A DNA stretch of 63,956 bases, the filler included, from Chrysochromulina tobinii (taxonomy: Eukaryota): assembly GCA_001275005.1 (NCBI GenBank). It is 7 parts of 7 records of this genome, joined end to end, with 100 filler letters (N's around TTAATTAATTAA, not from the genome) between each part and the next. Parts side by side here need not be neighbours in the genome. Positions count along the whole stretch, not along the records: positions 35,436 to 60,361 come from JWZX01000539.1; 6 more parts are not named here. One strand, written 5' to 3'. The position numbers were made by a program, and so were the translations under genes. This document shows positions 1 through 63,956 of the stretch, one piece after another. The notes beneath the pieces are model-generated. The model made no database searches, had not been told where the DNA came from, and saw nothing but the letters and a program-made list of their open reading frames with translations. Numbering within the stretch: the stretch's first letter is position 1; each line of letters begins with the position of its first letter.

Positions 1-3000
1 CCCCCTCCCCCCTGCCCCCTCCGAAGGCCCATCGGGAGTGCGGCCGGCTCGAGCGTTGCGCTCATCACGGCGCATGCGTACCAGCAGTGACGCGAGGGAG
101 GCTGCTGTGGGATACTCGAAGAGGATCGTGGGCGGGAGCGCCGTCGTGGGCGCGAGCGCCGTCGTGGGCGGGAGCGCCGTCGTGGGCGGGAGCGCCGTCG
201 TGGGCGCGAGCGCCGTCGTGGGCGCGAGCGCCGTCGTGGGCGCGAGCGCTTGCAATCTCGCGCTCGGCGAGCTCGCGAGCGCTTGCAATCTCGAGCTGAG
301 CTCAATCGACGCGAGAGAGTCGATGCCGGCCTCCACCAGAGGCGTGTCCGCCGAGATTGCACTCTCAGCCAGGGGCGTGCCCGCGGCGGCGCTCCCGAAT
401 CGTCGGCAGAGGCGCCGGACGATGCGTAGCACCGCGCCTTCGAGATCGGCATCTGCGACCTCGAGATCGGCATCCGCGACCTCGAGATCGGCATCTGCGA
501 CCTCGAGATCGGCATCTGCGCGCCACGGCGCGTTCGGTGGCGTCGTGCTGAGCGTCGTGCGGGGGCAGATTCCGCTTCGAGATTCCCTCGGTGGACGTGG
601 CATCGTGATGAGCGAATCCCTAGTAGGACGTTCCGGCGGCTGCATCATGTGCGCCACTTCGAGGTCCAGAACTCGCAGCGCATCCTCGAAGGGGTACGGG
701 ATGCTCGGGACGGCGCCCGGGGCTGAGTGGCAGGCCCTCGACGAGAGGAGCTGCCGTTGGAGTTCGAACCACTGGCGCCGGTTGCATTCGAGGTACTCCT
801 CTGCCCGCCATCCCGCATGGCATGCCTCCGTGACGCTCTGCACGTGGCTGCGCAGCTCAGCTCGTATCTCCGGATCGGACGCGGCGGCTTGCAGCAGCGC
901 GTCGGTGGCGTCGCTCGCGCTCACGTGGTTGATGCGCACTCTTTGGAGCGTCGTCCCGGGCGTCATCACGCTCGCTACCGGCACGCCGCCTTGGCGCCAG
1001 AACCTCGTGATCATCTTCGCCGCCCAGTTGACGCCGTTGACGTGACCGATGAGAGGCAGCCCGCTCGCCCGAGCATCCAAATATGGTTCGACCATGACCC
1101 ATGTGCCGCGCCCTACCATGCCGTCCGCCCCCATCCATGCCCGGCCGAAGAGGCGCTCGTTGCCTTCGTTGACCTCGAAGCCGACGCACTTGCACACAAT
1201 GTCCGCCAGGTGGAAGCTGCCGCGGTCGGTCTCGATGCCGTCGGGACGGAAGCGTCGAGTGAGCGCGACCTCACTGTGAACGAGGCCAAGGTGATGGGCG
1301 AGAAAGTACATGTCGGACACGCTCACCGAATGCCCGTCCGGTCGGAAGCGCCCTTTGCGCCAGCACTCGGGCGGGCTGGCACCGGCAGCTTGATAGGCGC
1401 GCTGCCACTGCGCGATCACCATCCCACTGCCCTGCTTATGGTGGTCAAAGTCGGCTGTGAATGGTCGGACCAGATTGACGTAATCGAGGATCGCGGGGCA
1501 CACGAGCCCATGGCGCCGCACGAGGAACGTCACGTGGGCAGCGCCATGCTCCAAGGCCGTGCGGCACTGCTCGATGGCGTACGGCCCGTGGCCGATGATG
1601 ACGACGCGAGCGTTGGCCCACGGGAGGCCCACATTGTCGCCGCTCAGCCCGCGCACGACCGGCCCACCAAACGATCGCTCCCCTTCAAACGTGAGCTGGC
1701 GAGGCGGGCCGAGTCGGCGGTTGGTGCAGAGCAGTGCGAGCCGGTGCGCCGTCAGCGCGAAGCGCTCGGGGGACGTGTCCGCGCCTCGGCTCCGCCAGCC
1801 GCCGACGCAGACGGCGGCTTCGTCGTCGCGAGCGCGGCGCACGACCGTGACGTTCGCTCGCAGGTGCAGCTGAGCCTCGAGCTCGTACTCGACGATGAGC
1901 CGGCGGATGTCGTCGATGATCTCGTGGAAGAACGAGTGGTCCGTGTTCGGACGCTCCCGCGACACCTACCGGTATGCAAGAGGCCATCAGTGCCAACCAT
2001 GTGAGCGATTTCCGTTGAGGAGACTCGCGGGCACTCAGGAATCATCAGAGAGCCATCAGAGGGCCATCAGAGGGCCATCAGAGGGCCATCAGAGGGTCAT
2101 CAGAGGGTCATTAGAGGGTCATCAGAGACGCTATCAGAGAGGCCACCAAAGGGCCTTCGAAGAGCGTGCAGGTGCCCGGAGTGCACCTGCATGCGGTACG
2201 CGGGTTCCGTCGAGTTCACTCGGGAGTGAGGATTGCCGAAGGCGCGCCAAACTCCACCAACGGAGGGCCTCGCCTCGAGGATGGCTGCCTGCACCCCCGC
2301 GCGGCGGAGGGCAGCGGCCATGCTTAGCCCGGTGATCCCGGCGCCGATGATCACAGCTTCGCAGCTTGTGGGGAACTGGGCGACGGGGCGTGCGGCCGCG
2401 ACGGCTGCATCGAGGGCGCAGACGGCAGCATGGGCTGCGTGCACGCGCTCCGTTGTGCTCAGATGACGGGTGAGCTGCGCATTGCTCTGTGTGGCCACCA
2501 GCACGTGGTGCACCTCGCTGATCATGCTGGTGGACCAGCCCTCAAACTGGGCAGTTGCATGCGGGGGGGACGAAGGGAGGATGCACCCGACAGAGCACTG
2601 AGCACTGGACGAGGGAGCCCTGAGCACCATCGCGACGCTCGCGAGGTACTCCTCGAGCGAGATGCGCACCATGCCCGCACGAGACGCCATCATGTCAGAA
2701 GCGAGCGCCCCTATCCCTTGCTGAGCCACATTCGCCATCTGGAGGCTCGAGATGGCAAGCCCCGCCGACCGACCGATCGCACCAACGGCATCGAGGTACG
2801 AATTGGCAGCCGAGTAGGCCCCGGTGCCCCGGTACACAGCGGCGATCGCGAGCGCCGCGAGGGACGAAAGCAGCAGCCTGGCCTCGAGGCAGAGCTGCCG
2901 GCTGGCCTGATCGAGCAGGTGAGCCCCTCGTGGCTTGGGTCCCCACAGATGGTCCCTGAGCACGGCAGGCGCGGCGGCAGAGCCGAGGAGGGCCGAACCG

Positions 3001-6000
3001 AAGGCACTGGCGGCGTGAATGAAGCTCGACGGCTGTGAACAGCGACGAAGCGTCGCACAGACGTCCGCCACGTCGCTCACGTCGGCGGCGCAGATGTGCA
3101 CGACAGTGCCCCCTTGAGATTGCAGCGAGCTCAGCTGCGCCTCGAGGCCCTGTCCGGTCCGAGCCACCTGCGCACTCCGAGCACCGTACTGGGCACCACG
3201 AGCGGCGAGCAGCACGTGTGCTGCCCCTTGCTGCACAAGCAGTCTTGCCGCAGCCAGCCCGAGGCCGCCGAGGCCTCCCGAGATGACGTAACTCTGGCCG
3301 AACGAGCCCGAAGAGGCGCGGCTACCCGCCGTGCATGCAATCGGGAGTGCTCTGCGCAGCCGAGCGACTTGAGGGTGATAGCCGAAGCATGCGAGCTCCG
3401 ACTCACCCGCAACGGTGCTCGTCAGCGCTACGAGTGAGCTTGGGTGAAAGCCCAGCCCGACGTCTGCCGTGATGACGCGGAACGGAGTGGCGTGCTCGTG
3501 ACGAAACACACGCATCAAGCCCCAAGCGCCGCCGTGGGCGCAGTCCGCCAGAGCGCGAGATGCATGCAAGCTGGGGGCGGCCTGCACGCTGCGTGTCAGC
3601 ACCAACAGTGCCATCTCGCAGCGGAGGTTCTCGTAGGAAAGTAACCGTACGGCTACATGAAGCAGCAGGATGGCGCCCTCAACGGAAGGTGCCGAAGTTT
3701 CGTGACCGGTGAGAACCACGGCCACAGCGCGCCACGCACCGAGGCGCAGCGGCGATGGCGCAGCCGCCGCGCTGCCTCTCCACCCCGTATGTAGCAGCAG
3801 CAGCGGAGGTGCACTGGAGGAGGTGCTCACCAGAAGGGGGCTATGGGCCATCGCCCAGCAAGTGGCATAGGTGCTGATGCGAGCGTCTCCCGCTCCAATT
3901 GCAACTCCAATCAAGGGAGGCGGCCGCCAATGAAACGCGCGCCGAAACTGTAACGGTCGAGGTCGCGATGAATGGTATGGGGGCTGGAAGGGCGGAGGGG
4001 ATGGAGGAGCGTTCATGTGCAGCAGAACGTGCGCGATCGTGCCGCTGAAGCCGAACGAGCTCACCCCGCGCGCGCCTGTGCACGCGCTCCGCACCTCCTG
4101 CGTTGGCAGCGCCAGCCGATCGCACAATGAGCCGAGCCGCGCCCTCACCAAAGGGTTCAACAGCCGCAGGCGCGCGTTGCCACACGCACGCTGCACGCGC
4201 AACGCCTGCAGCATGCCGTGCAGACCGGAGGCCGCCTCCGAGTGGCCCACATTCGCCTTGCCGCCGCCCACCGTCGCCGCTGCCAACCGAACACCGTGCA
4301 CGGACGCGAGCGCGCCAGCCTCGGTCGGATCGCCCAAGGCCGTGCCCGTGCCGTGCAGCTCCAGACCCACCACCTCGGACGCCGTGAGCGACGCACGGCC
4401 CAGCGCGCCCGTGAGCAACGTGCGCTGCGCCGACCCATTCGGCGCCGTCAGGCTCGCCGACCGACCGTCCTGACGCACAGCGCACCCGCACAGCACCGCG
4501 ATCGATCGCGCGTCGCCGCGCGACAGCACGAGCGCGCCCACACCCTCAGAGCGCACGTACCCGTCCGCAGCCGCGTCGAGCGTCTTGCATCGGCCGCCCG
4601 CCGACAGCATCCCCGCTTGCGACGCGATCAGCGCGCCGTGCGGCGACAGCTTCAGGCTCACCGCGGCTGCGACCGCCCATCGGCACTCGCTCAAGCACAC
4701 CGCGTGCGTCGCACACTGCACCGCCACGAGCGCCGACGAGCACGCCGTGTCCACGCTCGAGCACGGACCGTGCAGGCCAAGCACGTACGACAGCCGCCCG
4801 CTCGCCACCGACACATTGTCGCCCGTCAACGCGTACGTCGTGCCGCGCACCGACGGCGGCTGCACAAGCGCCCAGTCGGGCCGCTCGATGCCCACACACA
4901 CGCCGCCGTCGCTCCCCAGCAGCGACGCACGCCGCTCGGCTGCGCCGTGCAGCGCATCGTACCCGAGCTCGAGCACCAGCCGCTGCTGCGGGTCCATCGC
5001 GCTTGCCTCCGCCTCCGACAGCCCGAACGCGCTGATGTCCAGCAGCTCGGCGCCGAGCACGAAGCCGCCGTGCGGAACGCTCGGCGCCTCGGACGTGCTC
5101 CAGCGTGTCGCCGGCACGCGTCCGATTGCATCACCGCACGCCGCCTGCAGCTGCTCGTACGCTCGCTCGCTGCTGTTGCTCCCGGGCCACCGGCTTGCCG
5201 ACCCGACCACCACTATCGCCGTCGTCGCGCCCGAGCCGGCAGGCGTGCGGGCGAGCGCGGCGGACGGCTCGGCCGCACGCCCGTGCACATGATCCGCGAT
5301 CGCACGCGCGGTCGGCTGCTCAAAGACGAGCGTCGCCGGCAGCGCCACGCCAGTGAGCGCGCGCAGCTGCATCGAGAGCTCCGTCGCTGCGAGCGAGTCG
5401 ATGCCCGCCTCCATCAGCGGCGTGTCTGCACTCAGCGCGGCGGCGGCAGTCCCGCCAGCGAGCTTGCGCACGATGGAGACAATAAATTCGTATGGGTTTT
5501 TCCAGCTGCCTGCAAAGGGGCATGGGGCCTTTATGCTCTCTGTATCCGTATTCGTGAGTCTCTCGACGACCTCCATGTGTTTGCTAAGGGGTGCGCCTCG
5601 CACCCACGGGAGCTCCGTTGTCTGACCTGCGCCATGCGGCATGCGCATCGAGAAGGCGAGGCACGCTGCGAGTTCATCAAGTGTGATCGGGTGCATCTCT
5701 CTGAGCTGCCCGTCTGAAAAGACCCTGACGCTCATCCCAGCGCCGCTCACCGCAGGAAGCTGAAGGCTGGTGCTCACAAGACCTTGCATACGACGGTACG
5801 GGGCAAGCGAGTCCATGTATGCATTGGCAGCCGCGTAGCTTGCTTGACCAGCTTTGCCCAAAAGGGACGCCACAGATGAGAAGAAGCTCGCAGCCTCCAA
5901 CGGGCTCTGGGCTGCCGATGTGTGAATGTGCCATGCAGCGCCAGACTTGGGTGCAAACACATGTCTGAAGTCGTCAGCTGGCAAGAAGCGGAGCGTCTTG

Positions 6001-6982
6001 TCCCGAAGCACACCACTTGCATGCACCACGCCAGCAACTACCACGTGGCGAAACAAGGAGACGATCTCGGCGGTGTCACCCACATCCGCTGCAACGATGT
6101 GAAGATGCTGCGCTCGGTGTTCCAATCCACTCCGCTCAGAAAGGAGCCGCGCGCTCCGTGCTACAAGCACGATGCCAGCTGCGCCCTGAACGAGAAGCGA
6201 CGTCGCGACTCGCGTCCCAAGACCACCTAATCCGCCTGTGACCACATATTGGCTACCTGGCATGTGCGCGGTGGCACTCGTTGATGCTGTCTGTGCTGCC
6301 TCCCGCAGCCGCGGCACACGGCTGCCTGACGCGTGCCATTCTGTCTCTGTTGCTGCCGTAGGAGAGTCGAGTAGCCAAGCCAAGCGCTCGGCTGCAACCT
6401 CAGACTGCCGCGACATGGCACAGCAGATGCGCATATCTACCTCGGTGCGCAGTACTCGTAAAAGTCCCCAGACGCCAGAGTGCGCTGTGCCGGCTGTTGC
6501 GCAGCTCAGGTTGGTCTCGAAGGCGCTGCGCATCAGTACGAGCACGCGAGGATGAATTTTCAAGCTCGAAGCCAACTGAATAAGTGCAAGCGTAGCGGCC
6601 ATGCCTTGTAACGAGGGTGCCAAATCGGTGCTGCCGGTGAGTATAATGGCCACCGCTTGCCACTCGCGAATACGTGCCGACTGCAGGCCTTTGCGTTGCG
6701 AATGCTGCATGCAAAGCAACCAGGAGGAGGAACACAGAACCTTGGTTTCGTGGGGATGTGGGACCCAGCATGTCGCAAAAGACCGTATGGTGCGATCGGT
6801 ATACGGGCACAAGGACGGGGCGTGCCAAAAGAATCGGAACCGGGTGTAGAGCCGCTGGGCCAGAAGAGTCCGCTCAAAAGTAGGGATGAGCGATGCGCGT
6901 AGAACGACATGCGCGATCGTGCCGCTGAAGCCAAACGAGCTCACCCCGCGCGCGCCTGTGCACGCGCTCCGCACCTCCTGCG
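1..6982 (-). CDS. Modular type I polyketide synthase fragment, AT-less: [KS end]-KR-ACP-KS-KR-flavin monooxygenase-ACP; exons 6982-2187 and 1965-<1; open at both ends
   Basis: ORF 2100..6974 shows KS end GVSSFGFSGTIAH, KR (GGLGGLG, YAAAN), ACP (GIDSLA), intact KS triad (DTACSS, HGTGT, NVGH), second KR (GGLGGLG, YSAAN), then GAGITG FAD motif. My translation from 1965 downward continues VSRERPNTDHSFFHE...VVIIGHGPYA...KCVGFE...EAGIDSLASIEL...ILFEYPT and I found no stop before base 1. No AT (GHSxG) motif seen. Confidence 0.93.
128..292. repeat. 18-bp tandem repeat (6 full + 1 partial; encodes ALAPTT/ALPPTT) plus adjacent ~20-bp duplication, inside ACP coding sequence
   Basis: GTGGGCGC/GGAGCGCCGTC units at 128-249; CGCGAGCGCTTGCAATCTCG twice at 241-293. 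Confidence 0.95.
441..519. repeat. 21-bp tandem repeat (about 4 copies; encodes ADADLEV on - strand)
   Basis: CGAGATCGGCATCTGCGACCT repeated directly upstream of the ACP. Confidence 0.95.
1966..2186 (-). other. Spliceosomal intron (221 nt, phase 0) in PKS, filled with an 11-bp CCCTCTGATGG/A tandem repeat
   Basis: CAG|GTGCAC...ACCGGTAG|GTGTCG. Removal joins PAYRMQ to VSRERP in frame. About 9 repeat copies at 2043-2140. Confidence 0.85.
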
Positions 6983-7082
6983 NNNNNNNNNNNNNNNNNN
7001 NNNNNNNNNNNNNNNNNNNNNNNNNNTTAATTAATTAANNNNNNNNNNNNNNNNNNNNNNNNNNNNNNNNNNNNNNNNNNNN
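6983..7082. other. Artificial contig linker N44-TTAATTAATTAA-N44 (also 14463-14562, 27513-27612, 35336-35435, 60362-60461, 62177-62276)
   Basis: Six identical 100-nt spacers carrying stops in all six frames. Confidence 0.99.
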
Positions 7083-7365
7083 CCAGCTTGGGCGTCGGGG
7101 TCCGTCGTCGGGGGACCGAAGACAGTGACGAAGGGCGAATTTTGCATTCACAGTCCGTCTGGGCTGAGAATGAGGATTGAGCTGGCACAAACCACAATTT
7201 CCGAGAGCCCCAAGCACCCCGATGATGACCCAGGGGTTTGTGCCAGCTCAATCAGTTGTTTAAAATTAAGTCTCATCACGTTGCGAATCGACCCTTGATG
7301 ACCCTCAATCAATTCCGGAAGAGAAGTTGGTCTTGGAAGCCAATTTGCCCCGCGCTGCTCATCAC

Positions 7366-10300
7366 ATGCCCAAGAAGGGCGAGGACGCAGGCCGTCAGAA
7401 GTCGGCGCGGTCATCCAGCCCGCGGTCTGGACGGCCGACCGCGCCGGCCGCACTGGCGCCCAAGGGAGCTGCGCCAGCCAAAGCGGCACCTCAGACGTCC
7501 GCCCCGGTCTCCAAAGAGGCTACCCCGGTCCCTCGGGCGGCGATGAAGACGGTAGAGCCGAGTCCCGAGGCGGATGAGCCCTATGTCTACCCAGATGGTC
7601 GAACCTACCCCGTGGATGGTGTTTCGCTCTGCTGCCTGAAGCCAAACTACTTTCCACGGAGCTGGGCCATCGCTTTGATCAACGCTCCGTTCTTTGACTC
7701 GTTAGTCCTCCTGGTGATTACTGTCAACACCTGCTCGATGGTGTGGGAGTCTCCGTTGGACGAAGAAGGCACGTGGAAGTCGGGCATTATTGCTGTGCTT
7801 GAGGTCATATTCCTTTGGGTGTACACAGTCGAAATGTTCCTCAAAATGTTGGCATACGGCGTCATCGGCAACAAGCGTGCCTACATGCACGATCCTTGGT
7901 GTGTCCTTGACTTTATCGTCGTGAGCTGTGCGTGGGCCCCGATCCTGCTCGCGAACGTCGCACTTCCAAGCATGAATTCGCTCCGTGCGCTGCGGGCGTT
8001 CCGCGCGCTGCGCGCCATGAAGATCATCCCCGGCTTGAAGTTGATCATCGATAGCATGCTCGACGTGATTCCGAAGCTGGGGAACGTCACGGCGCTCTTC
8101 ATCTTCGTTTTTGTCGTCTTCGGCACCATCGGCATGGAGCTCTTCGAAGGCTTGCTGCACTACCGGTGCGCGTACGCAGGCTTCGAGCCGGGTGTCTCCG
8201 ACGAGGCCGACTTCGACTCCGAGGTTGCATGCAACCCCAAGGCGCCCGCGTCGGACTTTTGCGGCCAGGGCGAGACGTGTGCGTACTTCGAGTCGTTGCC
8301 GTTCTACGGGATGATGTCGTTCGACAGCGTGCCGCTGGCGATGGTGACGTTGTTGTCGGCCACCACCTGGGATACGTGGGAAACTTCCATGTTCTGCCTG
8401 ATGGACATCACGGGTAACTGGTGGTGCCTTCTGTACTATCTGGGCATCATCATCCTCGGAGGCTGCTTCGCCCGCAACCTGTTCCTGGCGGTGCTCTTCG
8501 AGGAGTTCACGCAGCTTGGCCGCGTCAACGTCGCCACCGAGAAGATGGAGAAGCGCGCCGCGGAGCTCAAGGGCGAGATCGAGGTCAAGGAGGAGAAGGT
8601 CGTCCCTACGGGCTTCCTTGCGGATTTGGCTAACTCCTCCTTGCTGTCTGGCGCGTCGATCTTGCTCGTGCTGGTCAACATGGTCCTGATGTGCATGCCA
8701 TACTATGGCATGAGCGACGAGTATGCGGCGAACCTCGAGCTCGCCGGCAGCTACATCACCTACGCCTTCGCGTTCGAGATGGGTATCAAGCTGCTCGGCC
8801 TTGGATGCGGCGGCTACTGGTCGGATGGGTGGAACTGCCTCGACGGCACGATCGTGCTCATGTCACTCAGCGAGATCCTCGTGACGCAGGTGCTCTCGTT
8901 CCTCGCGGACGGCTCGGTGCCGCAGATGTCCTTCCTCCGCATGCTGCGACTCTTGAGGGTCGCGCGCGCACTTCGTCTGATGAGGTCGTGGCAGGGGCTC
9001 TACAGTGTCGTCGCGACGCTGCTCCGGGTGGCTCCGAAGATCTCGTCCCTGTTCTGCGTGACCTTCGTCATCATGCTCGTCTTCACGCTCGCGGGCATGG
9101 AGTTCTTCGGCGGCATCTACACCGAGGACGCCGGCTACTCCGAGGTGCCCTGTCCCGGCGCCGTCTGCCCCAACCCTGACCTCGCGGAGAAGCCGTACTA
9201 CGCCAACTTCGACTACTTCTATCCTGGGATGCTCTCCGTCTTCATCCTGTTCACCGGCGAGTGGGTCGACTCTTCGCTAGCGGCGGCGTCCGTGCTCGGT
9301 CCGAAGGTGCTCTTCTACTTCATCCCGTGCATGTGCGTCGGCAGCTTCCTCGTGATGAACATCTTCATCGGCATGGTGCTCTCGGCCTTTGGCGAGGAGG
9401 ACGAGGAGGAAGAAGGAGAAGAGAAACCAGCCCCGGAGGAGCCTCCCGCGCCCGCCGCGCCCCACTCGGACCTGCGCGAGGAGATGCCCTGGCCGCAGGA
9501 GCACTCGCTCTGCCTCTTCGGCCCGCGCAACATCCTGCGCCGGGCGTGCGAAGGCATCGTCTCCAACAAGGTGTTTGAGCAGTTCATCCTGCTCATCATC
9601 CTCGCGTCGTCGTACTCCCTCGCCATCGACACTCCGCTGCTCGATCCGGAGTCGGCCACCGCGGCTCTTCTCACGCTGTCCAACTACATATTCACCGCCA
9701 TCTTTGTCTCGGAAATGCTCCTCAAGATCATCGCCTACGGCTTCGCCTTCACCGAGCGTGCCTACCTCAAGGACGGCTGGAACCAACTCGACTTCTTCAT
9801 TGTGGTCGTCTCCGTCACCGTCATCGCTGCCGAGGTCCTCGACATCCCCGCCCTCGCGCCCCTGACGTCGTTCCGCGTCCTGCGCGCGCTCCGGCCACTC
9901 CGCCTCATCGGGCGCATCGAATCGATGAAGGTCATCGTCTCCACGCTCATCCGCTCCATCCCCGCTGTCCTCAATGTGGGCATGGTCTACTTCTTCATCC
10001 AGAGCGTCTTCGCCATCCTGGGCATGCAGCTCTTCGCGGGCACCTTCGCGATGTGCCAGGAAGACCCCACGATCAAAGGCAAGCACCATTGCGAGGACCA
10101 GGGGTACCTGTGGGCCAACCCGCCGGGCAATGCGTTCGACGACTTCGGCCAGGCGAGCCTTACGCTCTTCTTGCAGACCTCGGGTGACCTCTGGGAGACG
10201 GAGATGTTCCAGGCAATGGCCGCCTCGGCCCCGGGCCATATCCCCGTGCGGAACGACTTCTCGCCCGCGGCGCTCTTTTCGATCGCGTGGATGTTCTTTG

Positions 10301-11616
10301 GCGCTTTCATCGCGCTCAACCTCTTCGTCGGTGCGATCGTCGAGACGTTCAACGCCATTTCCGCCGAGACGGGCGCGGGCTCGGCCATCATGACCGGTTC
10401 ACAGCTCCAGTGGGTGCAGACAATCAAGGTGGCTGTGCAGACGAAGCCCACCAAGGGCGTCGTGGCGCCCAGCGGCGGCTTGCGCCTGTGGGTCTTCAAC
10501 CTCGTCATGTCGATCAGCTTCGACGCCTTCATCATCGTCATCATCCTGCTCAACACCGTCTTGATGGCGTCCAAGTATTATCAGTTCGAAGAAGATGGGT
10601 GGCCGAAGACGTACTACGACTACGGCATGCGTTTCTTCACAACCGTCTACTACGTCGAGTGTGCGCTCAAGATGTTCGCCATGGGCCCCGGCGGCTACTT
10701 CTCCGTTGGCTGGAATCGTTTCGACTTCACGATTGTCTGCACCGCAGCCCTCGACGACCTGTCCGTCGACGTGTCCGCGTTCCTGCCCATCTCCCCCTTC
10801 CTTCTTCGCGTACTCCGTATTATCCGCATCGTGCGCATCCTGCGCATCCTCAAGGGAGTCAAGGGGCTCCGCGACCTCGTGACGACCGTCATCCTATCTG
10901 CCCCTCCTGTCTTCAACGTGTGCCAGCTCCTCGTCATCGTCATGTTCATCTTCTCCGTCCTGGGCATGTCCCTGTTCGGAAATATGGTCCTCCAGGACAA
11001 CGTCGAGTCTCACGCCAACTTCCAGACGGTGCCTAACGGCATGCTCCTCTTGCTGCAGACGGTCACCGGCGACGGCTGGACGCTGCTGCTCCAGGACACG
11101 AAGGTCCAAGAGTCGTCGGGCCTGTGCACGGAGGCGGAGGGCAACTGCGGCACGTGGGCCGCTATCCCCTACTTCGTTGCCTTCCAGCTCGTCGGCACCC
11201 TGGTCTTCCTCAACCTGATGATCGCCGTCATTCTCGACAACTTCACGTCGCTCTCGGAGCAAAACCCGGACCTCGTCTCGCCAACTGACGTCGACGGCTT
11301 CATGGACGCGTGGTCGGAGCTCGACCCCGAGGCGAGCAACACGCTCCCTTCGGCGCGCTTACCCGAGCTCATCATGAAGGTACCGCCGCCTCTCGGCGTC
11401 ATGGGCGATGGCGACGAGGCCGACGCCACTGCACTCGCCAAGAAGCTCAAGGTCGACGCCAAGGGTGGCGTCGTCAAGTTCGCCGACGTGCTCCTCGCCC
11501 TCTCCCTCAAACGCTACCTCGACAAGTCTGACCTGACTGAGTCGGAACTCATCAAGCTCGAGAAGGACGTGGAGCTGCAGCTCACCAAAGCGCCGGTCGA
11601 GGAGTTCACCGCGTAA
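7366..11616 (+). CDS. Four-domain voltage-gated cation channel (Cav/Nav superfamily alpha subunit), single exon
   Basis: Four 6TM repeats with S4 segments (LRALRAFRALRAMK, LRMLRLLRVARALRLMR, FRVLRALRPLRLIGR, LRVLRIIRIVRILRILK). Pore loops TTWDTW, FTGEW, TSGDLW, VTGDGW. C-terminal EF-hand-like FMDAWSELDP...PPPLG. First ATG at 7366. Confidence 0.96.
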   Translation: MPKKGEDAGRQKSARSSSPRSGRPTAPAALAPKGAAPAKAAPQTSAPVSKEATPVPRAAMKTVEPSPEADEPYVYPDGRTYPVDGVSLCCLKPNYFPRSWAIALINAPFFDSLVLLVITVNTCSMVWESPLDEEGTWKSGIIAVLEVIFLWVYTVEMFLKMLAYGVIGNKRAYMHDPWCVLDFIVVSCAWAPILLANVALPSMNSLRALRAFRALRAMKIIPGLKLIIDSMLDVIPKLGNVTALFIFVFVVFGTIGMELFEGLLHYRCAYAGFEPGVSDEADFDSEVACNPKAPASDFCGQGETCAYFESLPFYGMMSFDSVPLAMVTLLSATTWDTWETSMFCLMDITGNWWCLLYYLGIIILGGCFARNLFLAVLFEEFTQLGRVNVATEKMEKRAAELKGEIEVKEEKVVPTGFLADLANSSLLSGASILLVLVNMVLMCMPYYGMSDEYAANLELAGSYITYAFAFEMGIKLLGLGCGGYWSDGWNCLDGTIVLMSLSEILVTQVLSFLADGSVPQMSFLRMLRLLRVARALRLMRSWQGLYSVVATLLRVAPKISSLFCVTFVIMLVFTLAGMEFFGGIYTEDAGYSEVPCPGAVCPNPDLAEKPYYANFDYFYPGMLSVFILFTGEWVDSSLAAASVLGPKVLFYFIPCMCVGSFLVMNIFIGMVLSAFGEEDEEEEGEEKPAPEEPPAPAAPHSDLREEMPWPQEHSLCLFGPRNILRRACEGIVSNKVFEQFILLIILASSYSLAIDTPLLDPESATAALLTLSNYIFTAIFVSEMLLKIIAYGFAFTERAYLKDGWNQLDFFIVVVSVTVIAAEVLDIPALAPLTSFRVLRALRPLRLIGRIESMKVIVSTLIRSIPAVLNVGMVYFFIQSVFAILGMQLFAGTFAMCQEDPTIKGKHHCEDQGYLWANPPGNAFDDFGQASLTLFLQTSGDLWETEMFQAMAASAPGHIPVRNDFSPAALFSIAWMFFGAFIALNLFVGAIVETFNAISAETGAGSAIMTGSQLQWVQTIKVAVQTKPTKGVVAPSGGLRLWVFNLVMSISFDAFIIVIILLNTVLMASKYYQFEEDGWPKTYYDYGMRFFTTVYYVECALKMFAMGPGGYFSVGWNRFDFTIVCTAALDDLSVDVSAFLPISPFLLRVLRIIRIVRILRILKGVKGLRDLVTTVILSAPPVFNVCQLLVIVMFIFSVLGMSLFGNMVLQDNVESHANFQTVPNGMLLLLQTVTGDGWTLLLQDTKVQESSGLCTEAEGNCGTWAAIPYFVAFQLVGTLVFLNLMIAVILDNFTSLSEQNPDLVSPTDVDGFMDAWSELDPEASNTLPSARLPELIMKVPPPLGVMGDGDEADATALAKKLKVDAKGGVVKFADVLLALSLKRYLDKSDLTESELIKLEKDVELQLTKAPVEEFTA

Positions 11617-11780
11617 GAAGAAGGGGGTACAAGAGGGCTGTGGGTACGTGGCTATACAACAGGGGACGTGCCCGAGTGGTTTGGCGAGGGGACATTTGCC
11701 TGCCGACCGGGTTTTCGTTTTTTTGCTAGAGCGCAGTGGCCGTAGAGGCCGCGGGGTAATGAAAATGATGCATGTGATCG

Positions 11781-11954
11781 TCAAGTCAAGTCAAGTCAAG
11801 TCAAGTCTATACATAATACATAAACAACAGACAACCATGCAGTATTAATGCATATACGGTCCAGCCTATCGAATGTGCTCCGGAAGCCAGCAGGGGAGGA
11901 CGGGAGTCGATGGAGATGGCGGAGGGGGATCCATCTAGACTTGACTTGACTTGA
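11781..11954. repeat. Inverted (TCAAG)n arrays bounding a 174-bp segment
   Basis: (TCAAG)5-TCTA at 11781-11809 and TAGA-(CTTGA)3 at 11936-11954: 19-bp perfect inverted match. Confidence 0.85.
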
Positions 11955-12085
11955 GCGTGAATCTTGGACTCACTTCACACCCCTTCGAAACTCTTTCACA
12001 GCCAATGTTTAGAATTCGACACCCAAGACACCGGACCGGCGTACATACGGATGCGGTTAACACTAGCTTTCACACGGCGCACAAA

Positions 12086-13657
12086 ATGCTGCATGCTCGC
12101 GGCTCGGGCTCTTGGCTCGAGCTCGAGGACACGAATGTCGAAACCAAAGTTCGTACGGTGACCCCATGGTTGCAGTTGACCTTCGTGTGGTTGGTCTTTG
12201 TTGTCACGGCTGGCGTGTACCAGGTGCCTGCTACATTGCTCGGCGGCCACTGTGCCGATTCGACAGCGCCGTGCTCAATAGCCGATGAACTTGGTCTGTC
12301 CCCAGCACTGCAAGGCTGGCTGCCAGCGTCTTTCCTTCTGTGCAAAGGCCTCTTGGCGCTGCCTGCAGGCGTGGCGCTGCACGCCTATGGTCCTCGGCGC
12401 TGCCTGGTGCTCGGCATTGCCATGCTTGCCATCTCGACGGCCCTGTTCGCCGTCGCCCGCTCTTTTTACATGCTCCTGCTCCTTTATGTCGCCTTTGGCA
12501 TTTCTTACTCGCTGTCGGGCCTAGTTCCTCTTGTGGTGTTCGTGAATGGCTGGTTTTCCGCGCAGCAGAAGGCCACCTCGATCGGCCTCCTCGTCACAGC
12601 CTTTTCCGCAGCCGGCGTTTTTTGGCCGACCCTCACCGCATGGATAGCAGAGCGGCACGGCTGGCGCCAGGCCGCGGCGCTCCTGCCCTGTGCCGCAGTT
12701 GCGTTCGCGCTGCCGATAGCTCTATTCCTATTGCGGGACGGACGGGTAGCGGCCGTTGACGATGCGACGATAGAGCTCAATGCATGCAGCTCAATCGCTC
12801 ACCCAATGCATGCAGCTGTGGAATCGGGCACTGAGCTCAATGCATGCAGCTCAATCGCGAGCTCAATGCATGCAGCTGTGGAATCGGGCACTGCAGAGGT
12901 GAGCCGCGCTCACCATGGCGCCTCCATGCATGCAGCTGTGGAATCGGGCACTGCAGAGGTGAGCCGCGCTCACCATGGCGCCGTGCGCTGCGCCCGTGGT
13001 GGCTTCCATCGAGGAGCCGACTGCTTGCCCGCATGGGTGTGCGACCCAGTACTGTGGCATCTGGCGGCCATGTCCTTCGAGATCCTTTACATCATCAACG
13101 CGGTCCAGGCTCTGCTCATCCTGTTTCTCTGCAGCGAGGAGGTGGGGATGACGCTCACGAGTGCGGGCATGTACAGCAGCCTGATCTTCGCGCTCAGCCT
13201 CGTGGCCAAGATCGCCTTTGGGCCGGCGCTCGATCGGAGCTCCACTCGCCGCCCTGCTGCCCTATTCGGCTGCTCGCTCCTCGCTCTTGGCTGCGGGCTC
13301 ACGCTTCGCGTGCAGCGCGCACCGGGCGGGGGTCCCTTCGAGGTGCTCACCGCCAGCTCGCACCCGCAGCTGGTGGCCTTCAGCGTGTGCTTTGGTCTCG
13401 GATACGGCTCCAGCTTCACGCTCGTGCAGTCGCGCGCGGCCGCTCTCTACGGTCAGCTGGAGGGCTTCAGCAAGCTGCAGAGCACGCTCGCGGTCGCGCA
13501 GTATGCGGGCTCGTTTCTGGGTGTCCTCGTGACAGCGCAGCTGCGGCAGTCGACGGGCTCTTTTGTCCAGCCGTTTGGCATCCTCACACTCTTGGGGATG
13601 CTCTCGTGCGTGCACTGCTGGTTTGTGTGTTCTCCTGGAGGGCCGCGAGGACTATAG
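12086..13657 (+). CDS. Major facilitator superfamily transporter (about 12 TM)
   Basis: Two hydrophobic helix bundles, MFS-like AGVALHAYGPRR and FGPALDR motifs, central hydrophilic loop. Start uncertain (ATG 12005 or 12086). Confidence 0.85.
   Translation: MLHARGSGSWLELEDTNVETKVRTVTPWLQLTFVWLVFVVTAGVYQVPATLLGGHCADSTAPCSIADELGLSPALQGWLPASFLLCKGLLALPAGVALHAYGPRRCLVLGIAMLAISTALFAVARSFYMLLLLYVAFGISYSLSGLVPLVVFVNGWFSAQQKATSIGLLVTAFSAAGVFWPTLTAWIAERHGWRQAAALLPCAAVAFALPIALFLLRDGRVAAVDDATIELNACSSIAHPMHAAVESGTELNACSSIASSMHAAVESGTAEVSRAHHGASMHAAVESGTAEVSRAHHGAVRCARGGFHRGADCLPAWVCDPVLWHLAAMSFEILYIINAVQALLILFLCSEEVGMTLTSAGMYSSLIFALSLVAKIAFGPALDRSSTRRPAALFGCSLLALGCGLTLRVQRAPGGGPFEVLTASSHPQLVAFSVCFGLGYGSSFTLVQSRAAALYGQLEGFSKLQSTLAVAQYAGSFLGVLVTAQLRQSTGSFVQPFGILTLLGMLSCVHCWFVCSPGGPRGL
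12773..12982. repeat. Overlapping 60-bp in-frame tandem duplications in MFS central loop
   Basis: ELNACSSIA x2, MHAAVESGT x3, AEVSRAHHGA x2; 60-nt period visible in DNA. Confidence 0.9.
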
Positions 13658-13781
13658 TTGATAGCTGGACCGGGCTCTGCGGTAGACCCTTCGGTGTTCG
13701 GATCCGCACCTGCACCGTGACATTACTTTAAGTGCTTCGACGAACGACGTTCGAGTCTCGCCTTGGGTGTGTTCTCACAAC

Positions 13782-14285
13782 TCACGTGAAGCCGATACCA
13801 AGCTCGTAATACGAGCTTCCACTTACGATCACCTTCCCGGCGTCCTGCAGTGCGCGCATCTTCGGCCGGAATTCTTTGAACGCGATTGACTTGCGATGGG
13901 CACCGAGGTAGTCTTCCTTCGACCGATATCTCTCAAGGATGACGTAAGAGAGGTTATCCTTGTCGCTCTGGGCCGCCTCGTAGGCGTAAAGAAACGGCTC
14001 GTTGTTGAGGCAGTATGATGCGGCAACCGACCACGCAGCGAGTAGAGATTTTGCAGACACGTCGTCACTGAAGCGCAGACCAACGATGAGCATGAACGCT
14101 TTTTCGCCGACAGCCTTGGAGTGGCCCGTTGAGGTCTGTGGTCCAGCCGAGAGGTGCACGGCGCCCAAGGTGAACAGCGAAGACAATATGGCCACCGCAG
14201 CGAGCTTGTAAAAATGCGTTTTTGGATTCGGTTCCTTTGCAGCGGCCCAGGGCTCCTCGAGACTCCAAACGAGTGGCTTCGGCAT
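13782..14285 (-). CDS. ABM (antibiotic biosynthesis monooxygenase)-like dimeric alpha/beta barrel protein with N-terminal TM helix
   Basis: NEPFLYAYE...YVILERYRSKEDYLGAHRKSIAFKEFR pattern; hydrophobic LAAVAILSSLFTLGAV; probable ATG 14285. Confidence 0.75.
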   Translation of the reverse strand: MPKPLVWSLEEPWAAAKEPNPKTHFYKLAAVAILSSLFTLGAVHLSAGPQTSTGHSKAVGEKAFMLIVGLRFSDDVSAKSLLAAWSVAASYCLNNEPFLYAYEAAQSDKDNLSYVILERYRSKEDYLGAHRKSIAFKEFRPKMRALQDAGKVIVSGSSYYELGIGFT

Positions 14286-14871
14286 GTTACCGGTAGAAGT
14301 TTCGGTCGCGGTTCTAGTAAAATGACATCGGGGGAGACACACTGCGAGCGGTAGGGGGGTCATTCTCCCGGTGAGGGTCCGTTAACCTGCTTACGGAACA
14401 TTCCTAGAGACCGGTAAGTGAGCTCCGTCGAGATACCGGCGGATCCCTGGGAGATCCGAGAGNNNNNNNNNNNNNNNNNNNNNNNNNNNNNNNNNNNNNN
14501 NNNNNNTTAATTAATTAANNNNNNNNNNNNNNNNNNNNNNNNNNNNNNNNNNNNNNNNNNNNCGCCGCCGCCACCGCCGCCGGCCGCGCCGCCTGCCGAG
14601 CCGCCTGCCACCGCGGGCCGCCACGCCGCCTGCAGGCCATCTGCTGCCCCCCCGGCCGTCGCCGCCCCGCCGCTGCCGTCGACACAGTTTTAACATGAGA
14701 AGCCCCGTGACATCAGCATAGGTAAATGCTGTCTTGCAAAGAGCATGCATCTAGGACTTCTCCAAAAGCGGTCGGGATGCTGCTTTGACCTCTTTTACTC
14801 CGAAACGTGCCGGCACCGGCATTCAATCGTAATTTTTCTATTGCGCTGCCGAGTCACGTGTGTGTCTTTCC

Positions 14872-15714
14872 ATGGGCCAAAGCCAATCCCTAGACTTCTG
14901 CTGCACGACCCGCAAGAACAACGAAGCTACGGTCAAGGACATCGCATGTGCCAAAGCCGCTGCCGCGGAGGCCCGCGACAATGCTAAGGCAGAATGCCTC
15001 GTGCCGGTCACAGATGGAAACACCTTCTCCCCCATCAAGGAAGCCTCGCCATTCGAATCAGTTCATGAGCTCCTGGTCGGACCTCGTAAAGCCACGACCA
15101 CGCCGCTGACCGGGTCGCCGGATTCTGTCGGAGGAGACACGTTCAAGGGGCTGCCGCCAGGCAACTATGATGACATGTCGGAGGAGGACAAGGTTGAGGC
15201 GTTTCGTGCGTGTGTGCCCTCGCGCTCGCTCGAAGAGCTGCGCACGATCCTTGGCGACCACGGCGGCGACATCTGCAAGGCGTACGCGGCCATCTACCCG
15301 GCGGGGACGCCACGTAGCTCGTTGAGCCCAAGCAGGCCAAACAGCTCAGCCGCACCCGCCGCCGCGCCCGCCACCGCAGCTGAGTCGGCCCCCTTCAACT
15401 CGTTGCGCGAGAGCCCGGTTGCCTTCAACGTTTTCGAGGCCTCCAGTTCGAGCGCCGTGGCCGCGCCCACGCCTGCGGACAAGGTGGAGAAGAAGCCCAA
15501 GGAGGAGAAGAAGCCCAAGGAGGAGAAGAAGCCCAAGGAGGAGAAGAAGCCCAAGGAGGAGAAGAAGGCCAAGGAGAAGAAGGCCAAGGAGGAGAAGAAG
15601 CCCGAGGAGGAGAAGAACAGAAAGCCAAACGAGGAGATGCCGGAAGAGGAGAAGCCCAAAGAGGACGAGAAGAAAAAGGAGGAGCCAATATTCCTAGAGA
15701 CCACCGATATCTGA
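14872..15714 (+). CDS. Putative myristoylated/palmitoylated protein with CUE/UBA-like domain and KKPKEE repeat tail
   Basis: Starts MGQSQSLDFCC; DKVEAFRACVPSRSLEELRTILGDHGGDICKAYAAI resembles CUE; 18-bp AAGAAGCCCAAGGAGGAG repeats at about 15484-15615. Confidence 0.7.
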   Translation: MGQSQSLDFCCTTRKNNEATVKDIACAKAAAAEARDNAKAECLVPVTDGNTFSPIKEASPFESVHELLVGPRKATTTPLTGSPDSVGGDTFKGLPPGNYDDMSEEDKVEAFRACVPSRSLEELRTILGDHGGDICKAYAAIYPAGTPRSSLSPSRPNSSAAPAAAPATAAESAPFNSLRESPVAFNVFEASSSSAVAAPTPADKVEKKPKEEKKPKEEKKPKEEKKPKEEKKAKEKKAKEEKKPEEEKNRKPNEEMPEEEKPKEDEKKKEEPIFLETTDI

Positions 15715-15772
15715 GAGAGGAGAAGGCGGTCCCACCGTCGCCGCCTTGCCGCGGCACTGCAACGAGTTACGA

Positions 15773-15869
15773 TGCGACAGCAGCGACAGCAGCGACAGCA
15801 GCGACACAGCGACAGCAGCGACAGCAGCGACAGCAGCACAGCAGCGACAGCAGCAGCAGCGGCAGCGGC
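15773..15869. repeat. (GCGACAGCA)n / (GCA)n low-complexity array
   Basis: Directly visible 9-bp and 3-bp periodicity downstream of stop 15714. Confidence 0.9.
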
Positions 15870-16316
15870 ATCGCCGGCGACTGCAGCAAGGCAGAGGCCT
15901 GACCTCGTACTAGGTTCAATGCCTACATCGTTCAACCTGCCTACATCGTGTTCGCCATGCCTATCTTCATTGTATCCGGTAGACAAGACGGTCCGCCTGT
16001 CGCTGTGGGTGAGACACTGAATCAGCATGAATCAGAGGATGTTGCCATCGTCGTGTGAGATATGTGATAAAAATATGTGAACCGCAGAGGGTGCAGGGTG
16101 GCATCTTCGTACTTCGAACCTTAGCCGTGCGTGTCTGGGTGACCCTCTATTGAATATGAATATTGAATTGAATTTACAACTCATGTTACAACTCTTTACT
16201 CTTTCGTCTTTCGTATCTCAACGCACCGTTTGGCGTTTGGCGTTAGAAGCGTTAGATCTTCACAAAAGCCCCGTTGGCTACATGTACCGTGGCGGGGGGC
16301 GTGGCGGGGGCCGTGC

Positions 16317-17933
16317 ATGGCTTTTCGGACGCAAGTCGGACTTTGGGTCTTTCCCGGTACGCTCCCAAAGCGAGCCAAAGACTGTTTCGCCGCGGCGCGT
16401 AACGCATTTTTCCTGCCTTGGGAGGGAAGAGCCAGGCCCAAGCCCCAGCCCAAGGAGCCGACGAAGCAGCGCTCGCGCAGCGACCGCTCCTCCACGGAAT
16501 CGGATCGCTCGTTCCAATCGGACGCCTCGCCGGTGAGCACGATGGCGCAGATGGAGGACTGGTTGCCTCGCAAATCAGTCCATGGATCTCCACGGGGCAT
16601 GGCACTCGCCTCGCCCAATGCTGCCTCGCATGCCTCGCGTCAGCGCGCAGTCGAGTATGCTGCATGCCTCCCACAACGCCAGCTAAACCTGAGATTCGAC
16701 CCAGGGTGTGCGCACAGCCTTCCGGTCTCGACCTTTGCAAGCGAGGATGAAGCCTACGAAATCAAGTCTATGCCTCCTACCATGGCTAACATTCCGACAC
16801 CCGAGCCACCCTCACCTTCGCAGCAGCAGCCGGGAGCGGCCGTGCCCCAGAGTTTCGTCTCCTCGGCCCGCGAGGATGCCGAGGTGATGCTGCGCGCTGC
16901 ACGTGAGTTTGAGGCGTGCATGAAGGCCGCACGGGACCATGCCCAGGAGGCGGCGATGCATGCGAGCGTGGCGATGCAGCTTCGGTCCTCCGCCAGTGAG
17001 CCCTCACTGCGCGGCGCGCGCAGGCCCACGCTAGAGGTTACAGTGGAGGCACCTGTGGAGACGGAAGCCGCAACGCTGGCATACGAAGCTCCGCCCGCCA
17101 CGGCGCCCCGGCCAGCCTCCGAGGTGTCGCTGCGAGTCTCGCCGCGTGCCTCGCCGCGGACCACGCCTACTACCAACGCCGCCGCTGCACAAGTCATGCA
17201 GGAGCTCAGTCTCAAGCTGCAGCAGGCCAAACAGGCGGAGGCGGCGGCCACCGCCGCCATGGATGCCGCGCGGGCGTCCGAGCTTAAGGCCATCACGGAG
17301 CGGCTCACGGCGGTTCACAGTGCTCAACACAGCGCCACGCCCGCTGCAGCAGCCATGCAGGCTATTCAGGTCAAGGTGCCTGCAGGCGTGGCCCCCGGTG
17401 GCACCTTCCTCGTCATGCTCCCTAACGGATCGCAGATGCAGGTGACGGCGCCACCGGGCGCCATGCCGGGTCAGACCCTCATCGGCACCACGACCCCTAG
17501 GCGCGCCGCCACTGCGGTCGCCGCCTCCCCTGCCTCCCCTAGGCCATCGCCAGCAATACTGCCAGCCAACATGCTCCAGTCTCCTAATATGGCCAGGGGC
17601 TCGGGCAAAGTGCGCCCACCACCCTCGCCTCCGCGCCAACGGCCCGCCGTGAACACGTGGCCCGCGGCGCATCCGATGCGGCTCGCGCACGCGTACCACT
17701 ACAAGTGCCAGCCGAAGGCCGCGTACCGCTCTTCATCGGACCGCTTCGGCCACTTTCTGGAGCATGCCATGCTAGGGGCGACCCAGGCCGAGAACCCGGG
17801 CACGGACCGGCTCAATGGCGAAAGGCTCACCATCGCCCCGGGCAGCTATGCGCCGCAGTGCACGAGCCGCGGTGACCAACACACAGTCGCCGCCGCGGCG
17901 ATCGCAATGTGGAACCTTCCGTGCCTGATGTGA
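16317..17933 (+). CDS. Hypothetical protein, largely disordered, with a short VP-x-G-xx-PG beta-rich module
   Basis: Long ORF with Ala/Pro/Ser-rich composition; IQVKVPAGVAPGGTFLVMLPNGSQMQVTAPPGAMPGQTL. Start uncertain. Confidence 0.65.
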   Translation: MAFRTQVGLWVFPGTLPKRAKDCFAAARNAFFLPWEGRARPKPQPKEPTKQRSRSDRSSTESDRSFQSDASPVSTMAQMEDWLPRKSVHGSPRGMALASPNAASHASRQRAVEYAACLPQRQLNLRFDPGCAHSLPVSTFASEDEAYEIKSMPPTMANIPTPEPPSPSQQQPGAAVPQSFVSSAREDAEVMLRAAREFEACMKAARDHAQEAAMHASVAMQLRSSASEPSLRGARRPTLEVTVEAPVETEAATLAYEAPPATAPRPASEVSLRVSPRASPRTTPTTNAAAAQVMQELSLKLQQAKQAEAAATAAMDAARASELKAITERLTAVHSAQHSATPAAAAMQAIQVKVPAGVAPGGTFLVMLPNGSQMQVTAPPGAMPGQTLIGTTTPRRAATAVAASPASPRPSPAILPANMLQSPNMARGSGKVRPPPSPPRQRPAVNTWPAAHPMRLAHAYHYKCQPKAAYRSSSDRFGHFLEHAMLGATQAENPGTDRLNGERLTIAPGSYAPQCTSRGDQHTVAAAAIAMWNLPCLM

Positions 17934-18651
17934 TCGCGACGGCAAGCAGGGTCACCGCCCACGCTGCTGCGAGCGTTGAGGCTGGTGCTCCGAGAACCGA
18001 GATCATCAGTCATGCATATGCAGGCCGCCGCCTGCCCTCAAAAGTGTTGTCGAAACCGCCTCTGCGAGGGTTCAGAACCGTGTGCGCTCGCCGTGATGGC
18101 GTGCGCGTGGGCGTGTGTCGGTCGTGGAGGACGGTTCAGGTGTGTGCCCCTCAGAGTGTCAGCCAGTCCTCTGATCCCATTCGTTCGCCAGAGTTGCAGA
18201 GATGCCAGTGGAGTGCCTGGATACGTTGATCATGTATGCGTTGACAGTGCGGCTGTGTGATTTCGTCGATCGGATGTGTTGGTCGTGTGTATGTCTTGGA
18301 GTCCGTGGGAAAGAGAACTGCCTGCATGTGATGCGCTGATGCCGTTGCTTGTTATTGAGTAACACGACACCGGGACACGACCCACACGAGAGAACGAGTT
18401 CACTCAGTACTTGTGTTGACCGAGGGGTTGAGACGGGGTATTTCCGCCGGGAGCTTTTTGCGCCATGGCGAGCCACGCTGCCAGGGTTGAAACCTCATCC
18501 CAGGTCGGGCATGAATTGGAAGTGTTGGAATTATCCAACTGCTGCTGCAACACAACACAACGCGCGCACACACTCCGGACCCCCAAGCACGTGAAATCTT
18601 CTCGGTTTTTCACAGTCGCGTTTCGTTGTTGCCTGATTCTATAAAAGGAAC

Positions 18652-19824
18652 ATGGCGGAACATGCTGGCGACGCAAATACGGCGGCAATCGCCGCGGCGG
18701 ACGCCATCGAGCCGCTTGTGGCGGACGCCATGGGGCCGCTTGTGGCGCTCGTGCGCGACGGCGACGCTCAAGGCAAGGCCTGCGCAGCCGGCGCCTTGGC
18801 GAATCTGGCGGCCGGCAACGAAAACATCGGTGCCATCATCGCCGCGGTAATCGTGGCGGCGGGCGCCATCGAGCCGCTCGCGGCGCTCGTGCGCGACGGC
18901 GACGCTCGTGGCAAGGCGGACGCAGCCAGCGTCTTGGCGGCTCTGGCAGTCGGCGACGCTGCAAACACGGCAGCCATCGCCGCGGCGGGCGCCATCGAGC
19001 CGCTCGTGGCGCTCGTGCGCGACGGCGACGCTCTAGGCAAGGCGGACGCAGCCTTAACATTGGCGAAGCTGGCGAAGCTGGCGAACGGCGACAATAACGG
19101 CAGGTCGGCAGCGGACGAGGTCAGGGCGGCCGCAGCGACCGAGGGTCTGCCGTCATCGAGCAGCAGAGCGTACGCCTGCGACCACGAGGGCTGCGGCAAG
19201 CGCTTCACGCAATCGAGCGACCTCACGAGGCACAAGCACACGCACACGGGCGAGCAGCCGTACGCCTGCGACCACGAGGGCTGTGGCAAGCGCTTCACGC
19301 AATCGAGCCACCTCACGAGGCACAAGCACACGCACACGCCGGGCGAGCAGCCGTACGCCTGCGAGCACGAGGGCTGCGGCAAGCGCTTCGCCGAGGCAAG
19401 CAAGCTCACGAGGCACAAGCACACGCACACGGGCGAGCAGCCGTACGCCTGCGAGCACGAGGGCTGCGGCAAGCGCTTCACGCAATCGAGCCACCTCACG
19501 GCGCACAAGCACACGCACACGGACGAGAAGCCGTACGCCTGCGACCACGAGGGCTGCGGCAAGCGCTTCACGCAATCGAGCGACCTCACGAGGCACAAGC
19601 ACACGCACACGGACGAGAAGCCGTACGCCTGCGAGCACGAGGGCTGCGGCAAGCGCTTCGCGCAATCGAGCCAACTCACGAGGCACGAGCACACGCACAC
19701 GGACGAGAAGCCGTACGCCTGCGAGCACGAGGGCTGCGGCAAGCGCTTCGCCGAGGCAAGCAAGCTCACGAGGCACAAGCACACGCACACGGACGAGATG
19801 TTTTACGCCTGCGACTGTCCGTAA
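18652..19824 (+). CDS. Armadillo-repeat + 7x C2H2 zinc-finger protein
   Basis: Three to four ARM repeats ([17 protein letters not shown]...AAGALANLA), then seven C-x4-C-x12-H-x3-H fingers with TGEQP/TDEKP linkers. Confidence 0.88.
19171..19815 (+). repeat. 90-bp minisatellite encoding the zinc-finger array
   Basis: Units start at 19171, 19261, 19354, 19444, 19534, 19624, 19714, with a truncated unit at 19804; near-identical DNA. Confidence 0.97.
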
Positions 19825-20258
19825 ACCATGTCGGCGGCGTTGAAGCAGGTGACGTTCAAATGAGGTATCAAGGAGGGGTAGGTGACGTTGACGTGCGTCC
19901 AGCGAAAAGCGTCCTCGGCAGCAGCAGCACTGGTGCCATAGAGCGCGGAGGCATACGCAGTACGGCTGCCGATCGCATCAAAGCAGTGTTGCCACTCGCT
20001 ATGGTTGGTCGGTTCATGGCCAAGGAGCGGATCTGCGTCCTGGTCTTGCCCATTTGATGGAAACCAAGGCGGCGAGGGCGGGAGCATGGGTGGCAACGAG
20101 AGCACATCTGGAGTGTTAGCAGCTAACTTGCCCAAGCGCGGCACGCTTGTCGGCGTCGACGACGTAATCCGCTCTTCGCGTTGTTGAGCATTCTCGGCAA
20201 GGAAGCGCGCATTCTCGGAGGCTGCGGCGACGGCCCGCTCCGTGCTCATAGTCCTCAT
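19803..20258 (-). CDS. Possible short hypothetical gene or gene remnant, convergent and overlapping the zinc-finger stop
   Basis: ATG-initiated 151-aa ORF with protein-like composition that is not an antisense shadow of another gene; no recognisable domain. Confidence 0.3.
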
Positions 20259-20291
20259 AATCCCTACACACTAGAAAAGGCTCTTGCTTCA

Positions 20292-20361
20292 CTTACCGGT
20301 AAGACCACGGGGAGCCGGGACACACACGAGACACACGGAACACGCGGACGCTTACCGGTAA
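20292..20361 (+). mobile_element. Short dispersed repeat fragment (GGGGAGCCGGGACACACAC...CACGCGGACGC) flanked by 11-bp direct repeats
   Basis: CTTACCGGTAA at 20292-20302 and 20351-20361; interior matches 35231-35282 on another contig. Confidence 0.6.
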
Positions 20362-20417
20362 CGTCCGGTACCGGTACCGGGTAAGCTGCTACGGTCCATG
20401 TTTGTGCCACATGTCCC

Positions 20418-22379
20418 ATGATGTCCCAACGGCGCGCCCAACACGGCGCCCACTGGTGCGCCCAACACGGCGCCCACTGCCCATGCCACCGCCGCGGCGG
20501 CTCTGCGGCACCCGCTCTCAACCCGAGGATAAATCCGCCTCGCGCGCGCCACTCCACGCGCACGCGTGCAGCGCGCACGGCGCTGCTCCCGTCGGAAGGC
20601 AACGACGACGAGGGTCTGGACGCCCTCCTCGACGAGGTAGCTTCACAGTCAGGAGAAACACCGCAACAACGAATGGGTCTGCTCCCCACGATTGTCTTCA
20701 TCGTCGCTTCAGCCGCCACGACCGCCTTGTACAGCGCGCTGCTCGTCGCGCTGCACTCGCTCTCCGAGAAGCACGAAGTGACCATCGGCCAGTTCGCCGC
20801 CGCCATCGGCTACGGCCTGCTGCTCGCCCTATGGGCCGGCGCAGAGGCTGGCTTCTTCGTCATGCGGATGCAGCCGCCCTACGACGCGATCGCGACGGGC
20901 GAGGAAGACTTCAACAGCGAGGCCGAGGGCGATGAGAAGCGCAGCTTCTCGGAGGGGAGCGCCGTCGGGCGTTCGGAGCAGAGCATCCTTGGCGTCAAGC
21001 CTTCGCACCTGCCCGCGCTGCGCATGAGCGCCGAGTTTGTCGCCATCATGGGGTACATATACTTTTGCGACCGCACGACCGTCGTGGGCAAGGGGCCCAA
21101 GTATCAGTCGAAGACGGCGTTCTGGGCGGTCAACTTGGCCATCCTCGCCGTGGCCGCGTGCACGCTGCGCGGCGGGCACGGCGCCGGCGGCTCCGGTCGC
21201 GGCGCGCTCTCAGACGAGCACGAGAAGCCCCTGCAGCGCGATCAGACAGAGGAGTGGAAGGGGTGGATGCAGATCATGTTCGTGCTGTACCACTACTTCA
21301 ACGAGACCGAGATCTACAACGCGATCCGCATGTACATCGCGTGCTACGTTTGGATGACCGGCTTCGGCAACTTTTCGTACTACTACGTCAAGAAGGACTT
21401 CACGGCCGTGAGATTTGCGCAGATGATGTGGAGGCTGAACTTCTTCGTCTTCTTCGTGTGCGTCACGATGAACAACGAGTACATGCTCTACTACATCTGC
21501 CCGATGCACACGTTCTTCACGTGGGGGGTCTTCATCCCGCTCTACGTGTGCCACCAGTACAATGACAACTTCACCGTGCTCTTCGTCAAGATCGGCCTCA
21601 CGCTCGGCACGGCGCTCGTCCTCTACGACGTGCCTGGCGTCTTCCACAGCGTCATGGACCCGTTCGCGTTCTTGCTCGCGTTCCACGACCCGCTGCACCC
21701 CGAGAATTCGCCGATGCACGAGTGGTTCTTCCGCTCGGGCCTGGACCACCTCGTTTGGGTCTTCGGCATGTTCTGTGCCTTTGCGTTCCCCTTCCTCGAT
21801 CGCAAGATGCGGGCGCTCGAGGAGTTGCCCACGGCGGCGCGCAACTGCGCGCGGCTCGCGCTGCTGGCCGTGACGCTCGCGGTGACCGCCTGGTGGTACT
21901 TTAGCTACTTCGCGCTGCCCAAGCGCAGTTACAATGTGGTGCACCCATACACCTCCTTCGTAGGCATCTTCACCTATCTCGTGCTACGCAACCTGACCGC
22001 CGGGCTGCGCAAGCGCCACCTGCACCTCTTCGCATGGTGCGGCAAGATCACGCTCGAGACGTATATTCTGCAGTTCCACGTGTGGATGCGCACGACCGGC
22101 CTGAACGGCTCGCCCAAGTACCTGATGGTCTGGTTCCCAGGCTCGTACTGGCTCAACTTTCTCGTCGTGACGGCCGTGTACATCTTCGTCTCGTATCGCG
22201 TCTTCATCATCACCGCCGAACTCAAGGACGTCGTCATCCCCAAGCAAGGGGGCGTGGCGCTCATCTGGCGCTCCATGCTGATCGTGGCGGTGCTCGGCGC
22301 GCTCTACTTCGTCGCCACGCTCGCCGCCCCCGCGCTCGGGGTGCCGCTGATCGCCGCAACCATCCCGAAGCCACCCTGA
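20418..22379 (+). CDS. Cas1p/CASD1/RWA-family multi-TM O-acetyltransferase (Cas1_AcylT); unrelated to CRISPR Cas1
   Basis: LQRDQTEEWKGWMQ...YHYF...IYNAIRMYIACYVWMTGFGNFSYYY, YYICPMHT, EWFFRSGLDH, GKITLETYILQFHVW. True start may be 20673. Confidence 0.93.
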   Translation: MMSQRRAQHGAHWCAQHGAHCPCHRRGGSAAPALNPRINPPRARHSTRTRAARTALLPSEGNDDEGLDALLDEVASQSGETPQQRMGLLPTIVFIVASAATTALYSALLVALHSLSEKHEVTIGQFAAAIGYGLLLALWAGAEAGFFVMRMQPPYDAIATGEEDFNSEAEGDEKRSFSEGSAVGRSEQSILGVKPSHLPALRMSAEFVAIMGYIYFCDRTTVVGKGPKYQSKTAFWAVNLAILAVAACTLRGGHGAGGSGRGALSDEHEKPLQRDQTEEWKGWMQIMFVLYHYFNETEIYNAIRMYIACYVWMTGFGNFSYYYVKKDFTAVRFAQMMWRLNFFVFFVCVTMNNEYMLYYICPMHTFFTWGVFIPLYVCHQYNDNFTVLFVKIGLTLGTALVLYDVPGVFHSVMDPFAFLLAFHDPLHPENSPMHEWFFRSGLDHLVWVFGMFCAFAFPFLDRKMRALEELPTAARNCARLALLAVTLAVTAWWYFSYFALPKRSYNVVHPYTSFVGIFTYLVLRNLTAGLRKRHLHLFAWCGKITLETYILQFHVWMRTTGLNGSPKYLMVWFPGSYWLNFLVVTAVYIFVSYRVFIITAELKDVVIPKQGGVALIWRSMLIVAVLGALYFVATLAAPALGVPLIAATIPKPP

Positions 22380-22932
22380 GCATCGCGGTGTGAATTCACA
22401 CGCCCTGAGTATCGCGGATCAAGTACTCAGGGTTGGAAAGTGGAGGATATTCATTTGGTGACCGTCACATCAGCGTCGCATCGCAACTGTGCTGACTGCA
22501 GTGCGAGAACCGCATGGGCCCCGGGGCGTGCCAGGGGAAAGATATGTTCTACGAGAGGTCGTTCGATACCATATGGGGTAGCGTGCCCGCGGCCGCGCTA
22601 TTTTTCTTCGCTTAAACCTTATACGCGATGATACGATTACACGCGACGGTCGCAGTACGGCGTATGCGAAAAGTCTGAAAAAGTGCGCACGTCGGTCGTC
22701 GTCGCGTCGCGTCCTCGCGACTCACGTCCGGCCGCTACGAGAAGTCGAGAACGCTAACTTACCGACTTACGCCGGACACGGTGACGGTCACCGATAGTCC
22801 GGCCGGTCTCGCAACTCGCGAACAGCGGTCACGTCAGTGCGCATAAGCATCACTCTCGCGGTCTCGTGTCTCGAGAGCGAGTGAGCGAGAGCACTCTGAA
22901 CCCAACTCGCCCGAGTCGCGACGGTTTCGCCA

Positions 22933-25752
22933 TCACACCGGCCGATAGCGGTACACGACATCGGTGGAGACGGGAATCCCATGCTCATCCATCAGACGCA
23001 CGTGCTCCTGCACCAGTCGGGCCGTCAACGGCCGCGTCGTTGGGCCATTTGTGGACGGCGCTTGTGGGGTCATCGACCTGCTGTTCCATCCGCGCGACGA
23101 CAGCACGACGATGGTCCGCGGCGTCGCAGCGGTCTTCGGCCGTGGTGCCGGCGGCGGGGCTGCGGCATGCGCCGGCGTCCTCCACTGCTGCAGAAAGCCC
23201 CGAGGCGTCGGCTGACGAGCGCCGACTGCAGAGGAAGCAGGAGCAGGAGCGGGAGCAGGAGCGGGAGCAGCAGGAGGAGCAACAGCAGCAACAGCAGCAG
23301 CAGCAGCAGCACCACCACCACCCGCCGCCGCACGCGCGGGGCTGCCGCCGGGGCTACCGCCCGCCAGCCGCGCGCTCCAGATATGCTCCAGGACCGTCTC
23401 CCCTCCCCGCCACGAGCCCTTTTCGGAACGCTTTTGGAGCAGTGAGGCCTCCCGCGTGAGTTTCATCTGTTCACGGATGGCCTCTTCGCCGTGCGACCAG
23501 CCATTCTCGATCTCTCGACGCTCGCTCGCAGACAGCTGGTGGAGGCGCCGGCCCGCCAGTTGCTCTCCGAGGGCCGGAGAGGACGACGGTGATGGTGACG
23601 AGGCAGGCGCGTGGGTGTCCTCAGCAGCGGCGGCGGCGGGCGCGGCGCTCGATGCGGCGCTCGTCCCGCCACGAAGGGGTTGCCAGGATCGAGCGTCCGC
23701 GGCGCGGTGCCGCGGCTCATCGGCGCGCGGTCTGGCCGCCACGTCAGCGCCAAGGGCCAACAGCACCGACGAGGCAGTCGCTGGCACCGCGGTGGCAAAG
23801 GAGGCCCTCGTGTATCTCGAGGTGTATCTCGAGGGCGCGCCCGACGCGGCGCGGGGGGAGCCCGCGCTCGTGAAATCTCGATGTGTATCTCGATGTGTAT
23901 CTCGGTGTGTATCTCGGGGGGAGCCCGCGCTCGTGATCGGCATCCGAGGCAGAGCCTCGCCGAAGGCGTCCGTTCGCGGCACGCCTCGGTAGATGGCCGA
24001 GGCCTGAAAGGGCGCGTCTTTGAACTCAAAGTGGCGCGCTCCCCCCTGCAGCGCAGCGAGCGCCTTGCCGAATTCTGGCGCGTGACGAAGCGCGCCGATC
24101 AGCGCGGTGCGAGCGCCGGCGCATCCGAAGACATGTAGCAGAGCGCTCTCAGAGAGCGCGGCGAGCGCGAGGAGGGCCAGGCCGCCCCGTCGCTGCACAT
24201 CCTCCTTGACGCCGTGCAGCCGCATTGCCGCCACGAGAGCCTCGACGCTGCCGGGAAAGTGGAGCACCTCCTCGGCCGCTGCCCCGTTCTGCTCGCCCTC
24301 GCGAGGCGTGCACAGCACGACGAAGGCATGCAGCACGGCCGTGGCGTGGCTTGCGAGGGTCGCGTCCGCCGGATGGCGATGCATCGCCGCGAGGGTCGCG
24401 CCGAGGCTGCCGGCCGCTCGCACCGCCGCAACGCCACGTCCGCCGTGGACCGGATGAGCCGACCATCCGGTCGCGGCGCGACGCAGAATCGCCAACCCTG
24501 CGCGCTGCGTCACGAGCAGGGTTGGGTGCAGGCGCATCACGCCGATCACGGCGTCGAGCGCGTTCCGGGACTTGGCGCGCTCGGCGCCCGCCGCGGCGCC
24601 CGACACCGGTGGCGGCGCCATCGCAGCCGCCGCCGCCGTCACCGACACCGCCGACGCTGCCGCCGCCGCCGCCGCCGCCGATGCCGAAGTGAGGGCGGCG
24701 CCGCCAGCCTGGTACAATAGAAGGGCGTCGACCTCTTTTGAGATGGCCTTCTTCGGCAACGGCTCCGCCGCAGCCGCCTCCTCCGTCGCCGCGATGGACT
24801 CGATCACACGCGTCGTCTCGAGCAGGGCGGAGAGCACCTCTTCGCTATCTCCGAGCGAGATCGCCTCGAGGGCGCGGAGGGCCTCGTGATGCAGGCCGAG
24901 CACGCTGCTGCCTGGCCGATCGGACGGGTGCGCCGCGAGGGCGCGCACGATGAGGCCGACCGCGCCACGCTCGAGCACGAACGCGCGCCCGCCGTGCTCG
25001 CACACGAGGGTGATGAGCTTGCTCATCAGCCGCTGGACCTCGGGATGGGCGACTTGCGCGACCGCCGCCGGCGTCGCTGCCTCGACGTCTGCGCGGAGCC
25101 TATCCAGGGTCACGGGCCTGCGCGTGCGTGGTCTGGCGACGTCTCGGACGCCGGCTCCACCCACGACCGAGGGCGGGTAGTAGGTGGCGGTCAGTACGGA
25201 CGTGGACGGCGGCCGCTCGTCGAGAGCATGCACGAGACGCTGCAGGCAGCGAACCGTTAGATCGGCCGACGCAGGCCCAAACTCCTTGAGCACGACGCCC
25301 GCGGCATCGCTGCTCCCGGCGTCCACCGAGGCGGGCGTCGGAAGCGGCGTGCCGCACGAGCTGATGTGGCCGCACGCCCAGCCTTGGCCCTGGCACTCGT
25401 ATGAGCAGTAGTGCACCATCCGGCACCGGCTGCAGTCGACCCACTCGAACTGCCGCGGGCTCTCCGCGCCACAGTAGGCGCAGCACGACGTGAGCTCCGA
25501 AAAGCACTGGCGCTGGCGCCGCGAGACCGTCGGGCGGTCCTCTGGCTCCGACTGCTGCGCCGTGGCAGTCCGCGCCAGCGAGGCGACCTCGGCAAACCTC
25601 GCGGTCGCCTTCTGCTTGTCTCCGGCGGCCAAAGCACGCTCGGCGTCTCGAATGCCGTCGTTCGCCTCAGCCCCACCGATGCCGTGCTCGAGCACGCGGT
25701 AGGCCTTCGCGCGCGCAGACTCGAGAGCCACTACGGAAATCGAACGTTCCAT
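22933..25752 (-). CDS. MYND zinc-finger + armadillo-like repeat protein
   Basis: CAYC...CSRC...YCSYECQ...W..GH...C; helical repeats such as VEALVAAMRLH...VQRRGGLALLALA; ATG 25752. Confidence 0.85.
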   Translation of the reverse strand: MERSISVVALESARAKAYRVLEHGIGGAEANDGIRDAERALAAGDKQKATARFAEVASLARTATAQQSEPEDRPTVSRRQRQCFSELTSCCAYCGAESPRQFEWVDCSRCRMVHYCSYECQGQGWACGHISSCGTPLPTPASVDAGSSDAAGVVLKEFGPASADLTVRCLQRLVHALDERPPSTSVLTATYYPPSVVGGAGVRDVARPRTRRPVTLDRLRADVEAATPAAVAQVAHPEVQRLMSKLITLVCEHGGRAFVLERGAVGLIVRALAAHPSDRPGSSVLGLHHEALRALEAISLGDSEEVLSALLETTRVIESIAATEEAAAAEPLPKKAISKEVDALLLYQAGGAALTSASAAAAAAAASAVSVTAAAAAMAPPPVSGAAAGAERAKSRNALDAVIGVMRLHPTLLVTQRAGLAILRRAATGWSAHPVHGGRGVAAVRAAGSLGATLAAMHRHPADATLASHATAVLHAFVVLCTPREGEQNGAAAEEVLHFPGSVEALVAAMRLHGVKEDVQRRGGLALLALAALSESALLHVFGCAGARTALIGALRHAPEFGKALAALQGGARHFEFKDAPFQASAIYRGVPRTDAFGEALPRMPITSAGSPRDTHRDTHRDTHRDFTSAGSPRAASGAPSRYTSRYTRASFATAVPATASSVLLALGADVAARPRADEPRHRAADARSWQPLRGGTSAASSAAPAAAAAEDTHAPASSPSPSSSPALGEQLAGRRLHQLSASERREIENGWSHGEEAIREQMKLTREASLLQKRSEKGSWRGGETVLEHIWSARLAGGSPGGSPARAAAGGGGAAAAAAVAAVAPPAAPAPAPAPAPASSAVGARQPTPRGFLQQWRTPAHAAAPPPAPRPKTAATPRTIVVLSSRGWNSRSMTPQAPSTNGPTTRPLTARLVQEHVRLMDEHGIPVSTDVVYRYRPV

Positions 25753-25922
25753 AAACGTCACTTCCGAATTGCGAAAGAGAAATCTGCAAGGGAAATCCGC
25801 AATCCATGTACGGTTGCGAGACAGTTCACAGTCGCTCGCCGGTGTTTTTGATACGTGACGCAAGGTCGGAGTACGTCCTCATGTCGTAATGATGGCATTC
25901 ATCAACATAATTTTCCAACTGA

Positions 25923-27451
25923 TTGTGCGACATCGGAAACGGAGTGTGGGAGGTCGTCGACAGTGGCCGCGACTCCTCGTGTACCACGGCACTTTCATCA
26001 GGCCGCGTCAAACCGCACCCATTAATGAACACCGTCGAGATCACAAGCGCTGAAGACCAGGAACCTCGACGCCTAACCATCGAACCGGTCGTAGATTTTC
26101 CACCACGGTCAGTCAGCGGCACGCCTGTAAGCAAGCAGCCGGCGCTGGACCTCACGAAGCTGTGCAGCAACTTAAAGACTGGCAGTGACTTGAACTCGCT
26201 ACTCGAGGTCTCCCAGCTCCTCCACCAGTCCCGTCTGAAGAAGTCGTACGGAATGTCTGAAACCATGGTCATGCTCAACTTCCAGCTTCCATCTGCTACC
26301 GACGAAATGTCTGTGTCCAAACCTTTGACCGTTCGCAAGGGTGGCATGATCGACACGACATGCGTGAAGGATGTCATGGCGTCCTGCGCGTCCGCGGCGG
26401 AGGTGCCCGTCAATTGGTTTCATGTGAACACATTTCATTACGACGACACCCTCAAGAGCTCAGAGTGCCCTGACCTTAAGGCTCTCATCGAGATCGGCGA
26501 GGCGCTCGGCATCACCAGCGGCGTCATTAAGAATACGATGAAGAACTACAACAAGGGGATGATCTGCGCGGAATCAGGCCCCGATTGTGTAGGCATCGCT
26601 TTCGTCGACCTCGTGCGTGTGGACTCGATGGGCCAGGAGGTGCCCCCCCCGAAGCACCTCGTCCGAGCTCAAACCACAGGTGTGTTGAAGGGCCAGGAGC
26701 ACACTGAGACGTATCAAATGGGTGGCGAAGACGAAGCAAACAGCAAGGTGTCACACATCAAGACCATCGTGCAGCAGCCCATCGCGATCTTCTATTCCTC
26801 AAAGGCGAACACGTGCCTGTCGGTGCGCACCGCGCCAAGCGGCCTCGAGACGCACATGTGCCACTGGGGTGGCATTGTGAAGCAACTGGAGAGTAAGACC
26901 TCGCTCGTGCATAAAAAGATGGACGCCGCGTACCTGATGTTCCTCCTGATTGCTGAGGTAATCAACTCAATCGAGCCGCTGCTCAACACGTACGGAGATG
27001 CGCTCGACGGGCTCGATTTCCTCTTTGACGAGTTCGAGCCCACCGTACGGCGCAACATGATGTCTCGCAGAATTCAAAAGGATCTATGGGTGATCAGGCG
27101 CTGGGGCTGGCAGATGAGTACTACTGCGCAGGACCTCGCGGTGGACCCGTGGGACGTGTTCACCGATCATCAGGAGAAGCCGCTCAAGATGCTCTTGACG
27201 CAGAGCAACACTCTCGCGGAGACCGCAAGAGCGTACATTACGAAGGCGGACTCGCAGGAGGATTTCTTCAGCCAGACGCAGGAGCAGACGACCAACAACC
27301 TGCTCTTCAACCTCACCATCGTCACAATCGGCATGTTGCCGCCCCAGTTTTTCACGGGCGTCTACGGCATGAACTTCGTGAACAAGGAGAATGGGGATCC
27401 CGGCATCCCGGAGCTGATGCACCCTTATGGCTACCAGATCTTGTGGGGATG
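25923..27451 (+). CDS. corA: CorA/MRS2-family Mg2+ transporter, 3'-truncated (probable donor GTGCGT at 27452, then contig end)
   Basis: LTIVTIGMLPPQFFTGVYGMNF...IPEL (GMN signature). Start uncertain. Confidence 0.88.
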
Positions 27452-27469
27452 GTGCGTGCACATCCCCGC

Positions 27470-27512
<43 letters not shown>

Positions 27513-27612
27513 NNNNNNNNNNNNNNNNNNNNNNNNNNNNNNNNNNNNNNNNNNNNTTAATTAATTAANNNNNNNNNNNNNNNNNNNNNNNNNNNNNNNN
27601 NNNNNNNNNNNN

Positions 27613-28720
27613 CGCCGCCCGCGCTGCCGCCCGCGCTGCCGCCAGCGCCGCCGCCCGCGCTGCCGCGCGCGCTGCTGCCGCCGCAGCCTCCACGAGCATG
27701 CGACGCGAGCGCCTCGCGCATCATCGCCTCCCGTGCCGCCTCACGAGATGCGTCGAGAGGCGTCATCCGTGGGGCTCCGCCGGCGTCCACACCCACGCCA
27801 GCGAACCGCCGAACGCCCGGCGCCATCGGCGGCGGTGGACCACCGTGACCACTCAGCATCGCCGGCGGTGGACGCGGCTTATTGACGATGTGCTGGCACA
27901 GGGGGGCGTGCCTTTCCCAGGCAGCTGGGGCGAAAGTGCGACCGCAGTGTGGGCAAGCCTCGAAGCGGTCTGCGCCGCGGCTGCCGCCGCCGTATGCGCC
28001 GGCAGCGCCACCGTTGTACGACGCCGCGCCACGACCACCGTTGCCACCCTTGCCACCCTTGCCGCCGCCGCCACCGCCGCCGCCTGCGCGACCGCCGCCA
28101 CGGGCTGCACGGATAGCCTCTCGGAACGCCAACGACTCCTGCCTCCAGTGGGATGCGGTTGGGCGGCGCGGCGCGGCAGAGGTCGTTCGCGCGCTACACG
28201 TTCCACTGACACGGCGGGCCTGCTGTGTCGGCCTGCGGGCACTGGAGCTGCCCAACGCTGCGGCCAACTGCGGGCTGCGCGCCGGGCCATGCTTGAGGCC
28301 GGCACAAATGTACTGGTGCTTCGCAATGCGGTCCGGGCTGAACTTGCGCCCGCACCGTGCGCACGGCACGCGGCCGTCCACGTCCACAGGCTGAATGGCC
28401 ATCGGCGGACGCTTCCGTGCAGCGGACACCGCTGCGGCCGAGACTGGACCCGAGCTGCACTCGCCGCAGCTCGGGCCACGGCTGGAGCGTGCGCCACCGC
28501 GGCCACTGCGGCCACCGCCTAAATCGCTGAAGCGCTGAGTAGCCGCTTTGCACTGCATCATGTGCAGGTTGAGCTCCGCCTGTGGCATCTCCATGTTGCA
28601 TGCGGGGCACGGCACCATCATGCTCTGCTGCTTTCGCGCGCACTGCTGCATGTGGAACTGCAGCGAGTGCGCGAAGCACGCGCGACCGCAGTGCGGGCAG
28701 GAGACGTTTGGGGGCGGCAT
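27613..28720 (-). CDS. C2HC zinc-finger protein (ZC2HC1-like), 3'-truncated
   Basis: Four C-x2-C...H-x3-C motifs (CPHCGR, CPAC, CARCGRKF, CPHCGRTF) and WRQESLAFREAIRAAR. Confidence 0.85.
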
Positions 28721-28944
28721 TATGTGCCGCGCAGGTTGTAGAGGGTGCTCGCACTCGCTCCGCTCGCGGGACGAGCGCGTGTGAAATTGCTGTGAACAAG
28801 ACAAAATTGAGTCGAAAACCTTCTCCCCAATTCCCCACACACCCCATGCACAGCCCACACACTAAAAAGAATCCGCACGGCGGACGGAGTCGGAGTCGCA
28901 ATGTCTCATCCCCGTTCGGTTAACCCCCAGCGTTCCCCGGCCTT

Positions 28945-29579
28945 CCATGGCGCAGCTCTTCACAATGTGAAGGCCGGCCGAGATGATCACACGGTTCTCG
29001 ACCAGCCACTTCTTGGGCACTTCCAGCTTGTAGCCTTCGCCATCGGGACCGCAGCGCACCGCGCAGCCGGTCACCGGGTCAAGGAAGATGAGGCGGTACT
29101 TGTCCTTTAGGAACTCTCTCTTGACGAGCTGCATGAGCTTTGAGCTCGAGGCCTGCATCGGCAGGAGCACGAAGAGGCGCGGGCAGTCGAGCTCACCCTC
29201 GGCGAGCCGGTTGAGGCTGCGCTCAAGACTCTGCATCTTGGCTTCGGTCTCCAGCATCGCCTGTTGGAACATGTCCGACTGCCGCTGCAGCATCGCACTC
29301 AGCGCGCTCGAAAGCTCGCCACCGGTACCGCCGGGCATCTGCGAATGCACCGCGTAAGCATTCTGGCGCAGCAGGCCCTGCGACGTTTCCAAGGCCGCCT
29401 TCTCCTCAGCCAGTTCTGTCAGCTCCGCCGCCGTCGTCGTCGCGTCGCCCTGTGCCGCGCCAATCTGCACGAGGGCGACGCCGAGCGTCTCCGCCTCGGA
29501 TTCAGTTGAGATCAGCCGCATCGCCAGCGCCAGCTGCGACGCCTCCAGATCGGACCCCTTTGAGAGTGAGTGCTCCATC
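28945..29579 (-). pseudogene. 635-bp partial duplicate of the 3' region (30227-30861) of the neighbouring kinase gene
   Basis: Near-identical at constant offset 1282; ORF 28862..29611 repeats MEHSLSKG...IVKSCAM with few substitutions. Confidence 0.9.
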
Positions 29580-29705
29580 ACCAATTTACTCGTACCGATT
29601 GAACCACACATTGATGCTCGATGGGACGTCTCGCGAGTTGCGACTTGCAGAGCATGCGGTGCAAGTAGCGGCTATGCCAAGGTTTATCGATGGTTTCTTC
29701 GTCGA

Positions 29706-32700
29706 TCACGCATCGATACTCTCGATGGTCTCTTTGTCGATCACGCCGTTCAGGGCCCCTGATCCAGGACTCATGAACGAAGCCGCCTTCGCCTTACCGG
29801 CGGGCGCAGCGGCCATCGCCTCGACTTCCTTGAGCGCTGCGGCCTTGGCCGCCGCCTTTTGCTTGAGCGTCTCGTCGTTCCAGATGAGGGCTCGTTGTCC
29901 AAAGTGGAGGAAGCGTTCCTTGCTCCCGGCGCTCACAAACTCGATCGAGCCGTCGCGCGCCTTCTCCTTGGTCATCTCGCAGTGCACGAGGTACTCATCC
30001 TCGCACTGCTCCTTGAGCATCTTACGCAGCTGCTTGTACGCCTGGCCCGTCGCTGCCTTGACTGCCTTGGCCGCAGACGACGACGTGCTGGTTGCATCTT
30101 CTCCGAGGGCGCCCTCGCCCGAATACACAGCCTCAAAGGTCTTGAGCGCCTCAACCTCCGCCTTCGACACTGCCTGCGTCGGCAGTCCGGCAGCCGACGG
30201 CAGCGGCAGCCCCGCAAGGCGGCCTGCCATGGCGCAGCTCTTCACAATGTGAAGGCCGGCCGAGATGATCACACGGTTCTCGACCAGCCACTTCTTGGGC
30301 ACCTCCAGCTTGTAGCCTTCGCCATCGGGACCGCAGCGCACCGCGCAGCCGGTCACCGGGTCGAGGAAGACGAGGCGGTACTTGTCCTTTAGGAACTCCC
30401 TCTTGACGAGCTGCATGAGCTTCGAGCTCGAGGCCTGCATCGGCAGGAGCACGAAGAGGCGCGGGCAGTCGAGCTCACCCTCGGCGAGCCGGTTGAGGCT
30501 GCGCTCAAGACTCTGCATCTTGGCTTCGGTTTCCTGCATCGCCTGTTGGAACATGGCCGACTGCCGCTGCAGCATCGAACTCAGCGCGCCCGAAAGCTCG
30601 CCACCGGTACCGCCGGGCATCTGCAAACGCACCGCGTAAGCATTCTGGCGCAGCAGGCCCTGCGACGTTTCCAAGGCCGCCTTCTCCTCAGCCAGTTCTG
30701 TCAGCTCCGCAGCCGTCGTCGTCGCGTCGCCCTGTGCCGCGCCAATCTGCACGAGGGCGACGCCGAGCGTCTCCGCCTCGGATTCAGTTGAGATCAGCCG
30801 CATCGCCAGCGCCAGCTGCGACGCCTCCAGATCGGACCCCTTTGAGAGTGAGTGCTCCATCTTCTCGAGCATCGCGACGACGCCACTTCCCGCCCCCTTG
30901 CCTGCCTCTTCCCCGCCCTCTCCGCCCTCGCCGCTTCCGCCGAGGGGAGCGATGTTGCTGCCAAAGGTCGGGCGCTGCGCATAATCGGCGTGCCAGCAGC
31001 CCTCAATCAGCTTCACGATCGGCCCGGTGGTCTTGTCCCGCCACTCCTCGTCCGGGTCGGCCAGCTTCGGTCGCTCGCCCTGGGTCACTCTCTGCGGCAA
31101 CGAGGTCGCAGCCGCCAGTACCTTTGCGTACGGCTGCTCGCCACAGACGACAATCCACGCGAGGATGGAGAAGGCGTAGACGTCTGCTTCGGGCCCCACG
31201 TGCGGCGGATTTGCGAAGAGCTCGGGCGCCTTGAAGGGCAGCGTGCCACGCCCGCCCACGGTCGACTGCGACATGGAGGTCATGTTGGCAGAAGTGGAGA
31301 GCCCAAAGTCGGTGATCCATGGCACGTCGAGCGGCCCGATGAGCACATTCTCCGGCTTCAGGTCGAGGTGGATGATCTTGTGCGAGTGCACCGCCTCCAT
31401 GCCACGCGCGATGCCCGCGAGCAGCCGCACGATTGCCAAGGGTGTCTGGAACATGTGGTTGTCGAGCGCGTCCTGCAGCGTGCCGCTTGGCGCGTAGCTC
31501 ATCAGGATCATCGGTGCAGGCTCGAAGCATGCGCCGTGCAGCTTGATGACATTCGGATGGCGCACGCGCGAGAGCGCGCGCACCTCACGCCGGAGTGCCT
31601 GGTTGAACGAGTCGTGCGCCGACGTCGAGTCGAAGGCGTTCTGCTTCCCGCGGCTCTCCTTGGGCGGCCGCGGCTGCTTGATGGCGACCTCGATGCCATG
31701 CCACAAGCCGCGCACCACGACCGCCTGCCCACCCTCGCCGAGCTTCTCGAGGATCGTGATCTCGCGCGCGTCGAGCTCAAACGCCCTGAGGAGCTCCTGC
31801 GCCCGAGTCATGCGTGCCTTGGCACTGGCGCTCGCGCTCTCGGAGAGCGTGAGCGAGGTCACCATGTCAGAGGACGACGACGTGGACGAGTGCGGGTAGC
31901 TCGTACTGTCGGCGCTGCTCGACTTGGTAGGCGCGACTGCTGGCGTCACCACGATCAGCTTGCGGCGCATATTGCGGCGACGACGGTATAGGATGACCAG
32001 GGCTAGGACAAGGATGATGATGATGACCCCCGCGATGACGCCGATGATGATGCCCGTTGAGCCGCTCGTCTCCACTGCCGATGCACCGGTCGACATGGTT
32101 GACATGGGTGACATGGGTGGAGGTGACACGGGTGGAGGTGGCGATGGTGAAGGCGGCGGTGGCGGTGGGACGTCTGCGATGGTTGGCGGCGTCACGACCT
32201 CGAGCACGACGATCGAGACGCCGGTGACGTTCGCGAGCATGGCGGCCGCGCTGCTCGGGCTGCTCGTCGCGCTGGCCATCGTCGTCTGCACCGAGGTCGC
32301 GGTCGCCGTGGTCGTCTGGATGCTCACGTCGGCGATGACGCTGCCCGGCGATATAGTCAACTCGACCGCCGATGGGTCCACGCCCGCGCGAACCGCGAAT
32401 GCACTCTGCATCTGGGTCTGCACGCTCGGGGTGAATGAGGAGACGTCGCCGCCGAGCTCGAGGGTGAATCCGACCATACTCATCGCCGGCGGCGAGGGCG
32501 GCGGCGAGGGCGGCGGCGGAAAGGGCGGAGGCGGTGGCGCGCAGGGTGGGGGCGGCGGAGCCTGTGGTGCGCCCGCTGGCACCGATGGCGGCGGCGGCGA
32601 GGGCGAGGGCGGCGGCGGCGAGGGCGGCGGCGGAAGGCTGGGCGAGGGCGTAGGCGAGGGCGGCGGCGGCAAGCGCGGCGGCGGTGAGAGCAATGGCGGT

Positions 32701-33609
32701 GGCGGCGAGGGCGAGGGCGGCGGCGGCGAAGGAGGGGGTCCCAAGCAAGTTGAGATTGGCCCGAAGACGTCGGTGAGGGTCATTCCGAAAGAGCAGACGC
32801 TGGCTCCAGTGTAAATGGGGCTGACATAGACATTCGGCCCCTGCGCAGCTGTGTTTGAGTGAATGGTGCTGGCCACAAGCGCAACGCTTGTGCCTGCGCT
32901 CGAGATCAAGAAGCCGCCTCCGTTACCTCCGGCCGTGTTGGAATAGACGTGGCAAGACGTGAACGTCACGGTACTAGAGATTCCATAAGCGCCTTGGCCA
33001 CTAGAGATGTAGACGCCACCTCCACTCAAATCATTATATTCTCCATGCATTCGATTTCCGAAGATGTAGACGTTGGTGAATGTAGCAGTGCCACCAAAGA
33101 TGCAGACGCCGCCTCCCCCATACCCTGTGTTGGAGAAGATGTTGCACGAAAGGAAAGTCACGTGACCATTCCAGATATGCACCCCACCACCCCAATCGCC
33201 TACATTGGAGTAGATGTTGCACGAAATGAAGGTCACGTGACCATTCATAACCGCCACGCCGCCACCATAATCAGTGACTTCAGTGTCGTAGCCTCCCGTG
33301 ACGTTGAGCCCGTTCAGGAGTACCACACCCGACGACCCGGGGTCGATGTTCACCACCTTGCGCTGATTCGAGTAGCTCGCTTGTGCATCCAGCACGACCG
33401 AGCCTGCCACCGCCGCCTCGAGGACGACGCTCCTGGTGACGCTGAGCACGGCGCTCAGGTAGTAGGTCCCGGGGGCAAGGACGATGCGGCCGACGGCGGT
33501 GTTGGCGAGTGCACTGGTCAGGCCGGCGGCCGTGCTCACCGCCGCGGTCCCCGGCGGATGCGGTGGCGGCGAGGGAGATGGCGGCAAGCGCGGCGGCGAG
33601 GGCGGCGAG

Positions 33610-33641
<32 letters not shown>

Positions 33642-35087
33642 AGGAGGGGGTCTCCGGCACACGGCGCCAAGACCTCCATTAAGACCCCCCGAACAATGCT
33701 CATCGTTCCAGGTTGGATATTCCGCATATGCTTGGACACAATCCTCGTCGCCAAAGTAGTTGTTTGGCTCACCAGGGTACCAGTTGGAGTAGTCCCATGG
33801 AGTGCCGTCGGACCACCTCCAGGTGCCCTCGCTTACCGCATCAGTCGCACCGATCCAGGCAGTGGTGGATTGAGGGATGACGGCCCGCACAGCCTCATTC
33901 TCCGCGGCGCTGTGGATGCTTGCGAGATCACCGCCGAGAGACTGGCACGCTGCGCGCCCAGCCGCCCACGTGCCGAGGGTTGGTACGTAAATGAATGGCG
34001 AGGTACTTTGGCATTCAACGCTCGCCATCCTGTCGAAGCTGAGGAGGATAGCCAGCCAGACTCTCCATCGAGCACATCCCGGCTGCGACCTTCCTCGCCG
34101 ACTCCCACGTGCTCCTTGCGTCGCGTCTTGCATCGTGCTCCAACGCAGTGCTCTTAGCAGCCCCACCAACCTTGCGACGAGGCCAACAATCGCAAAGAAG
34201 GCCATCGAGAGGCAAGCGAATCGACCCATCTCACCTTGGAGAGCGGTGGCCTTCCATCCCGTGGCTGTAGAGTTGGCATGCGTGTGTAAGGTGGCGCCTT
34301 GGGGCGGCGGCAGCGAAGTCGGCGGGGGCGACGAGGGAGGGTGCATCGGCTGCGGCGGGGGCGAAGGCCGCGGTGGCGAGGGTGCGGACGGTGGCGCCAG
34401 CGGCGGAGGGGCCGTTGACTTTGGCGAGGGCGGCGAGGGCGTGCCGGCCGAGATGCTGCCAGGAGCGGGCGGCATCCTTGGAGGCGATAGAGGCGGTAGA
34501 GCCACAGGCGGCGGCGACGATTGCACGGCGGGGTGCGATCCGCAGTTGGCGCCATCGGCGCAGGAGCACGTCTCCAAGCAGATGCCCTTGCCTGGGGGTG
34601 AACTAGCGGTCGGCAATGGCAGCGGTTGACGCATGCCGCAGTCGGCGCAGTCGGTGCCGTACTGGCCATCCGGGTACTCGGCGCCCGGGCAGCCGTCGTC
34701 GCAGCAGTAGCCATCCGAGGCATCAGCTGGCATTCCGATGCGAGTGACAGTGTTGATGCAAAGGGCAGGGGGTGCCGCGGGTGCCGGAGGTGTTGACGCA
34801 GGGGGGCGCGGTGGGCTGTAGACCGGTGGCTGCCGGGGCGAGCGCGGCATGCGCGGGGCGCAGTCCACGCATTCAGCGCCGGATGTGCACATCGGCAACT
34901 CGGAGCCGGGGCTGTCGCAATAGTTGTCCGAGGCGTCCACGCCCGTGTTCATGCAGAGTGAATGGGGGGGAGGCGAGGCGTAGCCGAGGAAGAGCTGATG
35001 GGTCGCCCGCAGCACGTTTGCCCCAACAAAGGGTGTAGAGGTTACGCTCTCGGCAGCGACGACGAGCAGGAAGGTGCCCAACATCAT
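29706..35087 (-). CDS. Receptor-like TKL kinase: Cys-rich repeats, C-type lectin, GGG beta-helix repeats, Pro-rich spacers, SEA-like domain, TM, kinase, coiled coil, C-terminal globular domain
   Basis: Signal peptide; CTL with WIG/EPN/WND; repeated GGGV..F..C.I..N; TM IIIGVIAGVIIIILVLALVILY-RRRR; LGEGGQA, VAIK, HLDLKPEN, DFG, APE. Confidence 0.9.
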
Positions 35088-35171
35088 CGAAGAAGGGGCG
35101 ACGAGGCGCTAGTTGTTGCTCCAAAGCATCTTCGCTCGACTGCGAGCGCGCAATTTCGAGCCCAACACTTC

Positions 35172-35335
35172 GTGTCCGGCTCCCCCCGGTCGTCTTTTTA
35201 CCGGTACCGGCTCCCCCCGGTGTCTTTTTACCGGTAAAAGACACCGGGGGAGCCGGGACACACACACGGGACACGCGGACGCACAAAGGCACACGGACCG
35301 CACAGACGAACCTCACAACCATCCAAACCCACCAA
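35172..35335. mobile_element. Dispersed repeat with head-to-head termini forming a ~50-bp palindrome centred on ACCGGT
   Basis: CCGGCTCCCCCCGGTGTCTTTTTACCGGTAAAAGACACCGGGGGAGCCGG at 35207-35256, extra tandem arm at 35176-35206; runs into the contig end. Confidence 0.65.
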
Positions 35336-35435
35336 NNNNNNNNNNNNNNNNNNNNNNNNNNNNNNNNNNNNNNNNNNNNTTAATTAATTAANNNNNNNNN
35401 NNNNNNNNNNNNNNNNNNNNNNNNNNNNNNNNNNN

Positions 35436-36146
35436 GGCTGCTGCAGCGGCTCGGGCGGTAACGTGGAGCTGGCCGGCTGCTGCGGCGCCTCAACGACGTC
35501 TTCCGGTACAAAAGCCGGCTCGGAGTTTGACGCCGCTGCATCCGCCATCTCTATGAGGCGCCCGATGAGCACGGGCTTGGTGCCGTCGGTCGTGAAGCCA
35601 AGCTTGCGCAGCTTCCAGCGCAGCTCCTCAACGCGCATCCGACTGTAACGCTTACGAAGCTCATCAGCACGCTGCCCGTCGACGGGCGCAGCGTGCGACG
35701 CGTGCTCCTCCGCGCTGCCAAAGTCACCACCCGCGCCGATCAGCGCGCCTAGTACGGGAGCGCGCTTGCTGTTGAGTCGGGAGGCGATCGACGCGCTGGA
35801 GGTGCTTGAGCGCAATGGGGGCGTCGAGATACAGGGCGTCCTCGATGAACTGGATGAGCTGGTAGAGCGAAGGCTCGTTAGAGCTCGGCCACGTGTAGAC
35901 TGGGTCGTTCAGCTTGCACACCATCTGAAGCGTCGAGGCCATGATCGTGTGCATGGGATAGATGCCATCCTCGGAGGTGGCGAGGTCCATCAGATCCTTC
36001 AAGGTGCCCATGAGTCGGGCTGCATCTTGCGACAACGTGACCACCTCTCCGTCTCGCGCTCGCACGCGTATTGCTATTGGCTCCTCGTGTTTGGCCTTCT
36101 TTGCCGCGGGCGCCTCCTCGGCCGACGTTGCAGGCCGACGTCGCAC
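35436..36146 (-). pseudogene. Skp1-like + SAP-domain gene with a +1 frameshift near 35790 and no clean start
   Basis: IRVRARDGEVVTL...TLKDLM...ALYLDAPIALKHLQR in one frame; IASRLNSK...GDFGSAEE and SAP motif MRVEELRWKLRKLGFTTDGTKPVLIGRL in the next. Upstream in-frame ATG (36158) is followed by TGA. Confidence 0.7.
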
Positions 36147-36218
36147 TCAAAAGATCATGCAAAAGATAGGCCCTCCTTTGTTGTGAATGGGGGCTGCCGC
36201 GCGCGCGCCGGGCCGACT

Positions 36219-36240
36219 CCCCTGTGGGGAAAACGGGGAG
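36219..36240 (+). repeat. 22-bp dispersed motif CCCCTGTGGGGAAAACGGGGAG (second copy 59081-59102, - strand)
   Basis: Exact 22-nt match at two sites, each upstream of a gene start. Confidence 0.8.
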
Positions 36241-36922
36241 GAGTGATCAAGATTCTGTGAGCTCGTGCACTCTGCATTGTGCACAATCAACTTTACGGTA
36301 GCAATCAAAGTTTCCATGTTCTGTGCAATCTACATGACGTCGGCAATTGGACGTCGGGTGGTCGAAAGAACGTTAACGACTCCTCTCCCTCCGTCCCTCG
36401 TTCCTCACCTGGCCGCTCGGCGAGCCTCCACTCTTCACACGTCAAATTCACAGTTCGGAACTTGCGGTCTTTCTTGGACAACATGGAAGTTCAGTTGGAT
36501 CGCTTGACTTCTCGACGTACTTGTGCTTAACTTGTGCTGCATGTGTTGTGCTGGTCCCCTACGTTTCACTGACACTGTGTGTACAACTCCGAGCTCCTTT
36601 TTTGTATCACCAGATTCAGAATGAGGTTTGCACGTCGCGCGGGCGGATCAGTGACACCGGGTCGGCGGCGGGTGCACAATTTGCGCGGAGCTGTGCACAG
36701 CTCCGCGCAAACGTGTCGGTCGGGTAAAAGATAACGGGAGTGCTGTTCAGCTTGCCGTGGTGACCACATGTTGGGCGCGCGCGGATTGAGCTGCAGAGCG
36801 TCGAAGTTGGAAGTAGCCGTCCTACGAAATACCGTGGATGGATGCTCCACGCTGAACCATGTGATGCAAATGGACCGCGATGGTGACCCGTGACGCGAAG
36901 TTGCTCATGGACAGCGTGCCAT

Positions 36923-38251
36923 CTAGTGAGTGGCCCTGTCCGTCGGAGATCCAAGCAGAGATCCGTCCGCCGACGACGCGTAGGGCTGCCCGAACTTGGC
37001 CTCGAACCGTGCGAGCCGGCGGTGCGCCGCCTCGTACCGCGCGTGGTGCGCCGCGCTCGAGTTGAACGCGGAAGATCCAAGGACACGAGCGCTGGAGGAG
37101 CCGCCGGTCCGGAAGCTCGCTTGCGTAGCCTCGAGCCGCTGGGCGGCTGCAGCTTCGAGCTGCTGCCATGGCATGCCCGACGAGGCTTGTTGTGTGCCCA
37201 CCGCAGCGCTATCGAGCGAGTACTCTTCCCACACGCTGGACCCGTGCCCGGCGGCTGTAAAGCCGCTGCCACCGCCGCCGGGCCCCGAGAACGACGTAGC
37301 TAGGGCCGCCTCCACCTCCGCACTTGTGGGCGATAGGGATGTCCGCGCCGCCGCGTTCTCGCCGGCACCGCCAGTGTGGCTGCCGCTCGCGTTGGGCATC
37401 GCACCCGTGCTTGGAGTGACGAAACTACGAGGCGTGGTGATCGGCTCGACACGCTTCGCCCGCTCGACGGGCGCTTGCGGTCCGCTCGGCTGCGGCGGCT
37501 GCGGCTGCGGTGCGGGCGGTGCCGGCAGCAGCGGCGGCCGCCGCCGCGCGGACGACTGGGGAGAGCGACTCGCGCGAGAGAGGCCAGTGGGGGAGGCTGA
37601 ATCATCCTCACGAGGCGGCAGGAAGCTCAAGTTCTCGATCAGATTCAGGATGACGTCCTGCGCGCCGACCACCTTCGCCATCGCCTCGCGCTTTTCTGAG
37701 GTTGTGCTTGCCTCTTTATTCGCGAGCACCGCCTTGCGCTTGCGCGCCGCTACCTTCGTGCGCTCCCGCCGATCGCACACCGCCATGAGCTCATCGTTGC
37801 GTAGGATGAGGTCATCCATGCGTGACTTGAGCGCGGCGATGCGTGTGACTGCCGAGTGCAGCTGCGACGTGCGGTGCGCGAGGTCGGAGCGCAGCCTAGC
37901 ATTCTCGGCCTCGAGATCCTCAATGACCGTGCCCGCCTCGCGGCGAGTCTGCTGGATGTCAGCGGCCTTCTCGTGCGAGAGCATGAGCGCACGCTCGTGA
38001 ACCTTTTGGCGCAGGCGCTCCAGGCCTTGGTCCTTGAGTGTGAGTTGCCGCTGCAGTGCTTCATTGTGCGAGCGGAGTGAGCGGATCTCGTCGGCCGCGC
38101 TGCTCGTCACGCGTGGCGATGACGGAACAGATTGCGAGTAGACTGCGGACACGCCAGGTGTCGAGCTGTAGATCCGCGCAGGCGATGCAGAGCCGGCGCT
38201 GCTTCCGAAGGTCTTGCTGCCAGCGAAGGACTTCGAGGCACTGAGCGCCAT
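36923..38251 (-). CDS. Hypothetical coiled-coil protein
   Basis: ATG-initiated 442 aa with heptad-rich segment (IRSLRSHNEALQRQL...IEDLEAENARLRSDL). Confidence 0.75.
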   Translation of the reverse strand: MALSASKSFAGSKTFGSSAGSASPARIYSSTPGVSAVYSQSVPSSPRVTSSAADEIRSLRSHNEALQRQLTLKDQGLERLRQKVHERALMLSHEKAADIQQTRREAGTVIEDLEAENARLRSDLAHRTSQLHSAVTRIAALKSRMDDLILRNDELMAVCDRRERTKVAARKRKAVLANKEASTTSEKREAMAKVVGAQDVILNLIENLSFLPPREDDSASPTGLSRASRSPQSSARRRPPLLPAPPAPQPQPPQPSGPQAPVERAKRVEPITTPRSFVTPSTGAMPNASGSHTGGAGENAAARTSLSPTSAEVEAALATSFSGPGGGGSGFTAAGHGSSVWEEYSLDSAAVGTQQASSGMPWQQLEAAAAQRLEATQASFRTGGSSSARVLGSSAFNSSAAHHARYEAAHRRLARFEAKFGQPYASSADGSLLGSPTDRATH

Positions 38252-38706
38252 GCCGCTCGTCTGGTGTCAGCGAGCGTGGCTGTAAGGGCGACTCTCAGAG
38301 GAGTTCGGCCTCGGAGTTCGGCCTCGGTCGGCCATATCGGTGGCTTGAAAACAAAACGCCGCCACGGCGCGATCGCCCGCGCCAAGGACGGAGGAAACGC
38401 AATCCTGAGAGAGTCCTGAGACCCTTTTGCTGGTGCACGCTGATGTGAGCCGGCTTTTCTACGAGTTCACCGCGCCGCTCGGGATTTTTGGTTTCTTGGG
38501 AAGCTGTAATGCTGATGGCCCGGCCTTTTACATGTTCAGATCCTTTGATTGTGAAAATAAAGCAGACATCCTGAAAGCGCAGGACAATTCCGACTCGTTT
38601 GCCAGTTACTAGTCAAGCTCAGCTTGCATAGGGACGCCGTGCGCGGGCACGCGTCGTCGTCGGCACGAAACGCACGCGCGATTTGGGCTATATCCGGCCG
38701 CGGTCG

Positions 38707-41622
38707 ATGTCGATGGAGGCGGCGACCTCCACCGCCACCGCCAGCAACGCCGCGCCTTCGGGGTCGCTGAGCGCACGCAGCGCAGACAAGACCCTGCAGT
38801 GGTCGCATAACGTCGTCGATCCGCCACCATCAGCGCGACGGCTGCGGACAGGATCGCCGAGCAATGCAGGCAGCAGCAGCGGCAGGATGTCCCCTCGGCA
38901 GCAGTCCCTTTGGCAGCAGTCGCCTCGGCAGCAGTCGCCTCGGCAGCAGTCGCCTCGATCTTTGTCGCCTCGGGATGTCACGTCTCCGCGCGCGCCCTCT
39001 CCCGAGAAGAGCGTAACGCTGGCGCAGCTCGAGATGTTGCAGTCCAACCGCAACCCGCTCGACTTCAACATCTTCTTCCAAAACCAGCGAATTTCGCCGA
39101 CCGCGCCCAAGCAAAAAGAGCTCAATCCCAAGTACTCCATGCCAGCGGAGATCTTTTTCTACGTTCGGCCGTCCACGTATCCGTGCTCTTTCCCATTCCC
39201 ACGCGAGCATTCTGAGACACGCTATCTTCATCGCGCAAGCGTCGAGTCTGGCTATGAGAGCGCTGGACCTGCGATGCAGCTGCGCTTCAACCCATCGACC
39301 GTGGTCGGCCTGCAGCCGCACCATATGGTCAATGGCCAGTGCAACGCGCAGCTGGTGATTGTGGTGCCGAGCCATCACAGGATCAACCCGACTCTCGCGC
39401 CAACGAAGATAACCTTTACGCCGACGACGTTCTCACAGCTCCACTGCCACCGCGACCCTGGCGAATGTAAGGAGACGCTGCCCCGAATCATCGTTCCGGT
39501 GACACCCGTCGCCATGTCCTTAGGGGTCGAGCCCCGGTCGATGACCGTCGTCAAGAATACACGCGCCATCCTACTGAAGGAGCTGCTGACACCCTGGGGG
39601 GATACGCCCAAAGGGCAGCGCATGTTCTTCGGGCTCAAGCGGTGGAAGCGGGTTGTCGATCAGCTGTACACCGAGGAGGCTGACAAAGCCAAACCTTTGA
39701 AGAGGATCGCGGATAAACTCGACGTGGATTCGACTGTTGGCACGCCATTCCGCTTCGGCAAGTGGTACCCACGCGCCGCGCTCGACGTGCCGCCGTACAC
39801 GACTATATACTTTCAGAACGCGCGCGTCGCCAGCTGCGCACCTAGGCCAGTGCGCCTGCCAATGAAATTCTTGCTGCCGAAGACTATCTATTTTTACGTT
39901 CGTACGATGACTGCCGAGGTGGGTTTCCCGCTGCCCGAGGCGGACTACCCTTCATCCAAGTACCTCCACTGCGCGCGCGTCATGCCTGGCCACGAGGCTG
40001 GCGGGCCGGCGTCGCACCTGGTGTGGAATGTCGATACGGTGGTCGGCCTCAAGAAGCACCAATGCCTCAAGTCGGGCGCGCCCGTTCCGTCCATGCAGCT
40101 GGTGCTCGTGGTCCCGTCGTGGGTCTCGCCAGACGGCACGCAAGCCGTCAACGAGGGCCTCGAGCCTCGGCAGCTCATGTTCTCACCCACCAACGGGTCG
40201 CAGCTGCACATGTCGTCGCGGCTGCCGCGCGTCATCTGTGCGCTTTTCCCGCGGCCTTCGCTCGACCAGACATCTCGCTTTTTGGACGGGCATACAAGCG
40301 GCCTGCGGCTGCATGCGCTCCGACAGCTGATCGGCGCGTGGAAGTCCTACACCGCTCACGAAATCAAGCTATCTGCCTTCAACCGATGGAACAAGGTCTG
40401 TGAGCTGATGCCGTCTCCAAACCTTTGGAAGCCGCCGGAGAGCCAGTTGGGAACGCCCTATGTTGAGCAGCTGCCCGACCTCGGAGAGACCAAGAATCGC
40501 TGCCGCTGGCCGCGCCTCGAGCGTGCCATGCAAATGGCTGCCGCCGCGCAAGGGCGTACCGCGGCATTTGACAAGGAGACTGAGAGGGCCAACTTTATAC
40601 TCGCCGGCGGAGTGCCAAGCGGGGCCGTCACGAAGCACGCGCAGCAGCTCAAGCTAGACGTGGCGGCAGCACAGCAGATGTCGGCAAAGGCGCAACAGCA
40701 GCCATCTCTGACGCGCAGCCAGTCGGATGGTCTGATGAAGCCCCAGTCAGCGCCTCATCCGCCGTCGCAGCAGGTACACCTGCAGCAGGACCTTGCCCGT
40801 GCGACTCCTCCCACCAGGCGCAGCGAGTCGCCCATGCAATCGGCACGCGGCTCTGCGCAGTTGTCCGCGCAAAGCGCCTCGCCAAGGCGCACCTTCGTTG
40901 AGGCTGATGCCGCTGCTGCACGCGCGGAGGCGCGAGATGCACTCCTCGAGTTGGCATTGGCGCGCCAGGCGGCCGATGGTGAGGGCGGGGGCAGCAGCAT
41001 TGGCCGCTCAACGCCACATTCGAGGGCAACGCCAAGAGATTTCGACGAGCGTGGCACACACATGAGCACCATGCCCGTTAACACCACGCCGCGGTCGGTA
41101 TCGCCGCGCCCGGGCGCGATGACGCCGAGGGGTGGCGGCCCCATGGTGCGGGCAGCGTCGTCTCGCTCGGCGTCGCCTCGCTTCCCACGGCCGGGGTTGA
41201 ACACCTCTGGCGCTGGCGCCGCTGGCAACAGGGCCAGCGGCGAGACGACGACGGCCAGCGCTCTTCCTGCGGCAGCACGAGGGGCGGAAGCCGCGACAAT
41301 CCTCCTGGAAATCCCGCACAGCAGCAGACTGTCGGCTGAGGAGGACCTGGCGGCACAGGCTTTCGAAGCTCTCCGGCACAGGCCTGTGCCGGCGGAGGTA
41401 CTGACGGCAGCCTTGGAGTCACGGCTGCCGCTGCCACCCCCGCCCCCGTGGGAGGAGCCCGAGGTGGCGCAGCGGGTCCCGCTGGTGGAGCCGAGCGAGG
41501 AGGAGCTGCACCGGCATCAGTCGTTTTTCGACGCCACGCTTTCGATGCCCGGGCACATGCCCATCATCATGTCATCCGGACGCGCGCGGGCGCTTGCGGC
41601 CGCGGGTGGCGGAAGGCTGTGA
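38707..41622 (+). CDS. Hypothetical protein with two tandem copies of an unrecognised ~200-aa globular domain
   Basis: Long ORF; internal repeat at 39055-39666 vs 39790-40410; disordered SPR-rich flanks. Confidence 0.85.
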   Translation: MSMEAATSTATASNAAPSGSLSARSADKTLQWSHNVVDPPPSARRLRTGSPSNAGSSSGRMSPRQQSLWQQSPRQQSPRQQSPRSLSPRDVTSPRAPSPEKSVTLAQLEMLQSNRNPLDFNIFFQNQRISPTAPKQKELNPKYSMPAEIFFYVRPSTYPCSFPFPREHSETRYLHRASVESGYESAGPAMQLRFNPSTVVGLQPHHMVNGQCNAQLVIVVPSHHRINPTLAPTKITFTPTTFSQLHCHRDPGECKETLPRIIVPVTPVAMSLGVEPRSMTVVKNTRAILLKELLTPWGDTPKGQRMFFGLKRWKRVVDQLYTEEADKAKPLKRIADKLDVDSTVGTPFRFGKWYPRAALDVPPYTTIYFQNARVASCAPRPVRLPMKFLLPKTIYFYVRTMTAEVGFPLPEADYPSSKYLHCARVMPGHEAGGPASHLVWNVDTVVGLKKHQCLKSGAPVPSMQLVLVVPSWVSPDGTQAVNEGLEPRQLMFSPTNGSQLHMSSRLPRVICALFPRPSLDQTSRFLDGHTSGLRLHALRQLIGAWKSYTAHEIKLSAFNRWNKVCELMPSPNLWKPPESQLGTPYVEQLPDLGETKNRCRWPRLERAMQMAAAAQGRTAAFDKETERANFILAGGVPSGAVTKHAQQLKLDVAAAQQMSAKAQQQPSLTRSQSDGLMKPQSAPHPPSQQVHLQQDLARATPPTRRSESPMQSARGSAQLSAQSASPRRTFVEADAAAARAEARDALLELALARQAADGEGGGSSIGRSTPHSRATPRDFDERGTHMSTMPVNTTPRSVSPRPGAMTPRGGGPMVRAASSRSASPRFPRPGLNTSGAGAAGNRASGETTTASALPAAARGAEAATILLEIPHSSRLSAEEDLAAQAFEALRHRPVPAEVLTAALESRLPLPPPPPWEEPEVAQRVPLVEPSEEELHRHQSFFDATLSMPGHMPIIMSSGRARALAAAGGGRL

Positions 41623-41954
41623 GGAGCTGGTAGTTGCCCGCGGCGAGGAGCGAGGAGACAGCAGTCAGGAACATACCATGTAGGTACCAGAAGAGACCCC
41701 AGTTGGGTCTCTCTACATGTCTCTAGGGTAGGGTGGAAGCATATGTCAGGTGGTCATCTTTTTCTCCGGAGATGAGTGCTTCTGTAGGTGATTAATGCGA
41801 GTGTGAGGTGGCACCCGTGCTCCGTGTGTCGACGCGACGACGATTCGCCCACGACGGCGCGGAAACTTGCGCGCGCACTGAAACTGCACAGAAGGTCCGG
41901 AGGGGGGCACAAGAAGGGTCGCCATTGACACAAATCGCCTCCCCTAGGACAAAT

Positions 41955-44900
41955 ATGCGAAGCTCGCACGACTACACACAGCTCACCGACGAGGCCGGTC
42001 TCGAACATCGTGAGTCAGCTGAGCCCGCCGCGCCTCCGGGCAGCGACACAGCGCGAGCTCTGCAGCCGGTGTTCGCGGCCCTCCAGCAAAGGCTCAAGGA
42101 TGCGGCAGCCGCACGGCCGTTAGGCGCGGGCGGGACGGTTTCGATAACAGTCGGCCGTGAAGGCGCGGCCGAACGCTGGCTCGTCGACGCGCGTGAGGGA
42201 GTGGCACCGGATGCGGTCATCGTGCGGAAGCCCATGGGTGCCGCCGACGATGCGGTGGTGCGCATTGTCGTGCCCGAGCCGGCGGACCTGCTGGCGCTGC
42301 TCGAGCGCCGGCTACCACCCTTTCGCGCTCTCGCGCAGCGGCGTCTCGTCCTGCGCGGCGATCTCGCTCAGCTGCGGTCGATGCAGTGGCTCTTCGGCGG
42401 CGGCGTGAGTGAGGGTGGCGAGGGTGAGAGCAGCGCGGTGTGCGTACGCGTGCTGCACGCGGACGCGTCCAAGGGGCACGGTGAGTACGTGCTCTCCGTT
42501 GAGGAGGGTGCAGTCTCGTGGCTCATCGCGCGTCGGTGGAGCGAGCTCAAGGCGCTGAGTGCCGAGCTATCGCTGCTCTACGGGCGTGGCTCGGGCACTC
42601 TTGAGCTGCAACTTCCCACAGTGCCAACGTCGTACCGCAGCTCGACCTCCGCTACTCTGCTCAAGGAGCGCTCGCGCCAGATGACCGAACACCTCGCTGC
42701 CCTGCTCCGCCTGCTCCACTGCTCGCCGCGCAATGGCGACGGACCGCCGGTGCTGCTCCGCTTCTTACGACCAACTGACGAGGACACTCGACTCGCTACG
42801 GCTGCACTGCCTCGCCACGCCCACGCGGTCGCCGCGGCCGGCCACGTGGCTGTGGAAGGCCACGTGGCTGTGGGCGGCCACGTGGCTGTGCCTCCCCCGA
42901 CCGCCCTCAAGGGCGGCGGCGGCGAGGCCAACGACGTGCCGCGAGGCCTTCCACCCAGCCCGACGAAGGCATCTTCACGGAAGGAGATTCCGATGGCAGA
43001 GCTACTGCTCCGGCGGCGGATGGAACTTGCGGAGGCGTCCGTCCTCGAGCTTGGTCGCCGGGCTGAGAGGATGAATGCCTGGGCCGGACGCCTCGGCTGG
43101 CTCGCCGCGCTCGTGTGCCTGCTCTCGCTGGTCTATGTCAACGTCACAGTCTATGTCAATCTCGCCAACGGCGGTGCGTGGCTCTCGGTGCCACGTGGGC
43201 CGCGTGACTTCGCCGCCGCACTGGTCGGCAGCACGAACACGACGGTCGCTGCCTCCTCCTCGCCGGCAGCAGTCGCAGACGCTGTACTGGTACCGTCGAC
43301 CGGCGCTGTCGGGAGGCCGGTCGGAGCGGGGCTGCTGCTCCTGGGGGTGCTGCTGTCGGCGCTCTGCTTCTGTTGGCGCCAGATGGACCATGAGAAGGCG
43401 TCCCTGTATTGGCGGTACGTCGCCGTCTTCACCCTCTTCTGGCGCGTCTACTTGCACTACCGATGGGCAAGGGTGCGCGCACACCGAGTGGCGCTCGCTA
43501 CGGCGCTCGCCGAGGGGCGCGCCTTCGACGGCCAGAGTCATCTGGAGGAGGGCGAGGACGCGAGCGACGCGGTGCGTGAGCTCTGGGAAGAGGCTCACGA
43601 CGGCGCGGGCAAGATCCTGTTCCACCACATGAGCGAGCTCGGGGGGTTGTGGGTCAAGACGGGCCAATATCTCGCTTCGCGTGCCGATATGGTGCCCAAG
43701 GAGCTCGGTCGTCACCTTGCGGCGATGCTCGATTCAAACAAGCCGAGGCCGCTCGCCGAGGTGGTCACCACGCTGCTCGACGAGCTCGGCGAGGCGAAGC
43801 TAGCGAAGATCGCCTCGTTCGACCCGATCCCGATCTCGACCGCCTCGATTGCGCAGGTGCATCTGGCAACGCTCGGGGACGGACGGCGCATCGTACTGAA
43901 GCTGCAGCACGTCGAGGTGCGCGAGAAGATGACGCAGGACCTCGTCCAGGCCGAGGCGCTCGCTGATACGCTCTACTGGCTCGAGCCCCAGCTCGATCTG
44001 AAACCGATGATGACGGAGATGCACCAGCTCCACCTGTCCGAGCTCGACTTCACGGCCGAGGCGACCAATCTGAGAGAGGTGGGCGCCAACCTCGCGCGCC
44101 GTCGCATCAGAGCCACCATACCAACCGTCATTGACGAGCTCTCGACGCGTCGGTGCCTTGCCATGGGCCTGTGCGAGGGTCATTCGCTCAAAGATGCGCA
44201 ACAGCTCAAGTCGCTCGGCATCGACTGCGCGCTGCTCGTGGCGCGCGTGTGCGAGGCGTGGGCGGTGCAGATGTTCGCCGACGGCGTCTTCAACTGCGAC
44301 CCGCACCCCGGCAACCTCCTGGTGCGCCCGGATCCCACCCTTGGTCCGGTACCCGTGCTGCTCGACTTTGGGTTGTGCAAGCGGCTCTCCCTCGAGCACA
44401 AGCTCGCGTTCTGCCGTATGGTGGTCGCACTCTCATATCTCGATGCAGACGGGCTCGTCGGTTCGCTCGAAACACTCGGGCTGCAGTTCCCGCCCGACAT
44501 CGAGCCGTTCACGCTGATGAAGGGCCTCGCCTTCACCTTCAGGGACACCGAGGCTGACGCGGGCCAGGCGCGCTCGCGCATCCGCACGAGGCTCAAGAAG
44601 GCTCGCGCCGACCGCCAGAAGATCGTCGAGAAGCGCAAGGAGCGCGAGGAAGCCGCGCGCCGTGCCGGAAAGCCAGTGAAGCCGCAGCAGCAGGTACCGA
44701 CGCTACCAGGCGTGGTCGCCTACTTTTATCGCACGCTCATGATGCTGCAGGGGCTCGCGACCAACCTGGGTGTCTCTCTGTCCTTCATGCCGATCCTCTC
44801 AGGATGGGCGGCAAAGACCCTCCTCGAGCACCGCCGCGCGCAGCTCCAGCCGAGCGCGCCGCTTCGCTCGCCGCCGCCGAGCGCGCCGCCGCGCTCGGCG

Positions 44901-45744
44901 TTGCAGGAGCGCGCCCTGCGCCTGCTGCACGCGCTCGCCGACACGGACGAGCTACTCGGCGCTCAGGTGAGCCTCGTACGCCGCGGCGTTGTGCTTGTCG
45001 ACGCGGCCGTTGGGCGCTTGGGCGCTGTCGACCCGCGCCCCGTGCGCACCAATTCGCTCTTCCAACTCTTCGAGGCTGGCTCACCCGTGCTCGCGACCAT
45101 CGCGCTGCAGCAGGCGGTCACGCGAGGCGGCGCGCTCTGGCTGCAAACGCCGCTGGCCAACCTCTGGCCACCTTTTGCGCAGAATGGGAAGGAGAAGCTC
45201 ACATTGCTCCATCTCCTCTCGCACCAGACCGGCCTCCAGCATGCCTACCCAGCCGATGCTTCCCTCAACGACCTCATCGATACTGGCGCGATGGTGGCGC
45301 ACGTGGCGAGCGCGCCCATGACGGCGCCTGGCGCGCCCACAGGCGGCAGCAGTGCCGACGGCGGCGGGATGCGGTACGAGGGGCTGCCTTGGGGCTGTGG
45401 GCTCTGGGGTGTGTTGCAAGCGTGCACCGGCCAGCCTCTCCCCGCGCTGCTCGTCGGGCGCATCTGTGCGCCGCTCGGTCTACCAGTAGAACCCGAGGCG
45501 GCCGAGCTGCTGCTCAGTGTGCCGAGCAGTCCGGCCGCCGCCGCCGCCGCGTGCGAAGCGCGTGTCGTCACGCATGACGCGTCCGCCCTGCTCAAGCGTG
45601 CGGGGCTGGACCTCTCCGAGGTGCTCACCACGGCGTCCGCGCCTGAGGACGAGGGTGATGGACCCTCCGACGCGGATGTGGAGGCTGGCGTGGCGAGCAC
45701 GCCAGGAGGAAACGGTAGCAAGGGCAGTAGTGACGGCGGTGGCA

Positions 45745-45784
<40 letters not shown>

Positions 45785-46361
45785 GATGATGATGATGATG
45801 GGGCCGCAGGTGCTGCTCGCGCCGCACTTCCTCAACATGCAGAAGCTGCGCACCGCGACGCTACCGGGCGTGTCGATGCACGGCACGGCGCGGGCGCTCG
45901 CCGTCTTTTACGATGGAGTGGGCAGCGCCAAGCTGCTACCCACCGAGGTGGTGTCAGAGCTGCCGCGCCTTGCGAGCTTCGTCGCTCGGGGCCACACAGC
46001 CACGCCAGCCTCGCCAGCCTCTGCACGCACCAACCCCTCGCCCGGGAAGCTCCCTCCCTTGCCAGCCGTGAGCGGCGGGGCGAGCAACGCCAAGGGCGTC
46101 CGTTGGGCGGCCGGATTCCAGTTGGGAGAGGCTGCCGTCGAGATGCCGGTGACCGGCGAGAAACTTCTAGTCAGCGTGCTCGGGCACGGCGCCGTCGGTG
46201 GCAGCGTGGGGCTCGTCGTGCCAGCGGCGGGCCTCGCGCTTGCTGTGACCGTGAGCAAGCTCGCGCCTCATCGGCGCGCGAGCCAACGGCTCATTGAGAT
46301 GCTCCTCGATGAGTTTGGCGTGCGGCTCACGCGGAGCGAGGGGCTGCTGCACGATGCCTGA
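41955..46361 (+). CDS. SCP2-like + PX-like + 2TM + ABC1/UbiB atypical kinase + beta-lactamase-like fusion
   Basis: ABC1: LGGLWVKTGQYLASRAD, TASIAQVH, ELDF, DPHPGN, LLDFG. Beta-lactamase: LLHLLSHQTGL, GHGAVGGS. PX: ARRWSELKAL...LLRFL. SCP2: PFRALAQRRLVLRGD. Confidence 0.9.
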
Positions 46362-46772
46362 CGCCCACAGCGAGGACAGCAGTGTACGCAGGTCTGTCTT
46401 GACCGTTGACGAAGCTTGAAGTGTCTTGACCGTTGACGAAGCGTGCAGACGGCAGTTGAGGTGGAGAGCGCCTGGCTCGTTGCCTCTCGGTCTCGCTCAG
46501 CCCCGCTGGTCACGGACTAGAGTGCTATAGGAGGGGTACCTACATCTGTAGAGACCATCACAGGGACGTTATAGCGGAGCCGGTGGAGCGCCGTCGACAT
46601 ACGCGGCAAGCAGACGCCCGACCCATGCTCAGTAGAGTCACCGCACCGGCTTCGCATTTGTATTCGATTATTTTACAAATGATACTGTGAAACTGAAAGT
46701 GATAACACTGTGCCGGCACAGCGACAACAGCCGGCAGAACAACACCGGTCTATACCAACTACCGAATTGTTG

Positions 46773-49700
46773 TTATTGCGCCACCTCGACCTGTAGATCT
46801 AACGGCGTCGGCGATCGCTCCGACTCGACTGGTTCCGAGGCGGCCGGGGGCACAGCGTGGGCACCCGCGTTGCCGTGGGCGCCCGCGTTGCCCACCGAGG
46901 GCAATCGTGTGGTTGGCACCGCGACCGTCGCTGCCACCGTCGCCGCCATCGTGGCGCCCGAGGCGGCGGCGGCGGCCGACGGAGGGAGCGAGAGCGAAGA
47001 CGTCGGCGAGGGGGACGCGCCCGATCCAAGCAAGCGCTGCTCATCTTGACGCGTCAGCGGCGCATCGAAGACGTCATACACGACGCGCTTGAGGAAGCGG
47101 TCAGCATACACACTGGGAGGCACCGCTGAGATGCCCTGGCCGTCGTGCCACGGCGGCAGCCACACCTTACAGAAGTGCTCGAGTTGCTTGCGCAGCGACC
47201 ACGTCTGAAGCACGTCGACGAGGCCGAGGTAGTAAGACTGCGGCCCTTCGACGATGATGGCGTACTCAACAGAGTGCGAGTACGGGCGGTTCGGACTCTC
47301 GGGTCGGGACTGGCAAGCGGCGGCTGGGGCGGCGGCTGGGGCGGCGGCTGGGGCGCCGCCGCCCGCGCTGCCACGTGGGTGCGAAGACACGAGGAGAGGC
47401 GAGACGGTGCCTAGCACGGCGCCCGCGAGCGAGCACGAGGCACGCGGACTGACGCCGCTGCCCTGTAGAGCGCCGTATTGAGCGCCCGCGAGCGAGCATG
47501 AGGCACGCGGACTGACGCTGCTGCCGCCGCTGCCGCTGCTGCCGCCACTGCCATCGCGAACGATCGGGAACAACGAGAGGGAGGGCGCCGCAGTGAAGGG
47601 CGCGTGTGGCGCGTGCGGGCTGCTTGTCGGCTCGGTGCCGTCGATGGGCGTGAGGTGCGTCTGTCCTCCATCGGTGTTGACGACGAAGCGGCCGCGGCGC
47701 ACCCCGACGACGAGGGAATAGTCCATCGTGTGAAGCGTGTTCGACAAGAAGGCGACGTCGGTGGCCATCTGGCGGCGCAGCTCGGCGAGACGGCTCGATG
47801 AGAGGTGGAGGCAATAGTTGAGGTCGTTGTCCTTCTTGACGGTGTGGGGATCTTTGGGCCGCGAGGAGTTGCGATTGACCCACGAGCCCTTGAGGTCATA
47901 CCGCTCATCCATCTCGGGCAAGTGAGACTCGGCCAACGGTCTCATGGGCGCGTGGTAGAAGACGTTGCCCATCACGACGAATGTCATCGTGGTGTTGTAC
48001 ATCGAGATCGAGTACAGTCCGTAGAACTTGGTCAGGTACGAGCCCGGCTGCGCGCGTAAGTACTCCGTGTACTCGGGCGCGTGAGCCGTGAGGATGGCCG
48101 CCTCTGAGCTGTCGATTGTCTTGACAATCAGGCGCCGATCGTGCGTGTAGTACATGAACGAGCCGCTCTTCCCCTCGGAGAATCGCCAGCGCCCACCCCG
48201 GCCCTCCTTGGAGCGTCGGATCCACACCTGATGAGGCAGGCAATCAAGGGTGTCATCCGAGGTCATCCGAGGTCATCCGAGGTCATCCGAGGTCATCCGA
48301 GGTCATCCGGGGTCGTCAGGGGTCGTCCGAGGTCATCCGAGGTCATCCGAGGTCATCCGAGGTCATCCGAGGTCATCCGAGGTCGTCAGAGGCCATGGCC
48401 AGAGGCCCTTCATCCACACCTGGCCGCCGGAGAGCAGGGAGGCGAGATAGACGCTGGGATGTACGCCCTCGGCCTCACGCATCTGCCGAAAGGGCCCCGG
48501 GTGATACTCGACGAACTTGAAGGGCGGCCCGCCGCCCGCGAAGAAGGCGATCCATGCCGAGGACGAGAAGAAGCTACACACCTGATGAGGGAGGCAATCA
48601 AGGGCGTCATCAGAGGTCGTCAGAGGTCATCAGAGGTCATCAGAGGTCATGCCGAGGACGAGAAGAAGCTACACACCGACGCCGTGAGACGCGAGAAGAG
48701 CCAGCGCCAGGGCCGGCCGTGCCCGCGCTCCTCGAGCATGCTGGCATCGATGCACCCGACACAGTCTATGTCCGGAGGCACGCGCCGTGTCGGTGCGTCG
48801 GCCACGCGCGGGAGCAGCTGCTGACCCGACGCTGAGAGCCGTTGCTCGTCCAGCGCGCTGCCGATCGACAGGTGCACGGCGCCGAAGCCGCTCGCGCCGT
48901 CCGTGCGCGGCATCACGGTGCGTGTGGACGAGATGCGAGGGCTATCGGTGTCGGGGCGGATGGAGGGGAGCATGACGATGCGCTGCGCCGAGTGCTCCCT
49001 GGGCGTGCCCGCCGCCTCCTCGGCCGCCTCGACCGCCAGCCGGATGCCAAGCTGCGTGTATGAGAGCCATTCCTCCCGAAGTGCCTCGGGCATGTCCCAC
49101 GCGCCGATCGCCTTGCGCTCGCGCGGTCCGCCGCCTGGGCTGTGCAGCCCGCGCTCCGCCTTGATATACCGGTGCGCGGTCAGGTGCCACACGACCGCGT
49201 TGAGCCCCCCCTTGCTCGCGATCGTCAGGCCCATCAAGGACCAGAGTGCGCCCGCTTGCCAGTCCTTGCCGGCAGAGCCCCAATGCCACATCGGGTAACA
49301 GTGCACCATCAGGGCGAGGTAGATGATGGAGGCGGCCATCCAGTACACGACGCCGGTGCCCACATACAGGATCAGGTCCTTGATCGTCTGCAGCCGCACC
49401 TCGTACGTCGCCTGCAGCCCTTCCCACAGGCGCGCCGTCGCGAAGAGCACCGACAAGATGCAAAACGTGAGGATGGCGATCACCCACACATAGAAGAGGA
49501 ACCACATGGCGGACTGTTCAGTACTCCAGTCAGTGGCGCGGTCCCACACGTGGCTCGTGGTGCAGTTCTCCGACGGGACGATCGCCGACTCATCCTGACG
49601 AATCCAGCAGATATTGATCGCGCTCGCCCCTTGCATGTTGGTCGCCAGCAGGACGACCGCGGAGGCGAGCGAGCTCAGCCACACGGCCGCGTGGTACTTG

Positions 49701-50173
49701 GGCTGGATGGGTGAATAGGGCCGAAACGGCTGCGTGAGCGAGAGGCACAGGTCGAGGCAGATGACAAGCAGCCACATCTCCGAGGCGAACGCGGTGAATT
49801 GAGTGTAGAAGGACATCGCTGAGCACAGCCCCTGATACTCGGGGAGCTCGCCCCAGAATGTTTGATCGTCGTTGACCGAAGCCTGCACGAAGAAGGTGAC
49901 GAGATATTGGAGCGCGAAGAGCAAATCCGTGACCGTGCGCCAGAAGAGCAGCGAGAGCGGCGGCCGGCGCACGCTATGGTACGTGCAGTACTTGTAGATG
50001 ACGTTCGTGCATGCAAGGCACGAGACCACCGCGCCGGCGAAGAGCGTGGCCTGGGTCAGCACGACCGAGGAACTGGTGGGAATCTCGGGCCCGATCGGCT
50101 CGAATGGAGCCGACGGCGGAAAGGGCTGCGACGGAACAAGGTCCGGGGGTATGGTAAGGTCGGGCGACGCCAT
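46773..50173 (-). CDS. GPCR-PIP kinase fusion (7TM + phosphatidylinositol phosphate kinase); exons 50173-48677, 48581-48420, 48227-46773
   Basis: Seven hydrophobic helices with ICWI motif; PIPK motifs FKFVEYHP, SEGKSGSFMY, IVKT, YDLKGS, KDND, MDYSL, GLVDVLQ. Two GT-AG introns join the three ORFs in frame. Confidence 0.93.
48228..48419 (-). other. Intron (192 nt, phase 0) made mostly of ~14 copies of GGATGACCTC
   Basis: CAG|GTGTGGAT at both junctions; ends CCCTTGATTGCCTGCCTCATCAG. Confidence 0.92.
48582..48676 (-). other. Intron (95 nt, phase 0) whose first 29 nt duplicate the start of the downstream exon
   Basis: CATGCCGAGGACGAGAAGAAGCTACACACC at 48553-48582 and 48648-48677; 10-bp repeat filler; ends CCCTTGATTGCCTCCCTCATCAG. 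Confidence 0.9.
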
Positions 50174-50267
50174 CGTCAACAACTTCACACTCGCGTGATG
50201 AAGTTTTTAGGAACTCACATCAACTGGGAGTGAACCCTACAAAGGACTACGGTTTGAACGCGCAGGG

Positions 50268-51395
50268 ATGTCCACACCTCTCATCAAATTTCCCGCTTTT
50301 TCTCCACGACCCCTCCGTCTTCGCCTTCGCCTCCGGCCTCCGATGACGGTCCGCACGCGGACCGTCATGTACAGTCTTCGCAGCCTCGACCAGCTTTCCA
50401 ACGACGAGCTCGTGCGCGTGCTCTTTCACCTCAAGATTGGCGACCTCTGCCGGTTTGCTCAGGTCAGCAAGCACTGTTCGGAAATCGCAAGCGCGAATGA
50501 ATTGTGGGCGGCGCGCGCGCGCAACATTTGCATAAGCTACTCTCTCGATTGGCACCATTTCGAAGGCAACTTTCTGGACGGAGTGAAGCATGATGGAGGA
50601 AATCTGCCCATATACAGTGGACCGCCGCTCCGCATGCCATATCTCACCGTGGAGAACGACGCAACCAAACTTGGCGATGAGGGTTTGCTGTACCGCTGCT
50701 ACCCCTCCTCCCAGCAGGGCCGCGCAAGGAAAGACCGCACCGACCATGTGTGGATTACGTCCAAGTTTTCCGTGACCTGCTGCGGTGCACACTTTGCCTC
50801 TCGCTCGGTGTTCGAAGAGCACCTAGAGGATATACGCCACTACGAGCGCATGCAGGATGCTCGTGGGCGGAGCCCGTCGTTCGACATCAGCATCGACCCG
50901 CGTATCCTCTATGGGAAGGATGGCTTCAAGTCGATGACGATGCGTGAGCAGTACCGAGAGATGCGCAGCTACGTCGACGCGATGCTGCCCGAGATTGAGG
51001 CGCGGTGTGACCCATCGAGGTGGAGCGAGGATGAGCTGACGAACCTGCGAAGGCTCTCGAATGAAGGTCTTTCCTTCATGGACGAAATCGTTGCCGTACA
51101 CGATGACGAGGACGATTACTTCCAGAGCCTTGTCGAGACGTGCCGCGAAAACCTCATGCCTCTGGCCATCGGCGAGCACATCTGTGACAATGTTCTCCAG
51201 ACGTTTAAGCATTCGGGCGTGTACAGCTGGGCTGTTCCCTACTTGACGGTGCGAGACTTCCTCACAGACGGCCTGGCCCTGTGCGATCCCCACGGTGGAT
51301 CGGCCTCGGGTGAGCAGTGGTTTAGCGGGATCAGCGAGCTCTTCGAATTGCACTACAATGGCGCGTTCAATGACGAGGACGGTTCCGAGGACTGA
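50268..51395 (+). CDS. F-box protein with a possible Zn-binding motif
   Basis: LDQLSNDELVRVLFHLKIGDLCRFAQVSKHCSEIASANELW; CCGAHF...EEHL...H. Start may be 50343 or 50367. Confidence 0.8.
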   Translation: MSTPLIKFPAFSPRPLRLRLRLRPPMTVRTRTVMYSLRSLDQLSNDELVRVLFHLKIGDLCRFAQVSKHCSEIASANELWAARARNICISYSLDWHHFEGNFLDGVKHDGGNLPIYSGPPLRMPYLTVENDATKLGDEGLLYRCYPSSQQGRARKDRTDHVWITSKFSVTCCGAHFASRSVFEEHLEDIRHYERMQDARGRSPSFDISIDPRILYGKDGFKSMTMREQYREMRSYVDAMLPEIEARCDPSRWSEDELTNLRRLSNEGLSFMDEIVAVHDDEDDYFQSLVETCRENLMPLAIGEHICDNVLQTFKHSGVYSWAVPYLTVRDFLTDGLALCDPHGGSASGEQWFSGISELFELHYNGAFNDEDGSED

Positions 51396-51544
51396 TGACG
51401 ACCCTCACGTGTCGTCCCTCTCTTGATACGGTACTTGGTGTTTTGGAAGAAGCATGTTCAAAAGTTTCATTTGAATGTGTGTGAACGTGAACGTTGTTTC
51501 GCGCCCCTCGGCGCCCTGATTCAAGAGGCCGAAGGCGCTCAGGC

Positions 51545-54500
51545 ATGTCTTCACCTTCGCGCTCTCCGTCGCGCAAGAGCCCGAGGCTGCTCGCCCGGCA
51601 GGAGGCGGCGCAGCAGGCAGCCAGGTGCATCGCCTCTGCCGTGCGCAGCCGTGTGTGGTGCGAGGCGCGCACCCTCGACGAGCCACCTCGGTCCTACTAT
51701 TACAACTTGCAGTCTGGCGAAACGGCGTGGACGCTGCCAGAGGGCGCGATCCTGCGTTCCGCCGGGCGCGATTCGCTCATCCCACGCCCGGGCGACCCCA
51801 TCAGCAGGCAAAGCTCCTTTGCCCGCTCAAGCTCTATGGCCAGGCAAAGCTCCTCCAAGACTCGCTCCTCAGTGGCCTCCGTGACTGAGGAGGCGACCGG
51901 CGACAACGGAGCCGCAAATACCGTCTCGCCAACAGAGGACGCCGTGGTCGCTGCCGTGGGCGCTGATGCCGTCGAGGGCGGTCCTCCGCTCGAGCTGCAC
52001 GAGGTGCTGCAGCTCCTCTTCTCATGGCTACAGGATACTCGCGCCCTCTATTCGGAGAGCCGTGCAGACCTTGAGCAGCTGCGCACGGCACACGCCGACG
52101 ACGTACGAAGCGCGCAAGGGGCCATCGCACAGCTCGCGCGCAAACACGCGTCCTACACGAAGTGCCTCAAGGAGGAGCTCGCTCTCGTGCGCAAGGAGGC
52201 GGCCACAGCCAAGGAGGCCGCGGCCGCGTCCATGGCGGCCGGATCGCCCAGGCGGCGCGCGAGCTTCGACGAGATGAATGCGAGCTCGTGGGCGGCGGAG
52301 GTGGAGCGGTTACGCGATGGGCTGCGCAAGGCAGAGGCTCAGCTCGTCCATGAGCGCGAGGCTCGCGAGCTGCTGCTGCAGGAACAGGCGGAGGCCGATC
52401 GCCTCCGCGCCGAGGCGGCCGCTGCGCGCGAGCAGGCTGAGGCGGCCGAGGCGGACGCGGGCGCAGAGAGGGGGAACGAGGCGCTGCACGAGGAGCTCGC
52501 ACAGCTGCGGGAGCAGCTTTCTGCCAGCATCTCCGCCGCATCCGAGGCGGCTGAGGCGCGCCAAGTCGCCGAGACTGACGCTCAGGCTGCGAGGCACGAG
52601 GCCGCTGCAGCGCGGACTCAAGCGCTGATGGCAGAGGCGGCGGCCAAGGTCGCGGAGGCTGCCGCCAGGGAAGCAGAGGTATCCGCCAGAGCTGAGGCGG
52701 CGGCCTCGTTCGAGGAGGCGCACGCGAGCGCGTTGGCGGCCGTATCCAAGTGCCAGGCAGACACGGAGCGGGCATCGGGCGGTCTCATCCGTAGCGAATG
52801 GCGCTTCAAGGGGGAGCGTGCGAAGGTGCGACTCGCCGAGGCGAAGGCGATGGAGCTTTGGGTGCCCTCGGACCGCGCGCATGCAATTGCTCACCACGGC
52901 GCCCTCTCTCCCCACAGGTGCGACTCGCCGAGGCGAAGGCGAGCGAGGCGGCGGCGCGCGCAGGCGCGGTGAGCAATGCGCTCGAGCACCTGCGCCTCAA
53001 GCATGCCAAGACGCGTCGAGGAGCTCGACGAGTACAAGGGTAGCGTGCGTGTCCTATGCAGACTCCGCCCCCTCAAGCCCGGCACCGAGGAGGCGCGCGG
53101 GCCGTCGGCGGTCGTCGCGCCGCCGCCGCCTGAGGGCGGTCCGAGCCGCTCGGTAGTAGTGCAAGCACCGAATGCGAGCCAGACAGTGGGAGGCAGCATC
53201 AAGACCTTCGAGTTTGACGGCGTCTTCGCGCCGGAGGCTTCTTCGGCGAGCGTCTTCGAGGAGCTGCAGCCGCTCACGCGCAAGGTCGCCGCCGGCGCAA
53301 CCGCCGCCATCCTCGCCTACGGCCAGACCGGTAGCGGCAAGACGTACACGGTGAGTGCCCTGCACAATCTCGCCCTGCGCGAGCTCTGGGCCGGCGAAGC
53401 CGCCAACGGGGGCTCCGCCGCCCTCGCTGTTAGCCTGGCAGAGGTGTACATGGATGAAGTGCGCGACCTCGGTCGCCCGGCCGACCCGATCCCCGCGGCC
53501 GGTACTAAATTCGCCTTCGGCAGCGCCGTGGCCAGCGCCGGTGTCACTCCGCGCTCGTCGGAGGTGGATGCAAGTACGCTGACGTGGACCACCGTGACGA
53601 GCGCCGAGGCGGCATGCGCCCTCGTGTCGAGCGCGCTCGAGAGGCGCGTGACCGCCGATAACGGGCTCAACTCGGTCTCGAGCCGCTCGCACTTGATCAT
53701 CTTCTACGCGCTGCTCGGCCCGCGCGGTGAGCGCAAGGGGCAGCTGGCCCTCGTCGACCTCGCCGGTTCCGAGCGGCTCGGTCGTACCGAGGCAACGGGT
53801 GGTCTGCGCGACGAGGCCATCTCGATCAACCGATCGCTCACGGCACTCGGCGACGTGCTGCACGCGCTCGTGGGCAAGACGGAGCACGTTCCCTACCGGC
53901 ACTCGAAGCTGACCACGCTCCTCCAGCCGTGCCTCAAGCGCGGTGCGCGCGTCGCCCTCATCATCGCCGCGTCACCCTCCTCGGAAGATGCCCTCGAGAC
54001 TATTCAGACTCTCGGCTTCGGCGTGCGCGCGCGCAACGTGCACCTTGGCCCTATGGCGAGCACGTCGTCGGCGGCTGGCGGCGCTGCTGGGGGTGGGCTC
54101 CAAAAGGAGGTCGCACGTCTCCAAAAAGAGCTCGTCGAGGCCAAGGCGCAGGCAGCTGCTCATGAGCGGAGCCTGGCGAGCTTCAAGCAGCAGGCGAGCT
54201 CGACGGACGAGGCGGCCAAGGGTAAGAGTGAGGCGATCAAACGTGCGGAGGCCAAGGCAAAGGAGGCGGAGCACGCTCTCAAGCGCAGCGAGGCCGCCGC
54301 GCACGCGGAGCGCTCGCGCCTTCTCAAGGAGATGGAGGAGCTCCAGCGAAAGCTTGACGTCGCCACGAGCCGCGCGCGCCGTCCTGAGCGTCCTGAGCGT
54401 CCTGAGCCTTCCGCCCCGGCCGCTCTGCCGCAAGCCCTCTCCGCGCCCACCACGGCTCGGCAGCCGCGGCTGGCGCCGGCCGAGGCGAAGAAGGAGGCTC

Positions 54501-56056
54501 GCGCTCCGGCCGTCGAGGCTCCCAAGCCAAAGCAGCCGTCCAAGGCGGTCGTGGCGGCTACCAAGGCTGGTGCAGCGCCGACTAAGGCGGCAACGGCCGT
54601 CGCCACGGGCGGGGCACCGGCCGACGCGGCGGCGGCAGCCGAGGTGGCAGCAAGCGAGTCAGCAGCGGCTGAAGAAGTCGCAGCCGAGGCATTCGCGGCG
54701 CTTCCGACGTGCCACGTGGCAGTGGACGAGGGCTCACCGCGCCGCCAAATCTCATGTGCGGCGGCGGCGGTGTGCATGGGCTACGCATGCTCGTGTGGAG
54801 TCTACGACGAGGTCTCGCCAGCCGTTGGGGGGGAGACAGAAGCACCACCGGCGTCCCTTACGACAGAGTCCCTGCCATACGACCCCGCGGACATGGAGGC
54901 AGCGGCTCTCATGTCCTTCGTGGGGCACGAGGCCGCTGCGGTGCTCGAGGCCGCTGCGGCCGCGGCTCGCGCGGAGGTGATGCAGGAGGAGAGCCAGCCT
55001 TCGTCATCGCCTCGTGGCACGCTGCGCGGTACCGACAATTGGCCGCAGCAAGTGCTGAAGCGCTTATCGGCCGTGCAGGATAGCGTCGTGCCGCCGGGCG
55101 CGCCTCTCTCTCCTCGGCGCGCGTCCCTGCTCAACATGCCCCCCTCGCAGGCCGGTGCGAAGCCAGCGACCGTTGAGGTCGACGGCGTGAGCGACGGCTG
55201 GGCGGTGCCAAGCCGCAGGGAGTCTGGCGGCTCAAGCAGCGTGATCAGCGGGCTAAGTGCGACGAATGAGTCGACCATCTTCGCCCACCGGCTCGACTCC
55301 GCTCGAGAGGCTTTCAACGGCACGCCCGACATGGCGCTCGACGCATGGCTTGAACCTTCGGAACGCTCGGAGATGCTCGATACGTCTAACGAGACGTCGC
55401 TGCGCCTGAGCACATCGCCGCTGGTCGCGCATCTGAACGAGCTGCTGGCCGAGGGCAAGGCCGAGCAGGTCGCCCCATCGCTCGATGATCGACTCGCGGC
55501 AACCGACTCAATGGAGGATATGGTCCGGGAGATGCTCGCGAGCGCGCGCGCCACCTCCAAGGACACCTCGTTTCTCGAGGACCGTCCCTACGGCAAAGAG
55601 GTGGCCGACTCGGGCGCAGCAGACGAGACTCATGAGCAGCACCTCGCCGTGACCTTCGCGCTGCTACCGCATGAGGCCGCTCTCGCATCGCCTGCAAGTG
55701 CCCCGCGCACGACTCCCCGTCACGGCGGCTCGCGGCCGACTGTTGCCAAGACGCCCGGCTCGCAGCATTCGCACAGCGCCGCGCGCACCCCGGCGAGTGC
55801 CTCTGCGAAGACGCCCCTCGCCCCCCTCGTCCCGCGGCTCGGCCTGACGCCAGGCTCCGCAAAGCCGCAGCGGAGGCCGCTGCAGAGCACCCCGAGCTCG
55901 GGCGCTCCGCTCACATGCCCCTCGCGTGTGCTTGTTCGAGCTCAGACGGCAGAGGAGCCGCTTAGCGCGCGCACGCCCACTGAACAGCGCACGCTCGCTC
56001 AGACCGCGCGCACTCCGAAGGCCGTTTGGGCTCCACCAGAGAAGGGCTGGCGCTAA
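51545..56056 (+). CDS. Kinesin (kinesin-14-like neck) with N-terminal WW domain and coiled coils; intron 52826-52917; apparent +1 frameshift near 53016
   Basis: WW: WCEA...YYYNLQSGETAWTLP. Motor: KGSVRVLCRLRP, GQTGSGKT, SSRSH, DLAGSER, HVPYRHSKLT. Confidence 0.88.
52826..52917 (+). other. Intron (92 nt, phase 0) whose first 25 nt duplicate the start of the downstream exon
   Basis: AG|GTGCGACTCGCCGAGGCGAAGGCGA at 52824-52850 and 52916-52942; acceptor CCCTCTCTCCCCACAG. Confidence 0.85.
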
Positions 56057-56942
56057 GAGCTCTCACTGGAGGGGGCGCTCGGGATGGCGCCGGGGGAAAG
56101 GGGGGGGCGGCCGTGGAGGGGCTCCCGAGTGAGGGAGCACTGATGTTTGGGGAGGGGCACGGCAAGTTGCGGGGCAGAGGATGCACAGGCGAGTGCCATA
56201 GATGGTGATGATTGCTCGATGGATGGCGACGCTAAACGGCTGATGGGCATGTGAACGGGATGCGGGGATGCCACACCATCAATCTGTGTCGGTGGCTCTT
56301 ATCCGGAAGAAAGAATATGGTTGGAATGCAACATTCCGGGATCCGAGTCGGAGCAGACGAGACCCCAGGCGCGAAGACGAGAGTGGAAAGAACAGCTAAT
56401 TCTCTGATCTCTCCGTCGTGAGTCGCGTCGGGCCGACGTGTGAATGGGATTGGGTTGGCATCGCATGTAACGAATATCGCGTCCTATCGTGTCGTATTTC
56501 GTTTCGACTGAGATGTTCGGACAGAGAATGTGAAAGAGAGATCGGATATTCACTAGTTTCAAATCGAATGTCGAGTCTCTTCTTCGCGCAGGTGGGTGCT
56601 AGACCTGACCTTACACCTTAGAACCGCTCATATTCCTCATACATAAGCTGGATGTTACATCGACCCGACGTCTGGCGCGTGGCGCCTCGTCGATCGCGGG
56701 GCCTCGCGCGTCGCGGCGCCGTCTGGCGTCTGTCAGTGCGCGTTGCGCCTCGTCTCATGCGGTCATTGCGCCAGTCATGCTCATGGGGTGAGTAACTCAG
56801 TGACTCTTTGTAAATGTATTTGTGGGCGATACGAGAGCGGAGGGGGGCGCCTTGCACCTCTGGCGGCGCATATCGAGTGTGCAATGTCTCAACATCGGAC
56901 GACCTGCTGCTGCCACAGGTTCATCCTCCATCGAGCCAGCGG

Positions 56943-58934
56943 TCAACTCTTGTCCTCCGCGGCGCACTCCATGATGGCGAGGTTGTGCTTCAGATTCGTC
57001 ATGAGAGGGCCGATGTCGAGGATGTCGGAGAGCGCCGTGTAGAACGGCATCAAGACGAAGGTGATGAAGCCCACCTGGCAGCGTGGTACATTGGGCGTAT
57101 CGCGGTCGAAGAACTTGCTCACGGGCAGACTGGCAGCCTTCTCAGCGTCACCCTGATTGTAAAACTCCTCCATCACCTTGTCGGTCCACAGCCGATACAC
57201 GGGCTCCGGCCTGCACGGATTGGAAATGTCGGCCGCGTGCAGTACAATCTCGAGCACAAACGTCTTGTCCTCTTTATTCGACAGGTCGAAGCTCCCAGCT
57301 TCGATGGTCGCTTTCAACCTGTCGACATTCTTAAAGTGCACCCCCATGTCAGTGCCCAGGATCATGGCGACGATCATATCGCGTACCTCGCGCCGCTGCG
57401 CTTTGCCGAGCGACGCGAAGAGATCGCATGCGGGGTCCTTGAGCACTTGGAACAGTCGCGCACAGTGATGATTCTCGAGCACCGACTTGTCATTGTAGAA
57501 GATCGCCAGCTCGCTCGAGCTTGACACGTGGAACGCATTATTCTGGCCCGTATGCCCGGCGTCGTGCGCAAGGGCGGCGACAAGCACCGCGAGCAGATCC
57601 TCTGGCTCCAAAAGTGAGCGCAACTTCCGATGCTGGCTGCTTCCCCCGCCGCCCGCGCCGCCCATACCCGCGCCCCCCCCCTTGCTGTTTCGTACGGTCC
57701 ACTTCCACAAACTCTCGGCGACCCCGTCGGGGAGCACCGCGCCAGGATGCGTGGCGGCCCGAACCAACTTGCGATACTCTGGTGGCTCAGGCGCGTCGCT
57801 CGCGTTCAAGATCCACCACGTCGCCTGAAGGACGTCCGCGGCGTGTGAGCGGTTGTGGTATGGGTTGTCTGCGTAGCTGTCCTCTAGGCGCTGTAGAAAG
57901 GCGAGCAGCTTGGCGTCGCTAATGCCAAAGTGTTTCTGGATCCCCTCGTGCTTGAGTAAGTGATAGCCGGCAAAGACGAGCGCGTGGTCGTTGGTAACGC
58001 GTTTCAGGCTAAACGCGTCAAAGTTCCACGCGCCCTCGCCACGCGCGATGGCGCCGTCCAGCAGGCACCTAGCCTCCTTCACTAGCGGAGGCTCGAGGGG
58101 CATCGCGAGTCCGTGGGTTGGTCCGAAGGGGGGTTCGATTGACCTAGCGGCGTGCCCGAGGGGGGACACGTGGCTGCTCTTGCTCCCCTCGCTGTGCTCA
58201 CCGACGCTCTGTAGTGCGCCCTCCCCCGCCGAACGCTCAGCGTTGCCATAAATAGCTGTGATGAAGTCGTGAACGTCGCCGGAGGCGGTAGATGAAGACT
58301 CGGAGGAGTGTCGACGTTGTTTGGAACGTGTCATCTCGTGCAGCGCTGCATTCTCTTCCCAATTGAGTGAGCGCGGGTCCTTGACCACTTGACGAATTCT
58401 GGCCTGCGTGAACTGGAGCGGCTCGCGAACGAACTCATGCGTGGTCCCTAGCCGGCGAGAACCCTTGCCCACAGATTCCTGCTTCTGGGGGTCGATTGGG
58501 CGGCCGTCCGCGTCGACGAGCTGAATGAGCAGGCGCGGCGTGGACGGGGTGCCCCTGGTGAGCTGGTGGTCCGAGCGCAGGCATGAGAGCACGTCGAGCG
58601 CTTGCATGATCGGCGTCTGGGTCATCTGCACTGAGATGAGCACGGGCGGCTGGTTGGCGAGGCGCGAGGCCATCTGGTCCGGATCGATCGTGCGCAGCTG
58701 CTGCCGCGCCAGATAGAACTGCATGCCGGCGGCCAGCGTGACCAGCAGAGCAAGCGTGGTCGACAAAACGGGGGGTGTGTCCGGCACGGCAACGGCTGCC
58801 CACCCGAGCAGGGCGGCTGGTAGGAGAAGGACGCCAGTGCACGCTAGCTGCATCACACTCTGCGCGCGCACAGTATCCACGAGCTCGTCATACAGCGACC
58901 GGCCGGCTGGCTGCCCAACGGCCTGCTCCGCCAT
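56943..58934 (-). CDS. Class I 3',5'-cyclic nucleotide phosphodiesterase with two N-terminal TM helices
   Basis: YHNRSHAADV, AHDAGHTGQNN, LENHH, ILGTDM, HAADISNP, EEFYNQGD, QVGFI; probable ATG 58934. Confidence 0.95.
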   Translation of the reverse strand: MAEQAVGQPAGRSLYDELVDTVRAQSVMQLACTGVLLLPAALLGWAAVAVPDTPPVLSTTLALLVTLAAGMQFYLARQQLRTIDPDQMASRLANQPPVLISVQMTQTPIMQALDVLSCLRSDHQLTRGTPSTPRLLIQLVDADGRPIDPQKQESVGKGSRRLGTTHEFVREPLQFTQARIRQVVKDPRSLNWEENAALHEMTRSKQRRHSSESSSTASGDVHDFITAIYGNAERSAGEGALQSVGEHSEGSKSSHVSPLGHAARSIEPPFGPTHGLAMPLEPPLVKEARCLLDGAIARGEGAWNFDAFSLKRVTNDHALVFAGYHLLKHEGIQKHFGISDAKLLAFLQRLEDSYADNPYHNRSHAADVLQATWWILNASDAPEPPEYRKLVRAATHPGAVLPDGVAESLWKWTVRNSKGGGAGMGGAGGGGSSQHRKLRSLLEPEDLLAVLVAALAHDAGHTGQNNAFHVSSSSELAIFYNDKSVLENHHCARLFQVLKDPACDLFASLGKAQRREVRDMIVAMILGTDMGVHFKNVDRLKATIEAGSFDLSNKEDKTFVLEIVLHAADISNPCRPEPVYRLWTDKVMEEFYNQGDAEKAASLPVSKFFDRDTPNVPRCQVGFITFVLMPFYTALSDILDIGPLMTNLKHNLAIMECAAEDKS

Positions 58935-59572
58935 GGAGTCAGCACTGGCTGCTGGAGATAATATGTGGTGGCTCCGAGCCCGCGCCGGCAAGTGAGAATC
59001 AGCTGTTCGCGGCACGATGACTGCCGGCAGCGACGAACGCCGGCGCATCAGAACAAAACACGAAGGTCTTCCATTGTCCACTCCCCGTTTTCCCCACAGG
59101 GGGGTGACCGCGCAGGCTGTGTGACGATGTTGCGGCCGTGCCTTGGGTCGTGCGCTCGTGGCCTTGTGCCGCACTGCCAGGAAGGCCGCCCTTGAAACCC
59201 CTTGATGTCGTTGTTGACATTGGAGGTGACGTTTCTCGTTTGGAGTGAGATATCACGAGGCTAATAAGCGCTGTGCTTTTACCGATTCTTGTCCATATGG
59301 ACACTTTTACGCCGAAATGACCTCAGGCCTCACTATTACCCCTACGGCTACGGGCGTACGGCCTACGGCTACGCCCCCACACCCTTGACCCTTCGGCCTT
59401 CGCTGAGGCCAGGCGCAAGACGCAATTGGGCAATTCGCAATTGCAATATCGCCCAACCCCGAATCGCCCGATGCAACGGTCGAAACAATCTCGAGGCCTC
59501 GAAAACCCAGCCCATCCTTTCTCATTGTGATTGGGGAAGCCGAGCGTGAGAGCCCCAGCATTGCTCACATGC

Positions 59573-60361
59573 TCACTCGGGCAGATACTGATACATTGCC
59601 TGACAGTGTAACTGAAATCCACTCCGGCCCTTCACTGCATCTCGCACTGCTTGTCTCCCTGCATCTCCCATATTGCTGTTGAAGCGCAAGTCCAAGCTGG
59701 TCAGGACTACGTTGATCTTCAGCGCCTCCGCGATCGCCTTGGCACCCTCGTCGCCGATCCCGTTCCAGCCCAACTGCAGGAAGGTCAGGACAGCGTTGAC
59801 CTTCAGCACCTCCGCGATCGCTTTGGCACCCTCTGGTCCGATATTGTTGCGGTACAGGTCCAGGGTGGTCAGGACTGCGTTGACCTTCAGGGACTCCGCG
59901 ATCGCCTTGGCACCCTCGTCCCCGATTTGGTTGTAGTAGAGGGACAGGGTGGTCACCACCGCGTTGACCTTCAGTGCCTCCGCGATCGCCTTGGCACCCT
60001 CCGCACCGATCTTGTTCTCGTTCAGGTGCAGGGTGGTCAAGACCGCGTTGTCGCTCAACTCCAGGTTGTATAGGACCGCATTGACCTTCAGCGCCTCTGC
60101 GTTAACCTTCAGCGCCTCCGCGATCGCCTTGGCACCCTCGTCGCCGATGTGGTTGAACGAGAGGCGCATCTCTGTCAATACCGACATAGCAGGAATGAGA
60201 TAGGCGACAAGCATGGCCGCAGGACAATTGAGCCCCCTATTGGACAAGTTGAGGAGCTCCGTGACGCTGTCCCCGCGCAGTTGCTGCACCGGAATGCCGC
60301 AAATGACTCCTGAGCCCGCACAGGCAACGGCTGCGATCGTCAGCCTCAACGGTGGCTCTCC
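59573..60361 (-). CDS. Ribonuclease-inhibitor-like (NLRC3-like) LRR protein, 5'-truncated
   Basis: 28-aa/84-bp repeats LTTLxLxxNxIGDEGAKAIAEALKVN, one unit internally rearranged. Confidence 0.9.
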   Translation of the reverse strand, partial: GEPPLRLTIAAVACAGSGVICGIPVQQLRGDSVTELLNLSNRGLNCPAAMLVAYLIPAMSVLTEMRLSFNHIGDEGAKAIAEALKVNAEALKVNAVLYNLELSDNAVLTTLHLNENKIGAEGAKAIAEALKVNAVVTTLSLYYNQIGDEGAKAIAESLKVNAVLTTLDLYRNNIGPEGAKAIAEVLKVNAVLTFLQLGWNGIGDEGAKAIAEALKINVVLTSLDLRFNSNMGDAGRQAVRDAVKGRSGFQLHCQAMYQYLPE

Positions 60362-60461
60362 NNNNNNNNNNNNNNNNNNNNNNNNNNNNNNNNNNNNNNN
60401 NNNNNTTAATTAATTAANNNNNNNNNNNNNNNNNNNNNNNNNNNNNNNNNNNNNNNNNNNN

Positions 60462-62176
60462 GCAGCATGACGCCGAAGGCGATGCGCACCATCGAGATGG
60501 ACCGGCACCGCCGAGGCAGCGTAGCGAAGCGCGTCCCGACGAACGCCAAGCGCGACGTGACTACGCGCACGTTCGTTCCGGGCAAGGTGTTCGTGCTCGA
60601 CGCGGCGACCTACCCGGCGCACGGCGTGGTCAAGCAGATCCCGGATCGCCGCGGCGCGGCGCCACCCACGTGCATGCTGCACGCTTGGGACGACAGCCCC
60701 TCGGACTTCGGCTACGGCATGAACATGTCTAAGCACACCGTCGACGACTGGCTTGTCTTAATGACCATGGTCGTCGTCGAGGAGAAGGCGTTAGGGCACA
60801 CGGTCGACGAATTCAAGCTCGACCGGGGCCCCGAGCTCGACTGCGACGAGCTCAAGCGTCGCGTCGAGGCAACGCTCAAGGTCAAGGTGACCATCGGCCC
60901 CTCGGGCGAGCACGAGTCGGTGCACAAGGCGGAGGCGCACATGGACCCGTGCAACCGAGCGACGGAGGCCATGATCTCGAGGGCGAAGCGCAACCTCGGC
61001 GACAACGTCCGGCGCTTCATCGCCCTCGCCCGAAAGTACGCGGTGTGGCTCGCGGTGCGCCGCCCGGCCAAGATGGGCGAGCCGACGAGGATGCAGCGCC
61101 ATACGGGCAAGGTCCCGGACTTCGGGGACAAGAATGGGATGATCCCCTTCGTGTTCGGCACGAAATGCGTGAGGCTCAAGGACGAGCAGGAGCGCATCGG
61201 CTGGAAGGGCGCGGGCAATCGCGTCGCCGACGGCATTTTCGTGGGCATCGACCACACCTCGTACATGCTGTACAATCCGACGACCAACCGGATCACCCTG
61301 GAGCCGTACATCTGGCCTCTCGACGAGTTCGAGCTGGCCACGGACGGCACGGCCGCGGGCGCGCTGAGGCACGACGTCGCCATCCAGTGCGAGCTGAGCA
61401 CGGCGGCGCCCCTCGTCCTCCTGCCGAGCGCGATCAAGGCGCCCAAGGAAGCGCCGCCGCCGGTCAAACAGGCGGACGCGCCCGTCGGCACGCGCCTGAC
61501 GGTCTTCTGGCGAGGCAAGGGCACGACGGATCAGTGGTACGCGGGCACGGTCACCAAGATCCACACGACGGCCAACGGGGAGCTGCGGCACGATATCGTC
61601 TACGACGTCGACGGCGGCATGTACCCGCGCCACGACCTCGTCAACGTATGGCGATGGAAGCGCCTCGACGAGACCGCGACAGTCGCCCAGCCAGCGCACG
61701 CGCCAACGGCAGCGCAGCCGGCGACAGACGCGCCCAAGGCAAGCTCGCCGCAGCAGCCGGCGTCGTCCGCGACTCCGCCGCCCTCCGCCGACACCGACGG
61801 CTGGATCACGCCGAACAAGCGGCGCACGACGCGCGTCACCAAGCAGGTGGCACCGCCGCAGGAGCCGCCCCGCCGCTCGACTCGCGTGCCCGGGCTCGCC
61901 GCCCAGGAGATCAGCGTAGCCGAGGTCGTCATGTCCGCGCTCGAGCGCACAGAGGCGACGCCGGTGGCGGCGCAGGCGATCATCGACAACGTGATGGGCG
62001 ACACCGCGCCCGAGTCGCAGAAGGGCGACTCCGTCGTCGACAAGCTCGCCCGCGTCACGGACGTCGCCTTCGACTGGAAGGTCGACCTCGGGCTGCTCCT
62101 CGACTACGGCGACGAGGCGAACGTCGTTCAAGTCGAGTACACGACCGAGTCGGGCGCAAAGGCGATGCACGACGAG
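60462..62176 (+). mobile_element. Ty1/copia-type LTR retrotransposon pol fragment: integrase core, SH3-like region, Tudor-like domain; open at both ends
   Basis: Putative D (VLDAA), D (KLDRGPE), x36, E (HKAE); copia-type FVFGTKC...GIFVGID...SYMLYNP; linker PRRSTR. Confidence 0.8.
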
Positions 62177-62278
62177 NNNNNNNNNNNNNNNNNNNNNNNN
62201 NNNNNNNNNNNNNNNNNNNNTTAATTAATTAANNNNNNNNNNNNNNNNNNNNNNNNNNNNNNNNNNNNNNNNNNNNTC

Positions 62279-63956
62279 GATGACGGGCCCGATCAGACGC
62301 ACCCCGATTTTTCGGGCAAGTATGATGCGTTGGGGTCGTGCCCGACGCACACCACCGGCAGCCACGGTACCACGACGGCTGCGATCGCGCTCGCGGCCGG
62401 CAACGACCAGTGCTCTCGCGGCGTCGCGTATGGTGCGACGCTGTCCAAGTGCGGAATGAACGGCAACACCGACACGAATATCTTCATCGGCAACATAGCC
62501 CGAAACCACATCTCATCCAACTCGTGGGGGACCGACCCGTGCACAGCCCTCGCTAGCTCCGGGCGGCGCAAGCTCCGGCAGCGCCAGCTGCAGGGGTGCC
62601 CCTTCGCGGCCACGGCCGCCTCGGGCACCAGCCCGTGCAGCGCTTTCCAGTGCGCAGGGGCCAGCTGGACGTCGCCGCCGAGCACGTGCAACACGGTCAT
62701 CTCGACCTACTGCGAGAACGCCTACAACTATGACGCGGACGGCGAGTGCGCCTCGTGGACGCACCTCTGGGTGACATGCGTATACAGGCACCTGCCCTGG
62801 GCGACCAAACGGGTCCTGCAGCGTGGCGTCCTCGAGGGGCGGAGCGGGCGCGGCATCGTGTACGTCATGTCGGCAGGCAACGAGAACGACGATGGTGTGG
62901 ACGTCAACATGGTGAGGTACAAGCACTCGCGCTTCACGATCACCGTCGGCGCCACCGACAAGCTCGGCTTGCACTCGTATTACTCGACGACGGGCTCGTC
63001 GCTCTTCATCTCCGCGCCGGGCGGCGACGAAACTCAGCACAGCAACAACTGGCACGTCGCGGCAACTGGCGGCGGTTGTACCGAGCAGGGGATGGGAACT
63101 TCGTATGCGTGCCCCGTCGTCTCGGGCGTGGTCGCGCTCATGCTCCAAGCGAATCCGCTGCTCGGCTGGCGCGACGTGCACGGGATCCTCGCGGCGACAA
63201 CGAGCCGAAACGACCCCACTAGCTCCCTCTGGACCACGAACGCGGCCGGCTTCATCCACAACATCAAGTACGGCTTTGGCATGGTCGACGCCGGCGCGGC
63301 CGTGGCCGCCGCGCTGTCGTGGACCAACTGGGGGATCGAGCGGCGCATTATTGCGAGCTCGTCGCAGCAGCTCACCGTCCCGTACGATGGCTCGACGCTG
63401 TCGACCAGTGTCTCGGTCGGTGCGCAGAGCCAGGCGTGGGCGATCGAGTGGATCGAAATCTTCCTCAACCTCGACCACTCGTCGCGCGGCGACTTGCAGC
63501 TCGAGCTCACCTCGCCCTCGGGCACACACTCCGTCCTGATGCCCGGCCCGCGGCCTGAGACGTCCAACCCGCCGGTCGAGGGCTGCTCGGCCGCGGCCGA
63601 CACGTGCACGTGGCGTAATGATGGCCATTGCGACAACCCTCAATATTGCGAATGCGACTACAACGACTGCCTTGCGGCGAACTGGGTGGGCACGAATGGG
63701 CAGCCCTCGCTCTACCTGCCACGCTTCAATTGGAAGATGACGAGCGTGCGTAGCTGGGGCGAAAGCCCGGTGGGCACGTGGACGCTCGCGATCCGCGATC
63801 GGCGGCTCGCGAACGGTCCGAACGTCAACTCGATGCTCCGCAGCTGGAGCCTGCTCATCTACGGCCACCACGGCACCGCCACCCGCCTGAGCAGTCGCAA
63901 TACCAGCACGACCAACACGGGCACGCCCCCCCACCATCGCCGCCGCCGCCATCACC
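62279..63956 (+). CDS. Kexin/furin-like subtilase (S8B) with P domain, truncated at both ends
   Basis: My translation: DDGPDQTHPDF, SHGTTTA, SSNSWG, SAGNE, GTSYACPVVSGVVALMLQANPLLGWRDV, YGFG, HSSRGDLQLELTSPSGT, WGESPVGTWTL. Absent from the ORF track because no stop falls in the window. Confidence 0.93.

Follow-up and report, generated by a model that had tools for sequence, protein, structure and literature searches.

A terminal AT-less polyketide synthase module of Chrysochromulina tobinii with a predicted class B-type flavoprotein domain, a candidate in-cis alpha-hydroxylase

The alga Chrysochromulina tobinii encodes a terminal polyketide synthase (PKS) module of the order KS-KR-flavoprotein-ACP-thioesterase, whose predicted class B-fold domain may hydroxylate C2 of the chain ahead of ketoreduction and release as a 2,3-dihydroxy product, a reading that we hold to be about evenly balanced between right and wrong. 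The oxygens of algal polyols and polyethers go beyond plain PKS logic, and we know of no algal on-line oxygenase that has been assayed to date.

Results and Discussion

The window, i.e. the whole stretch of 63,956 nucleotides that was analysed, opens with a single contig (1–6982; an N spacer begins at 6983) that carries a minus-strand PKS in the order KS end-KR-ACP-KS-KR-flavoprotein-ACP, AT being absent. Two minus-strand frames cover it, one open between the contig edge and 2100, the other running from 1965 off the window start. Pfam finds KR (two stretches), KS, PP-binding and an FAD Rossmann motif in the first frame; the second gives PP-binding and, weakly, NAD-binding. The features are as follows.

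6909–6982, minus strand: C-terminal end of a KS, truncated where the contig stops; over 73 bases it matches the downstream KS end (about 4029–4100) at 98.6% identity
Upstream to about 6900, minus strand: ketoreductase A, structural subdomain
5745–6251, minus strand: ketoreductase A, catalytic subdomain (Pfam KR; B-type LRD motif, Tyr and Asn intact)
5286–5483, minus strand: ACP 1 with GIDSL serine (Pfam PP-binding, E 3.7e-12)
4054–5444, no strand assigned: ACP-KS cassette, about 3–4 near-identical genome copies (judged from depth, locus L002 and RNA variant letters)
3954–5219, minus strand: elongating ketosynthase, Cys-His-His intact, no AT behind
About 3300–3950, minus strand: ketoreductase B, structural subdomain
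2721–3293, minus strand: ketoreductase B, catalytic subdomain (Rossmann motif, Lys, Ser, Tyr and Asn intact; no LDD motif)
2187–2465, minus strand: flavoprotein domain, 5' part, with N-terminal helix, GAGITG (2328–2345) and GGVW...NP....N including the putative active-site Asn (2211–2258)
1966–2186, minus strand: 221-nt phase-0 GT-AG intron, spliced in RNA contigs of three of four runs
650–1965, minus strand: flavoprotein domain, 3' part, with fingerprint, NADPH Rossmann motif and helical C-terminal part
440–520, minus strand: in-frame 21-bp tandem repeat in a linker; copy number varies among close relatives
106–438, minus strand: ACP 2 (Pfam PP-binding), GIDSL serine at 307–327
1–105, minus strand: linker leaving the contig; in loci L001 and L002 the frame goes on into a thioesterase

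The KS triad and the ACP serine are intact over several successive modules. ACP 2 is broken by an in-frame 18-bp tandem repeat of variable copy number (126–249), and ketoreductase B carries a 3-residue insertion before its Tyr in common with the relative P0005. Neither Pfam nor a profile built from six AT domains (control E 6e-41) revealed an AT in the frames of this contig or of L002, where the profile scored E 0.3 or worse, which bears out the predicted lack of AT in both modules; judged by their domains, the modules follow the AT-less pattern of trans-AT modular type I PKSs.

RNA contigs from three of the four RNA runs compared (X13, X15 and X17; six runs carry the locus) skip exactly the 221 bases of the intron, the joint being absent from the X14 RNA contigs and from all four DNA runs compared (out of 12 carrying runs, all possible sources of the window). 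The phase-0 GT..AG intron (2186–1966) is one of 15 in-frame candidates and contains an 11-bp tandem repeat (2043–2155) of which the rest of the genome has many copies. One contig, from X13 record 2 (1852–2925), runs from the KR Tyr region through the joint. In the intron-less relatives P0004, P0005, P0006 and P0014 the domain lies in a single frame behind the KR, and the frame is unbroken in relatives at 90–99% identity. The fusion of KR and flavoprotein-ACP through splicing is confirmed.

An assembly artefact or frameshift at 1966–2186 was rejected given the RNA joints, the canonical intron ends and the intron-less relatives. Two separate genes, a KR protein and an FMO-ACP protein, are suggested by the start that gene callers placed at the 3' exon in P0001–P0003; we reject this arrangement because the FAD motif belongs to the 5' exon and the X13 contig spans the joint from the KR Tyr region. 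A bacterial origin was rejected in view of the spliceosomal introns and of eukaryotic genes on neighbouring contigs. The domain had been called hidden from the ORF track, which describes the 3' exon that leaves the window end and not the 5' exon, a plain 1,600-codon frame.

In the identical loci L001 and L002 the ACP is followed directly by a thioesterase, recognisable by GGSWGG and by its Asp and His motifs, with the stop at L002:13400, and the module is therefore terminal; P0001 likewise runs from ACP through thioesterase to stop. The proposal that the contig is a piece of a much larger assembly line is retained as far as the longer line goes, as L002 adds two further upstream modules and the path visible there comes to about 4,400 aa (5' end still open, repeats breaking the assembly), with a DH-containing module upstream; a PKZILLA-like giant size is at most a possibility. 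The placement changes, the module being the last one. Per-contig depth at the ACP-KS cassette reaches 128–188 against 38–51, and 386–416 against 118–139. All 15 bases that differ between L002 and the window fall within 4188–5472, with divergence above 5474; variant letters at the cassette occur in RNA as well, and another assembly attaches a different upstream module at this repeat. As the cassette exists in about 3–4 near-identical copies, the modules that precede the last KS may be ordered otherwise than read here: the step from the first KR module into the last module crosses the repeat.

Counted from the FAD motif, the flavoprotein domain is about 500 aa long, and about 530 aa with its N-terminal helix, close to the predicted length of some 550 aa, and the motifs named beforehand are located at 2328–2345 (GAGITG), 2247–2258 (GGVW) and 1576–1593 (GHGPYA). 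The last of these is a dinucleotide motif of the GxGxxA form and is followed by RR (1507–1593), with a degenerate fingerprint at 1639–1671. FAD and NADPH binding motifs thus share one chain as in class B enzymes; class C enzymes are two-component and lack an NAD(P)H-binding domain of their own, whereas here a second Rossmann motif and an NADPH domain are part of the protein itself. Both Rossmann motifs, the Asn and the RR are kept across 81 family domains. Typical of FMO/BVMO enzymes, as the original prediction had it, the motifs are nevertheless not. The type I BVMO fingerprint FxGxxxHxxxW(P/D) is altered in the window (Arg for His, Gly for Trp), and its His occurs in none of the 81 domains; the FMO fingerprint FxGxxxHxxxY/F is likewise absent. 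The BVMO motif [A/G]GxWxxxx[F/Y]P[G/M]xxxD is changed to Asn for F/Y, His for G/M and Asn for Asp, while its spacing is preserved as GGVW-x4-NP-x4-N. At the active-site position, assigned by ungapped sequence register with steroid monooxygenase, the 81 domains hold Asn (70), Gln (10) or Tyr (1) and never Asp, preceded by Val in 77. This would put the Asn or Gln of the FMO subgroup above flavin C4a. According to the available text of PMC10682829, Asn and Gln mark FMOs and NMOs and Asp marks BVMOs, Leu or Ile precedes the active-site residue in Baeyer-Villiger-active enzymes, and Asn does not exclude such activity.

Models predict the paired-Rossmann FMO/BVMO fold for the domain, in agreement with the original prediction. 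The model of the intron-less relative P0006 (49–50% identical, pLDDT 89) matched DiatB with Z 24.4 (rmsd 3.7, 382 aligned), SmFMO with Z 22.4, LbmA Ox-ACP with Z 21.7 (rmsd 4.2, 415 aligned) and PAMO with Z of about 20. For the window's 3' exon (pLDDT 80.9), Foldseek reached class B monooxygenases at E 4e-12 with the same top matches as P0006. In the Atlas, the best 10 matches all belonged to FMO-like families or their clan. Luciferase-like structures were not listed in the fold searches, which alone excludes nothing. At the sequence level Pfam scores of the domain are weak, and comparing the 3' exon as a single sequence with those of the PDB gave nothing meaningful; profiles and folds alone reached FMOs. 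The top PDB sequence match of profile A2 was 8ODW (LbmA Ox-ACP, E 7e-14), partly through the ACP.

PKS-fused members of this family form 396 clusters at 50% identity, and those with named hosts (28–37% identical) come from haptophytes, Telonema and dinoflagellates (in PKS proteins of Effrenium, Cladocopium and Breviolum). The dinoflagellate members seen are mostly proteins from Symbiodiniaceae that contain an AT of their own and form a separate clade. Prymnesium parvum holds a member in another PKS (KAL1499068.1, 33% identical, two copies). The relative P0113 is labelled 'bacterium' and is likely a mis-binned eukaryote contig. The modules are of the types KS-Ox-ACP, the commonest and KR-less, with a distinct KS behind, and KS-KR-Ox-ACP; the KS is elongating wherever complete. 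P0105 and P0107 carry the domain in the elongation module that comes first behind a putative loading unit, with no DH preceding it. In the related KR-Ox modules P0004, P0014 and P0104 the KR Tyr is His, so the family may carry out more than one reaction. A single clade of the KRs preceding the domain was considered and is not supported (7 of the 19 rows, with 2 changes and open branches).

The KS that receives the product adds a further clue. The residue before its catalytic Cys is Thr or Ser in all seven KS following KS-Ox-ACP, whereas every KS behind a KR (17 of 17) or behind KR-Ox (three of three) has Ala; behind truncated Ox domains (n=5) two have Thr/Ser and three Ala. Since the seven Thr/Ser KS fall into two clades and may have been inherited with the Ox-ACP block, they amount to about two events rather than seven. 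From these signatures the domain appears to alter the chain close to its thioester, and the KS that follows seems to receive KR-Ox products as it would beta-hydroxy chains.

In the reaction course that we propose, a free-standing AT would load malonyl and the last KS would elongate to a beta-keto chain on the ACP; the elongating KS of family modules would thus make available a beta-keto thioester, the substrate that MupA requires according to the available text of PMC10952193. The domain would use FAD and NADPH, as its two Rossmann motifs and the RR after the second suggest, and its conserved Asn would hold a C4a-hydroperoxyflavin that the enolisable alpha carbon attacks to give the C2 hydroxyl. 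Oxygenation would come first and reduction of C3 by ketoreductase B second, before the thioesterase releases the 2,3-dihydroxy product; with KR-only modules upstream, the chain would be a 1,3-polyol over some length and carry a vicinal diol at its end. Because ketoreductase B is intact and because of the KS signatures downstream of homologous modules, we give alpha-hydroxylation with ketoreduction preference over Baeyer-Villiger insertion or epoxidation, with roughly even confidence. The spliced RNA, the catalytic residues kept in ketoreductase B and the sulfotransferase behind Ox-ACP in the close relatives P0008 (54%) and P0021 (47%), both cut before any KR, speak for it; the sulfotransferase in curacin-type ends works on a beta-hydroxyl. 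Against it counts the different architecture of MupA and OocM, the proven alpha-hydroxylases, which belong to class C and are TIM-barrel enzymes. Class B PKS oxygenases characterised so far perform Baeyer-Villiger oxidation (OocK, LbmC-Ox), a proposed oxime formation (LbmA-Ox) or remote epoxidation (SdlR).

On-line oxygenation as such, part of the original prediction, is likely the job of the domain; the Baeyer-Villiger insertion also put forward is less likely for this module. Here oxygen would enter beside the beta-ketone, leaving ketoreductase B idle, and the thioesterase step on the resulting ester would give a shortened alcohol or acid end. The motif spacing in register with steroid monooxygenase, the BVMOs among the fold matches, the action of LbmC-Ox and OocK on beta-keto thioesters, the prevalence of KR-less KS-Ox-ACP with its distinct KS behind and the His for KR Tyr in some KR-Ox relatives are all in its favour. 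Yet Asn replaces Asp and both BVMO motifs fail, Val instead of Leu/Ile stands at the dyad, ketoreductase B is intact and the KS after KR-Ox groups with those after plain KR modules, which makes this course unlikely, if still the leading alternative. Ranking behind it, and improbable as well, is epoxidation of an alkene farther down the chain, comparable to MmpE_OR and SdlR, with KS and KR acting independently and ether-ring closure perhaps started. The DH-containing module upstream in L002, a hydroperoxyflavin compatible with the FMO-type Asn, and precedents for class B remote epoxidation (SdlR) and for in-cis epoxidases in the available text of PMC7619045 fit this idea; however, the epoxidases cited as acting in cis belong to class A, the downstream KS signatures indicate change near the thioester, and P0105 and P0107 place the domain ahead of any DH.

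We regard it as very improbable that the domain oxidises C2 on to the ketone, or is a flavin oxidase or dehydrogenase, in preparation for loss of C1 by carbon deletion or decarboxylative release. Members in dinoflagellate PKS proteins, the standing proposal of flavin alpha-oxidation for dinoflagellate carbon deletion (available text of PMC6835853) and a fingerprint unlike that of all canonical monooxygenases point this way, against which stand the intact KR in the module and the separate clade of the AT-bearing Symbiodiniaceae proteins. Least probable of all is that the domain has lost catalysis or persists as a structural relic: the fingerprint His is gone, Pfam scores are weak and a tandem repeat interrupts ACP 2, but the conserved Rossmann motifs, Asn and RR over 81 domains, the splicing of the RNA and the intact frame in close relatives argue otherwise.

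Alpha-hydroxylation, the preferred reading, has a close parallel in PKZILLA-1 of P. parvum, another haptophyte-type trans-AT PKS with a flavoprotein inside the module, proposed as alpha-hydroxylase, and with internally repeated modules that break assemblies. Its FLX domains lie in modules M6, M9 and M11, M6 also with KR; the KR plus flavoprotein modules align with prymnesin alpha-hydroxyls, and luciferase-like enzymes of class C are cited as the precedents of FLX (bioRxiv 2024.01.29.577497). FLX may belong to the same family as the domain described here; no PKZILLA-named protein was among the 30 clusters looked up. While PKZILLA-1 continues into PKZILLA-2, ending in sulfotransferase-thioesterase, the module described here is terminal with a plain thioesterase. 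In-cis PKS oxygenases are already known as a kind: LbmA-Ox and LbmC-Ox of the lobatamide trans-AT PKS (Gynuella sunshinyii) are likewise module-integrated class B flavoproteins directly before an ACP, but they are only 14–15% identical and keep the fingerprint His (8ODW alignment). According to the available text of PMC7586987, the LbmA-Ox module is KS0-Ox (oxime, proposed) and that of LbmC-Ox contains an MT (Baeyer-Villiger, shown), neither being KR-Ox-ACP-TE. With MupA and OocM the domain would share C2 hydroxylation of a beta-ketoacyl-ACP ahead of ketoreduction; these trans-acting two-component class C luciferase-like enzymes need a reductase and are tied to a KS0 bimodule (available text of PMC10952193), whereas the domain is in cis, has its own NADPH Rossmann domain and is surrounded by elongating KS. 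The predicted paired-Rossmann fold is that of type I BVMOs (PAMO, OocK/PedG) and FMOs (DiatB, SmFMO, AncFMO), with BVMO-like GGxW spacing and an FMO-like Asn, but the domain departs from both in its motifs, in sharing 12–20% identity and in its fusion to a PKS. In the literature consulted, no class B domain is described in algal PKSs besides FLX, though figures, supplements and subscription papers may hold one, and an oxygenase-domain term is absent from the available text of PMC4661987, PMC4580454, PMC12190008, PMC12300183 and bioRxiv 2024.03.27.587007.

Conclusion

A compact expressed KR-Ox-ACP-TE unit is now at hand, together with a family of several hundred clusters whose diagnostic motifs Pfam barely sees, so that it becomes annotatable across protist PKSs. 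The PKZILLAs are without direct characterisation according to the available text of one 2026 paper. It seems quite improbable to us, if less so than the C2 over-oxidation discussed above, that the clade, common to haptophytes, Telonema and dinoflagellates, is the main on-line C2 oxygenase of protist PKSs, standing outside BVMOs and FMOs and acting in cis, and also the agent of dinoflagellate alpha-oxidation and C1 carbon deletion. If the domain is a class B alpha-hydroxylase, the MupA/OocM reaction would have a second route independent of their fold, and PKS engineering would gain a part that is self-sufficient; the dinoflagellate members offer a concrete candidate for the carbon-deletion question.

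Results and Discussion

The window is made up of contigs strung together by N spacers, and the polyketide synthase (PKS) finding is confined to the first of them (1–6982). ORF reading gave two long PKS frames; the remaining features lie on other contigs.

Features of the window
contig edge to 2100, minus strand: PKS frame (5′ exon)
1965 to window start, minus strand: PKS frame (3′ exon)
7270–11616, plus strand: voltage-gated cation channel with four repeats and no introns (1,448 aa, Ion_trans x4), next contig, unlinked to the PKS
11945–13657, plus strand: MFS transporter
20385–22379, plus strand: Cas1-type acyltransferase
29706–35108, minus strand: C-type lectin plus protein kinase
41796–46361, plus strand: ABC1 kinase fused to a beta-lactamase-like domain
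46773–48272, minus strand: PIP5K
52973–56056, plus strand: kinesin
56943–59252, minus strand: phosphodiesterase

From the MFS transporter onwards these are ordinary eukaryotic genes. KR stereo-types are recognised by motifs such as LDD. On the PKS contig, Pfam and motifs place on the minus strand a KS end, KR, ACP, KS, KR, flavoprotein domain (Ox) and second ACP, with Cys-His-His present in the KS, Lys, Ser, Tyr and Asn retained in both KRs and the serine in both ACPs. The lack of an AT noted originally held: Pfam detected none in the frames of the window and of L002, a matching locus, and an AT profile (control, E 6e-41) gave nothing better than E 0.3 on any of these five frames. In-frame tandem repeats inside ACP 2 (126–249) and the linker (440–520) differ in copy number among relatives of 90–99% identity, and the L002 thioesterase is likewise interrupted by similar repeats.

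The intron at 2186–1966 (phase 0, GT..AG) is one of 15 in-frame candidates. The stretch is present in 18 sequencing runs, 6 of them RNA, and a joint skipping exactly 221 bases with GT..AG ends occurs in contigs of three of the four RNA runs examined, a single RNA contig spanning the KR tyrosine region, the FAD motif and the 3′ exon; these contigs carry neither strand nor level of RNA. The joint is absent from all four DNA runs examined, which may be the window's own source. Four relatives (P0004, P0005, P0006 and P0014, 49–51% identity) hold the KR and the entire domain in one frame, P0005 and P0006 being of equal length across the joint position. Since RNA contigs cross the joint and relatives are fused in one frame, rather than cDNA ending at the intron and leaving FMO-ACP unfused, the spliced PKS-flavoprotein fusion of the original prediction is real and expressed. 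A short repeat in this intron (2043–2155) resembles that in the other intron seen in the PKS gene (L002, about 4472–4536); sequencing depth over the window's intron repeat is some 100-fold that over unique sequence, which marks the repeat as common in the genome.

Taken alone, the domain sequence gives matches solely via its Rossmann motifs. A profile of 24 relatives (33 rows in the later alignment) retrieved LbmA Ox-ACP of the lobatamide trans-AT PKS, DiatB, and steroid and phenylacetone monooxygenases. The domain model of the intron-less relative P0006 (pLDDT 89.4) matched DiatB (Z 24.4, rmsd 3.7, 382 aligned), LbmA Ox-ACP (Z 21.7) and BVMOs (Z about 20), while a related disulfide reductase, YpdA, also scored Z 23 across 301 residues. 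A model of the window's own 3′ exon (pLDDT 80.9) yielded the same leading matches, and an Atlas search agreed with the class B monooxygenase fold. Motifs were counted in 81 domains of at least 400 aa with N-terminus, near-copies included and shorter matches left out. The fingerprint His is found in 0 of 81, and the active-site position holds Asn (70), Gln (10) or Tyr (1) and never Asp, preceded by Val in 77; the first Arg past the second Rossmann motif is conserved in 80. RR following this motif we take to be NADPH-specific, and the domain presumably works like an FMO-type enzyme. Measured against motifs published for type I BVMOs and FMOs (PMC3427485, PMC10682829), its sequence departs from both type I BVMOs and canonical FMOs. 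The class B assignment originally made is supported for the predicted fold; the motifs are atypical.

The 3′ exon matches two loci, L001 and L002, at 100%, where the frame runs on into a thioesterase (GGSWGG serine motif) and then a stop; P0001–P0003 share this continuation. Because Pfam detects no PKS domains in the frames after the thioesterase in the loci examined, and thioesterase and stop follow in-frame, the flavoprotein-bearing module is the terminal module of the assembly line. Upstream, L002 agrees with the window up to position 5474 only, beyond which DH-DH-KR-ACP-KS-KR replaces the window's first KR, as a repeated region lies there: in each of the four DNA runs, contigs over 4054–5444 are covered about 3–4 times as deeply as unique stretches (an estimate from single records, not a count), L002's 15 differences from the window are confined to this region, and the KS end recurs at the window's 5′ edge. 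The two DH-type domains of L002 stand in tandem ahead of the KR in its upstream module (3–930; Pfam PKS_DH_N, two stretches). The last module is secure; less so are the order and number of preceding modules and the placing of all copies in one gene. The line probably comprises four modules or more, and the loci seen do not show the PKZILLA scale.

With a cut-off of E 1e-30, the profile search counted 396 clusters at 50% identity, the best 150 of which are covered here. Layouts among the matches listed include KS-Ox-ACP, KS-KR-Ox-ACP, Ox-ACP-TE, Ox-ACP-sulfotransferase and, in Symbiodiniaceae, AT-KS-ACP-MetE-like-Ox. Names, available for a minority of the 30 clusters looked up, were Prymnesium polylepis, P. 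parvum, Telonema subtile, Breviolum and Effrenium, besides a bacterial MAG, whose protein is distant and stands alone, and one "bacterium"; a Cladocopium member came from a separate search. Together with the introns and the AT-less modules, these named relatives make a haptophyte host likely. The window domain belongs, with support 1.0, to a clade made up of KR-Ox modules. Eight relatives (P0016–P0019, P0125, P0127, P0147, P0152) of the dinoflagellate-type layout, in which a barrel resembling cobalamin-independent methionine synthase adjoins the oxygenase inside the PKS, form one well-supported clade. KAL1499068.1 of P. parvum (P0260/P0108) bears the Ox domain in two copies, at 33% identity; it is a 5,756-aa PKS with Gln at the active-site position of the first Ox and the second behind a condensation-like region near the C-terminus. 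Its layout, with regions we take to be beta-branching domains, differs from the PKZILLA-1/-2 modules as described in text. In P0004, P0014 and P0104, a clade of their own (100/100), the KR directly before Ox has His for the catalytic Tyr. The close relatives P0008 and P0021 end in Ox-ACP-sulfotransferase, P0008 also with a thioesterase. Curacin-type ends require a beta-hydroxyl; we speculate that such an elimination on a 2-hydroxy chain would give an aldehyde, not an alkene.

KSs of bacterial trans-AT lines cluster by the moiety near the thioester (PMC6174933). Thr or Ser precedes the catalytic Cys in 7/7 KSs after KS-Ox-ACP, spread over two clades, versus Ala in 17/17 after KR and 3/3 after KR-Ox, the latter falling in one clade (0.996) together with several KSs located behind plain KR modules; 26 KSs of unknown context all have Ala, and five behind truncated Ox domains are mixed. 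This pattern suggests that the chain is altered near its thioester end and that the KR is functional in KR-Ox modules. The KS supplies a beta-keto thioester; we favour a reaction in which the predicted oxygenase would hydroxylate C2 and the KR would then reduce C3, the order shown for MupA (PMC10952193). It gives every domain a role and agrees with the proposal made for the PKZILLA-1 FLX (flavoprotein) modules.

We give this C2 hydroxylation about an even chance. Several points tell against it: the alpha-hydroxylases that are proven differ in architecture, the class B PKS oxygenases that have been characterised catalyse other reactions, the catalytic Tyr is His in three related KRs, and the KS pattern may have been passed on as one block. 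With Baeyer-Villiger insertion of oxygen next to the ketone, the KR would have no group to reduce, and this reaction is rather unlikely; remote epoxidation by the domain is unlikely, further oxidation or carbon loss quite improbable, and an inactive domain very improbable.

PKS-associated flavoprotein monooxygenases occur in 69 systems in one survey; flavin oxygenases acting in cis are established in bacterial trans-AT PKSs and proposed in PKZILLA-1 (bioRxiv 2024.01.29.577497), whose FLX has about an even chance of belonging to the same family as the window domain. Our literature search found no description of the clade, its motifs or its spread, on which supplements and figures of algal PKS papers may bear. 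For dinoflagellate carbon deletion, the review PMC6835853 states that as of 2019 the enzyme had yet to be identified; the dinoflagellate members of the family may offer a lead, and a lead only, towards it.

Follow-up and report, generated by a model that had tools for sequence, protein, structure and literature searches.

Introners, groups of similar introns at non-homologous sites, have been described in several forms. In Symbiodinium family 1, Polarella glacialis classes 4 and 5 and the Aureococcus type, the acceptor lies in the insert and the donor, G(T/C), comes from the target duplication, which in the accounts cited has a fixed length of 3-9 nt (4 or 8 in the named classes) and usually accompanies terminal inverted repeats (PMC9860276; bioRxiv 10.1101/2020.10.14.339549). 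Haptophyte families 37-108 nt long are listed for Emiliania, Chrysochromulina sp., Prymnesium sp. and Pavlovales (Gozashti et al. 2022 and 2025), with duplications of 2-5 nt where these are given; one five-copy Emiliania family is noted as having '10bp terminal direct repeats', and the cited parts of the same screens list zero families for Chrysochromulina tobinii. Daphnia neointrons carry repeats of 4-12 bp (33 cases) around fillers that are, in the cited account, mostly unique sequences (PMC4202315). Intron transposition by reverse splicing has been proposed for fungal introner-like elements (as cited in PMC9860276).

The window (the whole stretch of C. tobinii DNA analysed, 63,956 nt) holds four introns to be set against these systems (Table 1). 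The first-pass annotation had described direct repeats of 30, 27, 11 and 5 bp across their junctions, and all four were found where it had placed them; its statement that these introns are in phase 0, with downstream exons beginning GTG, was likewise borne out by the flanking open frames and the sequence. Two of the introns interrupt a receptor-kinase gene with a strong PIP5K match on exon 3 (E=6.6e-65, Pfam) and weak, sub-cut-off 7tm_1 and 7tm_2 matches on exon 1, and a third is predicted in a kinesin gene (E=1.9e-63, Pfam). The host of both genes is an alga of high GC content.

Table 1. Positions of the introns, their host genes, junction repeats and internal modules in the window (a slash marks a splice junction or RNA joint).
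Feature	Position	Strand	Evidence
PKS-gene intron, 221 nt, phase 0	1966-2186	-	flanking open frames
Host gene 1, seven-transmembrane receptor fused to PIP5K lipid-kinase domain	46773-50173	-	Pfam, open frames, RNA joints
Host gene 1 exons	50173-48677, 48581-48420, 48227-46773	-	open frames; all three joined in RNA contigs
Intron, 95 nt, phase 0, family 1	48582-48676	-	RNA joint 48552/48648
30-nt direct repeat, upstream copy, gives GT donor of the 95-nt intron	48648-48677	-	100% identity to 48553-48582
30-nt direct repeat, downstream copy	48553-48582	-	100% identity to 48648-48677
Family 1 conserved acceptor module, gene strand reads CCCTTGATTGCCTCCCTCATCAG	48582-48604	-	pattern match
10-bp tandem units, 4.5 copies, gene-strand unit contains CTGATGAC	48606-48650	-	tandem-repeat analysis
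Intron, 192 nt, phase 0, family 1, sister of the 95-nt intron	48228-48419	-	RNA joint 48219/48412
11-nt repeat CAG/GTGTGGAT, upstream copy, donor side	48412-48422	-	exact match to 48220-48230
11-nt repeat, downstream copy, acceptor CAG and exon 3 start	48220-48230	-	exact match to 48412-48422
10-bp tandem array, 14.5 copies, within the 192-nt intron	48252-48396	-	tandem-repeat analysis
Family 1 acceptor module, second copy, G variant	48228-48250	-	pattern match
Host gene 2, coiled-coil region then kinesin motor, open-frame limits	51491-56056	+	Pfam, frames
Predicted intron, 92 nt, phase 0, family 2	52826-52917	+	reading frame
27-nt exact repeat, upstream copy, AG/GTGCGAC...	52824-52850	+	identical to 52916-52942
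27-nt exact repeat, downstream copy	52916-52942	+	identical to 52824-52850
Family 2 acceptor module, ..GCATGCAA.TGCTCACCACGGCGC, C-rich tract, CCCCACAG	52879-52917	+	DNA depth, core count

Each of the three repeat-flanked introns begins with a duplicate of the start of its downstream exon, followed by filler: 29 and 66 nt in the 95-nt intron, 8 and 184 nt in its 192-nt sister, and 25 and 67 nt in the predicted kinesin intron. The downstream 30-nt copy, for instance, comprises the last G of the 95-nt intron and the 29 nt with which exon 2 opens, and retention of that intron would bring a TGA into frame at 48649-48647. Splicing of the 95-nt intron (a skip of 95 nt, cut at +29) is seen in RNA contigs from 2/6 runs (X14, X15), and that of the 192-nt intron (a skip of 192 nt, cut at +8, GT..AG on the minus strand) in 4/6 (X13, X14, X15, X17), with one contig (X15 record 8) lacking both; contigs from X13 and X17 extend into the 95-nt intron as far as 48623, so the unspliced form is also present. 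The junctions proposed earlier are thereby confirmed in RNA for the receptor-kinase gene and not for the kinesin gene, where no RNA contig from the six runs bridges 52826-52917; this intron is therefore predicted from the reading frame, which runs on into the motor only if the intron is removed and an extra base at 53015 is dropped.

The fillers had been taken for unrelated sequence, a view that must be abandoned, as they belong to high-copy families. Those of the receptor-kinase introns share a 23-nt acceptor end (two matches in the window against 0.00 expected) and 10-bp tandem units, in which CTGAT resembles a branch point; each of these two introns is the other's closest tail match (0.87, against 0.70 for the runner-up), and CCCTTGATTGCC occurs only in them, 2 of the 159 family copies described below. 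A hammerhead-bearing retroelement, considered on account of CTGATGAG, was rejected after a permissive Rfam scan of 48100-48800 returned only two sub-threshold, unrelated matches. The kinesin intron ends instead in the family 2 module, which has a DNA depth about 70 times that of its flanks and at whose start, 52879, six X1 contigs meet; the core of this module occurs 34 times in 197 kb (loci and window). Overall, filler DNA depth is approximately 100-1000 times exon depth. The PKS intron contains an 11-bp tandem array at 2043-2155, with units that include CTGATG, and a search of it for the family 1 end motif found none; its junction repeat is limited to AG/GTG, which is at chance level, as the first-pass annotation had allowed. 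This intron is possibly an old relative of family 1.

A scan of metagenomes with the exact 19-nt acceptor end of family 1 recovered at least 141 loci, the 214 matches being reduced to 159 non-redundant terminal copies with differing flanks. As the search pattern fixes the 3' 19 nt, the exactness of this end is partly by construction; the local exon copy that starts directly behind it is not. Such a duplicate begins 88 of the 159 introns, compared with 5/159 when partners are swapped, and family 2 behaves similarly (8/17 sites against 1/17 in the control), so that the suspected process of intron generation with long target duplications is supported. Among repeat-bearing family 1 copies, the repeat is 8-88 nt long (median 25) and the intron 38-202 nt (median 77.5). 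In 81/88 the repeat copies are separated by 15-190 nt of non-exonic family filler, which does not fit tandem duplication of AGGT as conceived by Rogers, where the intron is duplicated exon only; the other 7/88 have zero filler and are whole-unit tandem repeats. An open frame crosses the joint in 34/57 simple copies, and 23/88 copies directly follow another at a single junction, a form of tandem re-iteration. Repeat and filler lengths are anticorrelated (Spearman -0.50 to -0.61; conditional tau -0.25 to -0.34), which is tentatively attributed to selection on intron length. Similar introns thus stand at no fewer than 141 non-homologous loci, while removal with the frame kept is observed in the RNA joints of the two receptor-kinase introns only.

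The two ends of these introns differ in character. In every copy, the 3' splice site coincides exactly with the end of the module, which is built of CTGATG-type units of 10 nt, then pyrimidine-rich sequence and CAG; the periodic units precede the terminal 19 nt, and the tail closes in ..CCTCATCAG, without a run of A. The 5' end is ragged, with no consensus among 58 simple copies in either the first 12 filler positions or the end of the duplicate. The earlier suggestion that the 5' splice site is duplicated coding sequence holds in these copies, where the duplicate provides the donor (+1 G in 54/58, +2 T in 49/58); the target site is AG/GTRMG (-2 A in 35/58, -1 G in 45/58). Because the exon duplicate supplies a GT or GC donor, splicing restores the original message. 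Orientation within loci is uniform for family 1, with 45/45 adjacent match pairs on one strand, and 30/35 family 2 cores are on the same strand as family 1 matches. Tail identity is 0.52 for 28 same-locus pairs at different sites, 14 of which come from locus L118 and are not independent, and 0.33 for 12,514 other pairs (permutation p<1e-4); neighbouring copies are, to judge from their sequences, sisters.

Comparison of 53 related locus pairs gave zero indel pairs and no empty site, so the presence/absence polymorphism hoped for was not found and insertion is deduced from the footprint. Six locus pairs of 94-99% identity have introns and repeats common to both members; perfect repeats, previously taken as a sign of recent events, therefore need not be very recent, being shared by pairs 1-6% diverged. 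In one pair, the same 1-nt difference between two assemblies appears in both copies of a short junction repeat lying within a longer intron.

What is copied may be judged from two cases, one of a whole intron and one partial. The intron at L118 is the entire intron of L090, including 29 nt that at L090 are coding exon of a DAO domain; the flanks are unrelated, with no alignment outside the intron, and L118 has no local repeat. The copy starts and ends exactly at intron boundaries. The L136 daughter consists of the final 39 nt of a neighbouring intron and is read as including part of the neighbour's exon-derived duplicate, the duplicate being scored as 13 nt only. As a daughter may carry exon-derived sequence of its parent, the unit of copying is the intron and not an element that has its own two termini. 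In no case was a copy found to run past the acceptor into the parent's exon, and the 71 remaining copies have offset-repeat scores near those of the control.

The best reading of these observations is an introner-like family that multiplies by copying of the intron itself, with RNA as the likely intermediate. More specifically, the three repeat-flanked introns of the window belong to two high-copy families, in which a short acceptor-end module directly follows a duplicate of the opening 8-59 bases of the downstream exon, and new copies would arise when intron RNA is reverse-transcribed where the target exon is broken, a reading to which a probability of about one half is given. The template would be a spliced-out intron RNA or splicing intermediate, since the acceptor AG is exactly where such RNA ends. 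A nick or break lying 8-59 nt into the exon would prime or capture synthesis, causing the exon start to be copied a second time, and selection would then retain only AG/GY insertions and introns of approximately 60-100 nt. On these terms, the footprint offers a rare view of the origin of new introns.

A more speculative version, to which only minor weight is given, has introns copying themselves via the splicing machinery, as a lariat-3' exon intermediate or a reverse-spliced lariat that is subsequently reverse-transcribed. The free 3' end of the lariat would be reverse-spliced into an AG/G site, in the same nascent transcript or in exposed sense-strand DNA, and reverse transcription would begin at a nick situated a few dozen bases into the exon. 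If correct, this scheme would account for the exact acceptor boundary, the variable-length second exon start, the lost 5' part of the intron, the sense-only orientation and the spread to nearby sites, as well as for pile-ups at existing junctions, where forward splicing would provide the intermediate; it would also be the first natural footprint of spliceosome-linked intron retro-copying.

An error of DNA repair or replication is the alternative that merits most attention, although it too is considered unlikely. Here a staggered break or stalled fork in an exon would be followed by fill-in or by template switching onto a nearby family intron, of which the 3' part is copied; resumption upstream of the point of departure would duplicate the exon start, and selection would retain only products ending in a working acceptor. 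Copying is local, neighbours being sisters, and some of the variable 5' junctions show, by eye, microhomology with the 10-mer unit over 3-5 nt (the 95-nt intron of the window, L025, L090 and L136); both features fit DNA-level template switching just as well as copying through RNA. The re-iteration of copies at one junction also suits such a process, and the exon repeats of Daphnia neointrons have been ascribed to staggered breaks in the sections cited (PMC4202315). However, the acceptor AG is the 3' boundary of every copy, and a DNA template gives no reason to stop there, so that selection alone would need to explain it. The copy of L090 at L118 is likewise bounded exactly by intron ends, and the identical 19-nt end across the surveyed loci implies long-range spread as well.

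A dedicated SINE-like retroposon, inserted by target-primed reverse transcription with a LINE endonuclease and reverse transcriptase and tolerated in genes only where spliceable, is a doubtful explanation. SINE and LINE retroposons classically leave duplications of variable length and are truncated at the 5' end but conserved at the 3' end, and all three features are displayed by these copies. Moreover, families derived from non-LTR elements make up about 5% of classified introners in the cited parts of PMC12130899, whose supplement places one Pavlovales family among them. Against this, the copies lack an A-rich or LINE-like tail and any head or promoter region, the longest being 10-mer arrays only, and daughters hold exon-derived sequence of the parent that the transcript of a master element would not. 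Nor is such strong local sisterhood expected from a diffusible RNA, and the proportion of copies directly behind another is, by a rough, uncomputed estimate, far above that expected of a 4-nt target.

Although the majority of described introners are of the DNA-transposon kind, a cut-and-paste, MITE-type element with a transposase making unusually long staggered cuts is highly improbable: the variable duplication, spanning 8-88 nt rather than one fixed length, and the missing terminal inverted repeats bring it close to refutation, and there is also no fixed 5' terminus, no consensus at the start of the filler, and a parental duplication that travels with the copy. An artefact, whether from misassembly of the repeats or from chance matching in GC-rich DNA, can hardly be entertained, for although no short-read DNA contig spans both copies of a repeat pair and at least one base of the window, at 53015, is in error, exact repeats of 27-30 nt cannot be due to chance, spliced RNA contigs come from 4/6 runs, the footprint recurs across many independent metagenome assemblies, and the swapped-partner control is low (5/159). 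The assembly itself could be checked in part, each repeat copy being anchored by its own unique flanks in DNA contigs of two runs (X1 records 5, 6 and 8, and X6), record 5 placing the downstream copy 48553-48582.

These families share some features with several known systems and lack others. As with retroposons inserted by target-primed reverse transcription, duplications vary, the 3' end is constant and the 5' end truncated; unlike SINE and LINE copies, they have neither an A-rich or LINE-type tail nor a head region, and spread locally with parental exon sequence. Intron transposition by reverse splicing, with which the yeast intronogenesis experiments belong, shares the donor-to-acceptor intron as copied unit, the sense orientation (45/45) and the location in transcribed genes. 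The copy of L090 at L118 has precisely this form, a whole intron and no local duplication; yet it is the one case that fits, since the classical model yields whole introns without duplication, whereas most copies here are 5'-truncated and 88/159 carry a long exon duplicate. Daphnia neointrons resemble them in repeated events at one site (PMC4202315, in the parts cited), but the repeats described here exceed theirs in length, and the filler belongs to one or other of two recurrent modules, present at 141 loci or more. Haptophyte introners are similarly families of short introns, although with shorter duplications where the screens give them (Gozashti et al. 2022, 2025), and the Chrysochromulina family illustrated there has the opposite layout, with its donor in the insert and its acceptor from a 4-bp TSD. 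With the Symbiodinium, Polarella and Aureococcus introners, as described in the sections cited, the families share a multi-copy, short form, ordinary GT-AG splicing, an acceptor at one end of the insert, a phase-0 bias, an AG/G target and a donor from the duplicated target. They differ in duplications whose length changes from site to site (8-88 nt, median 25), in the lack of an inverted terminal repeat, in the ragged 5' end and in that the parent's duplication may be copied along. The contrast that the first-pass annotation drew with described introners therefore stands in degree and mechanism, the long, variable duplications differing from the 2-10 bp given in the published accounts cited, and falls in kind.

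The direct repeats that the first-pass annotation had reported across the junctions of four introns are all present (30, 27 and 11 nt, and AG|GTG; see table), and the phase 0 assigned to these introns is borne out by the flanking open frames. Two of them lie in a gene combining receptor-like and lipid-kinase domains (48228-48419 and 48582-48676), one in a kinesin gene (52826-52917) and one in a PKS gene, within GC-rich eukaryotic DNA (~60-70% GC). The seven-helix receptor-like part of the kinase gene corresponds to weak 7tm Pfam hits, with its exons joined in RNA contigs, and searching the protein Atlas with the kinase protein returned PIP5K clusters, one of which is mostly Haptophyta. One Atlas entry, at 46776-48227 on the minus strand, begins at residue 25 of exon 3, this residue being read as M; the public gene call for the kinase appears to start just past the 192-nt intron, with the upstream exons missed.

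Introns, repeats and host genes in the window
Feature	Position	Strand	Remark
30-nt direct repeat	48553-48582 = 48648-48677	- (gene strand)	100% identity
27-nt exact direct repeat	52824-52850 = 52916-52942	+ (gene strand)	Repeat comparison of window
11-nt direct repeat	48220-48230 = 48412-48422	- (gene strand)	Repeat comparison of window
PKS intron	1966-2186	-	Repeat is AG|GTG alone
Minor GT..AG candidates, 10-11 nt common to both junctions	3627-3808, 26403-26639, 52004-52492, 54644-54688, 60587-61111		Short
Receptor-like membrane domain and PIP5K lipid-kinase domain, one gene	50173-46773	-	Pfam PIP5K E=6.6e-65
Coiled-coil region and kinesin motor	51491-56056	+	Pfam Kinesin E=1.9e-63

The junctions proposed for the two kinase introns, either of which introduces an in-frame stop if kept in, are corroborated by metatranscriptome contigs from which both are spliced out. 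Joint 48219|48412, which skips 192 nt and conforms to GT..AG on the gene strand after an 8-nt shift permitted by the repeat, occurs in runs X13, X14, X15 and X17; joint 48552|48648, where 95 nt are skipped and the shift is 29, occurs in X14 and X15, and a single RNA contig (X15 record 8) is without both introns. RNA contigs of X13 and X17 reach beyond exon 2 into intron sequence (48582-48623 of the 95-nt intron), so that unspliced RNA or DNA is also present; these contigs could represent retention, pre-mRNA or DNA carry-over. The kinesin intron is predicted from the reading frame, the RNA contigs of the six runs leaving 52781-52993 uncovered: the frame runs into the motor only when 52826-52917 is removed and one base at 53015 is dropped. 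This base, which is additional to the sequence of the DNA contigs from runs X1 and X6 and of an X14 RNA contig, breaks the kinesin frame and is therefore probably an assembly error. As for the proposal that the repeats be confirmed by sequences spanning both copies, every copy is anchored by its own flanks in short-read DNA contigs, and no contig covers both members of any pair. Of the 19 joints in the DNA contigs of X1 and X6, 15 were listed, and joined, intron-less forms were absent among these 15.

Other repetitive tracts were also encountered in the window. A candidate intron at 33157-33231, with a 15-nt repeat, was rejected as part of an imperfect tandem repeat of 75-nt period (33100-33300) that is likely, judging by its sequence, to be coding. 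Many false GT..AG repeat candidates originated from a 90-nt tandem array of 7.2 copies at 19169-19815, the unit of which, read by eye, may be a C2H2 zinc-finger repeat, and 27471-27512 consists of 42 C without interruption.

The part of each intron behind the exon-start duplicate, here termed filler, had been described as unrelated DNA; this proved wrong, in that fillers belong to recurring families. The two kinase introns have in common a 23-nt acceptor end (two window matches against 0.00 expected) and contain 10-bp tandem units, in 14.5 and 4.5 copies. Their acceptor module defines family 1, the copies of which have a tail reading ..TGATTGCCTCCCTCATCAG, while that of the kinesin intron, family 2, comprises ..TGCTCACCACGGCGC, a C-rich tract and then CCCCACAG. 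DNA contig depth climbs by a factor of ~100-1000 in the fillers at 48262-48804 and of ~70 at 52787-52967, around the kinesin intron. A 19-nt family-1 end was found at at least 141 loci (prefixed L below) in public metagenome contigs, from both culture-derived and lake assemblies, and the family-2 core occurs 34 times in 197 kb of loci and window; at L075, family-1 units are combined with a family-2 end. The introns are short and two thirds of their sequence consists of low-complexity units, the remaining third being unique, so that they can escape gene finders and introner screens based on similarity. A hammerhead ribozyme, suggested by CTGATGAG, was dropped after a permissive Rfam scan of 48100-48800 yielded no more than two unrelated matches, both below threshold. 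At one locus represented twice (L011:601-749 and L056), the 21-nt acceptor module is arranged head to tail, up to three in a row, and an entire 88-nt intron unit is duplicated. A 66-nt tandem repeat at L071:1-260 and the exon copy in an intron at L096:250-275 have an exact 18-nt word in common.

To characterize the footprint, counts were drawn from the window, the at least 141 metagenome loci and the contigs of the sequencing runs. The family-1 set started from 214 motif hits among the matches listed. Hits lying within 60 nt of the upstream end of a locus or 45 nt of its downstream end were discarded, as were those with element-like words in the next 25 nt and near-duplicates, defined by agreement of 90% or more across 70 nt. 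This left 159 non-redundant terminal copies. The idea that introns begin with their downstream exon withstood comparison with swapped pairs: among the matches listed, the intron 5' end equals the downstream exon start (score at least 8) in 88 of the 159 copies, versus five of 159 when downstream exons were exchanged between loci. Early-mismatch repeats are present in a few of the remaining 71. In family 2, eight of 17 non-redundant copies score at least 9, versus one of 17 in the control. Still among the matches listed, repeats are 8-88 nt long (median 25 in repeat-bearing copies), introns 38-202 nt (median 77.5), and of the 159 copies, 107 have a downstream exon starting with GT and 26 one starting with GC. 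'Simple' copies, with filler of at least 15 nt and no copy directly before, make up 58 of the 88 with repeats. Their insertion site is AG|GTRMG (A at -2 in 35, G at -1 in 45, G at +1 in 54, T at +2 in 49); the repeat is perfect in 25, and its two copies mismatch at 56 of 1,423 positions across all 58. A rough frame call on 57 simple copies, 23 of which gave no call, put phases 0:1:2 at 21:7:6, in agreement with the phase-0 bias remarked upon earlier.

The two ends of the filler differ in character. The acceptor end adjoins the local exon copy exactly, and neither the filler 5' end nor the end of the duplicate has a consensus in the 58 simple copies; a fixed filler start, as expected of a branch-point stop, was rejected on the lack of consensus at the filler 5' end. 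Adjacent hits within loci, among the matches listed, are on the same strand in all 45 pairs, and 30 of 35 family-2 cores share their strand with family-1 hits. Copies can be stacked, 23 of the 88 lying directly behind the CATCAG of another copy, and in stacks at L121, L118, L011 and L006 it is the exon-adjoining unit that matches the exon best. Repeat and filler lengths are anticorrelated (Spearman -0.61 in the 88 copies, -0.50 in the 58), which persists in a truncation-aware measure (tau -0.25 to -0.34), and total length is without correlation to repeat length (-0.13 and +0.07); we assume the anticorrelation to reflect selection on intron length.

Particular copies point to what is being copied. 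The L118 intron is a copy of the whole L090 intron with unrelated flanks, and holds 29 nt that constitute the duplicated exon start at L090, in a gene with a DAO domain (matched by Pfam in both exons); no local repeat was found at the L118 site. At L136, the daughter filler corresponds to the final 39 nt of the adjacent intron; part of this stretch is read from the sequence as that intron's own exon-derived duplicate, interrupted by an internal insertion, the scoring having given that duplicate only 13 nt. Overshoot into the parent's exon was not found among the remaining copies examined. Together with the exact abutment of the acceptor, these copies and the lack of overshoot argue that the copied unit is bounded by splice sites rather than by ends of its own. 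It appears to be the intron itself, with parent and daughter distinguishable.

We therefore favour, at a probability of about 0.5, RNA-mediated, break-primed copying of intron sequence, insertion being read from the footprint. The template would be the RNA of a spliced-out intron or a lariat-exon intermediate, either of which terminates precisely at the acceptor AG; this most simply accounts for a 3' boundary that is exact where the 5' end is ragged. The new copy would either be primed at a break lying 8-59 nt into the exon or be captured there, giving the exon start twice, and the only insertions to survive would be those whose duplicate starts with a usable donor. As the DNA occurs in runs labelled mixed-culture metagenome, this mechanism is likely open to direct test.

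The copies show local spread. Tail identity is 0.52 between different sites of the same locus (n=28 pairs, half of them from one locus) versus 0.33 between copies of different loci (n=12,514 pairs; permutation p<1e-4). The tails of the two kinase introns, which are separated by 162 nt, match one another better than any other copy, at 0.87 with 0.70 for the next best, and CCCTTGATTGCC is common to these two alone among the 159 copies listed. DNA-level template switching or staggered-break repair, with a nearby intron as template, would account just as well for this local spread and for the microhomologies at junctions, but leaves the exact acceptor boundary to selection, and we consider it a distinctly less probable route. 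A classical SINE with a LINE partner, which also fits the footprint, is somewhat more doubtful again: the copies have neither tail nor head, and it fits neither the presence of parental exon sequence inside daughters nor the local spread. No inverted termini were seen in the copies examined, and a cut-and-paste MITE is nearly excluded, an artefact even more nearly so.

Presence/absence alleles, proposed as a check, did not materialize: none of 53 related locus pairs differs by an intron or offers an empty site, the window's own genes being covered by none of the loci among the matches listed. Locus pairs of 94-99% identity have their introns in common and differ only by point changes and a 10-nt unit. 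The latter distinguishes the intron tandem arrays of the orthologous loci L058 (285-300) and L129, which are 94% alike, with point differences concentrated in the intron units. In two assemblies of another locus (L126:400-500 and L132), both copies of the short GTA(G)AGTG junction repeat bear the same 1-nt difference, which suggests that the repeat was copied anew or that the site underwent parallel events.

Where new spliceosomal introns come from has long been an unsettled question. Most introners described so far are transposons whose duplications are short and of fixed length, and we know of little natural evidence for RNA-based intron transposition; a preprint reportedly deals with lariat-to-circle conversion and intron transposition, related work being said to include Huff et al. 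2016, Li et al. 2009 and yeast intronogenesis. The footprint seen here, an intron beginning with its own downstream exon, is long, site-specific and easily read. In the parts of the published sources available to us, a 2022 introner screen gives duplications of 3-9 bp and both layouts of splice-site recruitment (PMC9860276), and dinoflagellate introners have fixed duplications of 3, 4, 5 or 8 nt, classes 4 and 5 carrying the acceptor while a GHNN duplication supplies their donor (10.1101/2020.10.14.339549). The same portions of the literature assign ~5% of classified introner families to non-LTR retrotransposons (2025 screen, PMC12130899) and describe exon repeats of 4-12 bp at Daphnia neointrons (PMC4202315). 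Haptophyte rows in the available 2022 and 2025 supplements (PMC9860276, PMC12130899) list duplications of 2-5 nt or none determined, and one 5-copy family with '10bp terminal direct repeats'; Chrysochromulina tobinii is entered with 0 introner families. Haptophyte introners with long duplications resembling this family were not found in that accessible literature, and we accordingly take the window families to be a new form of established introners: they have the same layout as acceptor-carrying introners, but are unlike known ones in their long and variable duplication, in having the intron as the copied unit, in their local spread and in their stacking.

Follow-up and report, generated by a model that had tools for sequence, protein, structure and literature searches.

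The window analysed in this study is a stretch of 63,956 nucleotides from Chrysochromulina tobinii (GenBank assembly GCA_001275005.1), joined from seven parts of seven records, of which positions 35,436 to 60,361 come from JWZX01000539.1. Its minus strand carries a gene that encodes a GPCR-like domain fused to a phosphoinositide kinase and that is interrupted by two introns, here called A and B. The features of the gene, together with one further predicted intron on the opposite strand, are as follows.

46773..50173, minus strand: host gene, 7TM (GPCR-like) and PIP5K fusion of the GPCR-PIPK type, about 1037 aa
50173-48677, 48581-48420 and 48227-46773, minus strand: exons of the host gene (ORF ends)
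48582..48676, minus strand: intron A, 95 nt, GT-AG, phase 0, with a 95-nt skip in RNA contigs of two of four runs
48648..48677, minus strand: upstream copy of the intron A duplication (30 nt, exact, 100% identity), 29 nt of which are the 5' part of the intron with its GT donor
48601..48647, minus strand: 10-bp repeat tract of intron A (about 4.5 units) and a 10-nt variant shared only with intron B
48582..48600, minus strand: family-wide 19-nt 3' module of intron A (predicted branch site, pyrimidine tract, CAG)
48553..48582, minus strand: downstream copy of the intron A duplication (30 nt), made up of the first bases of exon 2 and the final intron G
48228..48419, minus strand: intron B, 192 nt, GT-AG, phase 0, with in-frame stops and a 192-nt skip in RNA contigs of all four runs
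48412..48422, minus strand: upstream copy of the 11-nt direct repeat of intron B (CAG of the exon end plus 8 nt from the GT donor)
48252..48396, minus strand: 10-bp repeat tract of intron B (14.5 units by TRF)
48228..48246, minus strand: family-wide 19-nt 3' module of intron B, which departs from the common form by one change
48220-48230, minus strand: second copy of the 11-nt direct repeat of intron B
52826..52917, plus strand: intron of 92 nt predicted from sequence, with a second type of end module and a 25-nt duplication that starts at its GT

In the host gene, the N-terminal 7TM region and the C-terminal PIP kinase share one reading frame, as expected of a GPCR-PIPK protein; the kinase was identified by Pfam (PIP5K, E 6e-65), and 7tm_1/7tm_2 scored below the cut-off. 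Four GPCR-PIPK proteins of C. tobin are described in the accessible text of PMC5784254. When the exons are joined without introns A and B, the frame stays open, is colinear with the homologues and is 75% identical to the homologue P0001, in which the peptide duplicated around intron A is present as a single copy. A distant homologue, P0013 (on a 73-kb contig; its cluster is about 51% identical), is without an intron at both the A and the B site. At the B site of P0013 the reading continues in a shifted frame, which fits a one-base indel and no intron there. Elsewhere in the window, a plus-strand ORF of 1468 aa (41955-46361) combines an ABC1 kinase-like domain with a beta-lactamase-fold domain, and an 11-bp family-like repeat tract without a terminal module lies on the minus strand at 2038-2124, at the end of a PKS ORF.

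The RNA and DNA data confirmed that A and B are genuine introns. They are members of a large intron family in a freshwater haptophyte that is likely of the Chrysochromulina parva/tobinii type: of 10 window proteins looked up, 4 were represented in the protein collection, and one groups with C. parva and C. tobinii proteins in a 90% cluster. C. tobinii CCMP291 itself presumably carries these introns. At intron A, beside the skips observed in two runs, one RNA contig reads into the intron and another ends before it; the four RNA runs may represent a single campaign. In four DNA runs, contigs cross the exon border into each of the two introns with 0-1 differences, and the joints listed for these runs, all but 44 of the total, include none that lacks an intron. 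In the RNA runs, the summed contig depth over the repeat of intron A (48603-48639) was 10,000-16,000, compared with 5-8 over the gene; repeat-bearing RNA or carried-over DNA must therefore be abundant. In the DNA runs, the summed depth over the repeat was thousands of times that of the flank, a figure that does not represent a copy number.

An earlier note, made from the sequence of this window, had described the two introns as sharing a conserved 29-nt 3' end and a 10-bp repeat in about 14 versus about 5 copies. Both observations held: the ends at 48228-48256 and 48582-48610 on the minus strand differ at 2 positions in 29 nt, and TRF gave 14.5 and 4.5 units of 10 bp for introns B and A, respectively, with exact GATGACCTC(T/G) units numbering 10 in intron B and 2 in intron A. 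The 18-nt core of this end occurs twice in the window, compared with 0.14 occurrences expected. The upstream intron, which the note had ended at 48650, extends to 48676. The 29-nt end also proved not to be the hallmark of the family, since only 19-20 nt are conserved family-wide: among the 173 distinct ends in the matches listed, the 29-nt form is private to A and B, and conservation drops beyond position -20. The branch site placed in the 19-nt module is a prediction, with its A near position -17. The absence of terminal inverted repeats (TIRs) was borne out, as no conserved TIR was detected; the one inverted repeat seen, 7 bp long and internal to intron A, is weak (z -1.8 and -2.7 for the two strands), and intron B has none.

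What the note did not contain is the direct repeat of the downstream exon at the start of each intron, 29 nt in A and 8 nt in B when the shared G or CAG is excluded. Since each intron opens with a copy of the exon that follows it, the GT donor is target sequence. This variable-length target duplication supplying the donor is the strongest clue to the mechanism. The earlier reading as a whole is partly supported.

Concerning the distribution of the family, the 19-nt end was found in at least 142 metagenome loci in unrelated genes, including those for PKS, kinesin, ProRS, a complex I subunit, RME-8 and nicastrin, in agreement with the proposal of a widespread acceptor module. Among the matches listed there are 196 distinct contexts, and the end is followed by GT in 116 and by GC in 37 of them (153 in total). 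As the loci were chosen by exact match to this end, the conservation of the module is partly built in. The note had asked whether the copies are always in sense orientation at intron 3' ends: according to a codon model, 93 of 103 copies are in sense, a proportion about equal to the accuracy of the model itself (45 of 49 held-out pieces), and of 139 fuzzy copies of the module, 136 share the strand of the exact match. Reading frames join across the removed intron in 29 of 33 copies, which, with the RNA skips of A and B, indicates that the family is spliced out of exons. Similar introns thus occupy many non-paralogous sites and are removed by splicing, as introners in the broad sense do. Their 5' parts are locus-specific copies of exon sequence, so that similarity at both ends, as used in the published pipeline, is not observed. 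Most genes in the window are long ORFs of up to 1793 aa without modules, and many of the metagenome loci are clusters of family introns; the distribution across genes looks patchy. At eight loci (L006, L011, L014, L019, L041, L062, L088 and L115), whole introns, each with duplication and module, follow one another head to tail at one site, forming compound introns with several possible acceptors.

A search for an autonomous partner, also suggested in the note, gave nothing of the kind: no RT, GIY-YIG, transposase or HUH family was detected in 224 of the 227 locus ORFs (three duplicates excluded) or in the 23 window ORFs. Searches of viral collections with three patterns gave no match to the first module; the second module gave a single match, located at the end of a chimeric-looking contig and not taken as evidence. 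Prokaryote genomes gave 11 matches compared with 8.7 expected by chance, none of them with family repeats. A hammerhead, snoRNA or group II origin of the module was considered and dropped, with two sub-threshold Rfam hits in the region and none in 20 loci.

The duplications were scored in 194 contexts, of which 181 had enough flanking sequence and 108 were terminal ends. An upstream duplication scoring at least 10 was present at 44 of the 108 terminal ends, compared with 10 of 218 control AG|GY sites. At the other 64 ends, the duplication may be short like that of intron B, decayed or absent. A second search, blind to lengths such as that of intron B, gave 121 duplications, of which 41 belong to clean single introns with the first module. 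In these 41, the duplication measures 13-55 nt (median 25) and its copies are 88-100% identical, being perfect in 13; the intron is 50-163 nt long and the element 22-144 nt. Taking all introns together, the duplication ranges from 8 nt in intron B to 55 nt. Where the duplication meets the repeat, microhomology averages 1.33 nt compared with 0.54 nt by chance (p 0.0014), a short overlap that rests on the 18 of 41 introns that were testable, namely those with filler periodic from its first base.

Duplication length and filler length are anticorrelated in the 41 clean introns (rho -0.40, p 0.01), and only 1 of the 41 is shorter than 62 nt compared with 4.9 expected, as if the repeats padded the introns to a minimum size. 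In 18 of the 41, the repeat unit lies within 3 changes of the first decamer of the module, and most of the others are out of register or of other types; judged by their sequence, the repeats look like slipped copies of the putative branch-site decamer. The slippage-like synthesis proposed in the note is plausible for the repeat tract and leaves the insertion itself unexplained. Addition of repeats by a telomerase-like activity was also considered, and slippage was preferred as the simpler process because units differ between introns and 18 of 41 lie near the first decamer. Variation in repeat number, which the note had also pointed out, was seen when the same site was compared between assemblies (80 nt of repeat between L002 and L004, 10 nt between L055 and L122), a difference that may reflect strain variation or assembly collapse. 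The 25 pairs of overlapping or homologous loci compared contained no empty allele and differed only in repeat number.

The same footprint was observed with a second end module, which consists of a fixed part followed by a variable pyrimidine tract and CAG and which is represented by 61 copies in loci L001-L138. In 11 clean cases, a duplication of 21-37 nt starts at the donor, and 56 of the 61 copies lie on the strand of the first module. A third type (L016, L033 and L062) leaves this footprint with the duplication on the other side: in what looks like a mirror arrangement, it appears to bring its own GT donor together with the second module and to take its AG from a duplication of the upstream exon. 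The words found in the repeats of the first module recur in the 5' part of this third type. The presence of a second module with the same footprint points to a general process.

Introns of the same locus also resemble each other beyond the module. In 70 same-locus pairs from 24 groups, with the internal copies of compound introns removed, neighbours agree at 5.97 of the 12 positions that precede the module, compared with 4.25 in other pairs, a value reached in 0 of 5000 permutations. At the exon start after the AG, at least 5 nt are shared in 12 of the 70 neighbour pairs compared with 4.6% of other pairs, and the mean was reached in 13 of 5000 permutations. Introns A and B themselves share 10 of the 12 nt before the module and 5 nt of the exon start. 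The effect is also present within culture assemblies under a looser filter. Most neighbour pairs are nevertheless unlike, and L113 supplies 6 of the 14 high pairs; later gene conversion, repeated protein domains (L129, L016/L017) or the contribution of a single locus could also account for the likeness. The extra 10 nt common to A and B point to local copying. The note had treated a local and a mobile origin as mutually exclusive, and this opposition does not hold: each description applies, because the 19-20-nt module is widespread and the extra 10 nt are local.

Based on these data, we propose, with a probability of roughly 0.55, that the family consists of recently gained spliceosomal introns that arose by break-primed copying, with the 3' end of a family intron already present, frequently in the same gene, as the template. 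After a cut at G|GT or AG|GT, the antisense strand would pair with the AG|GT junction of a donor intron present as unspliced RNA or as DNA; synthesis would copy the module and a variable number of repeats and then halt; and the new end would be joined to the exon again 8-55 nt further on, with microhomology of 0-6 nt. Rejoining would duplicate the stretch of exon, whose GT would become the donor. The repeats may start as slipped copies of the branch-site decamer and later expand or contract, and selection would retain sense copies at donor-like sites with a length above about 60 nt. Candidate enzymes would be a retroelement RT acting in trans or a repair polymerase of the Pol-theta type, and an RNA template is somewhat favoured over DNA. 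The first copies would have to come from elsewhere.

Synthesis primed at the AG|GT junction of an intron already present would account for the fixed end, for the GT at the start and for the shared bases past the AG. The ragged end and the duplication would follow if synthesis stops within the repeats and the end rejoins further along the exon, and the likeness between neighbours if nearby donors are preferred. A fixed end, a ragged end with microhomology and a variable duplication are described as marks of nick-primed synthesis for LINEs and Penelope-like elements in the accessible part of PMC9977147. The sense orientation and the GT starts are equally expected from selection alone, and in 7 of the 41 clean introns the exon base before the donor is not G, which fits poorly with pairing at the junction. 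An excised lariat, with its end at the AG, was considered as the template because conservation stops near the predicted branch site; it was ranked lower, since the bases common to neighbours include exon positions past the AG. A bolder form of the proposal, possible but on balance doubtful, is that these introns multiply without any transposon of their own: an exon break would be mended from the 3' end of a neighbouring intron in the unspliced transcript, any intron end could seed copies in cis, the duplication would serve as donor and the branch-site repeats as padding.

Several features of break-primed copying would also be produced by a short non-autonomous non-LTR or Penelope-like (Chlamys-type) retroelement inserted by TPRT through an autonomous partner, which would leave a fixed 3' end, 5' truncation and a variable target-site duplication (TSD). 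The family does combine a variable TSD with one fixed and one truncated end, and the parallels extend to LINE and PLE insertions flanked by variable TSDs, to short, 5'-truncated Chlamys insertions (both in the accessible part of PMC9977147) and to head-to-tail arrays of non-autonomous Chlamys elements (excerpted from PMC8557442), tandemly re-duplicated introns being common here; in addition, a Pavlovales introner with Chlamys-8 as its best hit is classed as non-LTR with the entry "co-opt 5', carry 3'" in the tabulated part of PMC12130899. We regard this origin as unlikely all the same, since an all-against-all search of the locus flanks (first 60 rows per side) gave no longer shared body, the ORFs scanned contain no RT or GIY-YIG family, at least two unrelated modules show one footprint, and a master copy does not predict likeness between neighbours. 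The hammerhead ribozyme of canonical PLEs, mostly absent in Chlamys, has no Rfam match in the region or in 20 loci. A Replitron-like HUH element would have one precise end at a dinucleotide target, a fuzzy other end and a variable TSD; Replitron-1 inserts in this way and in fixed orientation, and one Replitron-like protein is reported from C. tobinii (both in the accessible text of PMC10288648), and intron A has a weak terminal hairpin. The hairpin is missing in intron B, however, there is no 6-bp direct repeat at both termini of the kind Replitrons carry, no HUH ORF was present among the locus and window ORFs scanned, and Replitron insertions avoid coding sequence, where the family introns sit. 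The combination of variable TSD and fuzzy end is itself termed non-canonical for Replitrons in the same part of PMC10288648. We consider this origin very improbable.

The introns might also be old, with ends homogenised by gene conversion and 5' parts overwritten by local slippage, and without any recent gain. The likeness between neighbours, the variation in repeat number and the internal re-duplications show that family introns mutate by local copying, and empty alleles are absent among the listed joints of the four DNA runs and the 25 locus pairs. An old origin leaves unexplained the position of the duplication, which begins at the donor GT, and its identity of 88-100% to the downstream exon, as well as the lack of both introns in the distant homologue P0013, which may speak for gain; the likelihood of an old origin appears low. 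A classical MITE-type introner moved by a DDE transposase would agree with a carried 3' site and a 5' site taken from the TSD, as in Symbiodinium and Polarella classes 4/5. Such an origin is hardly credible, as it is contradicted by a TSD without fixed length (13-55 nt in the 41 clean introns, 8 nt in intron B), by the lack of conserved TIRs and by elements that vary from 22 to 144 nt.

How new introns originate is a long-standing question, and the anatomy of this family, half private and half shared, records both ends of the insertion. According to the accessible part of PMC12130899, about 72% of introner families are unclassified and the classified ones are mostly DNA transposons; mass intron gain has so far been tied to transposon-derived introners, the classified ones mostly with fixed short TSDs. 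The note had suggested a comparison with published introner catalogues, and the 2025 survey lists 0 families for C. tobinii in the portion available (PMC12130899). The published pipeline, as described in the accessible text of PMC9860276, requires similarity at both intron ends and removes short-repeat families, and is thus likely to hide this family; the same class of introns would likely be overlooked in other genomes too. The accessible portions of the C. tobin genome paper (PMC4580454) and of a 2024 review (PMC11282704) contain no mention of such introns, and our literature searches, with subscription papers outside their reach, found no description of the family. If exon breaks are indeed mended by copying from neighbouring introns, this would be a genome-scale route of intron gain that current introner searches filter out.

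Among known systems, the introners of Symbiodinium and of Polarella glacialis (classes 4/5 and 6/8/10) likewise place similar introns in unrelated genes (Gozashti 2022, Fig. 2B; bioRxiv 2022.06.06.494994, as figured), and they also take the donor from a target duplication and carry the acceptor (accessible part of bioRxiv 2020.10.14.339549). They differ in a characteristic TSD of 3-8 nt per class, compared with the variable 8-55 nt found here (same part of bioRxiv 2020.10.14.339549), and the Symbiodinium introners have TIRs, whereas the present family has no conserved TIR and a 5' half private to each intron. The marine Chrysochromulina introners from Tara MAGs (Gozashti 2022, Fig. 2C) share the genus label, the short length and the lack of TIRs; the family figured there, compared by its description, shows the opposite arrangement, with a TSD of 4 bp, a 5' site that is carried and a 3' site that is co-opted. 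The entry "co-opt 5', carry 3'" is also given in PMC12130899, as tabulated, for fam1 of Pavlovales sp. CCMP2436 (non-LTR, Chlamys-8 hit) and for Emiliania huxleyi fam24 (10-bp terminal direct repeats). With 7 and 5 copies, respectively, and no variable long TSD in the tabulated rows, these two were compared by description, and the Pavlovales family with the Chlamys hit is the nearest haptophyte case in the accessible part of the 2025 survey.

Beyond introners, Replitron-1 of Chlamydomonas reinhardtii has, as here, one precise end, one fuzzy end and a variable TSD that includes the target dinucleotide; it is a kilobase element with terminal direct repeats and an HUH transposase, is depleted in coding DNA and is not reported to make introns in the accessible text of PMC10288648. 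Models that derive new introns from double-strand-break repair or from tandem duplication (Daphnia; Yenerall and Zhou) interpret direct repeats as staggered breaks and have a duplicated exon stretch supply a splice site, as in the present family; the accessible parts of these reports describe no filler that recurs genome-wide, whereas here the same few intron ends recur (PMC4202315, PMC3443670). Our data indicate that the family is real and is a variant of the introner kind with a variable duplication, and its mechanism is testable, both cultured and wild strains being in existence. It works like an introner that carries its 3' site and co-opts its 5' site, yet has neither the fixed TSD nor the TIRs of the classes that do so.
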